Virus record (IMG/VR): IMGVR_UViG_3300006173_000003
Coordinates: 9,439-73,438 of that record
Length of the DNA stretch: 64,000 nucleotides
Reading direction: 5' to 3' (one strand)
Source: a virus
Lineage: Duplodnaviria; Caudoviricetes
Shown here: in pieces, positions 1-64,000 of the stretch
Position numbering within the stretch: the first letter of the stretch is position 1
Layout: every line of letters starts with the position of its first letter
The notes under the pieces: model-generated
Databases searched by the model: none
Told to the model about the DNA's origin: nothing
Seen by the model: only the letters and a program-made list of their open reading frames with translations
Position numbers and translations under genes: made by a program

Positions 1-41
1 AAGCCCATGATATCCTATTATCCAAATTTAAAAAATAAAAA

Positions 42-680
42 ATGAGAGAAATAAAATTCAAAGCTTGGTATGCGGGCAACGAGAAAGAAAACGGAGGATG
101 GATTCAGGGATTTAATATGGTAAACTTCCATTCCTACTACAACAAGGGGTCAGAGCCAAATATTTATCGTTATAGTAAAGAATGGAAGTTAAGTGAAATA
201 TCCCTCTGTCAATTTACTGGATTATACGATTGTACAAAATGGGAGGAGCTTTCTGAAAAGAACAGGAGTGTTGTAAAAAAAGAAGAGTGGAATGGGTTTC
301 CAATATATGAGGGGGATATTCTTAAAATTAGACGCCCATTCCGGTTAACACAAACGCATTATGGGAATAATATTCCCCAAGGAAGCTATACGGAACCTCT
401 CGAACCAGCCATAAAAGAGGAGTTCCTTTCTGTTTCATTCCACGGCGGTTGTTTCGTCATCGGAGATCCTTCACTAGGCGATTTACTTTGTTGGCAACTT
501 GGTTCCTATGATAAAGAATCTGCTATTGAATTGTTCCGGTCCGCTGAATGGGAGGGAGAAGATGGAGACTTAGCGTACCTGCTTGATAATTACAAGTTTG
601 ATTCAGAAAAAGAGCTATTAAACTCACTCGGAACTAGAGTTGTTGGAAATATCTATCAAACCCCAGAACTTTTAAAATAA
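42..680 (+). CDS. YopX-family phage protein
   Basis: MREIKFKAW start, QFTGLYD, IYEGDIL and terminal VVGNIY motifs typical of YopX. Confidence 0.85.
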   Translation: MREIKFKAWYAGNEKENGGWIQGFNMVNFHSYYNKGSEPNIYRYSKEWKLSEISLCQFTGLYDCTKWEELSEKNRSVVKKEEWNGFPIYEGDILKIRRPFRLTQTHYGNNIPQGSYTEPLEPAIKEEFLSVSFHGGCFVIGDPSLGDLLCWQLGSYDKESAIELFRSAEWEGEDGDLAYLLDNYKFDSEKELLNSLGTRVVGNIYQTPELLK

Positions 681-702
681 TACCAACCAGTATTAAAAAA
701 GA

Positions 703-735
703 TTTGGTAATAACATTTATCTAGTCGTATCTTAG
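703..735 (+). promoter_or_regulatory. Bacteroidota-type promoter for the replication operon
   Basis: TTTG at 703-706, 21-nt spacer, TATCTTAG at 728-735 (consensus TTTG-N19-21-TAnnTTTG, one mismatch). Confidence 0.55.
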
Positions 736-860
736 TCCTCATGTTTTTATTTAAAGCTCACTCATATGCAAAATCATAAGTTTACATAAGTATCATTCTG
801 TTTGTCTGGTCCGCAAAACAGAGGTCTAAATATTTTTTGGCGAAAGCTGAAATAAGAAGT

Positions 861-891
861 AGCCCCCGCGAGGACCAGTCGCGGGGCTTTT
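861..891 (+). terminator. Intrinsic terminator/attenuator hairpin in the initiator leader
   Basis: CCCCGCGA (864-871) pairs with TCGCGGGG (879-886), 7-nt loop GGACCAG, followed by TTTT. Confidence 0.7.
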
Positions 892-940
892 CTATTTTAT
901 ACCTGTCCTATGCTTTACTAACCCTGAATTGAATGAGAGA

Positions 941-1492
941 ATGGCAAAGGAATCTTTCTGGTTTAAACACGATTACAACGCTAGGAGCGATAAAGAATTG
1001 GTCAAAGTCCGAATGAGAATGGGGTTGGCTGGTATCGGATTATACTGGTGCATCGTTGAAATGTTATACGAAGAAGGTGGCTATCTATTACGAACCGAAT
1101 ACGAACGTATTTCGTTCGAATTACAAACGAAAAACGAATGTATTACGGAATTAATAGAATCGTACGCTCTATTCCAGTACGACGACAAACGGTTTTGGTC
1201 TACGTCTGTTCTTTCAAGATTAGCCACCAGAAAGGAAAAGAGCGAGAAAGCACGAGATTCAATCAATGCAAGATGGAGCAATACGAACGTATCAGTTTCG
1301 AATTACGACAACGATACTAAGAGAGGAGAAAAGAAGAGAAGAGAAAAGAGCAGGGGGGTTAGGTTTTCGGAAGACAGATTATCTGTAATTTTTGAAGATG
1401 GATCAAGCCAGAAATTAGGGCTAGGGCAACTTCAACGGATAAAAGAGGGAGAATATCAACCACATTACATCGAACAAGGAAAAATTGAATAG
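941..1492 (+). CDS. Replication initiator, DUF4373 (Lin1244/Lin1753-like) N-terminal domain
   Basis: FWFKHDYNARSD...GLAGIGLYWCIVEMLYE motif; ATG at 941 preferred over TTG at 929; directly upstream of helicase. Confidence 0.75.
   Translation: MAKESFWFKHDYNARSDKELVKVRMRMGLAGIGLYWCIVEMLYEEGGYLLRTEYERISFELQTKNECITELIESYALFQYDDKRFWSTSVLSRLATRKEKSEKARDSINARWSNTNVSVSNYDNDTKRGEKKRREKSRGVRFSEDRLSVIFEDGSSQKLGLGQLQRIKEGEYQPHYIEQGKIE
1098..1306 (+). repeat. Two 27-nt iteron-like direct repeats inside the initiator gene (candidate origin)
   Basis: AATACGAACGTAT-N4-TTCGAATTAC at 1098-1124 and 1280-1306, in different reading frames. Confidence 0.6.
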
Positions 1493-1494
1493 GT

Positions 1495-3378
1495 ATGTAC
1501 TACGACAAATTATACGATTTAGGTATAAAATTGACGCGACGGTCTGGAAACGAAAAGTGTTTTTGCCCCATTTGCCATGATGGAAGAAAGAATAAAAAAG
1601 ATCGATCACTTTCTGTAAATATCACTACCGGGGAATATAAGTGTCATAATCCAGGTTGTGATTTTAAGGGAAATGTGAGGGCTATGGAACGGAAAAGAAA
1701 CGAAAAAAAATACGAAAGGCCCCCACAAGATATTATCAAATCTATTCAACTTCAAGAAAAAGCTGAACGGTGGTTTGGTTCACGCGGAATTTCTAAAAAG
1801 ACGTTGGAGAAGTTTATGATTTTTAGCAGGGAAGAATATATGCCCCAAACGAGCAAAAAAGAACATTGCATTTGCTTTCCTTATTTTCGAGATGGAAGTC
1901 TCATAAATATAAAATTCAGAACAGGTGCCAAGCATTTTAAAATGGTCAAGGATGGAGAACTTATTCTATTCAATTTAAATACTATTGGAGATAAGAAGTT
2001 TTGCATTATTACAGAAGGTGAGATAGATTGCATGAGTTTGTATGAATCAGGTTTCGGTGCTGACCCAATACCGGATGAAACGACGGGAGAATTGACTAAC
2101 GAAAAATATAGCAAATGGTGCCAAGTTTCTGTCCCCAATGGCGCTGCAATCGGCAATCAAAAATTAGACTATCTGGATAATTGCGCCGAATGGCTAGTGA
2201 GTATTGAAGAGTTTGTTTTAGCCACGGATGGGGATGCAGCGGGCGAACAATTAAAAATGGAACTTATAAGACGTTTAGGTGTTGAAAGGTGCCGAGTTAT
2301 TTCTTATCCTATTGAAGAATGTGTTCCTCTCGACAATGGATTAAAGCGCCGATGTAAAGATATGAATGAAGTTTTAATGTATCTTGGTAAGGAAGTTGTT
2401 GTCAATGTTATAAATAATTCAGAATCCATACCTGTTGATGGCATTTACTATGTGGAAGATATATTCCCCTCGATGCTAGAGAATTTTAAAAACGGGATAC
2501 AGTTAGCCCCTAAGACATACTTTGGTGAAATGGATGATTTTTTTAGGTGGAAGAAGGGAGAAATAAACTTGATTGTGGGTCATGCAAATCATGGGAAAAC
2601 TACCTTAGTTCTTCAAATGATGCTTACAAAAAGCGTATATGATGATTGGAAATGGGCAATATTTAGCCCAGAAAATTATCCCGCCTCTGATTTTTACGAT
2701 GACCTGATTGAAATGTATATTGGTAAATGGTTAGATAAAATGACAGAGGATGAATACATAGAAGGTGCTATGTTTGTAGATAAACATATATTTTATGTTT
2801 ATCCAGACGATGGGCATGATATTCATTCCATCAATGAGAAGTTCAGATATCTTGTTCTAAAAAAAGGCATAGACGGAGTTTTGGTAGATCCGTTCAACCA
2901 GTTGGATCATGTTCAGAAACCATATCAGAGAGAGGATCAATATTTATCTGAAACACTTAAAGATGTAAAGCGGTTTGCTTTACTGAATGGAATATCTTAC
3001 AACATAGTTGCCCATCCTGTTAAGCAACAAAGGGATCAAGATAAGTCTATTCCTCCTGTAGATATGTATGACATAGCAGGAGGAGCAATGTGGGCCAACA
3101 AAACAGATAATATAATTTCATACTATAGGCCAAATCATCATACTAATAAAACAAGTCCAGAAGTTGTTGTTTATCTTCAGAAAGTAAAGAGGCGAAGGAC
3201 TGGAGGGAAGCCAGGGGAATTTAATATTAGAATGGATTGGGAAATAAAAAGATTTGTAGATCCTATAAGTAGAATACCCTTTTTAAACCCAAAGCGTATT
3301 GTTCAAACAGATGTGTCTAGGTCTGGTCGATTACCATATTTCGATGACACAAATCTTTTGGATGAGTTACCGTTTTAG
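1495..3378 (+). CDS. Primase-helicase (Twinkle/T7 gp4-like)
   Basis: N-terminal CPIC zinc finger, TOPRIM motifs TEGEID and LATDGD, Walker A GHANHGKTT, VDPFNQL, AHP motif. Confidence 0.9.
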   Translation: MYYDKLYDLGIKLTRRSGNEKCFCPICHDGRKNKKDRSLSVNITTGEYKCHNPGCDFKGNVRAMERKRNEKKYERPPQDIIKSIQLQEKAERWFGSRGISKKTLEKFMIFSREEYMPQTSKKEHCICFPYFRDGSLINIKFRTGAKHFKMVKDGELILFNLNTIGDKKFCIITEGEIDCMSLYESGFGADPIPDETTGELTNEKYSKWCQVSVPNGAAIGNQKLDYLDNCAEWLVSIEEFVLATDGDAAGEQLKMELIRRLGVERCRVISYPIEECVPLDNGLKRRCKDMNEVLMYLGKEVVVNVINNSESIPVDGIYYVEDIFPSMLENFKNGIQLAPKTYFGEMDDFFRWKKGEINLIVGHANHGKTTLVLQMMLTKSVYDDWKWAIFSPENYPASDFYDDLIEMYIGKWLDKMTEDEYIEGAMFVDKHIFYVYPDDGHDIHSINEKFRYLVLKKGIDGVLVDPFNQLDHVQKPYQREDQYLSETLKDVKRFALLNGISYNIVAHPVKQQRDQDKSIPPVDMYDIAGGAMWANKTDNIISYYRPNHHTNKTSPEVVVYLQKVKRRRTGGKPGEFNIRMDWEIKRFVDPISRIPFLNPKRIVQTDVSRSGRLPYFDDTNLLDELPF

Positions 3379-3402
3379 TAAAAATTAAAATTAGAACAGA
3401 TT

Positions 3403-3747
3403 ATGACTAAGGGAAAAAAAGAAAAGAAGCCAGCCGAATTATATTGGCAGAAGTTTATTGAAACTTACTTTGAATTTACAAAGTCTAAGTTTTCGGAATT
3501 GCCATCATTTGATGGAAGCGCACCCAGAGACCTTCGAACGATAGTTCAGGCTCTTCGTAAACGTGCGGAAGATGCTGGAGTTGAATGGACAGAAGAAGTA
3601 GCATTATCAAGATTTAAGACGTTCTTGGAATTCTCATTTTCCGATTGGTGGCTGAGTGAAAATTGGATGTTACAGAATATCAACCGACAAAAAGATAAAA
3701 TATTTTTTAAGGCAGCTAAGAATAAGAACAATAATGAGATGCAATAA
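3403..3747 (+). CDS. Hypothetical protein (replication region)
   Basis: Clean 114-aa ORF packed between helicase and next gene. Confidence 0.6.
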   Translation: MTKGKKEKKPAELYWQKFIETYFEFTKSKFSELPSFDGSAPRDLRTIVQALRKRAEDAGVEWTEEVALSRFKTFLEFSFSDWWLSENWMLQNINRQKDKIFFKAAKNKNNNEMQ

Positions 3748-4042
3748 TTGTTTTGACGAAAGCGTTTTGGTCTTTCCTGTAATTCCAGGTAAATATTTTT
3801 CATGTCCTAATTGCAGTGTAACGTATGCTAAAGATAGGACGGGAATAGCTTTCATTTTAGATGAAGAAGTATATTTGAGGCCCTTATATTCTGCCGCGGA
3901 AGGGAGATTGTTTGTGATAAAGGGTATTTACATAATGGAAGAATGTGAGTCCGGAAGGATGATACATGTCTTCGACAAAATAACTGGTAAGCCTTTCAAA
4001 TCAGTATTAGATACAAATTGGTTAATAAAAATTAAAAAGTAA
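3734..4042 (+). CDS. Zinc-ribbon hypothetical protein
   Basis: ATG at 3734 gives MRCNNC...CPNC (two CxxC). Confidence 0.55.
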   Translation: MRCNNCFDESVLVFPVIPGKYFSCPNCSVTYAKDRTGIAFILDEEVYLRPLYSAAEGRLFVIKGIYIMEECESGRMIHVFDKITGKPFKSVLDTNWLIKIKK

Positions 4043-4045
4043 ATT

Positions 4046-4405
4046 ATGAATCAGCTTTTTTTCGGTAGTATTTGCCTTACAGACTTAATCGAGTTAGCAA
4101 AGAAAAAACACTCTGCTTTTACCAAAGGGAATAACGGGAAAATTTACGCTTCGGTGAACGTATGGCTTAATGACAAGACGGATAAGTTTGGGAACATTAT
4201 GTCCGTACAAGTGAATCCGACAAAAGAAATGAAGGACTTAGAAGACAGGGTTTATATTGGTAACCTTAAGCAGTCGGATGGACCCAAGCCAATATCAGAT
4301 AAAGATGCCAATGACTTGGACGTAGACATAGACGCTCCTACGTATCAAAAACCACCTACGGATAGTGCTAATATTTCCGAACCAATTGATGATTTACCCT
4401 TTTAA
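4046..4405 (+). CDS. Single-stranded DNA-binding protein (Bacteroidota phage type)
   Basis: OB-fold-like N-terminus (GKIYASVNVWLNDKTDKFGN) with acidic tail ending DDLPF. Confidence 0.65.
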   Translation: MNQLFFGSICLTDLIELAKKKHSAFTKGNNGKIYASVNVWLNDKTDKFGNIMSVQVNPTKEMKDLEDRVYIGNLKQSDGPKPISDKDANDLDVDIDAPTYQKPPTDSANISEPIDDLPF

Positions 4406-4415
4406 AATATTCAAT

Positions 4416-4784
4416 ATGGGAAAATATCTAACAGTTGAAGAGAGGTTGAAAGTCCTCGAACTAAAAAAACAAGGGATGCAGCAAAAGAACATTGCCAAGG
4501 TAATAGGCCGGTCTCCATCTGCCGTATCTTACCTTATCAACAAAGGAGAATATTCTGTACTAAGAATGAAAGTAGATGCAGAAGTACCTCAAAAGACAAA
4601 GGACGCGGAACGACCTCCGGAGAAAGACCTGTCTTCTTTACCAGATACCGTTCTTTTCAAACACGTAAACTGGGCTATACCCATACTTATAGTCATTGTT
4701 ATTGGGGTGTCTTCATGTGCTTCAAAGAGAAAAATTCAACATGATCCACATCCAATTTTAAATATGAAAGGAAGGGTACTATGA
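4416..4784 (+). CDS. HTH DNA-binding protein with C-terminal hydrophobic segment
   Basis: LTVEERLKVLELKKQGMQQKNIAKVIGRSPSAVSYLI HTH; WAIPILIVIVIGVSSC hydrophobic stretch. Confidence 0.6.
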   Translation: MGKYLTVEERLKVLELKKQGMQQKNIAKVIGRSPSAVSYLINKGEYSVLRMKVDAEVPQKTKDAERPPEKDLSSLPDTVLFKHVNWAIPILIVIVIGVSSCASKRKIQHDPHPILNMKGRVL

Positions 4785-4954
4785 AGCTAATTATAGTTGG
4801 AGTTATATTTTTCTATTCCTGCTGTCCTTCCAGAGATCCGAAAACTGGAAAATTTTGGACAAGTGAGCATGTATGGAAGAGAATGGTAGCCAGAAACTTT
4901 AACCACTGTAAAATTTACTATGACCGATTTGATAACCCAATACCTTACAAGTAA
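4781..4954 (+). CDS. Small lipoprotein-like protein (57 aa, absent from ORF track)
   Basis: MKLIIVGVIFFYSCC; start and stop overlap both neighbours. Confidence 0.5.
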   Translation: MKLIIVGVIFFYSCCPSRDPKTGKFWTSEHVWKRMVARNFNHCKIYYDRFDNPIPYK

Positions 4955-5598
4955 TGTGGACTAATTTCTTTTCTCGGATAGTTTTGATAAATCTTCGCAG
5001 CAGGCCGGATAGACTTATAGAAAGTTCATTGGAATTAAAACGGCACAAGATACCATTTGAAGTGGTCAATGGCATAAAGAACGAAAACGGGCAGCAAGGA
5101 ATATCAGATACGTTGAGGGGGCTATTCCGGAACTCCCTTGATGCCGGACATCGTAATTTATTGGTATTCGAGGATGATGTCCAAATGGTAGTAGAACCAG
5201 AGGAATTTGAACGAGTAATGGATTTGGCCTTAATTGAACTTCCATATAACTATGATATGCTGTACCTGGGGGCTAATTTACCTAACCCCAGAAGAGTATC
5301 CGAATATTCCGCCCATTTGCTGAGAACAATTCGTGCTCTTGCTCTTCATGCTGTAGCCTATAGTCGCCGTGGAATGGAAGAAATACTTTCACTGGAACCA
5401 CGGTTGCCTATTGACCTCCAAATAGCTGAGGAGATCAACACGGCAGGAGGTTCATTCGTAACCTATCCCCTACTTTGTACTCAGAAAGAATCGTTCTCAG
5501 ATATCGAAAAGAGACCTACAAACTATGCCTGCTTCATTGAAGACCGATACAAGGAAGTAGAAAAATATTTGGGATTATCTAAAAGTTCCTTACCTTAG
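4954..5598 (+). CDS. Glycosyltransferase family 25-like
   Basis: INLRSRPDR, LLVFEDDV, YDMLYLG motifs. Confidence 0.8.
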   Translation: MWTNFFSRIVLINLRSRPDRLIESSLELKRHKIPFEVVNGIKNENGQQGISDTLRGLFRNSLDAGHRNLLVFEDDVQMVVEPEEFERVMDLALIELPYNYDMLYLGANLPNPRRVSEYSAHLLRTIRALALHAVAYSRRGMEEILSLEPRLPIDLQIAEEINTAGGSFVTYPLLCTQKESFSDIEKRPTNYACFIEDRYKEVEKYLGLSKSSLP

Positions 5599-5602
5599 CA
5601 CT

Positions 5603-5728
5603 GCTTCAGAAAACCTCAATGTAACAAATTTATCATTTTTCTTTTTTAAGATAGAGAGTTACCGCAGGTTGAATTCTTGATGTTTTACGACGTTAGGTTT
5701 TCTGAAGCCCCTGCGGTAACTCTTTTTT
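5603..5728. promoter_or_regulatory. Interleaved double inverted-repeat switch (A-B-A'-B'-U tract) with an internal reverse promoter
   Basis: A GCTTCAGAAAACCT 5603-5616 / A' 5695-5708; B AGAGTTACCGCAGG 5655-5668 / B' 5710-5723; T-run follows; TAAATTTG on minus strand at 5632-5625. Confidence 0.65.
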
Positions 5729-5732
5729 ATTT

Positions 5733-6425
5733 ATGAAACTATCTCTCGCCATAACTAACTTCAATAGGTATGATCTGCTGCTTAAATCCTTTGAGCAAAT
5801 GGTGGATGATTCTAGGATTTCAGAAATAATAATTTACGACGATGCGAGTGACTGGGATGTTCAGGAGTCCCTAAGAGAATTAGTGAAGGGATTCCCCGAC
5901 AAAGTAAAACTTTTCCTTGGAGTAAAAAATGTCGGCATGAGCCGAGCAAAAAGAAACGCCATTTCGTTATGCGAAAATGAATTTGCGATTATCCTAGACT
6001 CAGACAACGTTATATCCCCGTCATATATCGATGCACTGGAAGGATTCTTCTGGGACGACGGAACGATTATGATGCCGGAGATGGCGGCTCCTAATTTTGA
6101 CTATCGGGCGTTCTCTGGCGTAACATTCGATTCAAGCAACGTGAACGAGTATTTGGATAGGCCGCTATTCGAAGCCCTACTAAATACGTCGAATTATGTA
6201 GTTCCTGTTTTGGAATATTTGAAAGTCTATCAGGAAGACAAAACAGTAAAAGAAACAGACACAGTTCACTTCGCATACCATTGGCTGAGAAATGGATACC
6301 AGTTTAAGGTAATTGAAGGACTCCGGTATGATCATCTTGTACATCCTGATAGCGGCTGGTTAAAGAACGCTTCATACAACTCAGCAAGAGGAAAACAAAC
6401 TATTGAACAAATACGGGCGCTATGA
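5733..6425 (+). CDS. Glycosyltransferase family 2 (GT-A fold)
   Basis: LAITNFNR, EIIIYDDAS, NVGMSRAKRNAI, ILDSDN (DxD) motifs. Confidence 0.85.
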   Translation: MKLSLAITNFNRYDLLLKSFEQMVDDSRISEIIIYDDASDWDVQESLRELVKGFPDKVKLFLGVKNVGMSRAKRNAISLCENEFAIILDSDNVISPSYIDALEGFFWDDGTIMMPEMAAPNFDYRAFSGVTFDSSNVNEYLDRPLFEALLNTSNYVVPVLEYLKVYQEDKTVKETDTVHFAYHWLRNGYQFKVIEGLRYDHLVHPDSGWLKNASYNSARGKQTIEQIRAL

Positions 6426-7174
6426 TCTACAACAGGCTCCTTGGCGGATTAGGCAATCAACTTTTCCAACACGCATGCGCGATTGGATTGAGTAAAAAAT
6501 GGGGTATGGATTACTGCGCACCTTCGGAGTCTATTAATCCAAACGTGTGGCCCGCATATAAGCTCCCCGGATTGAACTACTGTAAGGAGGGTGTCGTTAC
6601 TGCTGTATTTTATAAAGAACCTACCCATGCCTTTCACGAAATACCCTTTCACCCAAATATTATCCTTGAAGGATATTGGCAGTCGTACAAGAGGTTCGAC
6701 TTCTGTAGAGAAGAGGTTATGAAGGCTTTTGGATTCGATGACCTCGATTGCAACTACGGGACCGTAGGGTTGCAAATAAGAAGGGGAGACTATTTAAAGT
6801 TTCCTCTACATCACCCCGTTGTTACGTTGGAATATATTCGAATGGCAGCAGAGAAGATAAAAGGGGATTACGAATTTTTGGTCTTTACTGACGACGAAGA
6901 ATGGGCGAAAGAGAACATTACTTCTGAGTTGCTGGGGGATAGGTATTTTGAAATAATCGAAAAGGGAGATGCGCTGAATGATTTGACGTATCTGGCAATG
7001 TGCGAGAAGCATATAATTTCAAACTCCACGTACGGATGGTGGGGCGCGTGGTTAAGCAATAGCACGAATAAGCAAGTTGTAACCCCATCAGAGGATAATT
7101 GGTTTGGAGAAAGGAATAAGCATCTATCCGTGGCTGATCTTTTATTGCCTGAATGGGAACGAATAAAATTTTAA
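6422..7174 (+). CDS. Alpha-1,2-fucosyltransferase-like, GT11
   Basis: GGLGNQLFQ, QIRRGDY, VFTDD, ISNSTYGWWGAWL GT11 motifs. Confidence 0.9.
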   Translation: MIYNRLLGGLGNQLFQHACAIGLSKKWGMDYCAPSESINPNVWPAYKLPGLNYCKEGVVTAVFYKEPTHAFHEIPFHPNIILEGYWQSYKRFDFCREEVMKAFGFDDLDCNYGTVGLQIRRGDYLKFPLHHPVVTLEYIRMAAEKIKGDYEFLVFTDDEEWAKENITSELLGDRYFEIIEKGDALNDLTYLAMCEKHIISNSTYGWWGAWLSNSTNKQVVTPSEDNWFGERNKHLSVADLLLPEWERIKF

Positions 7175-7176
7175 TC

Positions 7177-7398
7177 ATGCCGATAACAGAAGTGGAATGG
7201 AGGAAATATTCCGAAAAGCAATATCCTCTTGGGAAGATTTCACAAAAAAGGAAAATTGTTAGGTGTAGTAAGCCGGATACGGCTTGGTACAAGGATATGA
7301 TTGGTCAGGTGGTTGACGTTCATTATTTCGTTACATTCGGAGCGTGGACAACGGACGGAAAATATATTGATTACTATGATTTATCAAATCCATTGTAA
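7177..7398 (+). CDS. Hypothetical protein
   Basis: 73-aa ORF filling the gap inside the GT cluster. Confidence 0.5.
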   Translation: MPITEVEWRKYSEKQYPLGKISQKRKIVRCSKPDTAWYKDMIGQVVDVHYFVTFGAWTTDGKYIDYYDLSNPL

Positions 7399-7941
7399 AT
7401 GACACTTCAACAACTAGCGGATAAGTACGGGAGCGACAAAAGTGGAACTAATGGTCACGGGTACATACAGTACTATGAAAAACACCTTCCGGCTGAATGC
7501 GACTCTCTGCTTGAAATTGGAATACTTAGAGGCGGAAGCATGAGGATGTGGAAGGAGTATCTGCCAAACACCCGGCTGTATGGCGCTGACCTGTTCATTG
7601 AACATCCAGAGCCAAAGATAGAAGGAGTAGAATGGTTTAAAGCTAATCAACTTGATCATGAGTTCCTTTACCACGTAAGGAACGACGTAAAGCCACAGGT
7701 GATTATTGAAGATTGCTCTCATAACTGCCGGGATCAAATCGTGACATTTTTTTCTTTGATAGGGTCGTGCGAACTATATGTACTCGAAGATGCCCACACG
7801 GCAGCGGAAGAGTTTTACAGGCAAGGATTGCCATTCGAAGCAACAATGCTGGGCATGATGAAGTCCGGAAGCTTCCCGTTCGAATTTGACCTTTATGATG
7901 ATAAAATTGCGTTCATAAAAAATAAAGTAAAATGCTCTTAA
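7399..7941 (+). CDS. SAM-dependent methyltransferase (sugar O-methyltransferase-like, MycE/TylE-type motifs)
   Basis: YGSDK...HGY..YYE, LLEIGILRGGS, WKEYLP, IIEDCSH. Confidence 0.7.
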   Translation: MTLQQLADKYGSDKSGTNGHGYIQYYEKHLPAECDSLLEIGILRGGSMRMWKEYLPNTRLYGADLFIEHPEPKIEGVEWFKANQLDHEFLYHVRNDVKPQVIIEDCSHNCRDQIVTFFSLIGSCELYVLEDAHTAAEEFYRQGLPFEATMLGMMKSGSFPFEFDLYDDKIAFIKNKVKCS

Positions 7942-8564
7942 ACTTCACTGAAATATTAAAAAAGTATCAAATTAAACCAAAGGCTGTTATTGTTGTAGGC
8001 GGACATTGGGGGGAAGAACACAACGACTACTTGTCCAATGGAATTAGCCGGATGGTATACATTGAACCATGCGCCAAGGCGTTTGCAGAATTGAAGCGCC
8101 GATTTCAGTTTGCCAGTAACGTGAAGTTGTTCAACCTTGCCTGCGGAGATGAAACTGGGCAATCGATTATGTACACCGGAGACAATACTGTCAATCATGG
8201 GCAGAGCAATAGCTTGCTTAAACCGGCCAAACACAAAGAAATTCACCCAACGGTTTTGTTCACAGATGAAGAAACCGTTGATGTTGATCTGCTGGACAAC
8301 TTGGGATTGGCCAACAAGGGGTATGATTTATTGGTGATGGACGCTCAGGGATATGAAGGGTATGTACTACGAGGTGGCAAGGAAACATTGAAACAAATAA
8401 ACTGGGTCTATTCCGAGATCAATTTTGACAGCGTGTACGAAAATTGCACACAAGCCGAAGAATTGGACGCCTTATTGTCTGACTTTGAAAGGGTAGAAAC
8501 AGGAACAAAGGTCGGCGGCATGTGGTCGGATGCTTTTTATATTCGCAAATCCCTGCTTAAATGA
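7932..8564 (+). CDS. FkbM-family methyltransferase
   Basis: YIEP, LFNLACG, LLVMDAQGYEGYVLRGG, VYSEIN motifs. Confidence 0.85.
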   Translation: MLLNFTEILKKYQIKPKAVIVVGGHWGEEHNDYLSNGISRMVYIEPCAKAFAELKRRFQFASNVKLFNLACGDETGQSIMYTGDNTVNHGQSNSLLKPAKHKEIHPTVLFTDEETVDVDLLDNLGLANKGYDLLVMDAQGYEGYVLRGGKETLKQINWVYSEINFDSVYENCTQAEELDALLSDFERVETGTKVGGMWSDAFYIRKSLLK

Positions 8565-9403
8565 TACGAGTACCAGACGAATTTAGGCCAGTAGAGAAGC
8601 ATCGGTATCCCGCCGACAACCTTTGTCCATTTGAAGAGTGGTATGCTCAAAATCATCCTCCAGATGTTAATGGAAGAGAGTATTTGGGGGTAATGTGGAC
8701 GGGATATTATAAGAACCATAGCTACGGCAACGATAAGGCGGCTATCGAAAGGCTTCAAGGATGGCTCGATTCCCTGTCGACGGATAAAAAGTACTACGCA
8801 GTGTGCCAATACGACAATGGCCCGCTGAATGACCTGTCTCATTTGGATGTGAAATTGTTTTGCATGTCTGGGGGGCCGGAAGGATTTATTCCCATACCGC
8901 TTGTTTGCTCTCCCCATCCCTATAAATTCCCAGAAGTTGAAAAGGATATCCTGTGTTCTTTTATTGGTAGGTTGACGGACCCGATCAGAAACGAAATAGT
9001 AATGTGGGGGAATGGAAGAAAGGATTGTTACGTAACCGCCGCCCCCCATCCACTAGAAGCCTATTGTAAAATTCTAGCAAGGTCTAAGTTTGTCTTAGCT
9101 CCGCGTGGGTTCGGTCCGTCCTCTTTTCGCGTTTGCGAGGCGTTGCAGTATGGAGCAATGCCCTTCTTGTTCGGGAATCATGGAGATGTTATATTCGAGA
9201 CAAAGGTTCTTCTGTTTTTTCAAACCTATTCGGATTGGTATGATCCGGATCATCACCATGATCTTGAAAAATATCTGACAGAGAAGCAGAAAGAAATTGA
9301 CCGAAGCCATATAGGAGCAACATATAGCATGTTTTACACATTTGGGGGCGTCAGATCTTACATCATTCACCAATTGACGTATGGAGATACATTGCATTCA
9401 TGA
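8561..9403 (+). CDS. Exostosin-like glycosyltransferase (GT47)
   Basis: SKFVLAPRGFGPSSFRVCEALQYGAMP motif. Confidence 0.8.
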   Translation: MIRVPDEFRPVEKHRYPADNLCPFEEWYAQNHPPDVNGREYLGVMWTGYYKNHSYGNDKAAIERLQGWLDSLSTDKKYYAVCQYDNGPLNDLSHLDVKLFCMSGGPEGFIPIPLVCSPHPYKFPEVEKDILCSFIGRLTDPIRNEIVMWGNGRKDCYVTAAPHPLEAYCKILARSKFVLAPRGFGPSSFRVCEALQYGAMPFLFGNHGDVIFETKVLLFFQTYSDWYDPDHHHDLEKYLTEKQKEIDRSHIGATYSMFYTFGGVRSYIIHQLTYGDTLHS

Positions 9404-9974
9404 TAAAAAAAGAGCGGATCGGTTCGATCTACTGCAAAAAGAGATAACTACCCAAGGATTAACCGTCCGGTACTGGCCTGCTATAAAAGATCCCCTTAAT
9501 AGATCGTTTGTAGGGATATCCCAAGCCCATAAGCAGATAGTAAGGTGGGCGGCAACAGAAGGACTCCCGGAGGTCTGTATCATGGAGGATGACTGTTATT
9601 TCTTCGCACCAGGAGCATGGGATTACTACCTGAGCCAGAAGCCAGAAGACTTTGATCTTTATCTGGGAGGGGTATTCCACGGGCTAAATGAGGACAATAC
9701 AGCAACCGACTACTGTGGGAACACTCTATACATTGTTCATTCCCGATTCTACGCCACGTTTTTGGATACCAATGAGCTAAACCATCTTGATCGGGCGCTT
9801 GCCGGAAAGGGGCGTTATGTAGTCTGTGACCCGATGGTTGTAAGCCAGCATGGAGGCTTTTCGGACAATAAATTGCGCCACGATAGCTATGAAAGGTACT
9901 TGGTAGGCAAAAGATTGTTCGGCGGAGTGAAGTATGACCGCATAAACGTCGATAAATCAATAAAAAATCCGTAA
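9381..9974 (+). CDS. Second GT25-like glycosyltransferase
   Basis: RADR, GISQAHKQIV, CIMEDD, FDLYLGG motifs. Confidence 0.7.
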   Translation: MEIHCIHDKKRADRFDLLQKEITTQGLTVRYWPAIKDPLNRSFVGISQAHKQIVRWAATEGLPEVCIMEDDCYFFAPGAWDYYLSQKPEDFDLYLGGVFHGLNEDNTATDYCGNTLYIVHSRFYATFLDTNELNHLDRALAGKGRYVVCDPMVVSQHGGFSDNKLRHDSYERYLVGKRLFGGVKYDRINVDKSIKNP

Positions 9975-9988
9975 ATTAATCGGATAAC

Positions 9989-10792
9989 ATGCCCAATACT
10001 TTAATTGATCCAATTTTAAATGATGTGGTTTATAGCCTCCTTTACGGTGCATCATATGAAGAAAAAAGAGGTTTAAAGGGGAAATATCTTCGGGCAGCGA
10101 TGAGCGGAGAGAAAGCTAAACGCTTTTGCGCTAACAGTACCAGAGAAGAAAAGGAGTATCTTTTAGCTCACTTTGGGATCAGGTTTTTCTATGTGTTTTC
10201 CAAAAATGGAGTTGGATTTGCAAAAATAAAGGGACTCTTAGCCCAATTTGATAATGGTAAAAGGGTTGCTGCACTAAAGGATATTGCCGAACAGGGTATT
10301 TTCGTAACATCAGATAAAGAGGTTGTTCGGGGGCTGGGGATTATGGCGCAGTCTATTCATCATCATTCCTATTTCCTAAACCTAGAATTCGTCCGGCAGG
10401 GATACCACATACAGAAATGGAAGAAGCATAGTACTAATAATCAGGACATTGCTGCTAGGGAAGCGGACGAAAGTGCTAAATTAGTGGCCAGTACGTTATT
10501 AAGCGGCTGTATTACTATGGATTACGTCGAGGGACTGTCTGGTATCTCGCCTACGGCAATGAAGATATTGCTGCATCTTTATTCGTTAAGCCATACTTAT
10601 GTCCCCGATCAGGTATTGTATGACAGATTTGCCGGAGCCTTCAATAAAACAAAGTATCGGTACGCTATAAAAGCCTTATTGAAGGAAGACCTGATTATCC
10701 AACATGGCCCGAAGCTTAAGAGAGAGATTACTATCACTTCCGCAGGCGTGAAACACGTCAATAATTTCATGGATTCTGCTATGAAAATTTGA
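9989..10792 (+). CDS. Putative regulator with C-terminal winged HTH (MarR-like)
   Basis: ISPTAMKILLHLY...YAIKALLKEDLI...ITITSAG wHTH pattern. Confidence 0.5.
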   Translation: MPNTLIDPILNDVVYSLLYGASYEEKRGLKGKYLRAAMSGEKAKRFCANSTREEKEYLLAHFGIRFFYVFSKNGVGFAKIKGLLAQFDNGKRVAALKDIAEQGIFVTSDKEVVRGLGIMAQSIHHHSYFLNLEFVRQGYHIQKWKKHSTNNQDIAAREADESAKLVASTLLSGCITMDYVEGLSGISPTAMKILLHLYSLSHTYVPDQVLYDRFAGAFNKTKYRYAIKALLKEDLIIQHGPKLKREITITSAGVKHVNNFMDSAMKI

Positions 10793-10835
10793 TATTTGTG
10801 ATTCATGGAACGTATCGTGGAACAAAATGTAAGTT

Positions 10836-11012
10836 ATGCCAGCAAGATTCTTCAAAAAACCTCCAAAAACAACCTGCTCTAAATGCGGGAATCCGATTGA
10901 TCGAAATGGCAGATATTGTAAATCCTGTCATAAAGAGTATATGCGAGCCCAAAGAAGGAAACAGCGGGCAGAACTGGAAGAATTGAGAAATTTTAAAATG
11001 ACACATGTATGA
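10836..11012 (+). CDS. Small zinc-finger protein (58 aa, absent from ORF track)
   Basis: MPARFFKKPPKTTCSKCGNPIDRNGRYCKSCHKEYMR...; ATGA overlap with next gene; preferred over track ORF 10789-10986. Confidence 0.7.
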   Translation: MPARFFKKPPKTTCSKCGNPIDRNGRYCKSCHKEYMRAQRRKQRAELEELRNFKMTHV

Positions 11013-11626
11013 GTCTGTTGGAATTTATCATAACGTTTATTGGATTGTGCCTTATATCTTCATTTGCTATTTACGGATTCTACACTGTCAGTCGCGGAGA
11101 ATGGCAACTGACGCCAGACGGAAAATATAAGAAAACAGGGATGATTTTCAAATATTGGAGCTTATTTTGGGAACAATATAGAAGGAGTCGAACTATAATT
11201 TATAGTGGCGATTCGTTGGAAAAAAAATATATTCTTTTGTGTAAGACGTATCCAGGAATCTCTGAAAATTTGAGACTAACTACGGGAGGGCTTCGCAATG
11301 TTAACAAACTGATTACTGGAGCACAGGTTAAATTAATTGAAGATTTATTACTTTGTAAAAGTCAATGGGACGAGGATGTTCTGATTTTAACCACTGAGGT
11401 TCCGGTTTATGACTGGCCTGAATGGCTTCAAAAACCTATATCGTCCTGCCCCCCCTGTATGACATCGGTTTACGGAACACCTATCTGGCTTCTGTTTCTG
11501 AAACTCCAAAAAGACGCCTTTTCTTGGACAAACTACCCAATTACCGGGGAAATATCGTTTGGATTGATTTTTTTATTAACTTTAGTGTGCATTGTGTCTT
11601 TTTTGCATAAACAGTTAAAATTCTGA
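11009..11626 (+). CDS. Membrane protein with CxxC (DUF1360-like)
   Basis: N-terminal TM helix; CPPCMTSVYG followed by two hydrophobic helices. Confidence 0.55.
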   Translation: MSLLEFIITFIGLCLISSFAIYGFYTVSRGEWQLTPDGKYKKTGMIFKYWSLFWEQYRRSRTIIYSGDSLEKKYILLCKTYPGISENLRLTTGGLRNVNKLITGAQVKLIEDLLLCKSQWDEDVLILTTEVPVYDWPEWLQKPISSCPPCMTSVYGTPIWLLFLKLQKDAFSWTNYPITGEISFGLIFLLTLVCIVSFLHKQLKF

Positions 11627-11631
11627 ATGGT

Positions 11632-11811
11632 ATGTCAACACCTTGTATCCCTTGCGGACAAAGCGCCGCCAACATGCAGGCCCCGCCACGTCAACAGCCG
11701 CAACCACCACAGCAGGCCCCGGCCCAAAGCGTAATCGCACCCAACAACGTCACTACAGTAGCCAATCCAAGGATGGCAAGGCCCCGTCACTTTTACAATG
11801 GAACGAAGTAA
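11632..11811 (+). CDS. Small Pro/Gln-rich protein with N-terminal CxxC (59 aa, absent from ORF track)
   Basis: MSTPCIPCGQ...QQPQPPQQAP...YNGTK; stop abuts next start. Confidence 0.6.
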   Translation: MSTPCIPCGQSAANMQAPPRQQPQPPQQAPAQSVIAPNNVTTVANPRMARPRHFYNGTK

Positions 11812-12486
11812 TTGGGCCAGCCAATCGACATAGTAGCTCAAAGGGCAATGGACTTGCACCTGGGAAATTTCAGATCGAACAGTGATTTTTTTGATCTGAG
11901 TGATTATGCCTACTATGTAGGCGCGGAAGTAGCCGATCTTTTCCGTCAGGAGTACATGCAAAAATACGGAGAGCTTCGGCAGGAAAAGAGCGATTCAATG
12001 GTAGAGTTCGATCCGACATGGTTAAACGAAAAAGAGTTGGATGTGGAGATAAAAGACGGTCGATACTTTGCCAAACTGGATTTCGGTTTCATGAATTTTC
12101 CATATGATGCGCAGTCTACCGGCATACAGTCAGTAATTTCCATTACACCGAACTACGGGAAGGAATTGCAGCGCGTGACGCTCAATCAGGTTTGGCAACT
12201 ACAATACATCCCAGCGACCAATGAAATATTTTTTCAGCCAGAGAAAACAAGGCTGAATATTTTCAAGTACGGAACGGCCAACACCAACAAGATAAAAGTT
12301 TTTTACATCCCGGCCATCAGTGAAGATATGGAAGTGCCAGATGGTCTTGTCGAGTTGGCAATAACGAACACCATCAGTAAGATGAAGGGACTGCTGCAAG
12401 GAAATGTGGTGAAGAAGTCCATAGACGGCAACATCAACCGGGTCATGGAAACTGAAATTGATAAAGATCAACTCAAACAACATTGA
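11812..12486 (+). CDS. Putative tail ring/adaptor protein
   Basis: TTG start; size, position and beta-rich core resemble crAss-like ring proteins (recollection, not searched). Confidence 0.45.
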   Translation: MGQPIDIVAQRAMDLHLGNFRSNSDFFDLSDYAYYVGAEVADLFRQEYMQKYGELRQEKSDSMVEFDPTWLNEKELDVEIKDGRYFAKLDFGFMNFPYDAQSTGIQSVISITPNYGKELQRVTLNQVWQLQYIPATNEIFFQPEKTRLNIFKYGTANTNKIKVFYIPAISEDMEVPDGLVELAITNTISKMKGLLQGNVVKKSIDGNINRVMETEIDKDQLKQH

Positions 12487-13622
12487 TCGATACTGAATCC
12501 ATAGCGAAGAATATAACTCTAGCCGATGGGCTGAATGAATATCTGGCCCTGCGTCAAATAGACAAGCGGAAGTACTATCCGATGTACTTAATCTCTGCTA
12601 AGCAGACATGGAAGGAAATGTTCGAGGGGACTATTTATGTGATGACCTCTGTGTGGAAGACAGTAAAGGCCGGAGATCCGTATCCATATGTTGACGTTCC
12701 CAGGGATGCGCAGCGGATTTTTTCAGTAGGTATAGAAGATCATTGTGGCGATATAAAGACGCTGTACTATAACAATAGGATGAATATCATCCCTAAACCT
12801 ACTGAAAAAAAATGCGGGTGTACTGATTGTGATTGTGGCGGGATGTGTGAAGAAGTCAATTCCACCATTCTAACTACGAAAGTCCTGTTCAATATTTCGG
12901 GGGTAGATTACGTGGAAAAAACGTACCTAAAATATTGTTCGAATGGGGATATGATCGAATATAAGGAAACGCCTGTCAAAAAGTACAACGACTTTAAAGG
13001 GGATGGGGGGGATTTTAATAATGACTACGGGTCGGACTACTCTGGAGGAAGCTCTGCTTTCCCTAACTTCACTATCGTTACTAACACGACGCAAAGAAAG
13101 ATTTGCAGCCTTCAAACGAAACCATGTGGATGCCCAGTTGACTCGTCGGAGAACGAACACATTCTTTTGGAATCCTGCGGATGCTTTCTTCCCTTCTTTG
13201 GTCGTCATAGAAAACAACATTGCGATAAGTTTCTTGCAGACACAAACACTTCGGAATACGGCTCAGTAAAAATAAGTGAATGTGGGAGTAAGATTTATTT
13301 CCAGCCGGGACACAAAAACCACCACCACCACCATAGAGACCATAAAAGGATTCCAGATTTCCTTTTGGTCATATATCAGACAGGCGGGGAGCCAAAGAAC
13401 ATTACGGAACAGGTGATGATTCCAGACGTGGCCGCATATAAGAATTGCTTATGGACCGGAATTGACTGGCAATCAAAACGGTTTAACAATAAATATCCGG
13501 CCAACGAAAAGCAGTTGGCCAAGTATCAATATAACGATGCGTCAAACGGTTTAGTAGGATACCTTAACCCGTTAAACATGGCAGACCTTGCAGATATGCA
13601 GGATTTGCCCCATAAATGGTGA
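12483..13622 (+). CDS. Putative tail ring protein with Cys- and His-rich insertions
   Basis: CGCTDCDCGGMC, CGCP, SCGC, HKNHHHHHRDH, DFNNDY motif. Confidence 0.45.
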   Translation: MIDTESIAKNITLADGLNEYLALRQIDKRKYYPMYLISAKQTWKEMFEGTIYVMTSVWKTVKAGDPYPYVDVPRDAQRIFSVGIEDHCGDIKTLYYNNRMNIIPKPTEKKCGCTDCDCGGMCEEVNSTILTTKVLFNISGVDYVEKTYLKYCSNGDMIEYKETPVKKYNDFKGDGGDFNNDYGSDYSGGSSAFPNFTIVTNTTQRKICSLQTKPCGCPVDSSENEHILLESCGCFLPFFGRHRKQHCDKFLADTNTSEYGSVKISECGSKIYFQPGHKNHHHHHRDHKRIPDFLLVIYQTGGEPKNITEQVMIPDVAAYKNCLWTGIDWQSKRFNNKYPANEKQLAKYQYNDASNGLVGYLNPLNMADLADMQDLPHKW

Positions 13623-14209
13623 TTATGGAAAACAAAACGTGGGATGAACAGATGATAGAGCAAGCAAGGGAAGATATATCCCTTTTTGGAAATCGTATGC
13701 TCAGCATCCCCGCCATTCCATCCAAAACAATGGATGAACAAATCGACGAATTGGAGGCTCTGGTTATTAAAGAAGGAAATCTCGTTGATTGTCCATTGAG
13801 GCACGTATTTACCCCCGGCCTGTACACTCGAACCATTCTCATGGAAGAGGGAGCACTGGTCACTAGCATGGTTCACAAAGAAGAGCATCAATACATCATC
13901 TCAAAAGGTACGGCCCTCGTGAAAATAGGTGATGGGGAGTGGCAGTCATTGTCAGCGCCATATGTGGGCGTAACACAAGCGGGGACACGTCGTGTTTTGT
14001 ATATCGAAAGCACCTGCATTTGGACTAGCATCCATCGTACTGACATACAGCCGATAAATGACTCGAAAGAAGCATTTGACTTGGCGGTTGATGCAGTGGA
14101 GGAAGAAATATATATCAAGAGAGAAAATCCCCTATTGGGCGGGTTTTTAAAAGGGAATAAAATAATTAAAACTATTGAAAAATGGCCGGATGGGCAAGCG
14201 CAGCAATAG
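13616..14209 (+). CDS. Cupin-fold protein preceding ejection genes
   Basis: HVFTPGLYTR...MVHKEEH..IISKG...APY.....GTRR...WTSIH pattern. Confidence 0.6.
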   Translation: MVIMENKTWDEQMIEQAREDISLFGNRMLSIPAIPSKTMDEQIDELEALVIKEGNLVDCPLRHVFTPGLYTRTILMEEGALVTSMVHKEEHQYIISKGTALVKIGDGEWQSLSAPYVGVTQAGTRRVLYIESTCIWTSIHRTDIQPINDSKEAFDLAVDAVEEEIYIKRENPLLGGFLKGNKIIKTIEKWPDGQAQQ

Positions 14210-14898
14210 GGCTGGGAACATTTGCTTACGGGCTTTACAACAAAGGTAAGGCTAATAAAAAAGCAGCCGAGCTTCAGGCAAGTCGCCCAAAGCTACAGGA
14301 TTCCCAGTATCTAAAAGATCAGTTATCATTAGCTGAAAGCAACCTAAGCACGGGGATGTCCGCAGAGTCCAAAAATGCCTATGAAACAGATTTGGATAAA
14401 AGTCTTTCTACGTCGCTTTCGACAGTTTTGAAGGGTGGGGGTAGCGTCAATAATATAAGCGAACTTCTTTCTTCGGACCAGCAGGGGCGTCAACGGTTGG
14501 CAATGATGAAAGATAATCTTCGGTTGGCAAACATAGATCGATTGACAAGAGCACAAGACGCAGAAGAACAATTCAGGCAAGAACAATTCCAGGTGAACAG
14601 CGATGCTCCTTGGAAGGATGCCGCGCAAGCTAATGCGCAGGCTAAGCAAAGCGCAGAAAATACGATGTGGAGCGGAATTGGCATGGCCGGTTCTGGGGTG
14701 TTAAAAGGATTAGAGGGGGCCAGGTCGGCAGCCTCTTATGCCAGCGCACTGAATCCCGGTGCAAGCAATCCAAATAACGTTTCCACTGCCTCGACTGCCG
14801 GAGGGTATTCTAATCCTGCCGGTCAGTATTCGACACTTAATCCTAACACAAGCGGTCCGTCACTGGTTGACACCCTCTTGGAAAATCCAAACGGGTAA
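14182..14898 (+). CDS. Putative ejection (DNA pilot) protein
   Basis: Gly/Ala-rich hydrophobic N-terminus, Gln/Ala-rich helical core, second Gly-rich hydrophobic segment. Confidence 0.55.
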   Translation: MAGWASAAIGLGTFAYGLYNKGKANKKAAELQASRPKLQDSQYLKDQLSLAESNLSTGMSAESKNAYETDLDKSLSTSLSTVLKGGGSVNNISELLSSDQQGRQRLAMMKDNLRLANIDRLTRAQDAEEQFRQEQFQVNSDAPWKDAAQANAQAKQSAENTMWSGIGMAGSGVLKGLEGARSAASYASALNPGASNPNNVSTASTAGGYSNPAGQYSTLNPNTSGPSLVDTLLENPNG

Positions 14899-16574
14899 TG
14901 GCAGGAAGCTCCATAGTAAACTATACTGGGAATGCCGGTCTTGGTGTTGGTTCAAATCCAAGCATACCAGCATCAACCCCTAACGATAATCTAAAGATAA
15001 TCGCAGACACCTCTCGCGATATCATGCTACTTGACTCTGAGCGAAACATGAAATTGTTCCAACAGAAGATTCAAGAAAGGAATCAGCTAACAAATCTCAT
15101 TCTTCAAAACCAAGTATCAACAAAAGATATCAGTGACGAGTATCTTCCAAAATTTCTTGATGTAAAAAAAGATGTAGAGAAAGCCTACAATGAATGGGGC
15201 GGAAATCCTAATGATATCAAAGGGTTCAAAAAATATCAAGATACAGTCACTCACCTACAAGACTATGCGGCTCACGCTCAGACCAACACGGCCCAAATAC
15301 AAAAACTCAAACAGGAACGCGCTGCCGAAACACTTCCGTGGAAACAAAAGGCTCTTGATAAGTGGATCGATGAACAGCAGAGTAAAACAAAGAAAGATCC
15401 TTGGGCCTTAGTTGATCCGTATCAGAATCTTTTTAGTTTTAGTATTGATCCTATTTTAAAGTTGTACAAAACAGGGACGGGGACTTCTTATTCTCCCGAT
15501 GGTCTTTTTAAATACGAAGACACCTATGGTGATTTTGTTGCTACATTGAAAAGCGCACAGAATGAATATTTAAACCACGGGGAGCCCTCAGAAGATATGC
15601 GCCAGTTTTTGGGTCAAGTAGACGCATATGACCCACTTCAAAAAAGACAATTCATCCAGTCCATAAATGGTCAGCTAGAGAAGTACAACCAGGAGAGAAG
15701 GCTTCAGCCGGGACAAGCCGAATATGCTGATCCTATTGATCTTGTTACCGGACCGGATGGGCAATATCACATAAAGGCTGACCCGGCGACATTCGCTGCC
15801 AAATACGCGCTTGCTAATCAAGAGAAATACACCACTAGGACGCCTGTATTCAACAAAGATTTGGCTGCATATGGATTGAATAAAGAAAAGTTGGCTCTGC
15901 AAGGAAAGAAACTTGGAATAGAGGCATCTAAGGCGGGGGCGTATGTTCGCAACCTGAATGCTAAGACTGAAAAATTCCTTCGTGAAAACAAGGATCAATC
16001 TACGCAGATTGAGCACCAATATCAAGATTTCATTGACAATATCAAGCCGCGTGGTATTGCCGAAACAGACAAGAAGACCAAGCAGCAGACGGGTACACTT
16101 GACGCTATATTCGTGGATAATTTACCCGCAAGTTATCAATACATCAGCGGCCCTATAGTGGCTATGAGAAATACAATGGACAAATCCGGAAAAATAACAA
16201 GCAGTACTCCGACCGGAAAGGTCACAGTCGGTAAGTTGGAACCATTTAAGGCAAAAGACGGAAGACAGTATTATATCCCCCGATATGTCAACCCGCAGAC
16301 AGGAGACAGGGTTTCTTTGGATTCCGATATGCTTAAATCAAATTACAAAGAAAGCCGAAAGGCTGGATTTTCTGGATCATATGATGATTATGTTCGTACC
16401 TTGTTAAAAAAAGGAGGGCTGGAAATGGTGCTACAAGGGGCTAACGGTACAGCAAATTATACATCCATGTATCAATCTGCCAAGGCCCTCAACAACGAAG
16501 GCTCTAAGAAAGGACAGGAAAATATTGAAAACCCTCCGCAAGACGCAGATTCGGACGTAAATATAGAACAGTAA
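14898..16574 (+). CDS. Putative internal virion/ejection protein
   Basis: 558-aa helical ORF between pilot-like and giant protein, translationally coupled. Confidence 0.5.
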   Translation: MAGSSIVNYTGNAGLGVGSNPSIPASTPNDNLKIIADTSRDIMLLDSERNMKLFQQKIQERNQLTNLILQNQVSTKDISDEYLPKFLDVKKDVEKAYNEWGGNPNDIKGFKKYQDTVTHLQDYAAHAQTNTAQIQKLKQERAAETLPWKQKALDKWIDEQQSKTKKDPWALVDPYQNLFSFSIDPILKLYKTGTGTSYSPDGLFKYEDTYGDFVATLKSAQNEYLNHGEPSEDMRQFLGQVDAYDPLQKRQFIQSINGQLEKYNQERRLQPGQAEYADPIDLVTGPDGQYHIKADPATFAAKYALANQEKYTTRTPVFNKDLAAYGLNKEKLALQGKKLGIEASKAGAYVRNLNAKTEKFLRENKDQSTQIEHQYQDFIDNIKPRGIAETDKKTKQQTGTLDAIFVDNLPASYQYISGPIVAMRNTMDKSGKITSSTPTGKVTVGKLEPFKAKDGRQYYIPRYVNPQTGDRVSLDSDMLKSNYKESRKAGFSGSYDDYVRTLLKKGGLEMVLQGANGTANYTSMYQSAKALNNEGSKKGQENIENPPQDADSDVNIEQ

Positions 16575-19500
16575 TGGGAAAGTCAGTAAGAAGTAATAAC
16601 CCTTTTGTACTGGGTGCGGAAGACTCCGATCAAATACCAGTAAAGCAGCAGCCACAACAGCAGCCGAACAATCCTTTTGTCTTAGGCGCACAAGACTCTC
16701 ACTATGTAAAAAAAAAAGCTGGTGGCGACGGTTCTGCCTCCGATACTTCCCATACTCCATCCGAATCTCCAGAACAAGCCGCTAAAGCATTTCAGGATAA
16801 GACGCTAACCAAACAGTCTGTAGACGTATTGGCTGATACAGACGCCGGAAAGAAAGCTGGCCTTAACAATATGTCCCCCGATGCCAGGGAAGTGTTTGCG
16901 CAAGCTCATAATGGCCCAAAGAAGTCGGATCTTGTTCAGTCTGTGACAGGGATACTTGATACCTATTTCCCAAAAAGCCTAGACCCTGCGCAGAATAAAA
17001 AGACCTTCGACATGAAGCAGGCCATATTACAGGGCAATCAGGATGCTATCATAGGAACAAGGGACAATCTTATTCAAGGATTGCAAAAAAAGATTGATCA
17101 GAGAAAGAACGAGATATACCGACCTTTGCCGGGAACTCTTGGAGCGAAACAGTATTCCGACGCCCTATTGGAAGCGGACGCTACAATACAACAGTTAAAG
17201 GCTCAGCAGAAAAAAGTAACCGATTCGTTCAATGAGTACGGTAAGCAGTCGTTGGTAAGTAGTAAGGACATGGAGGCGTGGCTGAAATTAGATGCCGAAC
17301 ACCCAAACATCCAAACGAGTATCGCTTCCGAAAAACTGGGAAAGGCAGTCGAAGAAAAATATGGCATCGAACGTGAAACCCCCAACAAGGAACACGACCG
17401 AATGGCTTCAGGTATGCGCCTTATCATGCAAAGTCTTCAAATGGATGTTAATGAGGCATTGGCTTATGGCATTCCTACTAAGAACCCGGAACTTCTAAAA
17501 AAGGCTCAGGATAAAATAGCCACACTGGCCCGGTATCGGGATATGTATGAAAAGCTGGATACAGAACAATTCCCAGACGTTGGCTTAGATAAAACTGCCC
17601 GTTTTTTAGGAGATATTATAGCTGAAAAACACCCAAACAAGCTCATTCGCACCGCGGCTGATGTAAGAGAAGCGGGGAAGATAGCCAACGAACGGAATCC
17701 GGGGTTCATGGATAAGTACGGGAAGTTTGTAGAGACTGCGGCCCAAAAGCAAGATCAGGGAACATTTATTCCCCGTGGTGGTGGAGTGATTAATGAATTT
17801 GTGGGAGGCGTGATATCTGCGTCCGCAAGAAATGCCCTTGACCTTCTGAAATGGAAGGCCAGAGCCGGTACTTTGTCGGAGACAGATAAGACCGACTTGT
17901 CAAGGGAAACGTCTCCGGGCCTGAGAGGGACAACCCAATCCGGAACGGAAACAACCAAAATAACCTACGACAAGGAAGGGAAGGCGTATCGGGAACTCCC
18001 CAACGAAAACTACAGCACCCTACCTTGGAATAACTTCTTCCGTTTTGCAGGAGAAAGTGCGCCGGGGCTGGCTGAGTTTATAGCCGCCGAGGGAACGGCA
18101 AAAGTGGCAACCGAGGCACTTTCTTTTGGAAGGGCCGGTGCTGCAACGAAACAGTTTGCTGGATTACTTGGAGCCACTTACTTAACAAGCTATAACAGCA
18201 ATAGAGAGTTTGCAGATGCTAACATTGACGATAAAACATCCACAGGTGAGGCAAAAAAGATCGTATTAGCTAACCTTCTTACGGTGGCAAATGCTGGGGT
18301 TTTTCATGCATTGGGTGCATCTCCATCTAAACTTGTAGAAAAAGCAATATCTAAAGCTGTAACTCCTGACGTGCTTGAAGTGCTGGAAAAGAACTCGTGG
18401 GAACAATTGAGTCAGAAAACCGCAGAAAAATTATTGAAGGATAAAATACTCCCTCGCGCAAAGGCTATCGTCCAAAAGTTCGGAGAAAATTTAGAAGGAG
18501 GAGCAAAGATGGGGGCCGCGTCCGTAATCGATCAAAAGATACATGATCTGGCCGGGGTGATGACTAATACAAACTATAGGCCATCCACGGTAGAAGACAA
18601 TGCCCGTTCTTTTGTGCAGCAGGCTCTACTTATGACTGTTGTTGGGTTGCCAGGAATGATCTCTTCCGGGGCCATGCCGCATACTACCAGGGAAGCGCTT
18701 CATGAGGCTGGACTATATGGACCTCAATACATCGACCAAATAAATGAGCGAGTACAGAATGGGGACTTAGACCCGGTAAAGGCCAACGGCATGATTGCCA
18801 TGATAAAAACCATGCATGAAGAGTTGGGAAAAGCAGCCAAGGAAACCAACGACGACGGAACCCCTTTAACAATCCATCAGCAGCGTGATTTAGCCATAGC
18901 TAACTTTCGGAAGAGAGCCGCTGCGTCTATGGAAGAACAGGGATTGCCTGTTTCAAAAGAAGGGGCTGAGTCTGAGGCGGACAAAGACATCAAAAACATC
19001 AAGCAGCAAAATAATTGGCAGAACATTGAAGACACCCCTACCTTTAAATCCATAAAAGAACAGCAGGGGAAAGCGTTAGAGAGTTCGCTAAGGAACAAGG
19101 AAGACGTACAAAACGCATTAGATAATGATAAATCATTAACCGATAAGCAGAGAAATAATTTAGAAAAAGCAATAGAGAATATTGACGAATATATAGAGAT
19201 GTTTAAATCTCAAAAACCAGTTGAATCTTTATCTGATATAGATCCCACTGCCCGATATTATTACGAGAAAGACGGAAAAATAGTATTGGAGAGTGGAAGC
19301 GATCTTATTCACCATTTAGAAACAGGAGACATTTATGAAAAAGAGAAGCCTGACAATAAAAAAACACCCACTGAAAAAACCGAAAATACTGAAGTTAAAG
19401 GCAAAGATGCCGAAGATAAAAAAACATCCGCTATAGCGCAACCCGTTTCTGAAAAAGGGAAAGCGGCCATAAAAGAGGCGAATGAAAGGGAAAAAGAAGT

Positions 19501-22500
19501 AGAAGATGCCGGTTTTAATTTTTTGACCCAAGAAGATGATGGAGAGTTTTATAATAAAAACAGAAAATATGAGTCAGATGAGGTGCCAATAGGAATGGTT
19601 GGTCTGAAAGAAGAGGAACAGGGGAAGGGATTGGGAACCCTTGCATATATTTTGAAAGGAGAGGAATACTTGAAACAAGGAAGACATCTTGTGTCCGACG
19701 CCCCTCATATTCCCGAGGCTCGAACTGATCAGGCGACAGGTGTTTGGAAAAAACTGGTAAAGCTTGGACTCGCTACCGAAACAAGCCCAGGGAGTTATCG
19801 ATATGGAGGGGAAAGGGAGGGTACTTCCGAATCTGGAAAGTATAAGCCCAACATCAGGGATGACTACTTTGCTAAAGCGGACTTCTTTACTCCAGAAGAA
19901 AAAAAGAAGTTTGAAACTCTGGATGACGATGGGAAGGATAAAATGATTGATGACAAGAGGGCTGAATTAAAGTCGGCAAAACATTCTGATGAGGAACCGA
20001 ACAATCTGAGTGCGCAAGATGAACAGGCGGCAAGGGAAGCCGACGCCAATATTTCAAAGCAACTACAAGCAAGTTATGACAGACTTATAGCATCCGGAAC
20101 GGACCCTAGCGATCCAGAAATGAAACGGTTGCAAGAACGAATAGAATCTCTTTCACCAAAAACAGAAACCGATGGCAATGTCAAAACAGAGCAAAGCGGC
20201 GATAGCCAAAAAGAAGGTGTCTCCGAAGGTAAAGAAAGCGGCCAAGAAAGCGAAGGCCCAGACAAAAAAGGGGATGTATTAACTCCCGAATCAGAGACGG
20301 GTGCGGCAAAGCCTCCGGAGGATAAACCCGCACCCACCCCTGAAAACTCTTCCCCAATAGTAGGAATAAGGGATTCTATCGTCAACGCAGACCGTATCCA
20401 TAAAGGATTAGAGCCATTGGTTAAAGAATTTACCCGACATTGGCAGGATAACTGGAATCAGATTAAAAAGAACATTCGGAAAGGATTTAGCCCGCGTAAA
20501 TTCATTGAAGATACAGCCGCAAAGATAGCCAGGGAAGACAAGGATAACCAAGGGCGAAAATCAAAAAAGAGAACAACGTTTAGCGATTATGATTATGCGA
20601 CGCTACTTTTTGATCGACTGGATATTCAAAACAATATAGCCAGAGCCGATGATGTATTAAGGGATGCGAAAGAAAAAGGAGACATGGGATCTGAAACAGC
20701 CGCTCAACAACTTCTGGATCGATATAACGAGCAGTTAATGCAAAATGACATTGTAGGTCGTCGCATGAAATCGGAAAGCGGTCGAGCCTTATCTGCTATC
20801 CAGATGATGACAAAAATGGATGGAGAATTGGTAAATTGGACTCGCGACCTTGCTAATTTGTATCATGGAACGATGCCCGATGTCCTTAAAACTTTCGTTG
20901 AACGTATAGAAAAGGATTACAAACAGAAGACCGAAGAACTTCGACAACACTATGAATCCCTGTTACAAAAAGCTGCCGAAGATGCTTTCACAAAATGGCA
21001 AGAGGATGCCACAAAAACAAAAAAAACAGACAAGCCGACAAAAACGGTAAAAACTCAGGGCAAAGAATTGGCCGATAAAATAAGGGGGTTACGGGATAAA
21101 CTTGGAACCAATAAGCGTGATTCCTTGCAGTCCAATATATTTGGGTTGCCTATTGCCATTGCCGACAGCGCATTAGTCACAATAGCCAATTTGGTAGAAG
21201 GGGGAGCTAAGTTGATAGATGCTATTAATGAGGCCCTGAAAGATGTTAAATTTGATAACGAAAAAGATAGGGATGCCTTCATTTCCCATCTTCAAAACAC
21301 CGAAGACCCGGAATCCGAACAGGCTAAAAGGGCAAACAGCATTGAAAATATAAAAAGTATTGCAAAAGAACAGGGTGTAACCACGCTTCCCCCAGAGGCC
21401 AATAAAGACTTACAAAGTTTAATGAAGTCCTACATAAAAGACGGAGTCAAGTCGTTGGATGAATTGGTTAAAAAAACGATGGAAGACATTAAAGGCGACC
21501 TTCCAGATGTTGAAGAAAGGGATGTGCGGGATGCTTTTTCTGGTTACGGGCCTAAGCCTGACGGAGAATCTAAAATGAAGTCAGATTTAGCCAAACTTAA
21601 AGAACAGTCACGTAAGGTTTCTGAATACCAAGATTTACTTCAAAAGCCTGCCGGGGAAACGCTAGCACAAGAGGCAAGGCGTCTGGAAAAGGCCCGTAAG
21701 TTAGCTGATGAAGTAAATGGGTACATGCGTGAAATGGGTATCGAGCAAGAGCCGCCTCCGACTACACCAGAAGCTAAAAAGGCACTAGCACTAGAGAAAT
21801 CTAAGGCCAGAATGAAGTCTGTGATAGAAGGTTTGAATAAGCAAATATTGGCCGGTGAACGCAAGGAACGAAATGGCATTACTCCTGATAGGGAATTGTC
21901 TGTTCTTAAATCTGAACGCGATCGGTTGTCTAAGCAGTTGGATGAAATCGAAAAAGCAAAAGTATCTCCCGAAGAAAAAATAAAGCAGACCGTAGATGCT
22001 TTAAATCGGCAGATACTAAATTACGAAAGACAAATAAGAGAAGGAGTAGACCTTATGAAGCCAAAAGAAGAACGCCCTTCGACCAAACAAATAGAACAAC
22101 TTCGTAAGAGAAAGAATGAGCTTAAAAAGGAGGTAGAAGGCATACGTAGGGATACAGACCCAAATTATGATCCTCAAAAAAGAGCATTGGAAGATTATAA
22201 CGAAGGACTGCAAAAAAGAGCATGGGAATTGGAAGATAAGATAGAAAACAAGGATTACGCCGAACCAGAACCACCAAATAAAGTAGATTTCTCAAAGGAT
22301 AAAAAATCTATTGAATTGGAATCCAATATCAGGAAATTGGAAGCTAACTTTTATGCGGCAAGAAAGGCAGGAGAACTAATAAATAGGTCTTGGTTACAGA
22401 AAGCAATGTCATTCTTAGCCTCACTTAAACGATCTTTTGTATTATCCAGGATATCGACTTTCGGACGGCTTGTTGCTGCTGACTTTTGGTCTAATGCGGT

Positions 22501-23836
22501 GTTCTCCCCATTGGAATCCGTGTCCGGGACTGGTCAATATTTGGGAACAAAAATAGGCTTTGCTAAAAAACTATCCCAACAAGCTGATAGATATGGAGTT
22601 TCAACCAAAGGAGATTTAGGCGCAATATGGAAAGGAGAGGTGGCGGCTATCAAGGCTCTTGGAAGCCCACAAACGTGGAAAGATTTTGTAAGCGATGCAA
22701 AGAATGGCTATAGTGAATTGACATTAATGTATGCGGAACATCAACACATAGGCGTGCCTAAAGAATTAAGAGACCATTGGCAAACAATAGAACATGGATT
22801 GGAGGTCATAGGAAGGACTCACGGAGCAGTGAAAGGAATTTCCAAAAGGATGGAGTTCATGCGGTCATATGTGATTAGAAAAGAGGCAGCGAGAAGAAAA
22901 GGCGCTGACGTGGATAATCCTGTGATTCAGGCTTCAATAGGAGCAATGGCGTACAAGGACGCGCTGAGACACATATTGATGGAAGACAACATGGCCTCTA
23001 AAGGGTACGCATGGGTAATTGACAAACTCGAAAAACAAGGTCTTGCCTCTCAATTTCTGGCTCTGGGGATGAAAGAATTGATGCCTATCGTCAAAATACC
23101 TACCAATCTCGTGTTAAATGCAGTAAGGGGAGCCGTTGGTACTCCTTTGGCCGGGGGAATGATTGCTTTTAGGGGCCTTGTAGAAGTAATGAGTAAGGGA
23201 AACAGCGAATGGGGCATAAGCAAATTGACGCCAGAGCAATCCGACGCTTTGTTACGTAACCTACGTAAAGGTAATGTTGGCATGGCCTTAATGATAGCCG
23301 GATTCGTCGCTCCCAATATGTTTGGCGCTGCTCATTATTATCAAAAAGGATCAGAACAGCCAGAAGGATTAGCAGAAGGAGAAGTTAATTTCTTTGGAGT
23401 GACCGTCCCTCGTTGGCTGGCTGATAATCCTTACTTAGTCACTATGAAAATAGGGGCATCTTTACGTAGCGCGTTTGATTACTATACTGACGAGAAGGAT
23501 CAATCGTTTGCCAAGGCTGGGGCTAATGCGTTAATCCACACAATGGCCGGAGCAGCAGAAGAAACACCTTTGATTGGCTCCCCGGCTCAATTATATCAAG
23601 CCGCCACTGGATATGGAGGCGATTATTTCTGGTATAATTTCGTTAAGGGAACTGCTGAACCCGGACTGCTTCAAGAAATCGCTGAGGATACGGATAATAC
23701 AGAAAACAATTTAAGGAACGTAATATTCGGGGATTTTATAAAACCAAGTCCCAGAATTAAGAGAAAACCATCATCCATTGGAGAGGCATTAGAAACAGGA
23801 CTTCCAGGGGCCAGAGAAAACGTGGAAGAAAAATAA
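16574..23836 (+). CDS. Giant internal virion/ejection polyvalent protein with GNAT domain
   Basis: 2420 aa, largely coiled-coil; VGLKEEEQGKGLGTLAY acetyl-CoA motif near 19600-19650; duplicated NNPFVLGAxDS at N-terminus. Confidence 0.65.
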   Translation: MGKSVRSNNPFVLGAEDSDQIPVKQQPQQQPNNPFVLGAQDSHYVKKKAGGDGSASDTSHTPSESPEQAAKAFQDKTLTKQSVDVLADTDAGKKAGLNNMSPDAREVFAQAHNGPKKSDLVQSVTGILDTYFPKSLDPAQNKKTFDMKQAILQGNQDAIIGTRDNLIQGLQKKIDQRKNEIYRPLPGTLGAKQYSDALLEADATIQQLKAQQKKVTDSFNEYGKQSLVSSKDMEAWLKLDAEHPNIQTSIASEKLGKAVEEKYGIERETPNKEHDRMASGMRLIMQSLQMDVNEALAYGIPTKNPELLKKAQDKIATLARYRDMYEKLDTEQFPDVGLDKTARFLGDIIAEKHPNKLIRTAADVREAGKIANERNPGFMDKYGKFVETAAQKQDQGTFIPRGGGVINEFVGGVISASARNALDLLKWKARAGTLSETDKTDLSRETSPGLRGTTQSGTETTKITYDKEGKAYRELPNENYSTLPWNNFFRFAGESAPGLAEFIAAEGTAKVATEALSFGRAGAATKQFAGLLGATYLTSYNSNREFADANIDDKTSTGEAKKIVLANLLTVANAGVFHALGASPSKLVEKAISKAVTPDVLEVLEKNSWEQLSQKTAEKLLKDKILPRAKAIVQKFGENLEGGAKMGAASVIDQKIHDLAGVMTNTNYRPSTVEDNARSFVQQALLMTVVGLPGMISSGAMPHTTREALHEAGLYGPQYIDQINERVQNGDLDPVKANGMIAMIKTMHEELGKAAKETNDDGTPLTIHQQRDLAIANFRKRAAASMEEQGLPVSKEGAESEADKDIKNIKQQNNWQNIEDTPTFKSIKEQQGKALESSLRNKEDVQNALDNDKSLTDKQRNNLEKAIENIDEYIEMFKSQKPVESLSDIDPTARYYYEKDGKIVLESGSDLIHHLETGDIYEKEKPDNKKTPTEKTENTEVKGKDAEDKKTSAIAQPVSEKGKAAIKEANEREKEVEDAGFNFLTQEDDGEFYNKNRKYESDEVPIGMVGLKEEEQGKGLGTLAYILKGEEYLKQGRHLVSDAPHIPEARTDQATGVWKKLVKLGLATETSPGSYRYGGEREGTSESGKYKPNIRDDYFAKADFFTPEEKKKFETLDDDGKDKMIDDKRAELKSAKHSDEEPNNLSAQDEQAAREADANISKQLQASYDRLIASGTDPSDPEMKRLQERIESLSPKTETDGNVKTEQSGDSQKEGVSEGKESGQESEGPDKKGDVLTPESETGAAKPPEDKPAPTPENSSPIVGIRDSIVNADRIHKGLEPLVKEFTRHWQDNWNQIKKNIRKGFSPRKFIEDTAAKIAREDKDNQGRKSKKRTTFSDYDYATLLFDRLDIQNNIARADDVLRDAKEKGDMGSETAAQQLLDRYNEQLMQNDIVGRRMKSESGRALSAIQMMTKMDGELVNWTRDLANLYHGTMPDVLKTFVERIEKDYKQKTEELRQHYESLLQKAAEDAFTKWQEDATKTKKTDKPTKTVKTQGKELADKIRGLRDKLGTNKRDSLQSNIFGLPIAIADSALVTIANLVEGGAKLIDAINEALKDVKFDNEKDRDAFISHLQNTEDPESEQAKRANSIENIKSIAKEQGVTTLPPEANKDLQSLMKSYIKDGVKSLDELVKKTMEDIKGDLPDVEERDVRDAFSGYGPKPDGESKMKSDLAKLKEQSRKVSEYQDLLQKPAGETLAQEARRLEKARKLADEVNGYMREMGIEQEPPPTTPEAKKALALEKSKARMKSVIEGLNKQILAGERKERNGITPDRELSVLKSERDRLSKQLDEIEKAKVSPEEKIKQTVDALNRQILNYERQIREGVDLMKPKEERPSTKQIEQLRKRKNELKKEVEGIRRDTDPNYDPQKRALEDYNEGLQKRAWELEDKIENKDYAEPEPPNKVDFSKDKKSIELESNIRKLEANFYAARKAGELINRSWLQKAMSFLASLKRSFVLSRISTFGRLVAADFWSNAVFSPLESVSGTGQYLGTKIGFAKKLSQQADRYGVSTKGDLGAIWKGEVAAIKALGSPQTWKDFVSDAKNGYSELTLMYAEHQHIGVPKELRDHWQTIEHGLEVIGRTHGAVKGISKRMEFMRSYVIRKEAARRKGADVDNPVIQASIGAMAYKDALRHILMEDNMASKGYAWVIDKLEKQGLASQFLALGMKELMPIVKIPTNLVLNAVRGAVGTPLAGGMIAFRGLVEVMSKGNSEWGISKLTPEQSDALLRNLRKGNVGMALMIAGFVAPNMFGAAHYYQKGSEQPEGLAEGEVNFFGVTVPRWLADNPYLVTMKIGASLRSAFDYYTDEKDQSFAKAGANALIHTMAGAAEETPLIGSPAQLYQAATGYGGDYFWYNFVKGTAEPGLLQEIAEDTDNTENNLRNVIFGDFIKPSPRIKRKPSSIGEALETGLPGARENVEEK

Positions 23837-23840
23837 AAGC

Positions 23841-24416
23841 ATGATACTACTATCAGCACATAAAGATACTATAAAGAATAACTACCAACTTCGGTATGAA
23901 AAAGGAGAGTTTATAGGATTGTTGGATAATTGGATAGGGGTATTTATTACGAACCTACTTATTTTTGATGATCCTAATATCGCAAGACTTGAAAAAGATG
24001 GAGAGATTAGAATATTTATGGGGGATAGCGAAGAATGGGGAACAATTACTCCGCTACCCCATTTAGATGATAAAGATATTGTGTTGGTTATAGATGTAGA
24101 GACTGGCAAAAAGTACGACAAATACGACTTGGCGTTTGTTAATATATCTGGATTTCCAAAGAAGGAAATAAGAGGTCTTTGTGATCATTTAAAATGGGAA
24201 GGATTTTCAGTTTTGAGTAAGTTTTATGATGGGGATAGGAATAATGAGGATGAGGCATGGCAATGGAGAAAGAAGGGGGTTAGAGTTATAAGTATAGTTA
24301 TCCCTTGTAATGATGCCGGGAAAACAGGATGGCACGTGGACAATTGCACCATTTCGTATGAAAAAGTGGTTGTTTGTAAGGAAGCCATAAAAAGAGTAAT
24401 AAATTATTTGTTATGA
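23841..24416 (+). CDS. Minimal M28/M20-clan zinc peptidase-like protein
   Basis: LSAHKD, GLLDN, DSEEWG, VIDV and GWH(V)D ligand pattern. Confidence 0.65.
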   Translation: MILLSAHKDTIKNNYQLRYEKGEFIGLLDNWIGVFITNLLIFDDPNIARLEKDGEIRIFMGDSEEWGTITPLPHLDDKDIVLVIDVETGKKYDKYDLAFVNISGFPKKEIRGLCDHLKWEGFSVLSKFYDGDRNNEDEAWQWRKKGVRVISIVIPCNDAGKTGWHVDNCTISYEKVVVCKEAIKRVINYLL

Positions 24417-24613
24417 ATCTTTGTAATGGGAGAGTGTCGATAATCGATGACCCAGAGGTTGGTGGACGGGTCATTTTAACATTTTACCCCGACAATAAAC
24501 CGATTCATTATAGTGTGTCATATTGGGATTTGAAAGAGTTGCTTGAGAAGTCAAATTCATCTATTAAACTAATAGATAGCAAATTCACTTTAACGGAAAA
24601 TCATGGAAATTAA
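24413..24613 (+). CDS. Hypothetical protein
   Basis: 66-aa ORF overlapping both neighbours. Confidence 0.5.
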   Translation: MNLCNGRVSIIDDPEVGGRVILTFYPDNKPIHYSVSYWDLKELLEKSNSSIKLIDSKFTLTENHGN

Positions 24614-25886
24614 TTTGAAAGACAAAACAGTTTTAGTTTTCGATTATGGCGGATTCGTTGAAGTGGCTATTCGTTTGTCCAGAGACTTTGGCCGTGTGTT
24701 ATATTATTGTCCATACGAAAGCGAGTTTATGAAGCATCAGCCATATATAATTGGCGATGGCATACCATCAGTGGAAAGGGTGAATAACATATGGGATTAT
24801 TACCATGAAGTAGACTTATTTGTGTTTACTGATTTGCATCAAGGGCCATTTCAAGATTGGCTTAGAGAACATGGGAAATTAGTGTTTGGCGCTGGTCGTG
24901 GCGAGGATATGGAATTGTATAGAGATAGAATGAAGTCCCTTCAGAGAGAAATAGGATTACCTGTAAATGAACATTGGATTGTAGAGGGGCTGGATAATTT
25001 GAAAACCTTGTTGGAACCAATGGAAGACGTGTGGGTAAAAACAAATTTATTCAGGGGAGACGGAGAGACATGGCACTATATAAATAAACAATTAAGTGAA
25101 GAAAAATTGATAGAGCTAGAGGATTCCTTAGGAGCCAACAGGGACAACGTTATATTTGTGGTAGAGCAGTCTATTAAAGATTGCGTTGAAGCCGCTTATG
25201 ATGGATTTGCCATTAATGGGCTGTATACCCGGATATGCCCTGTTGGGTTGGAAATAAAGGACGAAGCGTACATAATGAAGTTGGTGGAATATGATAAAAT
25301 ACCCAAACCACTGAAAGATGTAACAGATAAATTAGCTCCGATATTCAGAGAATATAACTACAGGGGAGACTATGGCAATGAGGTAAAAATACTTAAAGAC
25401 GGAACTGGATATTTATTGGACCAAACAACACGATGCCCCTCACCGCCAACTAGCATAAAGATAGAAATAATTGAAAACTATAGTCAGTGTGTATATCTGA
25501 TTGCAATGGGGATGGTTCCTGAAATAAGGTATAAATACAAATATGGGTGTCAAGTATCCATAAAGAGTGATTGGGCCAAGGCAAAGCCGCAGCCGGTTTA
25601 TTTCCCGGAAAAATATAAAGACTTTGTTAAGTTAAAAAATTTATACATTGATAAGGATGGGGTTTATAAATATATACCCAAAAAAGATTTAGAAACTGAT
25701 TACGCTGGTGCAGAAGGAATAGGAGCGGTTGTTGGGCTGGGAAATACCTTAGAAGAAGCTCAAGGTATGTGTAAAAAAATAGCAAAAGAGGTAAAAGGGT
25801 ATGGTATATACATCGAGTCTCATACCCTTGATGCGGCTCAAAAGGAATTAGACAAGTTAACAAAGTTTGGAATAAAATTATTTTAA
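24603..25886 (+). CDS. ATP-grasp ligase (PurD/GARS-like)
   Basis: ELYRDRMKSLQREIGLP, VWVK, FVVEQ, YRGDYGNEV, LDQTTRCPSP ATP-grasp pattern. Confidence 0.7.
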   Translation: MEINLKDKTVLVFDYGGFVEVAIRLSRDFGRVLYYCPYESEFMKHQPYIIGDGIPSVERVNNIWDYYHEVDLFVFTDLHQGPFQDWLREHGKLVFGAGRGEDMELYRDRMKSLQREIGLPVNEHWIVEGLDNLKTLLEPMEDVWVKTNLFRGDGETWHYINKQLSEEKLIELEDSLGANRDNVIFVVEQSIKDCVEAAYDGFAINGLYTRICPVGLEIKDEAYIMKLVEYDKIPKPLKDVTDKLAPIFREYNYRGDYGNEVKILKDGTGYLLDQTTRCPSPPTSIKIEIIENYSQCVYLIAMGMVPEIRYKYKYGCQVSIKSDWAKAKPQPVYFPEKYKDFVKLKNLYIDKDGVYKYIPKKDLETDYAGAEGIGAVVGLGNTLEEAQGMCKKIAKEVKGYGIYIESHTLDAAQKELDKLTKFGIKLF

Positions 25887-25887
25887 T

Positions 25888-26058
25888 ATGCCACTAAAAA
25901 AAGCTCATGGCAGAGGTAAAAAGGCGGTGCAATCTGCTGTATCTGCCAATATAAGAGAGTTGTATCATGCAAATGATAGTAAACCATCCGGAAAGAAAAG
26001 ATCGGCGGCTCAGATTAAGGCTATTGCCTATTCCGCTGCTAAAAAGAAGAAAAAGTAA
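25888..26058 (+). CDS. Small basic phage protein (56 aa, absent from ORF track)
   Basis: MPLKK...VSANIRELY...QIKAIAYSAAKKKKK, a pattern often seen near terminase genes; TAATG coupling to next gene. Confidence 0.7.
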   Translation: MPLKKAHGRGKKAVQSAVSANIRELYHANDSKPSGKKRSAAQIKAIAYSAAKKKKK

Positions 26059-26654
26059 TGGTAAATATATTTTCGGAAGTAGTCAACTTTGATGGAGTAA
26101 ACTTTCAGGATCACCTAAAGAGGCTTAATGTCTTCCACCTGTTCGATAAGATATTTACAAGTCCCTTATTTGATGATAATAAAGTTCAAATAAAAGTCAT
26201 TCAATATATAGCATATTCTCATTCAACGGAAAGCCAGAAACTAAGCCTTGGAGGGGACAGAAGAAAAGAGTGTGCCAGGATATTCAAAGAATTGGAACTA
26301 GATGATAAATACTATGAGCCAGTGGTTATGTTGGCAAGTAGAGATGTCCTTGATTGCGCACAAGCATGGATGAAGCATAAGGACAACCGTCAGATCGAAT
26401 ACCTTTTTACACTTGAAAACGCCTATATGCAGCAGCAGAAGGCGTCTTTGGAGATGTTGAAGAAATCAGATGGACTAACGGTTGACTATAATCAAAAGAT
26501 GGATTGTATTTTGCATATGACTGACCTTAAAAAAATGATTAAGGAGGCCGAATCGGAGCTTCAACAGAACGACATTAAGTTGAAAGAGGCGCATCAGGAG
26601 GTCAAAAAGGCAGCAGCCAAATTTACTATAAGTCCGGAAAATTTTGCAAAATAA
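26058..26654 (+). CDS. Putative terminase small subunit
   Basis: Helical 198-aa protein with C-terminal coiled coil immediately upstream of TerL; positional call. Confidence 0.45.
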   Translation: MVNIFSEVVNFDGVNFQDHLKRLNVFHLFDKIFTSPLFDDNKVQIKVIQYIAYSHSTESQKLSLGGDRRKECARIFKELELDDKYYEPVVMLASRDVLDCAQAWMKHKDNRQIEYLFTLENAYMQQQKASLEMLKKSDGLTVDYNQKMDCILHMTDLKKMIKEAESELQQNDIKLKEAHQEVKKAAAKFTISPENFAK

Positions 26655-28880
26655 ATGGGTAAACTGATTCAAATATGGGAACATGCGGTAACAATTCCTG
26701 AGCCAAAGGACAAAAGAGATATTCTTTTCTTTGACCAAAAAGACCCGTATTGGATAAGGGAAGAGGCCCTGAGTGATTATCGGGATATCTTCTGGAATTT
26801 TGTTCCCAGGCACACAAAGTTGTATCAGTCGGCAACGCTTTATGATCAGGACGGTGTTTTGATTTCCCTTAACAAAGATGACAGTGATTATGTGGTGAGA
26901 ACATATGAGCGAGAAATGTATCGACGCACATATGGGGTTCACGTAAAGATGGGTAAGGAAATAGTCTGGTTGACCGGAGATCATTGGTTCATATTAGCAC
27001 ACTGCAAAACGAAAAGGCCAGATAAAAAATCTGACTATTTTGACTTTAGGAAGTTTCAGGCTAAATTCCTTATGTTGCTATGGTATGTGAACTTTCATCC
27101 GTGGGCAGAAGGAGGAGTATTCAGCAAGGCAAAAAAAACCGGGATAACAAATCTGATGTGGCTTTATTATTTAAACAAAGCCACAATGACTAAGAATGTG
27201 AACCTCGGAAATATGAATATCGACTTAGATAAGGGGGCAAAAACATTTAGGGACCATTTTCTGTACGCCTATCATGGTCTTCCTATGTCATTAAAGCCGC
27301 AAATAAAAAGTCTTACGGAGAGAGAAGGGAAAGTTGTTTTCGGTCAACAGTTTACTAATTCAAAAAAAGCCAGATTAATTCAATCCGATGCCGATAGCGA
27401 ACTAGGAACATCCGTAATGTGTGTCCCTACTATGATGCAGGCGTTTGACGTTGACGTGTTTTCTGATACATGGTACGATGAATTTGTTAAACCAAAGCAG
27501 GACTTCGGAGAGATATATAGGTCTAATGAGGCTGCAACAAACTTGCAAGACACGTCCATCGGGAAAAGATGGCTAACATCGTATACGCCAGAAGAATCAG
27601 GCCCCTCTTTTTATTCTGGGAAGCAGATATTTTATGATTCAGAGCTTTCGACGATGAATAAGCCGGGGAATAAGGGGAAAACAACCAGCCGGATGATTTG
27701 CGCCCACATTCCCGCATACGAATCTTGGTCGTCTTCTTTCGATAAGTATGGAGAGTGTAACGAAAAAGACGCAATGGAGAAAATAAAAGACGGTAGGGAT
27801 AGGTTACGTGGACGCCCAAGAGAATTACAAGCGGAAGTTCGTCGTTATGCCAATACTAAAAAAGAAGCATGGTCGGTAGGTGGTATTGGTAGTGTGTTTG
27901 ACAACATGAGACTGGGCTCACTGCTATCCGAAATAGAATCAGAAGAAAGGGATATCACAGGTAATATGTATGTGGAGGGTGATTTGAAATGGGAAAATGA
28001 AATATGGAACATACAAGCGTCCCGACGTCGGAAGGGGGAATTTTGCCGACTTAGATTTGTTCCTTTATCGGAAGATGAAAAAGAAAAAGGTGAATCCGGA
28101 AAGTTCAGGATGTACTACGATATACCAAGAGACCATCAAAATCTAGCGTTGAAATTTGGTAAAGATGAGTGGGGGTGCTTAATCCCACCCAGTAAATTTC
28201 CTTACGTTTTAGGTGGAGATCCGACATCATATGCTAGTGCTTCTGAGACAATAGAGGGGTCTAAAAATGGAGGATACGTGTTTAGTATGCCAGATGAATT
28301 GACCGATGCTCGGATGCGTAGAGTTGCCTCAAAAATAATGATTATTGAATATTTCGACCGGCCAGAGTCGCCGGACGAGGCTTTTAACGATTATCTTAAA
28401 TTGATATTGTATACTGGGGCTTTGGCAAATATTGAAGCCAACCAGTCCTACGTATGTACCCGGTTGATGGAAGAGGGGCTGGGTCGGTTCATGCTGGTGA
28501 AGGATGAAAATGGGATTGTCACTCTTTGGAAGCGATGGATGGGGCTGGCGCATGAATCTGAAAAGTCCTATAAGTTCATACGTACAACGGCCAACGCTGA
28601 CAGCAAAGACATGCTCGAAACAATTGTCCGGCTGATAAAAGCGTACTTTGAGAAGCCAGCAGAAGGTGGAAAGGACTATGGGGCTACCTTTAAATCGGCA
28701 AGAGCAATTAACCAGTTGATGAACGTGGACATAACAAATACAAAGGTGTTTGACTTGTTCATGGCACTGGGGTATGCCCTTTTTGGGGTGGAATATTATC
28801 AGGATATCCTCTTATCTGAGCAATCCGAAGAGCAAGACCCGGAAAACATATCCAGCGTACTTTCAGCCTTTGAATTGTAA
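26655..28880 (+). CDS. terL: Terminase large subunit
   Basis: Walker A-like KAKKTGIT, Walker B WYDE, RNase H-like VLGGDP and C-terminal FDLFMA; 741 aa. Confidence 0.8.
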   Translation: MGKLIQIWEHAVTIPEPKDKRDILFFDQKDPYWIREEALSDYRDIFWNFVPRHTKLYQSATLYDQDGVLISLNKDDSDYVVRTYEREMYRRTYGVHVKMGKEIVWLTGDHWFILAHCKTKRPDKKSDYFDFRKFQAKFLMLLWYVNFHPWAEGGVFSKAKKTGITNLMWLYYLNKATMTKNVNLGNMNIDLDKGAKTFRDHFLYAYHGLPMSLKPQIKSLTEREGKVVFGQQFTNSKKARLIQSDADSELGTSVMCVPTMMQAFDVDVFSDTWYDEFVKPKQDFGEIYRSNEAATNLQDTSIGKRWLTSYTPEESGPSFYSGKQIFYDSELSTMNKPGNKGKTTSRMICAHIPAYESWSSSFDKYGECNEKDAMEKIKDGRDRLRGRPRELQAEVRRYANTKKEAWSVGGIGSVFDNMRLGSLLSEIESEERDITGNMYVEGDLKWENEIWNIQASRRRKGEFCRLRFVPLSEDEKEKGESGKFRMYYDIPRDHQNLALKFGKDEWGCLIPPSKFPYVLGGDPTSYASASETIEGSKNGGYVFSMPDELTDARMRRVASKIMIIEYFDRPESPDEAFNDYLKLILYTGALANIEANQSYVCTRLMEEGLGRFMLVKDENGIVTLWKRWMGLAHESEKSYKFIRTTANADSKDMLETIVRLIKAYFEKPAEGGKDYGATFKSARAINQLMNVDITNTKVFDLFMALGYALFGVEYYQDILLSEQSEEQDPENISSVLSAFEL

Positions 28881-28897
28881 TAAATTTGGTAGATTTG
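28869..28897 (+). promoter_or_regulatory. Bacteroidota-type promoter(s) for the tail operon
   Basis: Tandem TAAATTTG (28881-28888) and TAGATTTG (28890-28897); TTTG at 28869-28872. Confidence 0.65.
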
Positions 28898-28915
28898 GAA
28901 TAAATACGTAAATAA

Positions 28916-31900
28916 ATGGGATTTGGGCAGAAATACATTGGCCGGAGAATCGATCTTGATAGCCATGAATCGCTGTGTGGCCCAGACGTTTGCCGCTATA
29001 TAAAAAATCTTATATATTCCATCGAAGATACCAGTACGGAAGCCGTAGGCCAAGGATCACAAACAGGGGTATATAAGCCGCTGCGAAGTAATTTTGTGTA
29101 CGTAGATGACTTCACCCTTCCGGACGGAGACAATCACCCCATAGGACGGTATAGCGTCAAAGAACTAAAGCAGGTATTTTTCTTCAACTACAATAGCAAA
29201 GGAAACCACGGAGTCTACAGGATAAATGGATCAGATCGGTCCATAGATACAGTATATGTAGGCCCAGCATTAAATTTTGTACTGAACCCGGAGAATTTTA
29301 TCCACTTTGGTGCTTGCTGGTTGGAAATAGTAAGTGTCGCAGACCCCGTAACGGGAGAGAAGGTAAACCGTACTTTTTTGTTTTTCACGAGAGGGATAGG
29401 AGATCAGTGTTTTATATCTGTGGAGGATGCCATTGCGACAAAAGGATTTAATGCCACATTGTTTCCATATTTCCAAGGTGATTATGATCCCAAGATACTT
29501 ATCAGTATGGCATCTCCAACGCCCGATGATTGCATAGAAATATCTGAAGTTCCCTTGGATCAAACATCCGTTCAATTAAGCAACAACCTCCTTTATAATA
29601 CATGGCAATTCAGGATTAGAACACTGGACGTATGGGGTAGGCCCTCTGAATATGGCATTATCTCAGATATGTACATTCCAGGGGGAGGCGGATGTATTCA
29701 AGCGTCAACAAATCTGCCCCGTTGTCTTGATCTGTCTTTTGATGCTCCGCCTCCGCATATAAACCAAATAGAGGTTGCCTATCGAAACTGTAACAATACT
29801 CAATGGTATTTGGCCGACACATTGGACTTGTATAACGGGTCTCAATTAGGAGAATGGTGGACGCGCCAACGAAATCCAAAGATAAATTACGATAGTAATA
29901 CCGGGAAAATAACCTATCGATTCTGTGCTGAACAAGGATGTGACCCGATAGGGCAAGACTTGACAAACAGAATAGAAAACCCCATTCCAAGAGTCTCTGA
30001 AGCTGTAACTAAGATCGGATCTGCTATCGCCCTATCGAATAACAAAGATGGATTCCTGCCATTTTCTCAGGATTTAAAGGATAAGTTCAAGTTTACCGTA
30101 ACTCCCGCCAGTCAGACCACAAATGCAGCCAGAAACATAGAAATATTCGTAGAAATATACAATCCATATCTTGGACAGAACGAGCCTATTTATCAAGGCA
30201 TACTCACCGGAAATACTAAGTTTTATGGGTTTGGAAGTTTTGGATTTGGTCCTTTTAATGGTGGTGTACAAAACACTATACCCGGAGGTCTTTTCGCCAA
30301 ATACAAGCAGTATTTTGTAAATCCAAACCAACAAGGATTAATAGGATATTTGGCCGGAACGGGAGCCTATGTTGTAAGTGAACAGTATGCAATGGATGTT
30401 TCCGGTAATCTGACTAAGGTCACTGATTTTTCCACATTAAAGAGGGACCCATCCAATCCCGTCCGCTGGTTTCAGAAGTTTACCTTCTCCAACCTGAGTG
30501 CCCAAACATACATCTTTCGAATTATCTCGCCGCAATCTGACCCAACAGTAGACCCAAATTATACTAAGACCAGCACTTACTTGAAGGGATCATTTAGTTT
30601 CAATATCAACAATCCTTCCAATCCTGTAAATCACAATAACACCGTAGACGATGCAAAGGAATTAGTAATAAATGTGTGCAATTCCAATTACAGCACACTG
30701 ACCGATAACAGAATGCTGGTTATCTACGATCTTACCCCAAGCTGTGCAGTTCGGGCTGGGTATGTAAAAACAACAGCGGACACTACGAAAGACCCAATAG
30801 GGATAGAATTAGCTCACATAGATAATAGCAACCCGGCAAAAATCGATAGTCATTATACAGACCATAATGGATTTTTCTTTGTTGCGTCTGACGCATCCGG
30901 TCATGGATCAACATACCACATAAGCGGATACTACAACTGTAAGTATTCTGACTTTACCGGAGGGATTGATACCGGAAGTTCAAGCGGCTTAGTGGTAAAT
31001 AACTTCTACCTCGACAATGATGTTTATCTTCCGAATTACGCTATCCAACCATGTAATTACATTTTAATAAAGGGACGGGTTTTGATATGCGGTACGGATG
31101 TTGGAGTGCCAAATGTAGGGGTCGTATTATCAAGGGGGGGGCTGGCAACAACAGACAATGACGGTAATTTTACGATTATTGCACACGATGACTGCAATGG
31201 GCCGAATGCTAATTTTATCAGTCAGTCAAAAAGAAACGACAACCTTTACTTCATAACAAGCGCCTGTTCCTTTACCGATTGTAACGGGGGGTGTATTGCG
31301 CCGATATCTGTAAGTATATCCAAATGCGTAGTCTGTTCCGATAGGACTGTGACCGTATCGGATACATCGGTCATGTTTGTATCCCTGAGAGGTCTTTTGA
31401 GCGGCGGTACATACCCGGTTGGAATAACTGGGTGGGACTGGGCAGACAGGCCAACGTTTGTTCAGGATTTGGGGAACATAACCATCCCTTCCATTTATGA
31501 GACCAAATCGTTTGCCCCATCTGTTTTGTCCCTACAGATAGATCCGTCTGCTGTATTTCCTGATGAGATCGATCACATATCGTTCTTCATAGGTGACGAA
31601 TCAAGCATAGCAGACTATGTGACATGGATAGTAGATAGCGTGGTATTCGTAGATAATACCGGACTGGAAAACGACACGGCCCCAACCCAGATAAAAATAT
31701 TTTACGCCAGCCTTATAGAGTATAACAAGCAGAACAATTACAACACGACGGTAAACTGGGCATTCCTGGCAACCGCTGCCGGAACTACAACTCAAACTCC
31801 GGTGACAACGGATAGGGTTCAGTTCTTGGTTAATGGGGATGGAACTTTCTTTGATAAGAATATCGTGTCTCTGGTAAAATACGATCAGGCGGGGCAGTAT

Positions 31901-33463
31901 TTCTTAATAAACTACACCCCAGACTTAGCGAATCTGAAAGCGAATGCTCGTATAAGATTATTTAGGCCCAAGCAGTGTACGACAACGGCTCCTTATTTCG
32001 AACTTTGCTCTACCATAAAGATCGTAAATGGTCATGCACAGACTAACAGTGTTGTTCTGAATGCATACGATACCTATTACATCAACAGGGGATTAATACC
32101 GGTACCTGTGGCTCAAGATACTAACCCCGTAACATTTGTGAACCAACCAAGGCTTCAAGGACTTCCATTCGAACATAACAGCCCTTCGGACTTTTGGGGT
32201 CAAGGATGCCATAACATAGGCCGAGCAAACTCAAAGAATCCACAGGAAACGATCATATACAACAAAGATCAGATAGCATTGAGCGGTGCGTTGTCTCCAA
32301 CCGGTCTGCTGAATTTTCTGTGTTACTTTGATGATGCTCAAAAGTTTTCCTTTACGGACAATCCTTTAAACGGGATAACTGCGGTATTGCCCTATGGTGT
32401 TATATTGTTAGTAATAGGGCAGGCAGATCACTTTGTAATAGGATTCAACGATAACATTATGAGGGTAGATGCCAATGGTCAGATTATTGTACCTAGTGCG
32501 CAGGACAAATTCGGACAGCCACAGGGAAAATTGACACCTAAGTGGGGATGTCTTGTATTCGATAAAAATACCATATATGAAAAGAACGGGTTGGTTCATT
32601 GGCTGGATACCGCCAAAGGATATTTGATCCAGCACAACTACGTAAACGCGGAACAGGTTACTCAATTTGATCCGAAAAGAGGGATACCAGGAGGCGTGGA
32701 TAGCTGGATAAGACCAAAGATAAAAGAAGTTCAAAACTTCAACTTAAAAAACGGAAATATCAGATACTTTCACGGGATAGTCAACATGCAGGGGACTGAA
32801 TATCTACTCACCGATTTTACCATTGGCAGTACGCAGACGGTAAACGATTCAAGAGGGGTAGATGTGTCGCTGAATGAAACAATGACTATGGGGATTTTTT
32901 CCAGATTTTGGAAAGGGTCGTACGGGTTCACTCCTGCATTGTACGCAGAGTTGGAGGGAGAGATAGATTCCCAACAATTATTCTCTTTTGTAAAAGGAAT
33001 TCCAAATGGTCACTATGATGAAATAGAGCAGCAATCATATGGTCAAATGTACGGCAAGTCTCTGGTTAGAGTAATTGAACCAGTAATGGCTATCGATAAT
33101 ATGAGAAATAAGAAGCCATTGTCAATAGGGGTCATGTGTAAAGAGAGCCAATATTTCGCAGACCGCGTTATAAGCTCTACCGGACAGCAGACAAGGATGT
33201 TGTTGGCCGCGTGGATTCAAGCGTCATTTGGCTGGTTCGCTCCTTTCTATTGCGATCTGAATACCCCATTTGATCCCAACAGATCAAATCAGACAAAAGA
33301 AAATGTACTTTTGGATGGAAATATGCTAATCGGTACGTGGGTGAAGGTGAGATTAATAGGCAACCCGATGAATGATACGTCCTATAGCGAACTACAGGGA
33401 AATACGATATCTGTCATGGCTGATGTAACTAATCTTGAAACTCAAACTAAACAGAATGGGTGA
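28916..33463 (+). CDS. Large tail protein (tail tubular/stabilisation or muzzle-like)
   Basis: 1515 aa, beta- and Cys-rich; N-terminal IDLD...RYIKNL start resembling crAss-like stabilisation proteins. Confidence 0.55.
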   Translation: MGFGQKYIGRRIDLDSHESLCGPDVCRYIKNLIYSIEDTSTEAVGQGSQTGVYKPLRSNFVYVDDFTLPDGDNHPIGRYSVKELKQVFFFNYNSKGNHGVYRINGSDRSIDTVYVGPALNFVLNPENFIHFGACWLEIVSVADPVTGEKVNRTFLFFTRGIGDQCFISVEDAIATKGFNATLFPYFQGDYDPKILISMASPTPDDCIEISEVPLDQTSVQLSNNLLYNTWQFRIRTLDVWGRPSEYGIISDMYIPGGGGCIQASTNLPRCLDLSFDAPPPHINQIEVAYRNCNNTQWYLADTLDLYNGSQLGEWWTRQRNPKINYDSNTGKITYRFCAEQGCDPIGQDLTNRIENPIPRVSEAVTKIGSAIALSNNKDGFLPFSQDLKDKFKFTVTPASQTTNAARNIEIFVEIYNPYLGQNEPIYQGILTGNTKFYGFGSFGFGPFNGGVQNTIPGGLFAKYKQYFVNPNQQGLIGYLAGTGAYVVSEQYAMDVSGNLTKVTDFSTLKRDPSNPVRWFQKFTFSNLSAQTYIFRIISPQSDPTVDPNYTKTSTYLKGSFSFNINNPSNPVNHNNTVDDAKELVINVCNSNYSTLTDNRMLVIYDLTPSCAVRAGYVKTTADTTKDPIGIELAHIDNSNPAKIDSHYTDHNGFFFVASDASGHGSTYHISGYYNCKYSDFTGGIDTGSSSGLVVNNFYLDNDVYLPNYAIQPCNYILIKGRVLICGTDVGVPNVGVVLSRGGLATTDNDGNFTIIAHDDCNGPNANFISQSKRNDNLYFITSACSFTDCNGGCIAPISVSISKCVVCSDRTVTVSDTSVMFVSLRGLLSGGTYPVGITGWDWADRPTFVQDLGNITIPSIYETKSFAPSVLSLQIDPSAVFPDEIDHISFFIGDESSIADYVTWIVDSVVFVDNTGLENDTAPTQIKIFYASLIEYNKQNNYNTTVNWAFLATAAGTTTQTPVTTDRVQFLVNGDGTFFDKNIVSLVKYDQAGQYFLINYTPDLANLKANARIRLFRPKQCTTTAPYFELCSTIKIVNGHAQTNSVVLNAYDTYYINRGLIPVPVAQDTNPVTFVNQPRLQGLPFEHNSPSDFWGQGCHNIGRANSKNPQETIIYNKDQIALSGALSPTGLLNFLCYFDDAQKFSFTDNPLNGITAVLPYGVILLVIGQADHFVIGFNDNIMRVDANGQIIVPSAQDKFGQPQGKLTPKWGCLVFDKNTIYEKNGLVHWLDTAKGYLIQHNYVNAEQVTQFDPKRGIPGGVDSWIRPKIKEVQNFNLKNGNIRYFHGIVNMQGTEYLLTDFTIGSTQTVNDSRGVDVSLNETMTMGIFSRFWKGSYGFTPALYAELEGEIDSQQLFSFVKGIPNGHYDEIEQQSYGQMYGKSLVRVIEPVMAIDNMRNKKPLSIGVMCKESQYFADRVISSTGQQTRMLLAAWIQASFGWFAPFYCDLNTPFDPNRSNQTKENVLLDGNMLIGTWVKVRLIGNPMNDTSYSELQGNTISVMADVTNLETQTKQNG

Positions 33464-34034
33464 TTATACGGCTAATTTTACCGCTCTCTTAACAGGGCAT
33501 CTTGGCATAAACCCAAATAGTGGTGGAGGGGAAGGAGGAAAGTCTGGGAGTGTTCCTTCTGTTCCTGAAAATTTCAAGCCATTAACGGCTCCTGAAAGAA
33601 CTGAATGGAATAATTTTCTTAACTTTCTTGAAAAGAAGGGAGTAGGCGGCAGTAAAGAACTAGATAAAAAAGACCAATCGCTAGGGTTAAAATACATTGA
33701 CGAATACAGGAAGTCTAACCCGGATACATTCATAAATAAGGATGCCATTTCCAGAATACAGTATGATCAATATTTGCTTAGGAAAGGAGATAGCTACCCA
33801 ACCCTTAGCAAAGATGAATTACAGCAATTGAGGTCTGGATTGAATCCGTCTTTCTTAGCTAGAGACGTATCTGATACTGACGGATGGCTTGGAAGTATTA
33901 CATCAAGGCTATATTATCCGCAGGCAAGAAGGGGAGATAATATTGGCAATCACTATAATTTTGGAACTGATTTCGAGTCATACGTAAAGGGAAGAACAGA
34001 CCCATCTTTAAACGAAAAATACAGAGAAAAATAA
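33456..34034 (+). CDS. Hypothetical virion-associated protein
   Basis: ATG at 33456; DGWLGSITS resembles a peptidoglycan-binding motif. Confidence 0.45.
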   Translation: MGDYTANFTALLTGHLGINPNSGGGEGGKSGSVPSVPENFKPLTAPERTEWNNFLNFLEKKGVGGSKELDKKDQSLGLKYIDEYRKSNPDTFINKDAISRIQYDQYLLRKGDSYPTLSKDELQQLRSGLNPSFLARDVSDTDGWLGSITSRLYYPQARRGDNIGNHYNFGTDFESYVKGRTDPSLNEKYREK

Positions 34035-35137
34035 TGTTACCGTTAACCATAAAGAAGCTGAAATTCCCAGGTAATGGAAATATACTTGCTCCGATAGTCG
34101 TTGACCTATATATAAAAGGGTACTACCAGCCAGATAGCTCATATTCTTTAATCGAAGCAAATGTAAATGTTGGTGTAGACGGAACTATTTTGTCTTCTCC
34201 GCTTCCTTCGGTACTAATTGACCCATCACAATATCACGTCTTAAAAGCCGTCAACGATTTGTGTAGTTTTGAATATGCGCAAGAAGTTAGGCTAAATCCG
34301 TATTGTCAAACTGGTTATATTTTATCAGCAGATAGCTCATATTGTTACACGATGAGCGAAGTGCCTGCTACGCCCCCTACAAATTCTCAAAACGCCGTTA
34401 GCGTAAGTGGCCCCAACAATTACTATTACGGGATATTTGGCACGTTAATATTTAATCCCGGATATAACATCAATGGCACGGGCTCTTTTACTCAAATACC
34501 ATACACCAATGCTTTTTGGGTAAACGGAGCAGGATACCCGGCACATCCAAGCGCAAGTAATAACGCAGGGCCACTTAATAGATCGGGGGTATGGAGTACT
34601 ACGGTAGCTAGTCCACAAACAATTGGGTTTTCTGTTTGCGTAACGCTTGCGTCAGATGGAGTTTATTACGTCGGTTTTGGATGCGACGATTTTGGGCAGA
34701 TAAATATAGACGGAGTGACGGTAGTGTCTCAGGACAGAACAGCCCTGAAAGCATACATACAAGCCAACGGATATCCATATCCAGTCGGTCTTGATCCTAA
34801 TCAGGTTACATTCAACTTTTGGTACATATATCCCGTTTCGCTGACTTCTGGAACACACGTAATTGAAATAATCGGCAACAACACATCAGGAACAGTTGCG
34901 GGGGCCGCAGACATCGGTTGTGAGGTTTACAACATGACGCCTTCGGCTATTGCCAGTGTCACTTCTTATGCCGCAATGGGGGCGGGTCTGGTATTCTCTT
35001 CTAAGGATTTTGTGGGGATGCCTATACAGGTGGGATCTGGCGGCATAGGTTTTTCCTGTCCGTCGGGGTATTCGTTAAAGTTGTGCGATAGCCCTCCGTC
35101 CTGTGTAAGATTAGTAACGACTCCCGTTCTGTATTAG
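34034..35137 (+). CDS. Structural protein with FN3-like N-terminus and PA14-like domain
   Basis: GVYYVGFGCDDFGQINIDG PA14-like motif flanked by CQTGY...C and CPSGY...C. Confidence 0.5.
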   Translation: MLPLTIKKLKFPGNGNILAPIVVDLYIKGYYQPDSSYSLIEANVNVGVDGTILSSPLPSVLIDPSQYHVLKAVNDLCSFEYAQEVRLNPYCQTGYILSADSSYCYTMSEVPATPPTNSQNAVSVSGPNNYYYGIFGTLIFNPGYNINGTGSFTQIPYTNAFWVNGAGYPAHPSASNNAGPLNRSGVWSTTVASPQTIGFSVCVTLASDGVYYVGFGCDDFGQINIDGVTVVSQDRTALKAYIQANGYPYPVGLDPNQVTFNFWYIYPVSLTSGTHVIEIIGNNTSGTVAGAADIGCEVYNMTPSAIASVTSYAAMGAGLVFSSKDFVGMPIQVGSGGIGFSCPSGYSLKLCDSPPSCVRLVTTPVLY

Positions 35138-35979
35138 AGAACCGCATTCATGTATTTGGTCTCAGAGATGATATATTCTTTTCCCATAAATTCTACCTGC
35201 ATGTAACAAGCGATGTTAAGGGTATATATTGAGTCTCCGGGGCGAAGGTTTAACTCAGGATTGGCGGCGGCTACCGTATGGCATTCGGAAACGACAGTGT
35301 TGATCTGCTTGGACATTTTTTCATTCTCCTGTTCCAAGGTTTTGATCTCAGGAGCCACACGTTGGAACATATCCGGGAATTGGAGCCATCTGGAGAGTTT
35401 TTTTATCTTCTCTGTATTTTCGGCCATTTTAGCTGTTAATTCTTCCCGCGTCTTTGTCCGTTCCTTGGCAATCACAATTCCGTGTCCAGCCTGCTTGAAT
35501 GCGATATTTGTTACGAAGTTAGGCAATCCGGCTACCGGAAGATTGAAATCTTCCATATCGCTTTCCATTGCCTTTTCGACTTCCAAAAATATATAGTCCT
35601 TGTTGGGAATTATTTTTTCTCCATCCCAAATGCCGAAAGTCAAGTTGCGGTCCCCATTGTGTTCGAAGGCGGTTACTATGTAATAATTCCAGTCTTCATC
35701 TTGATCGATGAAAAAGAATTTCTTTTTGTTTGTAGTCTCCTTATGTTCGGTAAAATGGTGAGTGATCAGGATATCTCCCTTTTTAGCCTCCGGGAAATAT
35801 TCGTGTGCTTTCTTGCCGATTGCTACTATTTCCCCGCACTGCATTCCTCTTTTCATAAAAGTAAATTCCAGAGGGTAGTAAAGAATCCCTATTTTTTCAA
35901 GTCTTTCCCTCTGGGCTTGCTTGGGGATGCGGATCATAAAAAAGGGGGGCATTACCTGCTTAATCTGAGGGGTTGGCAT
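35134..35979 (-). CDS. Tandem double GroES/Cpn10-like co-chaperonin
   Basis: Domain 1 GEIVAIG...AKKGDIL; domain 2 IIPNKDYIFL...GIVIA...LRPGDSIY...VEFMGKEYIISETKYMNAVL; start taken at MPTPQ. Confidence 0.65.
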   Translation of the reverse strand: MPTPQIKQVMPPFFMIRIPKQAQRERLEKIGILYYPLEFTFMKRGMQCGEIVAIGKKAHEYFPEAKKGDILITHHFTEHKETTNKKKFFFIDQDEDWNYYIVTAFEHNGDRNLTFGIWDGEKIIPNKDYIFLEVEKAMESDMEDFNLPVAGLPNFVTNIAFKQAGHGIVIAKERTKTREELTAKMAENTEKIKKLSRWLQFPDMFQRVAPEIKTLEQENEKMSKQINTVVSECHTVAAANPELNLRPGDSIYTLNIACYMQVEFMGKEYIISETKYMNAVL

Positions 35980-35999
35980 ACGAAGTGTTTGATTTTTAA

Positions 36000-36017
36000 C
36001 GAAATTAACTAAATTTG
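36000..36017. promoter_or_regulatory. Back-to-back divergent promoters (GroES-like gene and portal)
   Basis: TAATTTCG on minus (36007-36000) and TAAATTTG on plus (36010-36017). Confidence 0.6.
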
Positions 36018-36034
36018 GATAAATTCCCACTATT

Positions 36035-38464
36035 ATGTATGGTCCTAGTTATGAGTTGTACCGCACCATAGACGCAAGTAAGAAGGATGCAGTTTGGGGC
36101 GACCTCTGCGTCACGATTTGCCGCAGGGACTGGCGGCCCCTCATAAATCAATCCCGGTGCAGGGAAAACAAAAGGTACTTAGACTCCATGCAGTCTTTGG
36201 AGGACATAATGAATAGGTTTAAAGATAAAAAATTCAAAGAAAGTCTTAATTGGGACCCGCTGGGAATTTGGGAGCCATTTAAAAATACTCTTGTTGAGGA
36301 TATTCTAAAAAATCCACCGAAGGCCGAATTGAAAGCTACAGACGCATCGGCCATAACCGACCGAAAGAAAGACCTGTCCCTTCTCAGAAACAGAAAAATC
36401 ATAGAAGGAGATATATCCAAATACCAGCAACAGGTTGGCCTCCCCGGATACAAATATGAACATAAAAACTTCAAAGGGAATGTCGAAGAATTTGATAGTC
36501 TTCATTTGGACGAGAATGATCCCGAAGATTTGACTTTTTATGAACAGAATCTACAACGACTTAACTACGAAATATCCGGGCAGTCAATTGTTAATAATGT
36601 TCTTAAATCGTGCAGATTCGATGAAGACATAGCAATGAAAACGGTAAGGGATATCCTTGCTGTCAAAGCGCTATGCATTCAGGTTTATGTGGATAAAATG
36701 ACTGGCGAGATAAAAACAAGATATCTATATCCAGAAACATTCTACGGGATATTCGGAGACTCCGGGGATGGCAGAAATGACATAGCTTTAGGGTGGGTAG
36801 ACAATATATCTGTTAACGAATGGCTTCAATTGGTAGGAGACGAATTCAACTGGGATCGGGATTGGAGAAAACTTCTTTGGGCCATCAACTACTGCGGTAA
36901 CACTAAATACACTGGATTTATCCGTAACAACACTCCGTATGATTGTTTTGGCCAAAGAGAATGGATGAGCGAAGGCGGCATAGGTGGTGTAACGCAGAGT
37001 AATCTAATTGAATGGACAATGGCCTTCAATTATCAAGTTAATTGCGGTTATATCGAGTGGAAAACAATTGAGGCTACCTCTACTTTTGTCACCCACGACA
37101 CAAGAGAAGGATACGCCTTTCAGGATATTCCTTATCATATAGAGCTTGAGGAACAGCAAAAACTTGATGGGTACAGTAAAACGAGCAAATACCAGCAGCA
37201 GACATACGGAAGTTATTTCATATCCACCACAGCAGTATCTCAGTGGATTTTTGGTTTCGGAAAGGTATACTATCAAACATTGGAGGGAGCCAATGACGAA
37301 TATTCTTCCGGAACACTACGATACTACCTCATGGAAGGACGCAGCGCCGTTGAGCTTTCCAAGCCATATATAAGACTAGCCAATCATTGCTTTTATAAGA
37401 TGCTCTGGTGCATTGATAAGGCAAAGCCGGAGGCGAGAGAATACGTCTACGAAGAGTTGATTCAAATTGCTAAGGGCATGCAGCGAATGACTCCGCAGAC
37501 GGGAAATGCTAAGGCCCCCAAACTGGATAACATATTACGGGATACCATAGCCTTCATGGAAGAAAATCTGGTGAACATCAGGGCCTACCCGCAAGTGGAA
37601 GGCCGACCCGTTATGCAGCTTCACCCATTGGAAGGGAAACGAAACGGGGTAGATCCGGTTGCTCTTACGTTTCAGGCTATCCTCACATGGGCCACCCAAA
37701 TGGTTTCTCAGTCTATCGGAGTTAATCCAATGCGCGTAGGAGCTAACCCGCCCGCCAGGGAAAGCGGAAAGACGGAAATGAATACCATTGAGTATTCCAT
37801 CAACGCAACAAGCTATATCTATCGGATGCAGCAGAACGTGAAGATGAAAACGGCAACCACTATTCTAAATATCACTCAGGATATAATAAAATTCAAAGAC
37901 TCCATTCCCTATAAATGGCTTCTGACTATAATGGGGAATGAGACATTTAACGGGCTGTTTAATATCGACGACTATGCGGCACATCGGTTCGGCATGTTTA
38001 TACGCGACTACAACGCTACCGCAGAAAAACAACGTATAACCCAAGCTGCCGACATTGCTCTTACGAAAGGAGAATTGTCTTTCGACCAATGGGTAATGGT
38101 TACTCAGGTGGAAGACTTCAAAATGGCCGCAAAAATGCTGTCTCTGTACAAGAGCAAGAAAGAAAAAAGAGAAAGGAAGCAGAAGTTGCAAGAATTAAAA
38201 ATCGCCCAACAGACACAGGCTGAAGCGCACAAGCAAGAAATGGAGCGTATTGTCACAAAAGGGAAACTGGATATCGAAAAAGCCAAACAAGAGAAAGAAG
38301 GGTTTATTGCCGCTGCGCAGATACAAGCAGATAGCCGGATAAAGGTTAAGGAGATTACTGTTGAATCGGAAGGAGATAAACAGGCAGCAAAAGCTACTGC
38401 CTCTAATGAAATAAATACTAAAAAAGAGGATTTAAAAGAGCAAGCCCCATTCGCTAAGACGTAA
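36035..38464 (+). CDS. Portal protein (crAss-like size and position)
   Basis: 809 aa, IGVNPMRVG crown-like segment, C-terminal coiled coil, upstream of scaffold and capsid. Confidence 0.7.
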   Translation: MYGPSYELYRTIDASKKDAVWGDLCVTICRRDWRPLINQSRCRENKRYLDSMQSLEDIMNRFKDKKFKESLNWDPLGIWEPFKNTLVEDILKNPPKAELKATDASAITDRKKDLSLLRNRKIIEGDISKYQQQVGLPGYKYEHKNFKGNVEEFDSLHLDENDPEDLTFYEQNLQRLNYEISGQSIVNNVLKSCRFDEDIAMKTVRDILAVKALCIQVYVDKMTGEIKTRYLYPETFYGIFGDSGDGRNDIALGWVDNISVNEWLQLVGDEFNWDRDWRKLLWAINYCGNTKYTGFIRNNTPYDCFGQREWMSEGGIGGVTQSNLIEWTMAFNYQVNCGYIEWKTIEATSTFVTHDTREGYAFQDIPYHIELEEQQKLDGYSKTSKYQQQTYGSYFISTTAVSQWIFGFGKVYYQTLEGANDEYSSGTLRYYLMEGRSAVELSKPYIRLANHCFYKMLWCIDKAKPEAREYVYEELIQIAKGMQRMTPQTGNAKAPKLDNILRDTIAFMEENLVNIRAYPQVEGRPVMQLHPLEGKRNGVDPVALTFQAILTWATQMVSQSIGVNPMRVGANPPARESGKTEMNTIEYSINATSYIYRMQQNVKMKTATTILNITQDIIKFKDSIPYKWLLTIMGNETFNGLFNIDDYAAHRFGMFIRDYNATAEKQRITQAADIALTKGELSFDQWVMVTQVEDFKMAAKMLSLYKSKKEKRERKQKLQELKIAQQTQAEAHKQEMERIVTKGKLDIEKAKQEKEGFIAAAQIQADSRIKVKEITVESEGDKQAAKATASNEINTKKEDLKEQAPFAKT

Positions 38465-38759
38465 TCAATCTTGAAATAATAAACTCATCTACAACGGATG
38501 CGACTGGGCGTTGCATCCGTTTTGCTATTTGGGAAAGAGCATCGTACGTTTCCTGATCCATGAAACAATTTCTTTTTATTCTCTTTCCCATAGCTGGAGT
38601 GATACAGATGGGGCATTCATCAAACTTGGACTTCATTTTCTGTAGTTCAGATCTCATCAATGAATTGAAGTCCCTCTTTTTTAGCTCAGTCGCTTTGGCG
38701 TCAAGCGCAGCCCACTCTGCTTCCGTTCGGGATAACTGTACACGTTTTGGGGTTTTCAT
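38454..38759 (-). CDS. Antisense regulator with two ribbon-helix-helix-like repeats
   Basis: RVQLSRTEAEWAALDAKA...FNSLMR and RNCFMDQETYDALSQIAKRMQRPVASVVDEFI. Confidence 0.6.
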   Translation of the reverse strand: MKTPKRVQLSRTEAEWAALDAKATELKKRDFNSLMRSELQKMKSKFDECPICITPAMGKRIKRNCFMDQETYDALSQIAKRMQRPVASVVDEFIISRLITS

Positions 38760-38827
38760 TCCACAAATTACATCTTTTTTTGGAGCTATAAATACTGGTA
38801 TTCAAAAAAACGGACTATAAAGAAAAC

Positions 38828-38835
38828 TACATTTG
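38828..38835 (+). promoter_or_regulatory. -7 element for scaffold-capsid operon
   Basis: TACATTTG 20 nt upstream of ATG 38856. Confidence 0.55.
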
Positions 38836-38855
38836 AACTGAAAATCATAAAATTC

Positions 38856-39923
38856 ATGAGTTTAGAGGCGATAAACAACATGCGGAAATTACAGGGACTT
38901 GAACCCTTGACCGAACTTCCAAAAGAGGGAGGAGCCGCAGACGCTAAAACTCCGGAACAGATTGAAGCCGAAAGGCTGGCCGCAGAAGCGAAGGCAAAAA
39001 CGGAAAACCAAAATAATTCCACTGAAACGGAATTGAGCGACGAACAATTGCTCAAGCAGTTGGAAAAGAGAGGGATAACCGCAAAATCCTTTGAAGAACT
39101 AAAAACTCCCCCCACTCCGCCTGACCCAGCTAAATTAGCCGAACAGAGAGAGGCTGAAGAGTTGGCTTATGGGCTTAGCAAGGGCCTTTTCAATAAAAAA
39201 GAATATGACGGGTTCGTTGCAGATACGAACAATGCACAGAATCTCGTTTTCGCGCAATACCACGCAGAAGCCAAGGCCGAAGACCCCGAACTGACCGACG
39301 AAGAAATTCAATTGGAGTTCGAATCGAAATATGGTCTGGATGCTGAACCTGGGACTCGCAAGCACAAGCGTGGTGTAAAAGAGATCAACACCATTGCTGA
39401 ATCTCTCCTGAAACAGAAATATGGGAAAATTTATGAAGCTAAATCTTCCTTTACTGGATACGAAAAACAAGCTCAGGCCGAAAGGTCCGATAAGGCCAAA
39501 CTTGAAGCCGGTCTCCCCGTCTTTAATAAAGACCTTGAAGAAGTTTTCGGACAGTTGAAGAAAATCCCCATTAAGTTTTCAGATACAGAAAGCGTTGAAG
39601 TTGATGCTTTGCAGTCTGGGCTGGATGAACTGAAGGAGATGATGCTGAAACCGGATAATGCCAAAAAAGAGGTTCTTTCCGGATACACAAAAGAAGAATT
39701 GAAAGAGCGGATGTTCGCTGCCTTTTTGTACAGAAATTTCCCAGCCATTGCAAAAGAAGTCGCCAATCAGCACTTGATGAAACATGCTGCGGGAACAAAG
39801 GGTATTCCCCTGTTAGGAGGAAAGACAAGGAAAGACGGGGAAGGAGATTTGGTTCCTACCGAGGCCCAGAAAGTTCTTATCGAGTTGCATAAAAAACACA
39901 ATCAGCCTGCAACTGCAAATTAA
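38856..39923 (+). CDS. Putative scaffolding protein
   Basis: Acidic, helical, Glu/Lys-rich ORF between portal and major capsid gene. Confidence 0.6.
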   Translation: MSLEAINNMRKLQGLEPLTELPKEGGAADAKTPEQIEAERLAAEAKAKTENQNNSTETELSDEQLLKQLEKRGITAKSFEELKTPPTPPDPAKLAEQREAEELAYGLSKGLFNKKEYDGFVADTNNAQNLVFAQYHAEAKAEDPELTDEEIQLEFESKYGLDAEPGTRKHKRGVKEINTIAESLLKQKYGKIYEAKSSFTGYEKQAQAERSDKAKLEAGLPVFNKDLEEVFGQLKKIPIKFSDTESVEVDALQSGLDELKEMMLKPDNAKKEVLSGYTKEELKERMFAAFLYRNFPAIAKEVANQHLMKHAAGTKGIPLLGGKTRKDGEGDLVPTEAQKVLIELHKKHNQPATAN

Positions 39924-39949
39924 AACCACAAAAAGAATAAACGTTTAAT

Positions 39950-41488
39950 ATGGCTATCCCAATTTACTCAAACCGGCCCCGATTTTCGACCAAGCAGCAA
40001 ACGCTTGATCAAATCCTGACGATTGACAAGTTCAACGCCATGACTCAATCGGCGCTGGAAACTACTTCCGGGAATAACATCACCCCCGCTCAGGCCGCTT
40101 TGTATGGCGACCCAAACATGGGGACGACCTTCCGGCAAAATGTAGTCCACCAAGTAATCAACCTATCGGGTAGCCCTATTGACCTTAACTTCTTTATGGC
40201 TGCGTTTGGCTCTCAGGAAAAAATGGTAGACACGAAAAGGTTCTGGAATCATTACATGGGTGATACTTCCTTAAATCTGTATCCGGCCAACTCTGCAACC
40301 GCTGCTGGTCCTGGTCAGCCACTTGTGTTTCAGGTGTTAAAGCAGAACCACGGATCAAACGGTACGTTGACCTTCGCCGGTCAGGGATATTCCTTCTGGG
40401 ATAAGGATAACATGATTGAAGGCATCATTACCAACGTTGACCCAACAATTCCTTTTGCCAATAAGGTAACGGTTATCCCGACAGACGCAACAGTAACTCT
40501 TTCTGTAACTGCAAACAGCCCATACCTCATTACACCTGCCCGTAGGGTCGGGGGGTTAAGCCAGCAGCAGATCACTAACCAGATGTCCTCTATTGGATAT
40601 TCTCAGGAAGTAAACTTCCTGCGTGTTCGTAGGGACTGGAAAGTGGCTATTGACCTGCTTCGTTCTTACAGGGACAAGATTCAATACCCCGTTATCTATG
40701 ACATCAACGGTAATCCAATGGATAGCTGGGATGTGTACGAAGCAATGGAAGCCAGAGAGGGTCTACGTATGGCGCTCAACCTCGCCTCGTGGATCGGCAC
40801 TCCGACCACAAACCAGTCCCTCATTACCGGAGCAAACGCTGTCATCGACGGAGATCATACAGGCTTCTACGGTATGCTGCCTTCCATCAAATTTGGCGGA
40901 GGTGTAGTATATGACTTCCCGCAGAGTATCGGTTTTGACTTCGAAGCAGACGGGGAACCTCTGTTCTTATGGCAGGATAGCCGGAAGCAGACTACCCGGT
41001 TCATGTGTAAGCATGGTCTTGCCTTCGACTTCACAAAGAACGACCGGTCAAACAAGCTCGTAGCCAATACGCAGGTAGGGTCTACCGTGTACGAAGCCTA
41101 CAAGCGTCTGGAAGGAATGGATTCTTCCTACAAGACTGGTCTCGCAAAAATGGGTATCAACTCTTACAAATACAATTCCTTCGAGCTTGACTTCATGCTC
41201 TGGGGCGCGCTGTCCGATCAGCGTTACGCTGGTTCTGATTACTTCAGCAACCTTTGCGTAATGATCCCAGCAGAAGGCGCTCGTGAAGGCGGTCGCCAGA
41301 TCAATCCAATGGAGTTCTACCAGTACGGTCAGAACGGTTGGACAGGCGATTACGAAGAGTTCTATGTAGACAACCGGACCCAGACAATCGCAGAAGACTC
41401 TATCCAAGGGTTCTGTGCTCAATCCCTGGCATTCGCAATGCACGGTCCGGATCTGTTCATTTTGTTAAACCCTGTAAAGGCTGCATAA
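39950..41488 (+). CDS. Major capsid protein
   Basis: 512 aa, position after scaffold, strongly C-ending codon bias suggesting high expression. Confidence 0.7.
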   Translation: MAIPIYSNRPRFSTKQQTLDQILTIDKFNAMTQSALETTSGNNITPAQAALYGDPNMGTTFRQNVVHQVINLSGSPIDLNFFMAAFGSQEKMVDTKRFWNHYMGDTSLNLYPANSATAAGPGQPLVFQVLKQNHGSNGTLTFAGQGYSFWDKDNMIEGIITNVDPTIPFANKVTVIPTDATVTLSVTANSPYLITPARRVGGLSQQQITNQMSSIGYSQEVNFLRVRRDWKVAIDLLRSYRDKIQYPVIYDINGNPMDSWDVYEAMEAREGLRMALNLASWIGTPTTNQSLITGANAVIDGDHTGFYGMLPSIKFGGGVVYDFPQSIGFDFEADGEPLFLWQDSRKQTTRFMCKHGLAFDFTKNDRSNKLVANTQVGSTVYEAYKRLEGMDSSYKTGLAKMGINSYKYNSFELDFMLWGALSDQRYAGSDYFSNLCVMIPAEGAREGGRQINPMEFYQYGQNGWTGDYEEFYVDNRTQTIAEDSIQGFCAQSLAFAMHGPDLFILLNPVKAA

Positions 41489-41489
41489 C

Positions 41490-42440
41490 ATGGCAAAAAA
41501 AGAAGAAATCGGGTTCGACTCAGAAGAGGTCAAAGAAGAAAAGGCCCCTGTCCTATACATTGAACTATTCGACCGTAGAGGTAGTGGGTTCATATTGGAT
41601 GACGGGAACCGGGGGACACAAAAACAGACAGAGATCGACTGTCCCACTGCTGAGTTTATCCCGAATTTTGGGTTTCGCCGGGGTGTTAAAAAAGTAAATG
41701 GTAAGGAAGTGTTCTACAACGAACAAATCCGGTACATAAAAGAGCAGACGGAAATATCTGTCGAAAAGCAAAAGGAATTGGGTATTGTCCGCTCCCGAGC
41801 AGGGAAAGAGGATATGATCGAAGTAAAGAAAGGTAGTTTTACCGTTGCCAAAGAAGGCTCTTTCATCGGCTTATATGACTACCTGATGGAGTCTTTCTAC
41901 AATGCCGATAACCCTGATCGTAGCTCTACTGCAACGAAGATATATCGGGTCATTAAGCTAGGTGAGGAAGAAGAAGGTATGAACGAGGACGATATCTTAA
42001 TGGCTGATGCAATTAAGTTGGTGGCTAAATTTTACCAAAAAGTTGGCAAAAATAAGTTCACCTATAACGAGGAAAAGATCAACGCCCTCTGCGAATTGTT
42101 TACCATTTTTGCCGAAACGATGCCAGGTAAGATCGCCGCTCTGAACGGTCTGGCTAAGATCGATCCCAAAACCTTCCTTGAAAAAGCGGCCAAGTTCGAA
42201 CAGGTCACTATTACTGAGATTGCTCAGGCCCTTCAACTGAACGTCATCCAGATCAAAGATAATGTTCTCCAGTACGTAGACAAGGAGAAAATCATCCTTA
42301 GTTTTGGAACCGCCAAGTTGAGCCGGGAGAAACAAATCGAAAAAGCAGCCGACCTCCTGCATACCCCGGAACTGAAAGCAGCATACGAAGAACTGCAATT
42401 AGAACTGGAGATTGCTCAGGAAAAACAGTTAAAATCGTAA
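41490..42440 (+). CDS. Hypothetical head-associated protein
   Basis: 316-aa ORF directly after the capsid gene. Confidence 0.5.
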   Translation: MAKKEEIGFDSEEVKEEKAPVLYIELFDRRGSGFILDDGNRGTQKQTEIDCPTAEFIPNFGFRRGVKKVNGKEVFYNEQIRYIKEQTEISVEKQKELGIVRSRAGKEDMIEVKKGSFTVAKEGSFIGLYDYLMESFYNADNPDRSSTATKIYRVIKLGEEEEGMNEDDILMADAIKLVAKFYQKVGKNKFTYNEEKINALCELFTIFAETMPGKIAALNGLAKIDPKTFLEKAAKFEQVTITEIAQALQLNVIQIKDNVLQYVDKEKIILSFGTAKLSREKQIEKAADLLHTPELKAAYEELQLELEIAQEKQLKS

Positions 42441-42461
42441 CTAATTTAAAATAGAAATTCA

Positions 42462-43184
42462 ATGCCAGCTTACATTCCAGCACTTGTCGTACAAAAAAAC
42501 AACAGTGTCTTTATTGCAACAACGGGAGTAACTGTCCAAAAAAGCGGCGGCGCTGAAATTTTGGCCGGCGTGGGCCTCTCTACTGAGATACCAACAGCGG
42601 ACGATGGCGGTGTTCCTGACGGGGATTACTGGGCGCTACCAGTAAATGACAGCGGCATTGTAACCTCATTCCATTATCTGCCATACAATGCAAATGATCC
42701 TATCGGAAGCATTAAGCCCAATGCACAGGCTTTTGCTGTTTGCCGGATCATGAACACCAAAGCTAGTGATTACTGGTATATTGTCGGAACGGTGGCTCAA
42801 TACATCACAGCCAATGGCGGCGCAGCGTTACCAACTACTATTTCGGCTCTTGTTGCTCCCTGCCAGGGTCTTGGAGAATGGAATGTCAATAAAAAGTACT
42901 TTGCTATTTTGGCCCTTCCGGCCCTTGGCCCTGTTAATGATCGATATTTTCCGTATGGATACTTCAATGGAGTTGCGTTGCCTGCCGCTTCGAATGCTGG
43001 CTATACTACGCCGGCCACGTTGCTGACGTTTCTGAATGCTAACTGGACAAATGTCGGTAGCCCCGTATCTCAGATTACATGGACGGTATCTGCGGATAAT
43101 CTGACACTGATGGGAGAAGAAAACAATGGAGTCGGAACGGATATTTTCTGTGGAGCGGTCGTTGCTATTAATCCATCTTTGTAA
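42462..43184 (+). CDS. Putative capsid decoration protein, paralogue 1
   Basis: Shares YWAxP..DxG and YFPYG..N.VALPAAS..GY....TLLTFLN..W.NVGSP with next gene. Confidence 0.5.
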   Translation: MPAYIPALVVQKNNSVFIATTGVTVQKSGGAEILAGVGLSTEIPTADDGGVPDGDYWALPVNDSGIVTSFHYLPYNANDPIGSIKPNAQAFAVCRIMNTKASDYWYIVGTVAQYITANGGAALPTTISALVAPCQGLGEWNVNKKYFAILALPALGPVNDRYFPYGYFNGVALPAASNAGYTTPATLLTFLNANWTNVGSPVSQITWTVSADNLTLMGEENNGVGTDIFCGAVVAINPSL

Positions 43185-43195
43185 TCTTATTTTGA

Positions 43196-43900
43196 ATGGC
43201 GTTTCAGATACCTAATGCGTTAATTCCCTGCTATGTCATTCAAATGAATAATACCTTATTCATTGAGGGCGATCAGATTAAGGGAAGGATATTGGAGATA
43301 CCATGCAAGAACGATTTTATCGATGATCCTAATTATTGGGCTGTTCCGATAAAAGATGCTGGTATTTTTACGACCATTGAGTATATACCGGTAGCTTTAT
43401 CTCCCAACCCACCCACCTTTGATAGCTTCAATGTGTTTAGGGTAAGGGACAAACTTTCTGGATATTTTTGGTGGATATATGGGACACAGCAGAATTTCGT
43501 AAGTTCTTGTTCTACTTGTTGCGGAGCCGGGGCGATACCAATGCCCAATACAACAGTTGGCGGCGTAGTTATATCAATAGCTCCTTGTGATACGATGGAT
43601 ATTGTGAATACAGCAGGTGTGCCTTATTCTAGGACGGCTCTTCCTGATTTGGTTGGTAGCGAGACATATTTTCCATATGGAGCGTACAACAACGTAGCGT
43701 TGCCAGCAGCCAGCGGGTCAGGATATCCGGACACAACAACTCTCCTGACCTTTTTGAATACGAGTTGGAAGAATGTCGGTAGTCCGAACGCAAATTTCAC
43801 ATGGACACTATCTGCCGACGGAATAACATTGACCGCCACCGGTGGTTTTGCAGGAGACTCGCTGTGTGTCGTTATCGCAACGGTCGGGACATCGGCGTAA
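43196..43900 (+). CDS. Putative capsid decoration protein, paralogue 2
   Basis: End-to-end similarity to 42462-43184; additional CSTCCG. Confidence 0.5.
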   Translation: MAFQIPNALIPCYVIQMNNTLFIEGDQIKGRILEIPCKNDFIDDPNYWAVPIKDAGIFTTIEYIPVALSPNPPTFDSFNVFRVRDKLSGYFWWIYGTQQNFVSSCSTCCGAGAIPMPNTTVGGVVISIAPCDTMDIVNTAGVPYSRTALPDLVGSETYFPYGAYNNVALPAASGSGYPDTTTLLTFLNTSWKNVGSPNANFTWTLSADGITLTATGGFAGDSLCVVIATVGTSA

Positions 43901-43943
43901 AGACATAAAAAATTCCTCCGCTGCGAGGGTTAGTAATACCAGA

Positions 43944-43973
43944 GGGGGCAGTTCGTAAGGATTGGCCCCTTTT
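43944..43973 (+). terminator. Intrinsic terminator after head operon
   Basis: GGGGCAGT/ATTGGCCCC stem with one bulge followed by TTTT. Confidence 0.6.
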
Positions 43974-43987
43974 AAATTAAATAGGAA

Positions 43988-46129
43988 ATGATTATCAACG
44001 GGTCGCCTGATATCAGCTTATTGTCACTCCAAGCAACTTGGGATATCTCAGGAACTTTGCCTGCTATCACCCTCGTGAATCAATCCCAAGGACCCAATCT
44101 TGGCAACTTGACCACATGGTTTGTTGTATCCTCCCCTACGCAGACTCTTATTCACGAAGGATCGCAAACAACTCCGGATATTACAGGTAATTGGACAAAC
44201 TATTCTTTGACTGACTCTTGGCCCCGTCCGTTTAATCAGATAGAGTTTTCTGGTGCTCCATATTCATTGACCATTTACATAATGGACAGCATAGGGAATA
44301 TTTACAGCGATAATTATCTGGCTGTAATTTGCCGACCTTCAGGGAATACAAACCTTTCAAAAAACTTCTACGGGATATCCAATACAGACGTTCAGGTTCA
44401 ATGCCAGCAGGCGAGACTTTATTTTCAGGATCAGACAAACACGTCTTACCAGGGGCTACCTGGGACACTTGTTTCCTCTGTCCTTCGACTGGTATACCCG
44501 ATAGACGAAACGGGTAATATACCGGCCCCATTTGTTATAACCAATTTTTCATCCGCTGCGGCTCCCATAAGCTACAGTTCTGATAATTACCAGTTTCAAA
44601 CACAACTGGTATATGACTACGACTTTGGAAACGGAATTCATGTAAGGATAAGATACCAGACGATAAATCCAAAGAACGGGGTTAGTTATATCACTTTCCC
44701 GGTTCTGTGCAACATCGATTTATCTCCTCTTGTATGCGAATATGAAAAATTGGTTGATAGTATAGAAAGTGGCTCTTGTGTCAACGTACAAGATGCGGAA
44801 AGAAAGTTGATGTTGATCAATCCAAAATTTGCTATGGTGGTCATGGGATTGATGCAGCCACTTACAGGCATCGATGTTCCGGGGTTGATATCTGAGATTG
44901 AAACCATAGGAGGATTTACCTGTGACTGCTGTAATGCGCCTACTGGAATTATCCCACAAACCTCTTCCGTCATCGACGGATATTCTTTTCAGATAGTACC
45001 CGTTTGTGGGGATATAACAGGAACAGTTCAGGTGACGGGAACAAACGTTCAACTTTTACTATCGGACAAGACTTACAACTTTGTCATAAGCGGTTCGTCT
45101 CCTACTGCCGCATTTGCCATAACTCCGGCTACCGTAGGGTGCGTAAAGACTTATTCATTCAATGTCGATCTGGTTACTCTAAGTACGGATTTATTGAATA
45201 CCATAAAGACCGACGCCGGACTAGTTAACCTGTTCAACAGCATAGTAACCGGAGGATCTGCTGGACTCATAGCGGCAGACGGTAAGTGCGTGTATCAATC
45301 TTCGTCAACATTTAATTACACGTTCACCCTTTCTAATATACCGATATCGACAACATTTGCAATACTTAGTCAGCTAACAGTAGGAGCGTCCGTTCAGAGC
45401 CTTAGTTTCTCGTTCAATCTGACCAATCTTCCGGCGCTTCAATCTTATTTGAATGGCCTTGGTCTTGGAACTTTTGTGGTCACTAACCCATCGGGACAGA
45501 CCGTACAGATAGCCAGTTCCGACAACTCGAATATCCTGTCCTCTATGGTGTATGGGATATCATCTACTAATTTTATTGCTACCCAGTCTTCAAATGCGTC
45601 AGGATACACGCCAATACCGGCAAATCAGGTAATCCAATTCATCATAAACTATTTATGCGGACTTACCGATGGGCAGATAATAACCTCTCAGGATTATACC
45701 ATTTCTTTTATAGGGAATAATGGTCAACCTCAGCAAGTAGTTTTTGGTAAAGGAAGTACATTGGCCGCATTCCTTGCCGAATTAGTAAGCCTTCAGGGGC
45801 AAACAGTGCAGAATATAGGGAATAATCTATCCGTAAGCTGCGATAGTTTGAAGAACGCATTTCCTGTTTCTCAGACACCCATAACAGCGACCGATTTCTT
45901 ATACATAACGAGGGGAGGAGAATGCAGTCGAGGAAACTTTTTAGATGTGTTTAATTACATGCTTACCTCTGGAATTACAAATGCTACTACCAAGGCCGCT
46001 TTCTGTGCATTTGTATCGTCTTGTGGGGCCGGTATGACATGCGACGGATACAGCTTTTTTGACACTTTCGTGACAATATTCGACACTAGCTGTCCTAGTA
46101 TCGTCGGTATTTCGTATCAACTTAATTAG
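43988..46129 (+). CDS. Tail/fibre-associated structural protein
   Basis: 713 aa, Ser/Thr/Asn-rich beta protein with CDCC and other Cys pairs; no signal peptide. Confidence 0.5.
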   Translation: MIINGSPDISLLSLQATWDISGTLPAITLVNQSQGPNLGNLTTWFVVSSPTQTLIHEGSQTTPDITGNWTNYSLTDSWPRPFNQIEFSGAPYSLTIYIMDSIGNIYSDNYLAVICRPSGNTNLSKNFYGISNTDVQVQCQQARLYFQDQTNTSYQGLPGTLVSSVLRLVYPIDETGNIPAPFVITNFSSAAAPISYSSDNYQFQTQLVYDYDFGNGIHVRIRYQTINPKNGVSYITFPVLCNIDLSPLVCEYEKLVDSIESGSCVNVQDAERKLMLINPKFAMVVMGLMQPLTGIDVPGLISEIETIGGFTCDCCNAPTGIIPQTSSVIDGYSFQIVPVCGDITGTVQVTGTNVQLLLSDKTYNFVISGSSPTAAFAITPATVGCVKTYSFNVDLVTLSTDLLNTIKTDAGLVNLFNSIVTGGSAGLIAADGKCVYQSSSTFNYTFTLSNIPISTTFAILSQLTVGASVQSLSFSFNLTNLPALQSYLNGLGLGTFVVTNPSGQTVQIASSDNSNILSSMVYGISSTNFIATQSSNASGYTPIPANQVIQFIINYLCGLTDGQIITSQDYTISFIGNNGQPQQVVFGKGSTLAAFLAELVSLQGQTVQNIGNNLSVSCDSLKNAFPVSQTPITATDFLYITRGGECSRGNFLDVFNYMLTSGITNATTKAAFCAFVSSCGAGMTCDGYSFFDTFVTIFDTSCPSIVGISYQLN

Positions 46130-46133
46130 TAAT

Positions 46134-46772
46134 ATGAATAGAAGGAAACATAATATTGGCGATAAGTTTGGCAGGCTGACAATATCTAAAATTCTTCCTA
46201 ACCGAATTGTGGAAGCAGAGTGCGAATGCGGCAAAGTGAAGGAGTATCATTTTAACAACATTACCTCTGGGAAGACATCTTCTTGTGGTTGCTATAATTC
46301 AGAGCTTAATTTTAAGCATGGCGGATGCGCTCACCCGCTATACACTGTTTGGGAGGGAATATGCCAGAGGTGTTATAGTAAAAATCACCAAAACTATAAA
46401 AACTATGGAGGGAAGGGGGTTACTATGTGTAATGAATGGAAAGAAGATTTCGGGTCGTTTAAAAAATGGGCATTGGATAATGGATGGAAGAAGGGATTGA
46501 AGGTGGATAAAGATATTAAGGCCCCCAAAACAGGTCCAAAAATATACTCACCAGATCATTGTTCTATAATAACTCATCAAGAGAATTTAAGAAATAAGGT
46601 AGACAATAAAATAATAGAATACAACGGCGTTTCTTTGTGTTTAACCGAATGGTCTGAAGTATTGGGAATAAAATACTGTTGTTTGAGAGCTAGAATAGAT
46701 AGGGGCTGGGACACAGAGCGGGCTTTCACAAAACAAAATTTTACTCATAATCAAAAAAGAAAGGTTGCGTAA
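46134..46772 (+). mobile_element. Free-standing HNH-like homing endonuclease gene
   Basis: IGDKFGRLT, CECG, SCGC, RCY...YKNYGGKGVTMCNEW, ITHQENLRNK, LTEWSE...RARIDRGW; Lys-rich, unlike its neighbours. Confidence 0.7.
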
Positions 46773-46774
46773 AA

Positions 46775-47032
46775 ATGGCTACAGGATTTACGATAGAAAA
46801 AGTTGACTATTCTAATATTCCTTCGGGGGTAATAACGTGGACTTTCGAATTTAAATTATTCAGCGCGACCTCGTATACGCTGATAAGCAATTCGGCTCTT
46901 GTGAACACGGATGGAACGCTGTTGTCTCCGCTTCCTGTAACTGGATTAACAGCCGGGCAGTTGTATTACATTCGGGGATCAGCGAATTGTACTAGTCCGG
47001 TCGAAACGTTTTTGCAAATGGTTCAAACCTAA
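46775..47032 (+). CDS. Single FN3/Ig-like structural module
   Basis: SYTLISNSALVNTDGTLLSPLP similar to N-terminus of 34034-35137; GLTAGQLYYIR FN3-like motif. Confidence 0.5.
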   Translation: MATGFTIEKVDYSNIPSGVITWTFEFKLFSATSYTLISNSALVNTDGTLLSPLPVTGLTAGQLYYIRGSANCTSPVETFLQMVQT

Positions 47033-47038
47033 TATATT

Positions 47039-48106
47039 ATGTCGATAAATTTGTCCGTTAACTTAGGGGTGCCAGCGGGAGTAAGCACAAACAGCATATC
47101 TTACGCTAGGATAGACAATTTGGCTCCGGGACAATCTCCTGTGTTTACAAATGCAGGAAACTTTAATACTTTTCCTGCAACTATTGCGACCAATATCCCA
47201 GCAGGGCAATATCAGATTCAGGCGGTCCCCGTATACCCAGATGGAAGGGTATGCACCCCAACGATTCAAACAACTCAGGGATGTCCGGGTCTCATTTCTA
47301 TTACAGCATCTTTGAATAATAATGTAATTGTCGTCAACTATGTTGCCCCATCAACGGCACCAAAAGTAAGGATCACTATAGACTATCCAAATGGAGGTAG
47401 CTCTGTAGCCAACTATGTAAATGACGGGAATCCTATTTCTGTTGGTATCCCTTCCGGACTGTTCGGAACGTATTCTGTTTTTGGTCAGTCGGTTTGTGAC
47501 GAAGGAAGTGGTTTTTATAGTCCCAACTCTTCCACTGTGACGCTGAGTAATTCTCAAACTATTTCAGGGAGCTTCTTCCTTGGAAATACGATTAGCGCTG
47601 CCTGCGGAGCGGCTGCAACCACTCTTTATTCGAATGGGGCAGCTATCCCTGGCGTTCAGTTGTTCTTAGATAACACTCTTACGACGCCTGTTACTGGATA
47701 CTTGTTCGCCTTATACAATGGTATAATATACAACCTTGATAATACGACCGGAGTGTTGGGGTCTGATTCCGGACAGTCTTGTAGTCCAACGGTCATTATA
47801 CAGAACAGTCTTACGTTTATGAACCTGAGCGCCGTGGTTGGAATATCTGGGTTCATATATTCCCCATCCAGCGGGCAGAATACACAGACCGGATCTCATG
47901 GGGCGTTTACGGGTAGCATAACGGTTGGATGGAATGGAAACGTTCCCTCTACCCCAGCCTTCAGTATGGTATTGAAGAAAAACGGGATACAGACGGGATG
48001 CAACAACTTCCCTACAGGAAGCGGAAGTTCCTCCTTTGTTTTTGCAAGCGATACCTATTTGTCAACAGACATTATTCAAATATCTTGTTCAACTGGTTCT
48101 TGTTAA
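47039..48106 (+). CDS. Multi-Ig/FN3-like structural protein (fibre component)
   Basis: Ser/Thr/Gly-rich beta repeats each ending near Cys pairs. Confidence 0.45.
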   Translation: MSINLSVNLGVPAGVSTNSISYARIDNLAPGQSPVFTNAGNFNTFPATIATNIPAGQYQIQAVPVYPDGRVCTPTIQTTQGCPGLISITASLNNNVIVVNYVAPSTAPKVRITIDYPNGGSSVANYVNDGNPISVGIPSGLFGTYSVFGQSVCDEGSGFYSPNSSTVTLSNSQTISGSFFLGNTISAACGAAATTLYSNGAAIPGVQLFLDNTLTTPVTGYLFALYNGIIYNLDNTTGVLGSDSGQSCSPTVIIQNSLTFMNLSAVVGISGFIYSPSSGQNTQTGSHGAFTGSITVGWNGNVPSTPAFSMVLKKNGIQTGCNNFPTGSGSSSFVFASDTYLSTDIIQISCSTGSC

Positions 48107-48108
48107 TT

Positions 48109-48888
48109 ATGATTGACGTATACGACTTATATCAGAGCTTTTGCAGTACATACAATTTGTACTTAGGCGGATGGTTTCGACCTAACACCGATTTTTTGCA
48201 AAAATGCAATGATATAAGTAAGGAGTTGTGGGTAAAGTGGACGGAAGAAGCAGAGAAATCTCAGGAAGCAAAAGATAATCTTTTGCCATTTCTTGTTTCT
48301 AAGAATATCATAGTATCCAATAAGGGACCGTATGGAACTTTTCCAATCCCAAAAGATGAAGAGAAGCCATATGGAAGGTTTTCGGCAGCTAGGATCATTG
48401 TTTCGGGAAAACATTGTGTTCCTTGCAAAGAGGTAGACGGAGGCAGGTGTTCTAATGGTGATTTTACCAGCTCGGAACAATTGGCCGAAGATTATTACAA
48501 TACAATTGAGCAAACAGATGTTGATCTTGTCGATAATCAGAAATGGGGAGCTTGTAATTCTCACTTGACTAAAAAACCTTCTCTTAAAAAGCCAAAGATG
48601 AGGCAGATAGACGATGGATTTCAGGTTGCTCCAAGGGAGGTTAGCGTTATAGTATTGGATTATTACAGGCCACCAAAAGAGGCAACGTTTGTGTATGATA
48701 AGAGTCCGGGTAATGAACAAACTGGGGCTGGGGATATGATAATCTATGATCAGAAAAATAGCCAACCATTAGAATGGCCTTTTAATATAAGAGAAGAGTT
48801 TTTGAATCGTTTGGGACAGGCTTATGGAACTTTTACAAAGGATCAGTTTCTTAGCCAATTTTCAGCACAACAAAAAGCAGCAAGCTAA
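48109..48888 (+). CDS. Putative tail ring/adaptor protein
   Basis: ATG at 48109 (MIDVYDLY); LDYYRPPKEATF...LEWP resembles ring-protein C-termini. Confidence 0.45.
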   Translation: MIDVYDLYQSFCSTYNLYLGGWFRPNTDFLQKCNDISKELWVKWTEEAEKSQEAKDNLLPFLVSKNIIVSNKGPYGTFPIPKDEEKPYGRFSAARIIVSGKHCVPCKEVDGGRCSNGDFTSSEQLAEDYYNTIEQTDVDLVDNQKWGACNSHLTKKPSLKKPKMRQIDDGFQVAPREVSVIVLDYYRPPKEATFVYDKSPGNEQTGAGDMIIYDQKNSQPLEWPFNIREEFLNRLGQAYGTFTKDQFLSQFSAQQKAAS

Positions 48889-49649
48889 TGCCTAGTCAAG
48901 ATTTTACCACATTGCAGCAATTGTTAAACTATACTAATACGTACTTCGTTACCAATGGGGTTAATTCCATCACCGGAGACGAAGGGAATAATATATTGAA
49001 TGGGTTCGGAAAGTTTATTCAGTCGTACACAATGAATAACGGGTTGGCCGGAATATCTTCTAGTAGCGGCGTCGTTCCTTTGTCTAAGCCTGTAACTATA
49101 TTTTCAGTTGCTCCGACTTCGTTTAATTGGACCGACAATGTTCAACAAGAGTATTATATCGTAAACGCCACTGGTGTTGCCATAAATGCGACATCGGGAT
49201 ATTCCTTTGTGGATGCATATGGGACAACGCAGACATCCATTGCGGCTAGGGATTCGGTACATATTGCTAAGGCGACGAATGGGACATGGTATAGAATAAA
49301 CAACGTTTCCGGGTCTGCATCTGGCGGATTGCCTCCGATGACTGGTAATGCAGGAAAAGGTCTGTTCACCGATGGAACAAGCGCGTTTTGGGGAGATAAT
49401 GTTCTCCAGATACCAGCAGGAGACGCAAATTATACCGATGCTACAACATGGGTAAATGGAAGTAGCTATAATCTGGTGCTTCCGAGTCCTCATTTCTTGC
49501 TGTTTTGGAACGAGACCAACAGATTCTTGCTAAGAAATATAAGTCCAGTCGAGTACGGATATGTAACAAATGGGTTTAAAGTTTTTGTTCCGGGATTTGA
49601 CGGATCAAATTCAAATGTATTTTTATTATTCAAAGGAGCAACTTCGTAA
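48888..49649 (+). CDS. Tail fibre-associated protein
   Basis: N-terminal TNGVNSITGDEGNNILN fibre-attachment-like motif; no signal peptide. Confidence 0.45.
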   Translation: MPSQDFTTLQQLLNYTNTYFVTNGVNSITGDEGNNILNGFGKFIQSYTMNNGLAGISSSSGVVPLSKPVTIFSVAPTSFNWTDNVQQEYYIVNATGVAINATSGYSFVDAYGTTQTSIAARDSVHIAKATNGTWYRINNVSGSASGGLPPMTGNAGKGLFTDGTSAFWGDNVLQIPAGDANYTDATTWVNGSSYNLVLPSPHFLLFWNETNRFLLRNISPVEYGYVTNGFKVFVPGFDGSNSNVFLLFKGATS

Positions 49650-49651
49650 GC

Positions 49652-52600
49652 ATGAAAAAAATATTATTCATAGTAGGTCTTCTGATCGGTTTTCAGGTTG
49701 CTTTTTCGCAATCCAGCCCTACCTTTTTGCCTCCAAGGTCATCTGCTACAACTACGGTTCAGGATTCCAGACTTAGAGCGTTGCTGACATTTTATTATCC
49801 ACATACGCATGGATTAACGTTAAACGGAGGGTTGGATACTTTGGGAGCCGTTATATACGAAGACAGCAGTGGGCACGTCTGGTATAGAGACACTATTCCT
49901 GCTGGGGGGCATAGATGGAGAATGATGTTGAGTTTTGGAGATCCAACAGGGGGAGTATCTTCTTTCAATACAAGAACCGGAGCCGTAACGCTTACGTCTG
50001 GTGACGTGATTACAGCGCTTACTTATACTCCAATAAATCCCAATGGAACATCGTCTCAGTACATAGCAGGAGATGGATCAAAAGTTACCTTCCCGACTAT
50101 ACCAGAGCAAATAAATATTACTGATGCTGGTCTCTTTGTTCATTCTGGAAGCTATCCAAATTATACGTTTACCGGGAATACTCCTACGCAGCAACAGGTT
50201 TTTACTCAGGGATCTACCCTTAATCAAAATAACTTCTGGGTAACAGGAGCGAATGTTTTAGGAATGACCGGGACGGCAGCTTTCGGATTGCCTACGGGAA
50301 GCACATCGCAACGCCCATCGTCTGCCGGAGTAGGATATTTCAGATACAATACCGATAGCGCTTCAACAGAAACATATAATGGAAGTCAGTGGATTAAAAC
50401 GGGTACAGGAACGGCCATAACAGGGGTTACAAGTTTCAATACAAGGACGGGTGCTGTTACTTTGAACTCCTCTGATGTTACAACCGCATTGGCTTTTACG
50501 CCATATAATTCCACCAATCCGGCTGGCTATATTTCTAATATAACTGGAAAAATAATTAATGGAGCCAATATAGTCATAACCGGAAGCGGAACCGGTGTTG
50601 ATCCATATGTAATCATCGGAACTGGTGGTGGGGGAGGTGGGGGGAATACCAATTCAAATATTGGATCGGGGTATAGGTTTGCGGTTCCCAACACCAACAG
50701 TATAAAAACTTTATTCTGTTCAGGATGTACGTTGGATAGCACCACGAATGCCAATGCTCTTACATTAACGGTAACTGGGGGTAGTGGAATTACCCAATTA
50801 ACAGGGGATGGAACCGCTGGGCCAGGATCGGGAAGCCAGGCATTTACTTTAACGACCGTCAATAGTAATGTAGGAACTTTTGGAAGTGCATCATCGGTTC
50901 CTGTTTTTGTCGTCAATGGAAAGGGTCTTGTGACCGGCGTAACGAATACATCAATTCAGATAACTGAATCTCAGGTAACGAATTTAACAACAGATTTGGC
51001 TGGCAAGCAACCAACTGGAAATTATATAACTGGGATTACTGGAGATGTTGTCGCCACTGGCCCCGGATCGGTAGCCTCTACAATTCAAGCAAACGCGGTA
51101 ACTACAGGAAAAATAAATAATAACGCTGTTACCTATGCAAAATTTCAAGCCTCTTCTCAAGCTGCTTTATTGGGGACAAATGCTGCCGGAAATTTTGGAG
51201 AAATAACGTTGGGGACTGGATTGTCTTTTAGCGGCTCAGTTTTAAATGCAACAGGGGGAGGGTCTCAGACATTAACGTATACTCAGCTTGCTCTCAATAA
51301 CACACTGTCTATTAGTGGGGGTAATACCCAGACATTTCTTGTAGCTACCCACGCTTTGGCAGGGTTAATGGATTCTGCATCAAAAGCCGTTGTAGACAGC
51401 TTGCGCCTTAGAACTTATACTTTTCCTTCTGGCAGCGGATTGACGGCAGGAGGAGGATTCTCTCCATTATTCACCAATACGGTAACTGGGTCTACTCTTA
51501 ATTTTGTTGCCTCCAATGCTGCTGCTAATTCTGCTTTTGGAAATTTTACTGGATCACCAGCGCCGGCAGCATTTGGGAAACTTCCCCTTGCAGCAATGGC
51601 TACAGGAACAGCCAATACTCTAATAGGATATGATGGGTCTGGTAATCCTTCGGGAATAACAGTGGGCTCCGGATTGTCGCTGGTTAGCGGTACATTAAGC
51701 TCTACAGCAGGAGGAGGTAGTGTTACAAGCGTAGGACTCGCATTGCCCGCTAGTTTATTTGCTGTTTCTGGTTCCCCCGTCACCGGTGCGGGAACTTTAA
51801 CCGGTTCATTCAATACTCAAAACGCAGGATTCGTTTTAGTGAGCGATTCGGTAAATAATGGTCAAGTGCCTACCATGCGTCATCTTGTGGTTAAAGACCT
51901 TCCAGTATTTAGCCCGTGGCCCGCAGAGGCTCCAATGGGAACCATATACAGTAAATCAGCATGGTCATTGCCGGTCACAGATTTTATTCCCGGACCAATA
52001 GCTCAGCTAACATATGCAATCAGCACAGAAGGTTATTTAAATGTTACAGGTCCATCCGCAGTAACGTTTAACAACTATGCTAGAGTGTTACAGCAAAGAC
52101 CGACCCAGCTACCCAGATTTACGGAGACTGTCGTTTTTAAAATGCTGACCACTCCTGCCGCTGGAACGGTAGGATTTGGAATAGGCATTAAACAAAACAA
52201 TGGAGCCATTGGAGATTTCACGGCATATGTCAATACGACAAATAGCGGATCTTCTGGCTTTCTTACCATCGTTCGTTCAGACGGTAGCGTTACTTATCAG
52301 AGTGGGTCCAGTTCAAATACTGTACACTTGAATGATGTCATGCAATTAAAGGTTGTGTATGCCGACTCCGTTGTAACGGCTTTTTTGACTAATATAACTA
52401 CTGGTATTACGTCTACTCCATTAGTATGGACAAATACCATCCCAAGTGCTGTTAGTCCTCTTTTTACGGATTGTAGTTTTTCTTTTACACCATTTGGGCC
52501 AGCCACATACCAAATCCAATCCTATACTATTACCTCTGAAACCATTAGGAATGCAAATATGATTTTCATTGGGGACTCAAAGACCCAAGGATTTAAGGCT

Positions 52601-54958
52601 AATTTTTTCAATGGTAGATTCGGGTGGCAAATGGGACAGTCTTTCCCGTCTGCTGTAATTTGGGCTGGAGGTTCCAATAAAACTACTGATGTCCTTCTGC
52701 AAATGGACGAATTGTCCCAATTGAACGGAGCCAATATTTTTATGAGTCTTGGATCGAATGATATTCGGGGAGGAGCTACAGTGACAGCAACAATGATTAA
52801 CTATAACAGAATAGTTAATATGCTCCGCGCCTATGGTGCCAACGTATATCACATGGTATTCCCAGAAGACTCTACGTCTACTGGAGTTGGATTAACAGCG
52901 CTGAAGAATGCAATACTAGCAACATACCCTACAACATATATAGACACATGGGACACGCTTTCTACAGCAGGAAATAATATTTTAAGAGCCGCTTACCAAG
53001 GAGATGCCGTACATCCAAATCAGGCCGGTAATGATGCCATAGTCCGAGCAATTAATGCCAGTGGATTTGGTAAAGTAATTGCTACAAATAGGAAATCGGC
53101 CTATAGAATCACTGATGGTAATATTAAATTCAACGGAGACAGTTTATTCTTATTCCCCATTGACAAAAACACAAATTATGTAAACCACTGGACAAGCAAT
53201 GGTAGTTTTACAACTGGATTATTGCAGGACAATGGAATTGTATCCGGAGCCTCTGCCTCTCCATTGGCCCCAGTAGCCAACACCATATTTAATGTTAATG
53301 GAGTGCTGGGTATTCAGGGAACAAGTGGTGGAATTTTGTTTTCAGGTAGAGACAACGCAGATCAAACAATAGGAGAGGCGGCTATTTTTTGCTCAAATTA
53401 TGCTATTCGGTATTTTGCCAATGGAGTCCAGACATTCTCTGTAGATTCCGCAGGAAGAGCAGCGATAGGCAATGTGGCTGTAGGCAATGGAGTAAATGCG
53501 TTCTTGTCTATAAGCCCTGGTCTTGCCGCTAGACCCCCTCTTAGATTTACTGTTAATGGGTCGGTGCTAACATCAACCCCACAGGCAGGCGCATTAGAGG
53601 TATTAGTTGATAGCCTTTATTTTACAGGGAATAATGGTACAAGGAACAAAATATGGCCACAATCCGCAAGTGGAGGTAATCCATTTGCAGACAACACCGC
53701 ATTGGTAAAGAATAATGCAGACAACACAAAATTGCTAATCTTAAGCGCTGCATCCATTTCCACAGCAACCACAAGGACGGCAACCTTCCCAGATGCAAAT
53801 ATCACTGTAGCAGATAAATTAAGCCCTTTAAGCCAATTCGCTTCTACCACATCTGCTCAATTACTTGGAGTCATTTCAGACGAAACAGGGACCGGATCAT
53901 TGGTATTTGGGACATCTCCAACTATTGCTACACCCCTCTTCACTGGATTAACAAGTTCAGGAGCCAATGACTCAGTTCTTACTGTTGATCCTACCACTGG
54001 GCAATTACATAGAAGATCTGGGGCTTTCAATTTATTCTTCGCAAACGGATTGACAGCAGCAGGAGGGGATAGTGCATATTGGGGAGGAACTTTAAATCAG
54101 CCCACTACCATTTCTGGAGCCGGATTCCCTGTATCGTTGGGGACTTCGGGAAGCAACTTAGGAGGTCTATCTATTACAGGTGGAAAGTATAACAGTGCGC
54201 AAGGGTCTCAAATATTAGGTGTGGCCTCGACCATAAATAATGCTATAACAGCAGGTAGCGGGAACGTTACCAATTTTTCTGCATACGCTTTCTTGGCCCC
54301 CACGATTACTAGTACGAATACTTCGGTTACTTATACAACTCCATCCACTTTATATATTGACAATGCCCCAACGCTAAGCACAAATTCTTCTGCAACTGGG
54401 AGGGTGTATGCATTAAATGTAAACGCAGGAATAAATCACTTTGGATTAGGGCCTGCTAATGTTACTGCTCTTTTTGATGGTTGTGTATTTGTAGGAAATG
54501 CAACTATAACCGGAAACACATTGTTAGGCATTGGACCTTCAACTGCTACTCAAACAGCGGTTAGATTTGAGTCTGGAGTTGACTTAACTTCTCCCGCATC
54601 TGGTCAAATGTGGTGGAACGGAACCAATTTTTATTTTGGGGATGCTGGAGGAATTAAAAGGGATTTGTTGAACGGAGTGCACAATTATGTACATTCAATA
54701 TTTACCCCTACGACTGGAGGAACGGTAAGTTTAATCAACAATAATTATAATATTATAAATCCGGCTGGGGCCCTGGTTGCATTAACTGTAAATTTGCCTT
54801 CTTCTCCGTCAAACAATGATGTGGTTTATATAAAGTATACGCAGACAATCAGTACGGTAACTTATGCCAATGGAACCGTAGTGGATGGAATAACAGCACC
54901 GACGGCTGGTGGGATGGTTGTGTTAACTTATGATAGCGGGACAACAAGCTGGTACTAA
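49652..54958 (+). CDS. Tail-fibre-like protein with Sec signal peptide and SGNH esterase domain
   Basis: MKKILFIVGLLIGFQVAFS|Q; fibre motifs VxSFNTRTGAVTL (x2), LPTGSTSQRP...RYNT, ITESQVTNLTTDLAGKQ, AVTTGKI; SGNH GDS..GSND..DAVHP at about 52560-53030. Confidence 0.75.
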   Translation: MKKILFIVGLLIGFQVAFSQSSPTFLPPRSSATTTVQDSRLRALLTFYYPHTHGLTLNGGLDTLGAVIYEDSSGHVWYRDTIPAGGHRWRMMLSFGDPTGGVSSFNTRTGAVTLTSGDVITALTYTPINPNGTSSQYIAGDGSKVTFPTIPEQINITDAGLFVHSGSYPNYTFTGNTPTQQQVFTQGSTLNQNNFWVTGANVLGMTGTAAFGLPTGSTSQRPSSAGVGYFRYNTDSASTETYNGSQWIKTGTGTAITGVTSFNTRTGAVTLNSSDVTTALAFTPYNSTNPAGYISNITGKIINGANIVITGSGTGVDPYVIIGTGGGGGGGNTNSNIGSGYRFAVPNTNSIKTLFCSGCTLDSTTNANALTLTVTGGSGITQLTGDGTAGPGSGSQAFTLTTVNSNVGTFGSASSVPVFVVNGKGLVTGVTNTSIQITESQVTNLTTDLAGKQPTGNYITGITGDVVATGPGSVASTIQANAVTTGKINNNAVTYAKFQASSQAALLGTNAAGNFGEITLGTGLSFSGSVLNATGGGSQTLTYTQLALNNTLSISGGNTQTFLVATHALAGLMDSASKAVVDSLRLRTYTFPSGSGLTAGGGFSPLFTNTVTGSTLNFVASNAAANSAFGNFTGSPAPAAFGKLPLAAMATGTANTLIGYDGSGNPSGITVGSGLSLVSGTLSSTAGGGSVTSVGLALPASLFAVSGSPVTGAGTLTGSFNTQNAGFVLVSDSVNNGQVPTMRHLVVKDLPVFSPWPAEAPMGTIYSKSAWSLPVTDFIPGPIAQLTYAISTEGYLNVTGPSAVTFNNYARVLQQRPTQLPRFTETVVFKMLTTPAAGTVGFGIGIKQNNGAIGDFTAYVNTTNSGSSGFLTIVRSDGSVTYQSGSSSNTVHLNDVMQLKVVYADSVVTAFLTNITTGITSTPLVWTNTIPSAVSPLFTDCSFSFTPFGPATYQIQSYTITSETIRNANMIFIGDSKTQGFKANFFNGRFGWQMGQSFPSAVIWAGGSNKTTDVLLQMDELSQLNGANIFMSLGSNDIRGGATVTATMINYNRIVNMLRAYGANVYHMVFPEDSTSTGVGLTALKNAILATYPTTYIDTWDTLSTAGNNILRAAYQGDAVHPNQAGNDAIVRAINASGFGKVIATNRKSAYRITDGNIKFNGDSLFLFPIDKNTNYVNHWTSNGSFTTGLLQDNGIVSGASASPLAPVANTIFNVNGVLGIQGTSGGILFSGRDNADQTIGEAAIFCSNYAIRYFANGVQTFSVDSAGRAAIGNVAVGNGVNAFLSISPGLAARPPLRFTVNGSVLTSTPQAGALEVLVDSLYFTGNNGTRNKIWPQSASGGNPFADNTALVKNNADNTKLLILSAASISTATTRTATFPDANITVADKLSPLSQFASTTSAQLLGVISDETGTGSLVFGTSPTIATPLFTGLTSSGANDSVLTVDPTTGQLHRRSGAFNLFFANGLTAAGGDSAYWGGTLNQPTTISGAGFPVSLGTSGSNLGGLSITGGKYNSAQGSQILGVASTINNAITAGSGNVTNFSAYAFLAPTITSTNTSVTYTTPSTLYIDNAPTLSTNSSATGRVYALNVNAGINHFGLGPANVTALFDGCVFVGNATITGNTLLGIGPSTATQTAVRFESGVDLTSPASGQMWWNGTNFYFGDAGGIKRDLLNGVHNYVHSIFTPTTGGTVSLINNNYNIINPAGALVALTVNLPSSPSNNDVVYIKYTQTISTVTYANGTVVDGITAPTAGGMVVLTYDSGTTSWY

Positions 54959-54967
54959 ATAATAGAA

Positions 54968-55396
54968 ATGAAAACAATAGTCACTGGATTTATTGTTGGG
55001 ATATTGGGGATTCTTTCCTTTATTGGATTCGAAAGGTTCAATAGTTATCCTGTTTTTTTTGACCATAATGGCCAACTGACAGCAAATCAAGTAAGGATAT
55101 GGGCCGACACGACAACGCCAACAACTGGATCTGGATTTAGTATTGACATATCTTCGGCCGGATTTTCTGCAATCAAGTCAGCTACGGTAACGGCCCAAAA
55201 TAATACCTCTTCTATCGGATCAATGCCAATAGTAGTGATAAAGTCTGTTTCGACGACAGCTATTGTGGTAAACATAATGGAACAAAATAGCGCCACCACA
55301 ACTATTTTAGGAATTACTGTTTTGTCTGGGTCTCCATTGCAATTAGCTTCGTCTACTTCTGGATTTTTACTGAACGTAAAAGTAGAAGGGTATTAA
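54968..55396 (+). CDS. Small exported or membrane-anchored beta protein (fibre-tip-like)
   Basis: MKTIVTGFIVGILGILSFIGF hydrophobic N-terminus; Ser/Thr-rich beta body. Confidence 0.5.
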   Translation: MKTIVTGFIVGILGILSFIGFERFNSYPVFFDHNGQLTANQVRIWADTTTPTTGSGFSIDISSAGFSAIKSATVTAQNNTSSIGSMPIVVIKSVSTTAIVVNIMEQNSATTTILGITVLSGSPLQLASSTSGFLLNVKVEGY

Positions 55397-57070
55397 ATGA
55401 AGATAATTTTATCTATATTTTTTTTATTTCCTTCTATCGTCTTCGGACAATGGATTGGTTCTCCCGGAGAATATGTGAATCTACTTTTAAATACTTCTAC
55501 TCATAGGGCCTATACCGTGGATAATGCCGTACCCACTATAGTTCCCAGCCCGACAAATGTATCTGCAATTGCCGGTGGGCCACATAGCGCATGTCTGATA
55601 GATAATTTAGGGAATGTTTATTGTAAAGGGCAGAATCCAAACGGAGTAATTCCAAATGGGACGCAAACTGACCAAAGTAGTTTTGTCATATGCATGACAG
55701 ACAATTTAAGTAATACCCTTGATCCTGTAATACAGGTTTTCCTAAGCGGGAATGCAAATAAAGGAGCTTTTTGGAATGTATTTGCCGTAACAAACAGCGG
55801 TAAGTTATATGGGGCTGGAGAGCTTGAATCATATGTTATCGGAGATGGGACAGCGGGGACAGCCGTAAACACTAGATGGGTTAGAATAAACGTTGGAAGT
55901 GGAACGGATACGTTTGTAACAAAGATACAAGGAGGATATGGGATGCTGGCCAAGACTGCTGCCGGGAGTGTATACACATGGGGGGCTGATAGGGATGGAT
56001 ATATAAACGGACAGGGAACTACAACTGCGGCAACAACTCCAACAAAAGTTTCTTTACCCGGAGGCAAGACGGCCCTTGATATTGCGAGTAACGGATTGGT
56101 CCATGCTGTATTGCTAAGCGATGGAACGCAAGCGATGACGGGCTCTCAAAACCTAAATGATTACATTGGGATATATCCTACTGCGATGACCAGAAGTTTT
56201 CAGGATGTCACCAGTGCGTTAGGGTTGCCAGCACCAGCCAAGGCTGTTTCCATGAATGCGTCCACAACCTACTGGATTTTGACCAGCGGTGCAATGTGGG
56301 CTCATGGAGATAATAGTTGCGGAACGATCGGCAATGGGGATATGTTAGATTGGGGGGCATATAAATGCTGTCCGGGGCCAAGCTCAGGGTCTCCTGCTCC
56401 ATATAATTACGATAATGGATTCCATGAGCATATGCAGATATCTCCCGTAGAACCGGTGCCAGGAAAAAGGGATTGGATGATGGTTAATACGTGTGCATCG
56501 AATAGCTGGTTTGCTCATGCGACAGATTCAACTGGAAGGTTCTATACGTGGGGAAGAAATAAATTTGGACCTCTCGTAAATTCAATCATTGGGGCTAATC
56601 CGGTAAATGGAGGCATCGGAGCAGCATATCCAGATTCATGGTCTATTCCTTGGGTCACACAACAGTTCCCCTCCTCAATTACCGCATATGTTCAGAGTAC
56701 CAGCCCTTATTGTCTATTGAATCCATCAGGGGCCCCATGCAATACATATACTCCTCCGGTAAATGTAAAGCCAACGGCTGCTTTAACCGTTAGGCAGGTA
56801 GGAACATCTGTTATATTGGATGCCTCCGGAAGCACAGACGACGTTTTTATTATGTCTTATTTGCATACTCAATTAACGGGAACAGCATTGCAATTGAAAA
56901 TAAGAACAGGAGTAAAAGATACCATACAAAATGTTTCTCCTGGGTCTTACTCATTTAAGACGAAAGTTACTGACAATGGGTTTTTGACGGACAGCGTATC
57001 GGTTAGTTTCACTGTATTGCCTCCTAATGTGATTCCAATACCATATGGGGTTAGAATAATACCACATTGA
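55397..57070 (+). CDS. Exported RCC1-repeat protein with PKD-like domain
   Basis: MKIILSIFFLFPSIVFG|Q; RCC1-like GNVYCKGQNPNG, GSVYTWG, GRFYTWGRN; PKD-like LDASGSTD...GSYSFKTKVTDN. Confidence 0.75.
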   Translation: MKIILSIFFLFPSIVFGQWIGSPGEYVNLLLNTSTHRAYTVDNAVPTIVPSPTNVSAIAGGPHSACLIDNLGNVYCKGQNPNGVIPNGTQTDQSSFVICMTDNLSNTLDPVIQVFLSGNANKGAFWNVFAVTNSGKLYGAGELESYVIGDGTAGTAVNTRWVRINVGSGTDTFVTKIQGGYGMLAKTAAGSVYTWGADRDGYINGQGTTTAATTPTKVSLPGGKTALDIASNGLVHAVLLSDGTQAMTGSQNLNDYIGIYPTAMTRSFQDVTSALGLPAPAKAVSMNASTTYWILTSGAMWAHGDNSCGTIGNGDMLDWGAYKCCPGPSSGSPAPYNYDNGFHEHMQISPVEPVPGKRDWMMVNTCASNSWFAHATDSTGRFYTWGRNKFGPLVNSIIGANPVNGGIGAAYPDSWSIPWVTQQFPSSITAYVQSTSPYCLLNPSGAPCNTYTPPVNVKPTAALTVRQVGTSVILDASGSTDDVFIMSYLHTQLTGTALQLKIRTGVKDTIQNVSPGSYSFKTKVTDNGFLTDSVSVSFTVLPPNVIPIPYGVRIIPH

Positions 57071-58971
57071 AATATTGGTATACGATATTGGTGTTTATTG
57101 CCTGTCAGGCAAGTGCGGCAAACAAATATTATGCGTCTGCTGCTGGATCAGACGGAAATGCATGTAGCATATCATTGCCATGCAGGCAAGTAAATAAGTT
57201 AATATCCGTTGCCTCTTCTGGGGATACGCTTCTTCTTAATGGCGGCGATTCTTTCAACTCATTTATAGTAAGTAAATCGAATCTATGGATAGGGAGCTAT
57301 GGGACTGGACAGCCAATTATAACCGGCTTTATCGCCCTGTCTGGTTGGACTTTGTTGGGAGGAGGTATTTATCAAACGGCTTGCGCTGGGTGTAGTGTAA
57401 ATACAAACTTACTTTTAATGAATGGTGTCCAGCAGCCATTAGCCCGTTGGCCTAACACCGGATATAGAACCTATACAAGTTTTTCGGGAACAACTTCAAT
57501 AACAGATCCTACATTAACCAATACGCCAAACTGGACAGGAGGGTATGTGGCCATTCGAAATAACCGGTTTACTCTTTCGACAAACTTAATTACTAATCAT
57601 TCTACAACTGTAATTACATATACCGCCGCAACATCACAAACGGGAAATAATAATTACGGATACTTCATCATAAAAGACTCTCTTGCACTGGATACATTAG
57701 GGGAATGGTGGTACAGCCCCAGCACAGGTAACATGAAAATGTATTTTGGAGCCGCCAATCCAGCTTCTTATACAGTACAAACGACGACAGTTGATACCTT
57801 GATTACAGTCGTAAATAATTTACGGAATATAACCTTTAGCAATCTTGACTTAGAAGGAGCCGGAGTTTATGGGTATTATATCGGAAAGGATACCAATGTG
57901 GTTGTAAAAAACAATACAATCCGATATTCAGGAGGAATAGGTTATTGGTCTCAACAGGGAGATTCCTGTCAGCTTATAAATTCCATTATTCAATACTGTA
58001 ATAGTGTGGGAGTGGGAGACGATGCCAGCGGGAAGTCCGGGTACTATGGAACGGATACTATTTCAAATATTGCGCTTATTCCGGGTCAGGCATTTCTTCT
58101 TCAAGGGCACAACTGGATGGGAGCTTTTTTAAACGACTCCTTCAATATAATTGAATATAGTCGCATTCATAATACTGGGGGAAACGGAATAAATATTTAC
58201 GATGCCAAAAGCTGTAATAATAATGCTGCTGATTCTTCCAATTTAGTTGTCGATGATGGAGGCCCAATTTATTGTCTGGGGTATACGGATACTACGGTAG
58301 TAAAAAGAATATATCAGAATGTCGTTGGAGATGGCGTTGGTGCTCCTGCCGGGACTAATACGGCTATAGGGTTCTCGAATGGCATTTATGTCGATCAAAA
58401 TAACGCCAATGTATATGTAGATAGCAACACTGTCTATAATTGCTCCAATGCCGGAATATATTTCCATGATTCAAGAAACAGCTACATTCTGGGCAACACA
58501 GTCTATAATTGCAAGTATCAACTCCTTTTCCAAGGAGATCAGCCTACGCAGCCAATAGTAAGGATGACCGTTAAAAAAAATGTATTTGGGATAAGTAAAA
58601 CAACCCAAGATGTCATTCATTTTGATGCCTTTAATGGTCTCCGGTTTAATAACTCTTTCGGGACGCTGGACAGCAATTATTATGGATTGACCCCCTCTTC
58701 GGCTACCTGTTTTTACTCTGGATTAAGTCAGACTTATAGCCAATGGCACGACTCTACATCGGATAGTCATGGCACCCTTCTTCCGTCCCCAACCCTATTC
58801 CAATACAATAATACTCAGTCTCCTATACCTCTGTCGCTGACCAAAAATTACTATGATGCCTTGAATAAAAGCTACTATATTAGTACGGTCGTGCCAGCCT
58901 TCGGATCTCTTTTCCTGGTTCCTGGAAGTTTTATTAATTATACGCCGGGGGTAAAGTGGATATTGCATTGA
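57067..58971 (+). CDS. Exported right-handed parallel beta-helix protein (pectin lyase-like fold)
   Basis: TTG start, MKYWYTILVFIACQASA|A; GSDGN..S...P, GDTLLL..GD, DGGPIY, GIYVDQN, NTVYNC repeats. Confidence 0.75.
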   Translation: MKYWYTILVFIACQASAANKYYASAAGSDGNACSISLPCRQVNKLISVASSGDTLLLNGGDSFNSFIVSKSNLWIGSYGTGQPIITGFIALSGWTLLGGGIYQTACAGCSVNTNLLLMNGVQQPLARWPNTGYRTYTSFSGTTSITDPTLTNTPNWTGGYVAIRNNRFTLSTNLITNHSTTVITYTAATSQTGNNNYGYFIIKDSLALDTLGEWWYSPSTGNMKMYFGAANPASYTVQTTTVDTLITVVNNLRNITFSNLDLEGAGVYGYYIGKDTNVVVKNNTIRYSGGIGYWSQQGDSCQLINSIIQYCNSVGVGDDASGKSGYYGTDTISNIALIPGQAFLLQGHNWMGAFLNDSFNIIEYSRIHNTGGNGINIYDAKSCNNNAADSSNLVVDDGGPIYCLGYTDTTVVKRIYQNVVGDGVGAPAGTNTAIGFSNGIYVDQNNANVYVDSNTVYNCSNAGIYFHDSRNSYILGNTVYNCKYQLLFQGDQPTQPIVRMTVKKNVFGISKTTQDVIHFDAFNGLRFNNSFGTLDSNYYGLTPSSATCFYSGLSQTYSQWHDSTSDSHGTLLPSPTLFQYNNTQSPIPLSLTKNYYDALNKSYYISTVVPAFGSLFLVPGSFINYTPGVKWILH

Positions 58972-59008
58972 AAAATATATTATCTTCATATAGCTAAAAT
59001 CTATAATC

Positions 59009-59362
59009 ATGTCTCCATTTTGGACTGAAATTTTAGGTAAAGACAACGACCCAAATATTCTTGCGGCGGCATTCGTTTTTGCCCTTATTGGTATTTTTAT
59101 TACCCTTCTTTTGGGAACCACGACCCGGCAAGTATTATCCGAAAACAGCCCCATGCATTTTTCATGGTCGTATCTACTGTCAGATAATTTCAAGCGAATC
59201 GTGGCCACATTGCTAATGGTGGTCATATCCCTTCGGTTTGTTCATGACTTGTTCGGATTTGAGCTTAGCTCATGGCATGGATTCGTTATTGGTTCTGGGT
59301 GGGACGGATTAGCGTTCATCATAAAACAAAAAACGAAATTATTAGATCCCAGTGCAAAATAA
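59009..59362 (+). CDS. Putative holin
   Basis: 117 aa with about 3 TM segments at the head of the lysis cassette. Confidence 0.5.
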   Translation: MSPFWTEILGKDNDPNILAAAFVFALIGIFITLLLGTTTRQVLSENSPMHFSWSYLLSDNFKRIVATLLMVVISLRFVHDLFGFELSSWHGFVIGSGWDGLAFIIKQKTKLLDPSAK

Positions 59363-60023
59363 AATCATTTTTGGATTATGTATTGTATGCCTTGCGTTGG
59401 CAGTACTCTTCTGGCGGTCTTGCCATAAGTCAGTCTTAGTGTCTCCTACAAAATCGGACAGCGCCGTAGATAGCATAGTCAAAAAAGCAATTTCCGATAC
59501 TGTTTTGGTTCATCATTTTGCAGATTCAGTTAATCGGGAAAACATCGTTCTGAAAGGGCAGCGAGATTCCTTACTATACTTATTGGGAGTAACCAAGGGA
59601 AGCCTCAAAGGAAAGGATAGAGACATTCAGGCCCTTATCGATAACATTAACCAAGCAGAGGCCGGGAACAACCAGGGAGCCGCTTTGGTAGCCTGCGACT
59701 CCTTAAAAACGGCCTACCCGATTGCCAAGGGACTTGTAACTCAATACATCCGTTCCAATGACTCACTAATCAAAGTAAACGATCTTATTTCAAGAAACAA
59801 GGATACAATCATATGGCGTCTGAATTCAGCCTTTACGGATGCCAATAATTCTTTATTTGAAATATCACGTCAGTATGGGGTAGTGTCGGGGAGTTACAAA
59901 AAAGCATTAAAGCAGGCTGGCAAAAGATGGGGGATTGGCCCGCAAATTGGAGTTAGTGTAGTAGGGGACAAATTTGCTCCTGTAATTTCTTTTGGAGTTA
60001 CGTATAACTTAATCAAATTCTAG
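59352..60023 (+). CDS. Putative spanin
   Basis: GTG start; N-terminal TM ending RSC, periplasmic coiled coil, C-terminal amphipathic beta strands ending in F. Confidence 0.55.
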   Translation: MQNKIIFGLCIVCLALAVLFWRSCHKSVLVSPTKSDSAVDSIVKKAISDTVLVHHFADSVNRENIVLKGQRDSLLYLLGVTKGSLKGKDRDIQALIDNINQAEAGNNQGAALVACDSLKTAYPIAKGLVTQYIRSNDSLIKVNDLISRNKDTIIWRLNSAFTDANNSLFEISRQYGVVSGSYKKALKQAGKRWGIGPQIGVSVVGDKFAPVISFGVTYNLIKF

Positions 60024-60084
60024 TCATGGAAAGAAATAATTCAACTTATCAACCTATTAAACCACAATCCCATACTATTGAATC

Positions 60085-60378
60085 ATGGAACGATATTGGA
60101 CGCGATTTGCCCGATTTATCAAAGAAAACCACACGAAAAGAATTAAAGAAACTTTTAGCGGATATTGTATGGGTTTTATTGGCGCTAAGTCTCTTCTCTT
60201 TAGTGGGATCATGGCTAATTTGGTAGGACCTCTATGGTGGATTGCCAAAGGCATAGGAACGGTTATGCTAGCGTTCTGCACAAGTGTCGCCACGGCTTAT
60301 GGAGCGTATCTGATAGAAATTCACAAGGAGAATCAAAAAAAAAGCCCCGAATCCAAGAGAAAAGACCGCGCCGCTTAA
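60085..60378 (+). CDS. Small membrane protein (holin-like)
   Basis: Two hydrophobic segments and a basic C-terminal tail; competes with overlapping ORF 60026-60226. Confidence 0.45.
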   Translation: MERYWTRFARFIKENHTKRIKETFSGYCMGFIGAKSLLFSGIMANLVGPLWWIAKGIGTVMLAFCTSVATAYGAYLIEIHKENQKKSPESKRKDRAA

Positions 60379-60396
60379 CTTCAAACAAATATAAAA

Positions 60397-60579
60397 ATGA
60401 ACCACGAAAAGGACGAAAAAAAACGTCATCATGAACATCCTGATAAGGAGGCTAAGCCCCATTCAGAACCGCCTAAAAATCCTTTACCAGAGGATACGCC
60501 TTCGGAAGAATCGTCAAATACAGAAGATTCGAATCCAGATAAGCCCCCTCCTGGCGGCACTCCGGGTTCGGGTCATTAG
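60397..60579 (+). CDS. Small acidic Pro-rich peptide
   Basis: 60-aa disordered ORF ending DKPPPGGTPGSGH. Confidence 0.45.
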   Translation: MNHEKDEKKRHHEHPDKEAKPHSEPPKNPLPEDTPSEESSNTEDSNPDKPPPGGTPGSGH

Positions 60580-60613
60580 GCACTCTTTAATTATTTTAGG
60601 GTCAGTATTGATT

Positions 60614-60988
60614 ATGGGGGAGATCCCGTCAATACTGACCGATTTTTTTCCTGAATGGAGTAGAACACAAGTATATTGGTTTGCAGACCCATACTATCAT
60701 TATTCTACCCAACGAAATGACATGCTTAAGTTTATCGCTAACGATTTGTTTGATATTGGATTAGCTGTAATAGCCGTCAAAGCTGCCAAACAATTTAGTG
60801 TATATTTATTCTTGGTATTAGTAATTGTTCTGGGGTATTTAATAGTAGGGTTCATAATGCTTTTTTGGGATTTTAAGACCAGCCACCTCTTTTTCTATGA
60901 CTTTTTATTGACTATCTTTATATTGATTAAGGGCGTTTTTAAGGGATATAGGCCAGAGACTTTGGCTAGAATAAAATCAATTTTTTAA
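60614..60988 (+). CDS. Multi-pass membrane protein
   Basis: Three hydrophobic segments; start uncertain. Confidence 0.5.
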   Translation: MGEIPSILTDFFPEWSRTQVYWFADPYYHYSTQRNDMLKFIANDLFDIGLAVIAVKAAKQFSVYLFLVLVIVLGYLIVGFIMLFWDFKTSHLFFYDFLLTIFILIKGVFKGYRPETLARIKSIF

Positions 60989-61003
60989 ACAAAAACTAAA
61001 TAT

Positions 61004-61159
61004 ATGACAACGTTCTGGTGGTGTTTGGGTCTCGGAGTGGTGGCGTTTGTTTCTGGCTTTCTGGTAAGCCGAAATAACCCTAACTTAAAAGTAGTGAACA
61101 AAATAATCTCAACAGGTCAAGCGGTTATAGACGCTACTGGTAAACTTGTAAAAAAATAA
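61004..61159 (+). CDS. Small single-TM protein (51 aa, absent from ORF track)
   Basis: MTTFWWCLGLGVVAFVSGFLVSRNNP...KLVKK. Confidence 0.6.
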   Translation: MTTFWWCLGLGVVAFVSGFLVSRNNPNLKVVNKIISTGQAVIDATGKLVKK

Positions 61160-61161
61160 CT

Positions 61162-61443
61162 ATGGACACAACTAAATCAATCACTCTGGGTCAAGCGTTC
61201 GCCCATTGTGCAAGCACAGGTTCGTATTGGTTATGGATAGCCATAACTTTGGTTCTTGTTGTTGGAACAGCTATTGGGATGTTCGTATACGCTAAGAAGG
61301 CAGAGATAAATCCATATGTGAAATTGGCCTTGATATTCGCAATGGTAGCTGCTTTGTTCTGTTGCGTCTTTATTCGCCCTTGCAGCGTGGCTGTTTCGAC
61401 TAGCGTAACCATGGCGGCAAAAAATCACTGGCTCGGCTATTAA
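61162..61443 (+). CDS. Two-TM membrane protein
   Basis: Two clear hydrophobic helices. Confidence 0.6.
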   Translation: MDTTKSITLGQAFAHCASTGSYWLWIAITLVLVVGTAIGMFVYAKKAEINPYVKLALIFAMVAALFCCVFIRPCSVAVSTSVTMAAKNHWLGY

Positions 61444-61857
61444 ATGTTTCCAATGAAACCATTATTTGTGATTATAGTCTGGTTTATATTCGTGGCTATA
61501 AATATCTTTATCGCAGAAGCAAACGATGCTACCAGACGTCGTAGAATAGCCAATAAAAATCCCAAACAAATAGAGCACTTCTGGTATGGGTTGGGATATG
61601 TTCTTATCTGCGGCGTACCTTTTTATATATCGAGAAACTGGTGGGAAATTAGTAGTTTAATCCTGCTTCACGCCAGCGTATTTCCAGTATCGTACAATCT
61701 TTTTGCAGGTAATTCTACTTTCCAACTGAGCACGACAAGTTCGTCCATTTTTGATCGGCTCCTAGTTAAGTTGGGAATGAAATCCACCGAAGAGGTAAAC
61801 ATTATTTCTTTTTGTCTCAGTATTATATTTTTAGTAATTCAAATCATTTTAGGATGA
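61444..61857 (+). CDS. Four-TM membrane protein
   Basis: Hydrophobic segments throughout; ATGA overlap with lysin. Confidence 0.6.
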   Translation: MFPMKPLFVIIVWFIFVAINIFIAEANDATRRRRIANKNPKQIEHFWYGLGYVLICGVPFYISRNWWEISSLILLHASVFPVSYNLFAGNSTFQLSTTSSSIFDRLLVKLGMKSTEEVNIISFCLSIIFLVIQIILG

Positions 61858-62438
61858 CAAAACCTGTATTGTCGGTTGAATTGGCAAATGCATGCCGCCC
61901 TTCAACCATCGAAGAAAAAGTTTGGCTATTGGGTCTAAGAGGATGGCAAGGAGAAAATAAAATAGGTATATATGATGATGCCATTTTTTTGATCACTCCC
62001 GATGGAATTACTGGATATAATGCCAATACAGATCCGTCTCGACTTCTTAAAGGTGTTGCTACACTAGTTCCCGGTACTTATTACTATAAGAAGGGATTAC
62101 ACGGGTTGCACCATCTTGACCTTAATAAAGGGAATGATCAGGCCGCGCTAAATGAAGCCATTCGGACCGGCAGGGACGTTTCTAGCCTTACATACTGGGC
62201 ATTTCGCCAAGATTCGGATGTGACTGTAAAAAGGGAAGGGGACCCCGATTCTCACACAGATAACGCTAAAAACAGATTTTGGATAGACATTCACCGGGGA
62301 GGGTATAATACAACTTCCAGTGCCGGATGCCAGACCATTCATCCTGATCAGTGGAAGGAACTGAAAGAAAAAGGATATGCTGCCATGGATACATATAATG
62401 AGCCACGCATACCTTATGCTTTGGCTCTAAAAAAGTAA
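61854..62438 (+). CDS. Putative endolysin with L,D-transpeptidase (YkuD)-like catalytic motif
   Basis: IDIHRGGYNTTSSAGCQTI (H...SxGC); last gene of the lysis cassette before a terminator. Confidence 0.6.
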   Translation: MTKPVLSVELANACRPSTIEEKVWLLGLRGWQGENKIGIYDDAIFLITPDGITGYNANTDPSRLLKGVATLVPGTYYYKKGLHGLHHLDLNKGNDQAALNEAIRTGRDVSSLTYWAFRQDSDVTVKREGDPDSHTDNAKNRFWIDIHRGGYNTTSSAGCQTIHPDQWKELKEKGYAAMDTYNEPRIPYALALKK

Positions 62439-62465
62439 TTGAAGATAGGTTTAGTTGTTTTATAG

Positions 62466-62501
62466 GCCCCGGAAGCGTAGAAATATGCGCCGGGGTTTTT
62501 T
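62466..62501 (+). terminator. Intrinsic terminator ending the late operon
   Basis: GCCCCGG/CCGGGGT stem followed by T-run. Confidence 0.75.
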
Positions 62502-62505
62502 CATT

Positions 62506-62545
62506 AAAAATATAATCCCCAACTTAGAGAGAAGCTGGGGATTAT
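62506..62545 (-). terminator. Minus-strand terminator hairpin
   Basis: 14-bp stem 62512-62525/62532-62545; the plus-strand A-C mismatch becomes G-U on minus; U-tract follows on minus. Confidence 0.6.
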
Positions 62546-62749
62546 ATTCCATCAAACGGTTTAGTAAATGTTTGACTATCAAAATTATTGTTGGCAAATT
62601 AATGGGCTTGCCGACCTCTTTGATGAACTATTTCATGATTACCTCCCTTTATGTTCATTATTAATGTGATACCTTCCTGAAACGAAAGTAAAATAAATTA
62701 TTTAAAAATAAAATTAGGAAATGTGATAACATGATAATATCTTTACTTC

Positions 62750-62917
62750 ATGGAAACAAGAAAAACAACACCCGGTCACATAGATAGCGACATAATGAGG
62801 AAGATAAGAAAGTTTGTTGCCGATAAGGGAGGAAACATAAAACAAGTTCTTGAAACGGGAGCTTTATGGGTAATGAGCGATGGATCTAAAGAGTACATTA
62901 GAAAATTAAAGAAATGA
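62750..62917 (+). CDS. Ribbon-helix-helix DNA-binding protein (55 aa, absent from ORF track)
   Basis: KTTPGHIDSDIMRKIRKFVADKGGNIKQVLETGALWVM; ATGA overlap with next gene; TATCTTTA -7-like box at 62738-62745. Confidence 0.6.
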   Translation: METRKTTPGHIDSDIMRKIRKFVADKGGNIKQVLETGALWVMSDGSKEYIRKLKK

Positions 62918-63102
62918 AAATACTTTGTTACTTACTTTGTGTTATTTTCCCACCTTTATTAATGTATCTAATTGGTAGTTTTATAATGTTATCATTTGAT
63001 ATTAGGGGGTGGAACGAATCGGGAAGAGCAATTGGAGCCATTTCGTCATTGATGTTGACGGGGGTTTGTATAGCTGTTACCGCGGATGAATTTAAAAAGT
63101 AG
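62914..63102 (+). CDS. Small two-TM protein
   Basis: 62-aa hydrophobic ORF. Confidence 0.55.
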   Translation: MKILCYLLCVIFPPLLMYLIGSFIMLSFDIRGWNESGRAIGAISSLMLTGVCIAVTADEFKK

Positions 63103-63150
63103 CCCGTTTTTCATCTTGCCCTATTCAACGTTGCTAAAAACACATAAGAC

Positions 63151-63327
63151 ATGCATACAATACTTTTCATTCTATCCGGTCTTGTTGTTATATCTGTAGG
63201 GCTTATATTTCTGGCTAAGAGTTCTAAAGTAACAGACCCGGAAGATGACCAGGAATTCCATGAAAATGTTATCAATATGTCCAACGTTCCGAAGTGGAAA
63301 AAAGACATGAAAAAAAGAGTAAATTAA
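63151..63327 (+). CDS. Small single-TM protein (58 aa, absent from ORF track)
   Basis: MHTILFILSGLVVISVGLIFLAK then charged tail. Confidence 0.55.
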   Translation: MHTILFILSGLVVISVGLIFLAKSSKVTDPEDDQEFHENVINMSNVPKWKKDMKKRVN

Positions 63328-63338
63328 AAACATCTACA

Positions 63339-63419
63339 ATGTCACTAAAGAAAATTATTTGGATTGCCGCTATTCTTGTAGCTATGGTAATCTCCTTTGG
63401 GTTGTCCTTTACTGAATAA
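63339..63419 (+). CDS. 26-aa hydrophobic peptide
   Basis: MSLKKIIWIAAILVAMVISFGLSFTE with A-rich upstream region. Confidence 0.4.
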   Translation: MSLKKIIWIAAILVAMVISFGLSFTE

Positions 63420-63435
63420 AAAATAAACAACAAAT

Positions 63436-63573
63436 ATGAAACTGAAAAGAACATTCACCAACGTTATCACCACGATTGCCATCATTTCTTTCTTATGCTG
63501 GTTGGGAGGATGTACCTCTCAGAGAGGTGGAAGAACAGGGTGTCAAGCGCATCACGGAATGGGAGGGTATTAA
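63436..63573 (+). CDS. Small lipoprotein (45 aa, absent from ORF track)
   Basis: MKLKRTFTNVITTIAIISFLCWLGG|C lipobox; mature CTSQRGGRTGCQAHHGMGGY. Confidence 0.6.
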   Translation: MKLKRTFTNVITTIAIISFLCWLGGCTSQRGGRTGCQAHHGMGGY

Positions 63574-63574
63574 G

Positions 63575-63584
63575 CCCCCCCCCC
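63575..63584. repeat. Intergenic poly-C10 homopolymer
   Basis: Ten consecutive C in an AT-rich intergenic region. Confidence 0.8.
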
Positions 63585-63617
63585 ATACAAATAAAAAACA
63601 AAATAAAAAAAGGAAGA

Positions 63618-63904
63618 ATGAAAAAAGAACAATTTCACATTGTAAGGGCTGAAAAAGCCGGAGTTTTCTTGTGTCGTATTGCATCTTCTGTTGGAGATAC
63701 TTATACGGTTACAAATGCCCGTAGGCTCTATTATTGGAATGGGGCGCTGGATGTCTCCATGATTGCCAGAGAAGGAGTTACTAAGCCTCGGGATTGTAAG
63801 TTTTCCGTTCAATTGGGGGACAACGATACATCCACTATTCACAATGTGGTTGAAGCTCACCCAGTGTCTGAAAAAGCATTGGAAATCATTAATTCGGTTC
63901 CTGT

Positions 63905-63917
<13 letters not shown>
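63618..63917 (+). CDS. DUF6948-like phage protein
   Basis: IVRAEKAGVF...NARRLYYWNGA..VS.IA..GV pattern; ATG at 63618. Confidence 0.6.

Positions 63918-64000
<83 letters not shown>

Follow-up and report, generated by a model that had tools for sequence, protein, structure and literature searches.

The window analysed here is a 64,000-nucleotide stretch of phage DNA comprising bases 9439-73438 of a 73,438-bp IMG/VR virus record, and coordinates are given in the numbering of this window. The phage has all its genes on the plus strand. They begin with replication genes, one of which encodes a primase-helicase (1495-3378); downstream of these the order is a GT25-like gene (4954-5598), a 134-nt spacer, a GT2 glycosyltransferase gene, a GT11 gene, two methyltransferase genes and a GT47-like gene. 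The element described below occupies the spacer, and its features and immediate neighbours are as follows.

4954-5598, plus strand: upstream gene of 214 aa with a weak GT25-like match; its TAG stop codon (5596-5598) lies 4 nt before arm A
5564-5571, plus strand: promoter-like -7 box AATATTTG, with one mismatch to TAnnTTTG, 31 nt before arm A (a lead only)
5579-5598, plus strand: possible, weak small 5' hairpin (CUAA.../...UUAG) with the stop codon in its 3' arm
5603-5616, plus strand: arm A, 5' strand of the long-range helix (putative antiterminator), from the repeat finder, covariation and the nascent-RNA fold
5619-5624, plus strand: start-stop mini-ORF (ATG TAA), 2 nt past arm A
5625-5632, minus strand: TAAATTTG, earlier taken for a reverse promoter and judged here to be a chance match
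5655-5668, plus strand: arm B, 5' strand of the terminator-like helix, within the A:A' loop, from the repeat finder and covariation
5695-5708, plus strand: arm A', 3' strand of the long-range helix, from the repeat finder and covariation
5710-5723, plus strand: arm B', 3' strand of the terminator-like helix, 1 nt past A', from the repeat finder and covariation
5723-5732, plus strand: U-rich tract TTTTTTATTT, separating the B:B' stem from the GT2 start codon, from the sequence
5733-6425, plus strand: GT2 glycosyltransferase gene (Pfam PF00535, E 1.4e-13), the first gene past the element

A/A' and B/B' are each 14-nt inverted repeats with 100% complementarity, and they follow one another in the interleaved order A, B, A', B', with the A and A' arms 78 bp apart. 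The sequence continues with T at 5723-5728, A at 5729 and TTT at 5730-5732, directly before the GT2 ATG at 5733. An earlier interpretation made from the letters of the window (the sequence-only reading) had described two perfect interleaved 14-bp pairs followed by a T-run and the GT2 start, and the coordinates are exactly as it claimed. Perfect inverted repeats of at least 14 nt with arms no more than 200 nt apart occur four times in the 73,438-bp record, two of them being A and B, where composition-matched random sequences give a chance expectation of 0.1 for the whole record. The interleaved inverted repeats are thus a real, non-chance feature. The other two perfect 14-bp repeats (12718-12731 / 12797-12810 and 44539-44552 / 44742-44755) are rich in A+T, each within a long ORF (12483-13622 and 43988-46129, respectively).

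The same architecture is found directly ahead of the GT2 start in three other contigs: L013, an 80-kb IMG/VR record with a 67% identical primase; L226, an 86-kb record with a 74% identical primase; and L109, a 6-kb metagenome contig. Conservation of the repeats in homologous loci was a check that the sequence-only reading had itself proposed. The shared layout consists of A, B, A', a 1-2 nt linker or short overlap, B', a U-run, about 8 nt and the ATG. The A'-B' linker measures 1-2 nt in three members, while the extended A' and B' arms of L226 overlap by 5 nt; the spacing from stem to ATG is about 8 nt in all four. The elements can be aligned across ~200 nt, and all are collinear and in the same orientation. 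A covariance model of the A..A' segment recovers one copy in each of the whole records G000, G001 and G002, and no further copies in ~2.1 Mb of related loci or in five more records of the clade.

The junction at which the element lies is normally a tight one. Of the 71 related loci that contain both genes, 62 show GT2 overlapping the upstream gene or no more than 4 nt away from it, which indicates that the spacer is a lineage-specific insertion into a normally coupled pair. The GT25-like/GT2 pair is itself widely conserved, mostly with an ATGA overlap, in many IMG/VR and metagenome phage contigs (e.g., L034:5369-6700). The spacer is not a decayed C-terminus of the upstream gene, as the upstream protein is full length relative to its homologues. 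Whether the element marks the entry to the glycan operon, as had been suggested, depends on the member: it precedes the first glycosyltransferase gene in L226 and L109, where the gene upstream of it is not a glycosyltransferase, but in the window and L013 the GT25-like gene comes before it. Two genes ahead of the element, a 139-aa protein with an N-terminal HTH_38 domain is encoded (4365-4784); the L013 and L226 loci lack a homologue of this protein, which is therefore unlikely to be a conserved partner.

GT2 homologues are common among phage contigs, the closest relatives by identity being P0001 (98%), P0002 (86%) and P0003-P0009 (50-63%). Two members of the same phage clade, L202 and G005, carry GT2 without the element, one of them with an overlapping gene pair, and in the GT2 tree the element-bearing genes do not form one clade. 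From these comparisons, the element seems to be tied to the junction before GT2 in a phage lineage rather than to one GT2 subtype. The phage GenBank collection contained no match, a single-protein scan of IMG/VR likewise gave no hits, and a search for the exact A'-B' junction pattern gave no match. The B...B' plus U-run pattern retrieved only the L013 contig from IMG/VR, and in species-representative genomes it gave 32 matches, about the number expected by chance by our own estimate and none of them element-like. The pattern of the L226/L109 type matched only the contig of L226 itself. Rfam families gave only chance-level matches (E above 4).

Substitutions between the members point to maintenance of both pairings. 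In a plain MAFFT alignment of the four sequences, 8 of the 14 pairs of the A:A' helix are altered on both sides; its covariation score of 0.405 compares with 0.215 +/- 0.06 for shuffled alignments, was reached by none of 500 shuffles, and exceeds the slid controls (0.143 or less). For B:B', tested on the plain MAFFT alignment with the structure taken from RNAalifold on that same alignment, 7 of 12 pairs are altered on both sides and 91% of cells are paired across the four sequences. Its score of 0.639 compares with 0.351 +/- 0.08 for shuffles, was again reached by 0 of 500, and exceeds the best slid control (0.278). With n = 4 sequences, the compensatory changes are indicative rather than conclusive as evidence that both helices are kept, and base-pair conservation by itself fits either an RNA helix or DNA inverted repeats that evolve in concert.

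Predicted RNA folding separates the two helices in time and in stability. When the RNA is cut before B', the minimum-energy fold contains A:A' in all four members, whereas for the full-length leader the minimum-energy fold contains B:B' in three of four, the two folds of L109 lying within 0.6 kcal/mol of each other. The best fold with A:A' has a predicted energy of -41.7 kcal/mol in the window and -45.1 kcal/mol in L013, compared to -44.5 and -46.5 kcal/mol for the best fold with B:B', and as isolated duplexes B:B' is the stronger by 1-4 kcal/mol in every member. A:A' and B:B' have no nucleotides in common in three of four members; the 5-nt overlap in L226 excludes their full co-existence there. 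As modelled, the contest between an early, weaker helix and a later, stronger one with a U-tract is what characterises a kinetic attenuator. A comparison of folding energies between the sense and antisense strands gave no consistent preference for the sense strand. In the window, the A:A' fold adds a 5-bp pairing of 5590-5594 with 5715-5719, inside B', which is not reproduced in L013. A hairpin of 4-5 bp is predicted at about the same place as the small 5' hairpin of the window in L013, L226 and L109, with its register shifted by one alignment column.

The B:B' helix comprises 14-16 pairs with a duplex energy of -25.2 kcal/mol, followed by UUUUUAUUU, and so has the stem and immediate U-tract of an intrinsic terminator. 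It is not a compact hairpin, as its loop measures 41 nt and is partly self-paired, and it was not called by a consensus scan restricted to loops of 3-8 nt. The equivalent of the U-rich tract is present in L013 and L109 and is weaker in L226, where the run has just four U and starts 4 nt past the stem. Elsewhere in the phage, ordinary G+C-rich short-loop hairpins with T-runs close gene blocks at ~43940-43975 and 62464-62502, indicating that this phage uses canonical intrinsic terminators.

From these data, we propose that the element is not a piece of flippable DNA but a leader in the RNA ahead of the sugar-transfer genes, alternating between a fold that permits read-through and a terminator fold, and we put the probability of this reading at about 0.65. 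The spacer (5599-5732), probably together with ~30 nt of the end of the preceding gene, would form a cis-acting leader with two folds, controlling whether GT2 and the genes that follow are expressed. During transcription, A would pair with A', closing a loop around B, and this helix is expected to form first because A' emerges before B'. Since A:A' abuts B' at a distance of 1 nt, B:B' would then be possible only as a 14-bp pseudoknot; on topological grounds, we argue that such a pseudoknot, longer than one helical turn and joined by a 1-nt linker, would be hindered once A:A' has closed. With B:B' hindered, the polymerase would read through and the U-rich start region would stay open. If A were instead kept unavailable, the more stable B:B' hairpin would form; given its immediate U-tract and its end ~8 nt from the ATG, the expected outcome is termination of transcription, masking of the start site, or both. 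In Bacteroidota, the structure of the mRNA, and not Shine-Dalgarno pairing, tunes initiation (PMC6847099); a hairpin whose end lies 8 nt from the ATG could thus affect translation too. We infer that RNA rather than DNA is the working form, that B:B' terminates, and what would control A. A:A' as antiterminator against B:B' as terminator had been offered in the sequence-only reading as an RNA-level alternative to its main claim, and covariation, near-isoenergetic folds and folding order speak for that alternative; the antisense RNA from a reverse promoter with which it was coupled finds no support.

The leading candidate for control of A is a ribosome, positioned either at the stop codon 4 nt upstream or at the mini-ORF 2 nt downstream; at either site it would cover A and favor B:B'. 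The element would then be a ribosome-sensing attenuator of new design, in which a ribosome beside arm A decides between the helices and exclusion operates solely through pseudoknot order. We regard this more specific proposal as tentative and, on balance, unlikely to hold in full. The candidate sensor features near A vary, and none is universal among the four members. The distance from the upstream stop codon to arm A is 4 nt in the window and L013, 13 nt in L109 and ~30 nt in L226. An ATG lies 2-3 nt past arm A in three of four members; L013 has no mini-ORF at that position and carries an 11-bp hairpin instead. The element showed no recognisable codon-rich leader peptide, binding-protein motif or ligand pocket.

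Other short reading frames adjoin the arms. Read by eye, L226 and L109 have 8-codon ORFs (MKINNFKV and MKLNNFYS, respectively) that start 2-3 nt past A and stop 7-8 nt before B; the L226 ORF lies at ~13970-14000, and the starts of ~13968 in L226 and ~1025 in L109 are approximate values, not computed ones. These two ORFs differ by offsetting indels, with the frame kept. In the window, an 18-codon upstream ORF (5680-5736) spans A' and B', and its TGA overlaps the GT2 ATG (ATGA). Its L013 counterpart is weak, TTG-started and 10 codons long, in the same frame.

A further candidate input is the promoter-like box ahead of the element. The -7 consensus of Bacteroidota is TAnnTTTG (PMC7366714), and a box at this position aligns in all four members, as an exact TAAATTTG in L013 and L109, as TAAATTTTG in L226 and as AATATTTG in the window. 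A promoter-like box upstream of a terminator-like hairpin implies regulated read-through. Matches to the consensus are also found at 28881-28888, 36010-36017 and 38828-38835, 18-28 nt before the starts of three large genes of the structural region, and are likely to be real host-type promoters of the phage. The sequence-only reading had noted that the 8-mer TAAATTTG also precedes the tail and portal genes, and copies of it are indeed present 18-28 nt upstream of the genes that start at 28916 and 36035.

That same 8-mer figured in a reading at the level of DNA, in which a recombinase would flip A..A', thereby removing the B/B' hairpin and turning a promoter within the segment of the window towards GT2; the promoter was taken to be invertible and currently OFF. 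Perfect A/A' inverted repeats do flank a 78-bp segment, a TAnnTTTG match does lie on the minus strand inside it, and concerted evolution of the arms is likewise expected of recombination sites. TAAATTTG is indeed present at 5632-5625, but its role as a reverse promoter is not borne out, as the motif occurs at chance frequency and is not conserved. The plus strand carries 6 copies and the gene-free minus strand 4, and TAnnTTTG occurs 39 and 44 times on the two strands against ~32 per strand expected by a hand estimate from base composition; at such chance-level counts, its presence in the spacer is uninformative. Within A..A', the consensus is absent from both strands of L226 and L109 and occurs once in L013, at a different, non-homologous place. 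A segment of 78 bp is also short for inversion. The sequence-only reading saw no invertase in the window, and none is found in the whole record or in two related records either: tyrosine and serine recombinases (PF00589, Phage_integrase; PF00239, Resolvase) are absent from the three element-bearing records G000, G001 and G002 (73-86 kb), which are an estimated 68-72% complete, a host enzyme being possible. All four homologues are collinear, and a DNA switch would have no use for the energy balance, the U-tract or the constant spacing to the ATG. With no recombinase found in these records, a chance-level motif and a single orientation among the homologues, the invertible promoter is unsupported, and we consider a DNA inverton highly improbable.

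The remaining alternatives accept the pairing and dispute what it does. The element could be static and never switch, being either a terminator of partial, constitutive action or a structure for stabilisation or processing, with the long-range helix as an accessory. Intercistronic hairpins are frequent in phage operons, B:B' with its U-tract is the minimum-energy fold of the full RNA, and no sensor was identified, all of which would suit such a structure; yet competition is the easier explanation for a second, near-equal helix that is the earlier to form, lies against the terminator arm and shows covariation across the four phages, and the promoter-like box upstream of the terminator points to regulation. 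A static element is in our view distinctly unlikely. Still harder to accommodate is a large coaxial pseudoknot in which both helices form together 8 nt before the ATG and influence GT2 translation, for instance by serving as an operator at the start site or as a standby platform for ribosomes. Its geometry has some appeal, given the short A'-B' linker in three members, the overlap of extended arms in L226, the constant stem-to-ATG spacing and loops of 38 and 26 nt, whose length suffices to span the stems by our own geometric estimate. However, stems of 14 bp exceed one helical turn, so the second helix must thread a closed loop, and the overlap in L226 is itself incompatible with two complete helices, making this very unlikely. 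Finally, the repeats may play no regulatory part and be what is left of a small DNA element, mobile or palindromic, or else ssDNA hairpins, inserted between formerly overlapping genes. An insertion relative to 62 of 71 related loci, in front of GT2 genes that do not form one clade, could be read in this way, but the element is single-copy per genome, holds a constant place relative to the GT2 start and has no more copies in related loci; the strict B-arm plus U-run pattern revealed no other copy in species-representative genomes or IMG/VR, and the compensatory changes indicate selection on pairing. Such a relic is barely credible as an explanation.

The proposed two-state leader resembles several known systems. 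Like the E. coli trp and pyrBI leaders, the B. subtilis pyr attenuators and riboswitch expression platforms, it has two alternative RNA folds, one of which is a hairpin with a U-tract just before the regulated gene. As in these terminator/antiterminator attenuators, the fold transcribed earlier is the first to form and the later one the more stable, the position is leader or intercistronic (two of the B. subtilis pyr attenuators are intercistronic), and short ORFs or stop codons adjoin the competing arm. It differs from them in pairing segments 1:3 and 2:4, an interleaved order that is unusual for an attenuator, where 2:3 competes against 3:4; in having competing helices that share no nucleotides in three of four members; in belonging to a host phylum without Shine-Dalgarno-based initiation; and in having no Rfam match. 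With the invertons of Bacteroides capsule loci and the Mu Gin/G and P1 Cin/C systems, it shares short inverted repeats, a small segment and an association with surface-glycan genes. Mu and P1 encode the invertase beside the invertible segment; the element, in contrast, is accompanied by no recombinase that was found, has no conserved internal promoter and only 78 bp between its arms, carries a second interleaved pair and a U-tract, and occurs in one orientation among its homologues.

The known cis-regulatory RNAs of Bacteroidota and their phages are few, and the element represents a small conserved family, outside Rfam, before phage genes that are likely to remodel glycans. If the ribosome-sensing version were true, a phage operon for glycan modification would have its transcription coupled to the state of translation, in a phylum without Shine-Dalgarno initiation. 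The element also offers a caution for repeat-based prediction of invertons, as RNA switches can likewise take the form of perfect inverted repeats ahead of surface-glycan genes. This gene may often have a structured start region: the closest GT2 in IMG/VR, at 50% identity, carries an unrelated hairpin of 9 bp that ends in UUUUCGUC immediately ahead of its ATG (L002:5930-6003).

Follow-up and report, generated by a model that had tools for sequence, protein, structure and literature searches.

Export signals on a tail-fibre-like protein and its three neighbours in a phage of Bacteroidota, and a possible periplasmic route to the virion

Can the fibre-like protein of a tailed phage leave the host cytoplasm before it reaches the particle? 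To our knowledge every tailed phage studied so far assembles in the cytoplasm, which is also the textbook view, and our literature search turned up no account of tail fibres exported by Sec. The question is raised by four adjacent genes (P0001–P0004) that end the tail module in a 64,000-nucleotide stretch of viral DNA; together they span 9.3 kb, ~13% of the genome, and each carries an N-terminal export segment. A sequence-only reading had proposed that their products are parked in the periplasm until they attach to the virion at lysis or later, or else act on the host envelope.

Four export segments in one gene run

The first and longest gene, P0001 (49652..54958, + strand), encodes a 1768-aa fibre-like mosaic with an N-terminal signal peptide, MKKILFIVGLLIGFQVAFS|QSS (49652..49708, +; residues 1–19, predicted cleavage AFS|Q). 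It is followed by P0002 (54968..55396, +; 142 aa), in which an N-terminal signal anchor, MKTIVTGFIVGILGILSFIGF..., precedes a beta-rich C-terminal domain; by P0003 (55397..57070, +; 557 aa), which begins MKIILSIFFLFPSIVFG|QWI and runs from a signal peptide (residues 1–17, VFG|Q) through an RCC1-like beta-propeller and a PKD/Ig domain to a short C-terminal tail; and by P0004 (57067..58971, +; 634 aa, TTG start), which begins MKYWYTILVFIACQASA|ANK and consists of a signal peptide (residues 1–17, ASA|A), a predicted right-handed beta-helix glycanase and a flexible C-terminal tail. We took a signal peptide to be a basic n-region, a hydrophobic h-region 7–15 residues long and a small, uncharged amino acid at both −3 and −1. 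By inspection the leaders of P0001, P0003 and P0004 have all of these; SPase-I-type cleavage is predicted for these three from such rules and from conservation. The hydrophobic N-terminus of P0002 has no AXA-like site and fails the c-region test, and so reads as an uncleaved signal anchor. The earlier count of four signal-peptide-like N-termini thus holds for export segments, with P0002 set apart as an anchor without an evident cleavage site, and the translated N-termini bear out Gln at +1 in two of the four (P0001 and P0003), with Ala in P0004. In a hydropathy scan of 93 greedy ORFs from the 73-kb genome, the four leader genes formed one unbroken run, followed by small membrane proteins; between 11 and 49.6 kb (~26 proteins), the sole other N-terminal hydrophobic segment belongs to a 205-aa protein at 11009.

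Other routes out of the cell were also considered. The absence of a clear lipobox, autotransporter barrel or T9SS C-terminal domain from all four proteins, noted in the first reading, was borne out by Pfam, NCBIfam and homologue alignments: no T9SS sorting domain (PF18962, TIGR04183 or TIGR04131) was found at E ≤ 0.01–0.05 in Pfam or NCBIfam, and an autotransporter route was rejected, no such domain being found by either. The single candidate for a lipobox with Cys at +1 among the four proteins (FIA-C13 in P0004) was rejected, since this Cys is absent from most homologues and the L017 homologue carries Pro at −1.

The run had been placed between tail genes and a lysis cassette. The tail side rests on gene position and on synteny with L023, the single useful relative, which came from one metagenome scan (searches of IMG/VR by fibre N-terminal pattern and by major-capsid-like protein found no close relatives); the upstream 'tail genes' have no Pfam or PHROG match of their own, and among upstream tail and downstream genes these searches matched TerL, an HNH endonuclease, DUF6808, DUF6948 and almost nothing else. 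On the lysis side, no endolysin was recognised among the small membrane proteins downstream of P0004, and the cassette is presumptive; its first gene encodes a 117-aa membrane protein (59009..59362, +; by hydropathy) with no family match above cut-off. Directly upstream of P0001 lies a gene for a 253-aa leaderless protein (48888..49649, +), which has a counterpart at 39% identity likewise placed ahead of the fibre in L023, and which resembles Phage_fiber_2 and the T4 gp9/10 N-terminal domain in weak, sub-threshold ESM Atlas leads; it is a candidate tail-side partner of the fibre.

Leader conservation and O-glycosylation sequons

The sequence-only reading had staked itself on signal peptides being conserved among homologues, and leaders are indeed kept in all four families while their sequence drifts, persisting down to 25–50% identity. 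In an alignment of 45 P0001 representatives, +1 is Gln in 44, −1 is S, A or G in 44 and K or R falls within the first 4 residues in 44, with a median Kyte-Doolittle hydropathy of 2.66 over columns 4–15 and an identity of 33% in the leader vs. 53% in the mature domain; across N-terminally aligned representatives the leader is kept in 47/49, and the other two look 5'-truncated. In nearly all of 36 P0002 homologues a hydrophobic but divergent N-terminus is retained ahead of the conserved NSYPVFYDHNGQL, the exceptions again looking 5'-truncated. Every full-length P0003 homologue has a leader and nearly all have Gln at +1, and in those at 64–80% identity the leader and Gln are kept and the leader sequence has diverged. 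Leaders are present in nearly all of ~40 P0004 homologues, whose distant members bear the T9SS C-terminal domain PF18962. The P0001 family had no match in 185,579 species genomes and is therefore not a cellular protein family.

Glycosylation at the D-(S/T)-x motif is restricted to non-cytoplasmic proteins (PMC12871550), and we counted the Bacteroidota O-glycosylation sequon, D-(S/T)-(A/I/L/V/M/T), against expectations from composition shuffles. Sequons exceed chance in P0001 (15 vs. 6.1 expected; 0/300 shuffles reach 15), in P0004 (7 vs. 2.3), in the P0001 family (262 vs. 88.5, 3.0×) and in phage-type P0004 homologues (53 vs. 14.2, 3.7×), with P0003 enriched only 1.5×; leaderless fibres that carry P0001 modules, our control, have 27 vs. 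39.6 expected (0.68×). Density is 0.84 per 100 aa in P0001–P0004 vs. 0.29 in the remaining phage proteome. Downstream of the run, P0064 (59352..60023, +; 223 aa) combines an N-terminal membrane anchor with a DUF6808 C-terminus (E 2.9e-7) and has 8 sequons vs. 0.7 expected (0/300 shuffles reach 8), and we count it as a predicted member of the exported set.

Because leaders are conserved, and because the P0001 and P0004 families, unlike leaderless fibres, hold more sequons than chance predicts, it is very likely that this uncultured soil phage of Bacteroidota routes a fibre-like protein and three partners outside the cytoplasm; we strongly infer export, cleavage and glycosylation of the module from these sequence patterns. 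The leaders resemble those of Sec/SPase I substrates under the Bacteroidota Q-rule (PMC5837995, PMC10653852) in their n/h/c organisation, their small −3/−1 residues and the +1 Gln of P0001, P0003 and 44/45 fibre-family representatives; they differ in that the cargo here is a tail-fibre-like mosaic from a lytic-looking tailed phage, that P0004 has Ala at +1 and that P0002 looks uncleaved.

From the periplasm to the virion, or not

The description of P0001 as a phage-fibre mosaic was confirmed by a FNTRTGAVTL repeat at residues 105 and 262 and by a module (residues 377–497) found at 42–72% identity in 14 viral contigs, one match sitting in a GenBank-annotated tail fiber protein. Its conserved mature N-terminal domain (49709..49936, +; ~residues 20–95, RSS..TVQDSR.R..L.FY.PHTHGLTLNGGLDTLG...GGH.W) is found N-terminally in at least 47 cluster representatives of 194–1810 aa whose distal parts are unrelated, and is a candidate docking domain. 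L023 likewise keeps the tail module at 39–60% identity and the fibre's first 106 residues at 47%, with the remaining fibre swapped and two other leader-bearing proteins after it. P0001 thus combines a distal tail-module gene, a lineage-conserved N-terminus and exchangeable distal fibre modules, and an N-terminal domain conserved with the lineage's tail module alongside a swapped distal part is, at the level of sequence, the signature of a virion receptor-binding protein. The AF2 model of residues 1–160 (mean pLDDT 68) captured only the leader helix (predicted for residues 2–19) plus one small beta domain; Foldseek with this model gave no match, nor did PDB sequence searches with P0001 and P0004. 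Further along, an SGNH/GDSL esterase domain (52565..53035, +; residues 972–1128; PF13472, 53.7 bits vs. a cut-off of 32.9) looks active, with its motifs intact (GDS 974–976, GSND 1034–1037, DAVH 1118–1121).

Among the partners, the P0002 C-terminus resembles an H-type lectin or gp53-like domain, a weak, sub-threshold lead (ESM Atlas scores 0.84–0.86). The P0004 beta-helix (PF13229 and TIGR03804 matches; AF2 pLDDT 90.7) has as its top Foldseek match the Bacteroides glycoside hydrolase BT_1002 (5mqp, E 3e-17), with phage depolymerases at E 1e-9 to 1e-5; with TM 0.56 to BT_1002 vs. 0.2–0.3 to tailspikes, the model looks closer to a monomeric cellular glycoside hydrolase than to a trimeric tailspike. 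It has no N-terminal adaptor or particle-binding domain, and the phage form appears to have lost the T9SS C-terminal domain, since distant homologues carry PF18962 and P0004 has no match to it. P0003 and P0004 have a common C-terminal tail.

These features recall enzyme-bearing phage fibres and tailspikes (SGNH deacetylases; Klebsiella K1 lyase, LKA1 gp49) in the fibre repeats, the intact SGNH motifs, the beta-helix glycanase fold and the conserved N-terminus/variable distal architecture of P0001, whereas previously known proteins of this kind lack signal peptides and reach their fold in the cytoplasm, and P0004 differs from them in its missing particle-binding domain. Closer in position are the Cellulophaga phage proteins phi18:3 gp085–087 (NC_021794.1) and phi10:1 gp091–094 (NC_021802.1), which have a leader plus Q and are annotated in GenBank as MS/MS-detected structural proteins. 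Like P0001–P0004 they are products of consecutive genes, including a beta-helix/pectate-lyase type, in the slot that closes the tail module and precedes the lysis genes; they differ in having no detectable sequence homology to P0001–P0004, and the phi18:3 proteins are not enriched in sequons. We found no paper commenting on their leaders. This MS evidence concerns other phages and proteins without homology to P0001–P0004, and co-purifying envelope material may account for it. One and the same leader-bearing cassette, with near-identical N-termini, occurs in the podovirus phi18:3 and the siphovirus phi10:1, an observation that speaks against direct tail docking.

Filamentous phage coat proteins pIII and pVIII are made with leaders, and their assembly takes place at the envelope (PMC4823517). 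They too are virion proteins that pass through host export machinery before joining the particle, although filamentous phages belong to a different virus realm and assemble by secretion without lysis. We know of nothing comparable to these leaders described for Caudoviricetes.

Of the earlier periplasm-then-virion proposal, export is upheld by the conserved leaders and the ~3-fold sequon enrichment, and joining the virion is plausible; attachment and its timing we infer by analogy. At somewhat better than even chances, in our judgement, P0001–P0004 form a host-recognition and glycan-processing module that is Sec-exported, matured in the periplasm and docked at lysis. Its parts would be a long fibre with an SGNH esterase (P0001), a small membrane-anchored beta-domain protein (P0002), an RCC1-propeller/PKD binding protein (P0003) and a beta-helix glycanase (P0004). 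The module would pass through the host Sec translocon; SPase I would then cut the leaders off P0001, P0003 and P0004, leaving P0002 tethered to the inner membrane, and host glutaminyl cyclase would cap the N-terminal Gln of P0001 and P0003 as pyroglutamate under the Q-rule. Folding would follow in the periplasm, where the host would O-glycosylate D-(S/T)-(A/I/L/V/M/T) sites. Once the inner membrane and murein were breached, with the outer membrane still closed, fibreless particles would meet matured fibres, which would dock by their conserved N-terminal domain, and P0003 and P0004 may join via their common C-terminal tail.

We reasoned that the exported proteins might instead never join the virion: the module would act in the periplasm on the host's own envelope glycans, de-acetylating or cutting O-antigen, capsule or EPS precursors and thereby blocking superinfection or reducing the sticking of progeny to debris, while an unannotated leaderless tail protein served as the true receptor-binding protein. 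Export itself is well supported and suits this account equally, as do the intact esterase of P0001, the occurrence of the Cellulophaga leader-bearing cassette in phages of different tail types and, for P0004 in particular, its BT_1002-like fold and the T9SS-secreted cellular enzymes (PF18962) among its distant relatives. Porphyromonas gingivalis prophages also encode Q-rule signal-peptide proteins of unknown function, which have been read as host-surface modifiers (PMC10367356); these are phage-encoded with Bacteroidota-type leaders and +1 Gln, as here, but come from temperate phages and are not receptor-binding modules in a fibre slot. Elsewhere in the genome Pfam and PHROG picked out no leaderless protein resembling a fibre or tailspike, which favours docking, but most genes are unannotated, and large leaderless proteins of 1515, 713 and 355 aa among these could hold the true receptor-binding function. 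Against this account, P0001 has fibre repeats and modules that also occur in leaderless phage fibres, its N-terminal domain is kept with the lineage's tail module while the distal part is swapped, the module costs a sizeable share of the genome, and analogous proteins are MS-detected in virion preparations; moreover, the enzymes would not get beyond the periplasm, because neither a T9SS C-terminal domain nor a lipoprotein signal is present to take them across the outer membrane. We regard it as unlikely, though far from negligible.

It is improbable that virion copies stay in the cytoplasm, with fibres assembled there, export a side route and the N-terminal helix either packed inside the tail or inserting into a membrane on infection. 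The cytoplasmic assembly of every studied tailed phage and the missing cleavage site of P0002 speak for this, but the strict (−3,−1) pattern and near-invariant +1 Gln mark proteins processed by SPase I and glutaminyl cyclase rather than structural helices, the leader drifts freely next to a conserved mature domain, and a 3-fold sequon enrichment is unexplained for a cytoplasmic protein. Wrong starts, or genes captured recently from a host and still carrying inconsequential remnant leaders, are very improbable: the database gene call for P0004 (P0021) begins 8 codons later and distant P0004 relatives are cellular, but P0001 has no second Met before residue 91, P0004 at its TTG start lines up with the L017 homologue position by position, leaders persist in diverged families and cellular genomes yielded no member of the fibre family, so that wrong start codons are rejected on the alignments and this reading is largely refuted.

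A possible second assembly compartment

Extended to tailed phages of Bacteroidota at large, the docking model would make the periplasm a second assembly compartment, in which pyroglutamate-capped, host-glycan-decorated fibres, enzymes and lectins are mounted on otherwise complete particles only in the few seconds after the inner membrane and murein give way and before the outer membrane ruptures, with the common C-terminal tail of P0003 and P0004 as the plug fixing the enzymes to the fibre; we offer this tentatively, at rather less than even chances. The Cellulophaga phages with existing virion MS data are cultured systems in which the idea is directly testable. If receptor-binding proteins do mature in the periplasm, host-range engineering would change, as such fibres would not be simply expressible in the E. 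coli cytoplasm, and virion proteomes would be read differently. The view of how lysis timing is coupled to assembly would change as well, and so would that of how phages might use host glycans and pyroglutamate caps to disguise or stabilise their fibres.

A four-gene run behind the tail region

Inspection of the ORFs and a hydropathy scan of all ORFs in the genome confirmed the four consecutive genes, and their N-termini, as the sequence-only reading had described them. P0001 (49652-54958; 1768 aa) begins with MKKILFIVGLLIGFQVAFS, with putative cleavage before QSS, and bears FNTRTGAVTL fibre repeats as well as an SGNH/GDSL esterase (residues 972-1128) whose GDS, GSND and DxxH blocks are intact. 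P0002 (54968-55396; 142 aa) has hydrophobic residues 4-21 without an AXA-type site, and its N-terminus reads as a putative signal anchor. P0003 (55397-57070; 557 aa) begins with MKIILSIFFLFPSIVFG, followed by QWI, and combines an RCC1-like propeller with a PKD domain, and P0004 (57067-58971; 634 aa, TTG start) begins with MKYWYTILVFIACQASA, followed by ANK, and is a right-handed beta-helix. In the scan these genes form one uninterrupted run of hydrophobic N-termini, directly followed by small membrane proteins; the sole other N-terminal hydrophobic segment between 11 and 49.6 kb belongs to a 205-aa protein at 11009. Domain searches of the run returned neither a T9SS C-terminal domain nor an autotransporter domain, in agreement with the sequence-only reading.

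The IMG/VR record (73,438 b, of which bases 9439-73438 are the window) is an estimated 68% complete, carries almost every gene on the + strand and has no tRNA genes. Its large terminase (26655-28880; phrog_6681 match) is distantly similar to those of the Flavobacterium 'elemo' podophages and Maribacter phage Panino, and PHROGs and Pfam searches gave no match for most other proteins of the phage. Because homologues of P0003 and P0004 are present in a provirus of a Puia sp. MAG and in Pedobacter and Segetibacter MAGs, the sequence clues point to a soil Bacteroidota host. In the early region 5' of the window, a small minus-strand ORF (4587-5024 of the full record) contains MKYTLTITLLLSAIFSNG followed by QFK, a leader with Gln, and the small ORFs beside it resemble a signal-peptide protein and a lipoprotein (...LVSC).

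Upstream of the run, positions 46134-46772 encode an HNH endonuclease (phrog_374, E 8e-51) within a region that corresponds to one undivided tail gene (913 aa) of L023; this 35-kb metagenome contig is the sole true relative recovered. Three ORFs jointly match the 913-aa protein: one of 713 aa (43988-46129), one of 85 aa (46775-47032) and, through its C-terminal third, one of 355 aa (47039-48106), whose N-terminus matches the next L023 gene instead; 43988-48106 is possibly a tail gene split by a homing endonuclease or rearranged. The following ORF (47929-48888) overlaps its predecessor by 178 b, and since the alignment with its L023 homologue does not begin before residue 61, its true start is probably the Met at ~48109. 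Downstream, P0064 (59352-60023; 223 aa) has a membrane anchor at its N-terminus and DUF6808 at its C-terminus, and is a candidate for a spanin-like or a lysis-associated periplasmic protein. Pfam, PHROGs and NCBIfam recognised no endolysin in 59009-64000, where the recognisable content is limited to small membrane proteins, phrog_3000 (61812-62438) and DUF6948 (63495-63917), so the label 'lysis cassette' is based on the presence of membrane proteins and on synteny to two unrelated phage contigs (L016 and L017).

Conservation of the leaders

We judged the reality of the leaders by evolutionary tests, that is, by conservation across homologue families, and the proposed export signals proved to be kept in P0001 relatives, in full-length P0003 homologues and in nearly all relatives of P0002 and P0004. 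With P0001 residues 1-360 as query, a full HMMER search (E <= 1e-3) returned 1618 proteins. Alignments of 49 cluster representatives start at residue 1; the leader is present in 47 of these sequences, the remaining two looking 5'-truncated. In the family alignment (n=45), Gln at +1, Ser/Ala/Gly at -1 and Lys/Arg within residues 1-4 each occur in 44/45 sequences, and identity is 33% in the leader vs. 53% in residues 20-95. In nearly all of 36 P0002 homologues a divergent hydrophobic N-terminus precedes a conserved NSYPVFYDHNGQL (the exceptions look 5'-truncated). Full-length P0003 homologues (36-80% identity) retain a leader and then Gln, save one (44% identity) with apparent cleavage before Phe; in three aligned phage copies the mature start QW.GS.GEY is invariant, and the leaders, which include an indel, can scarcely be aligned. 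The P0004 leader abuts a conserved mature start, (A/T)-N-Y-Y-x-S-x-x-G-x-D, in nearly all of ~40 homologues, and alignment to the L017 homologue backs the TTG start. A lipoprotein reading of P0004 was rejected, as the Cys of 'FIAC' belongs to no conserved lipobox, in keeping with the earlier statement that a clear lipobox is absent.

Judged from these alignments, the pattern is the behaviour expected of working export signals, and export of P0001-P0004 is very likely. The nearest precedent in print is the Q-rule, Gln at +1 of exported Bacteroidota proteins (PMC5837995, PMC10653852), which is also followed by some proteins of unknown function from P. gingivalis prophages (PMC10367356); our literature search found no description of Sec leaders on tail fibres in tailed phages.

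Virion component or envelope enzyme

P0001 has the architecture of a receptor-binding protein, and the ~75-residue domain directly after its predicted cleavage site heads proteins of 194-1810 aa with differing distal parts. Capsid-like and tail genes of L023 are collinear with the window at 39-60% identity, including the leaderless 253-aa protein (48888-49649 in the window) directly 5' of the fibre; the first 106 residues of the L023 fibre are 47% identical to P0001, all beyond is replaced, and two other leader-bearing proteins (128 aa; 684 aa with leader and Gln) and then membrane proteins follow. The P0001 fibre family had no match in 185,579 species genomes. The same layout, large leader-bearing genes between tail and lysis-type genes, recurs in four unrelated phage contigs (L016, L017, L007 and L008). 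In Cellulophaga phages, phi18:3 gp085-087 and phi10:1 gp091-094 directly precede the lysis genes, all begin with a leader and Gln (sequences checked), and are labelled structural in GenBank from MS/MS proteomics, annotations that we regard as the only experimental hint of a virion location.

The main rival is that the exported enzymes remodel envelope glycans of the infected cell without joining the particle. For the P0004 model (pLDDT 90.7) the nearest structure is BT_1002, a Bacteroides glycoside hydrolase (5mqp, E 3e-17, TM 0.56), and phage depolymerases match more poorly (TM 0.2-0.3). The distant relatives of P0004 are T9SS-secreted cellular enzymes, and no adaptor domain separates its leader from the beta-helix. 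The tail region also holds large leaderless proteins without assigned function. Moreover, the Cellulophaga proteins share no recognisable sequence homology with P0001-P0004. In leader and mature N-terminus, gp086/gp087 of the podovirus phi18:3 (L019, 9545-13584) and gp093/gp094 of the siphovirus phi10:1 (L025, 16101-19392) are nearly identical, so the leader-bearing cassette has moved between phages of different tail types, a distribution equally compatible with co-purifying envelope material and with true tail docking.

Sequons, C-terminal tails and a proposed route

In Bacteroidota, the general O-glycosylation system modifies D-(S/T)-(A/I/L/V/M/T) sites exclusively on proteins outside the cytoplasm (PMC12871550), and we compared counts of this sequon with expectation from composition-preserving shuffles. 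P0001 has 15 (6.1 expected; 0/300 shuffles reach 15), at sites of varied context with no single repeated motif, P0004 has 7 (2.3 expected; p ~0.01) and membrane-anchored P0064, the densest in the genome, has 8 (0.7 expected). Enrichment extends to 16 P0001-family members (262 vs. 88.5, every member significant) and phage-type P0004 homologues (53 vs. 14.2), is 1.5x in the P0003 family (30 vs. 19.5), and is absent from the control, leaderless fibres with P0001 module 377-497 (27 vs. 39.6); overall density is 0.84/100 aa in P0001-P0004 vs. 0.29/100 aa in the remaining proteome. We read this as an independent sign of periplasmic exposure, and a minor rival, a cytoplasmic fibre whose hydrophobic N-terminus goes unused, sits poorly with it and with the conserved leaders. 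The phi18:3 leader proteins show no sequon enrichment, and glycan selection is therefore lineage-specific.

Despite unrelated folds, P0003 and P0004 share a tail, G-x-(R/K)-x(3-4)-(H/Q/N), at their extreme C-termini (57020-57070, ...PYGVRIIPH; 58921-58971, ...TPGVKWILH). It occurs in 6/15 P0003-family and 5/11 P0004-family proteins (11/26 combined) vs. 1/223 other proteins compared, is disordered in the P0004 model and could be a docking tag.

In the route that we propose, Sec would export the proteins of the run and SPase I would remove their leaders, N-terminal Gln being capped as pyroglutamate, which stabilises extracytoplasmic proteins (PMC10653852). The exported proteins would then fold and be O-glycosylated in the periplasm, and would attach to finished particles after holin and endolysin have joined cytoplasm and periplasm, with the outer membrane still intact. 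This attachment, which we infer, is kinetically reasonable, since in model phages the addition of tailspikes and fibres is the final step and can be carried out in vitro, and incorporation of P0001-P0004 into the virion is plausible.
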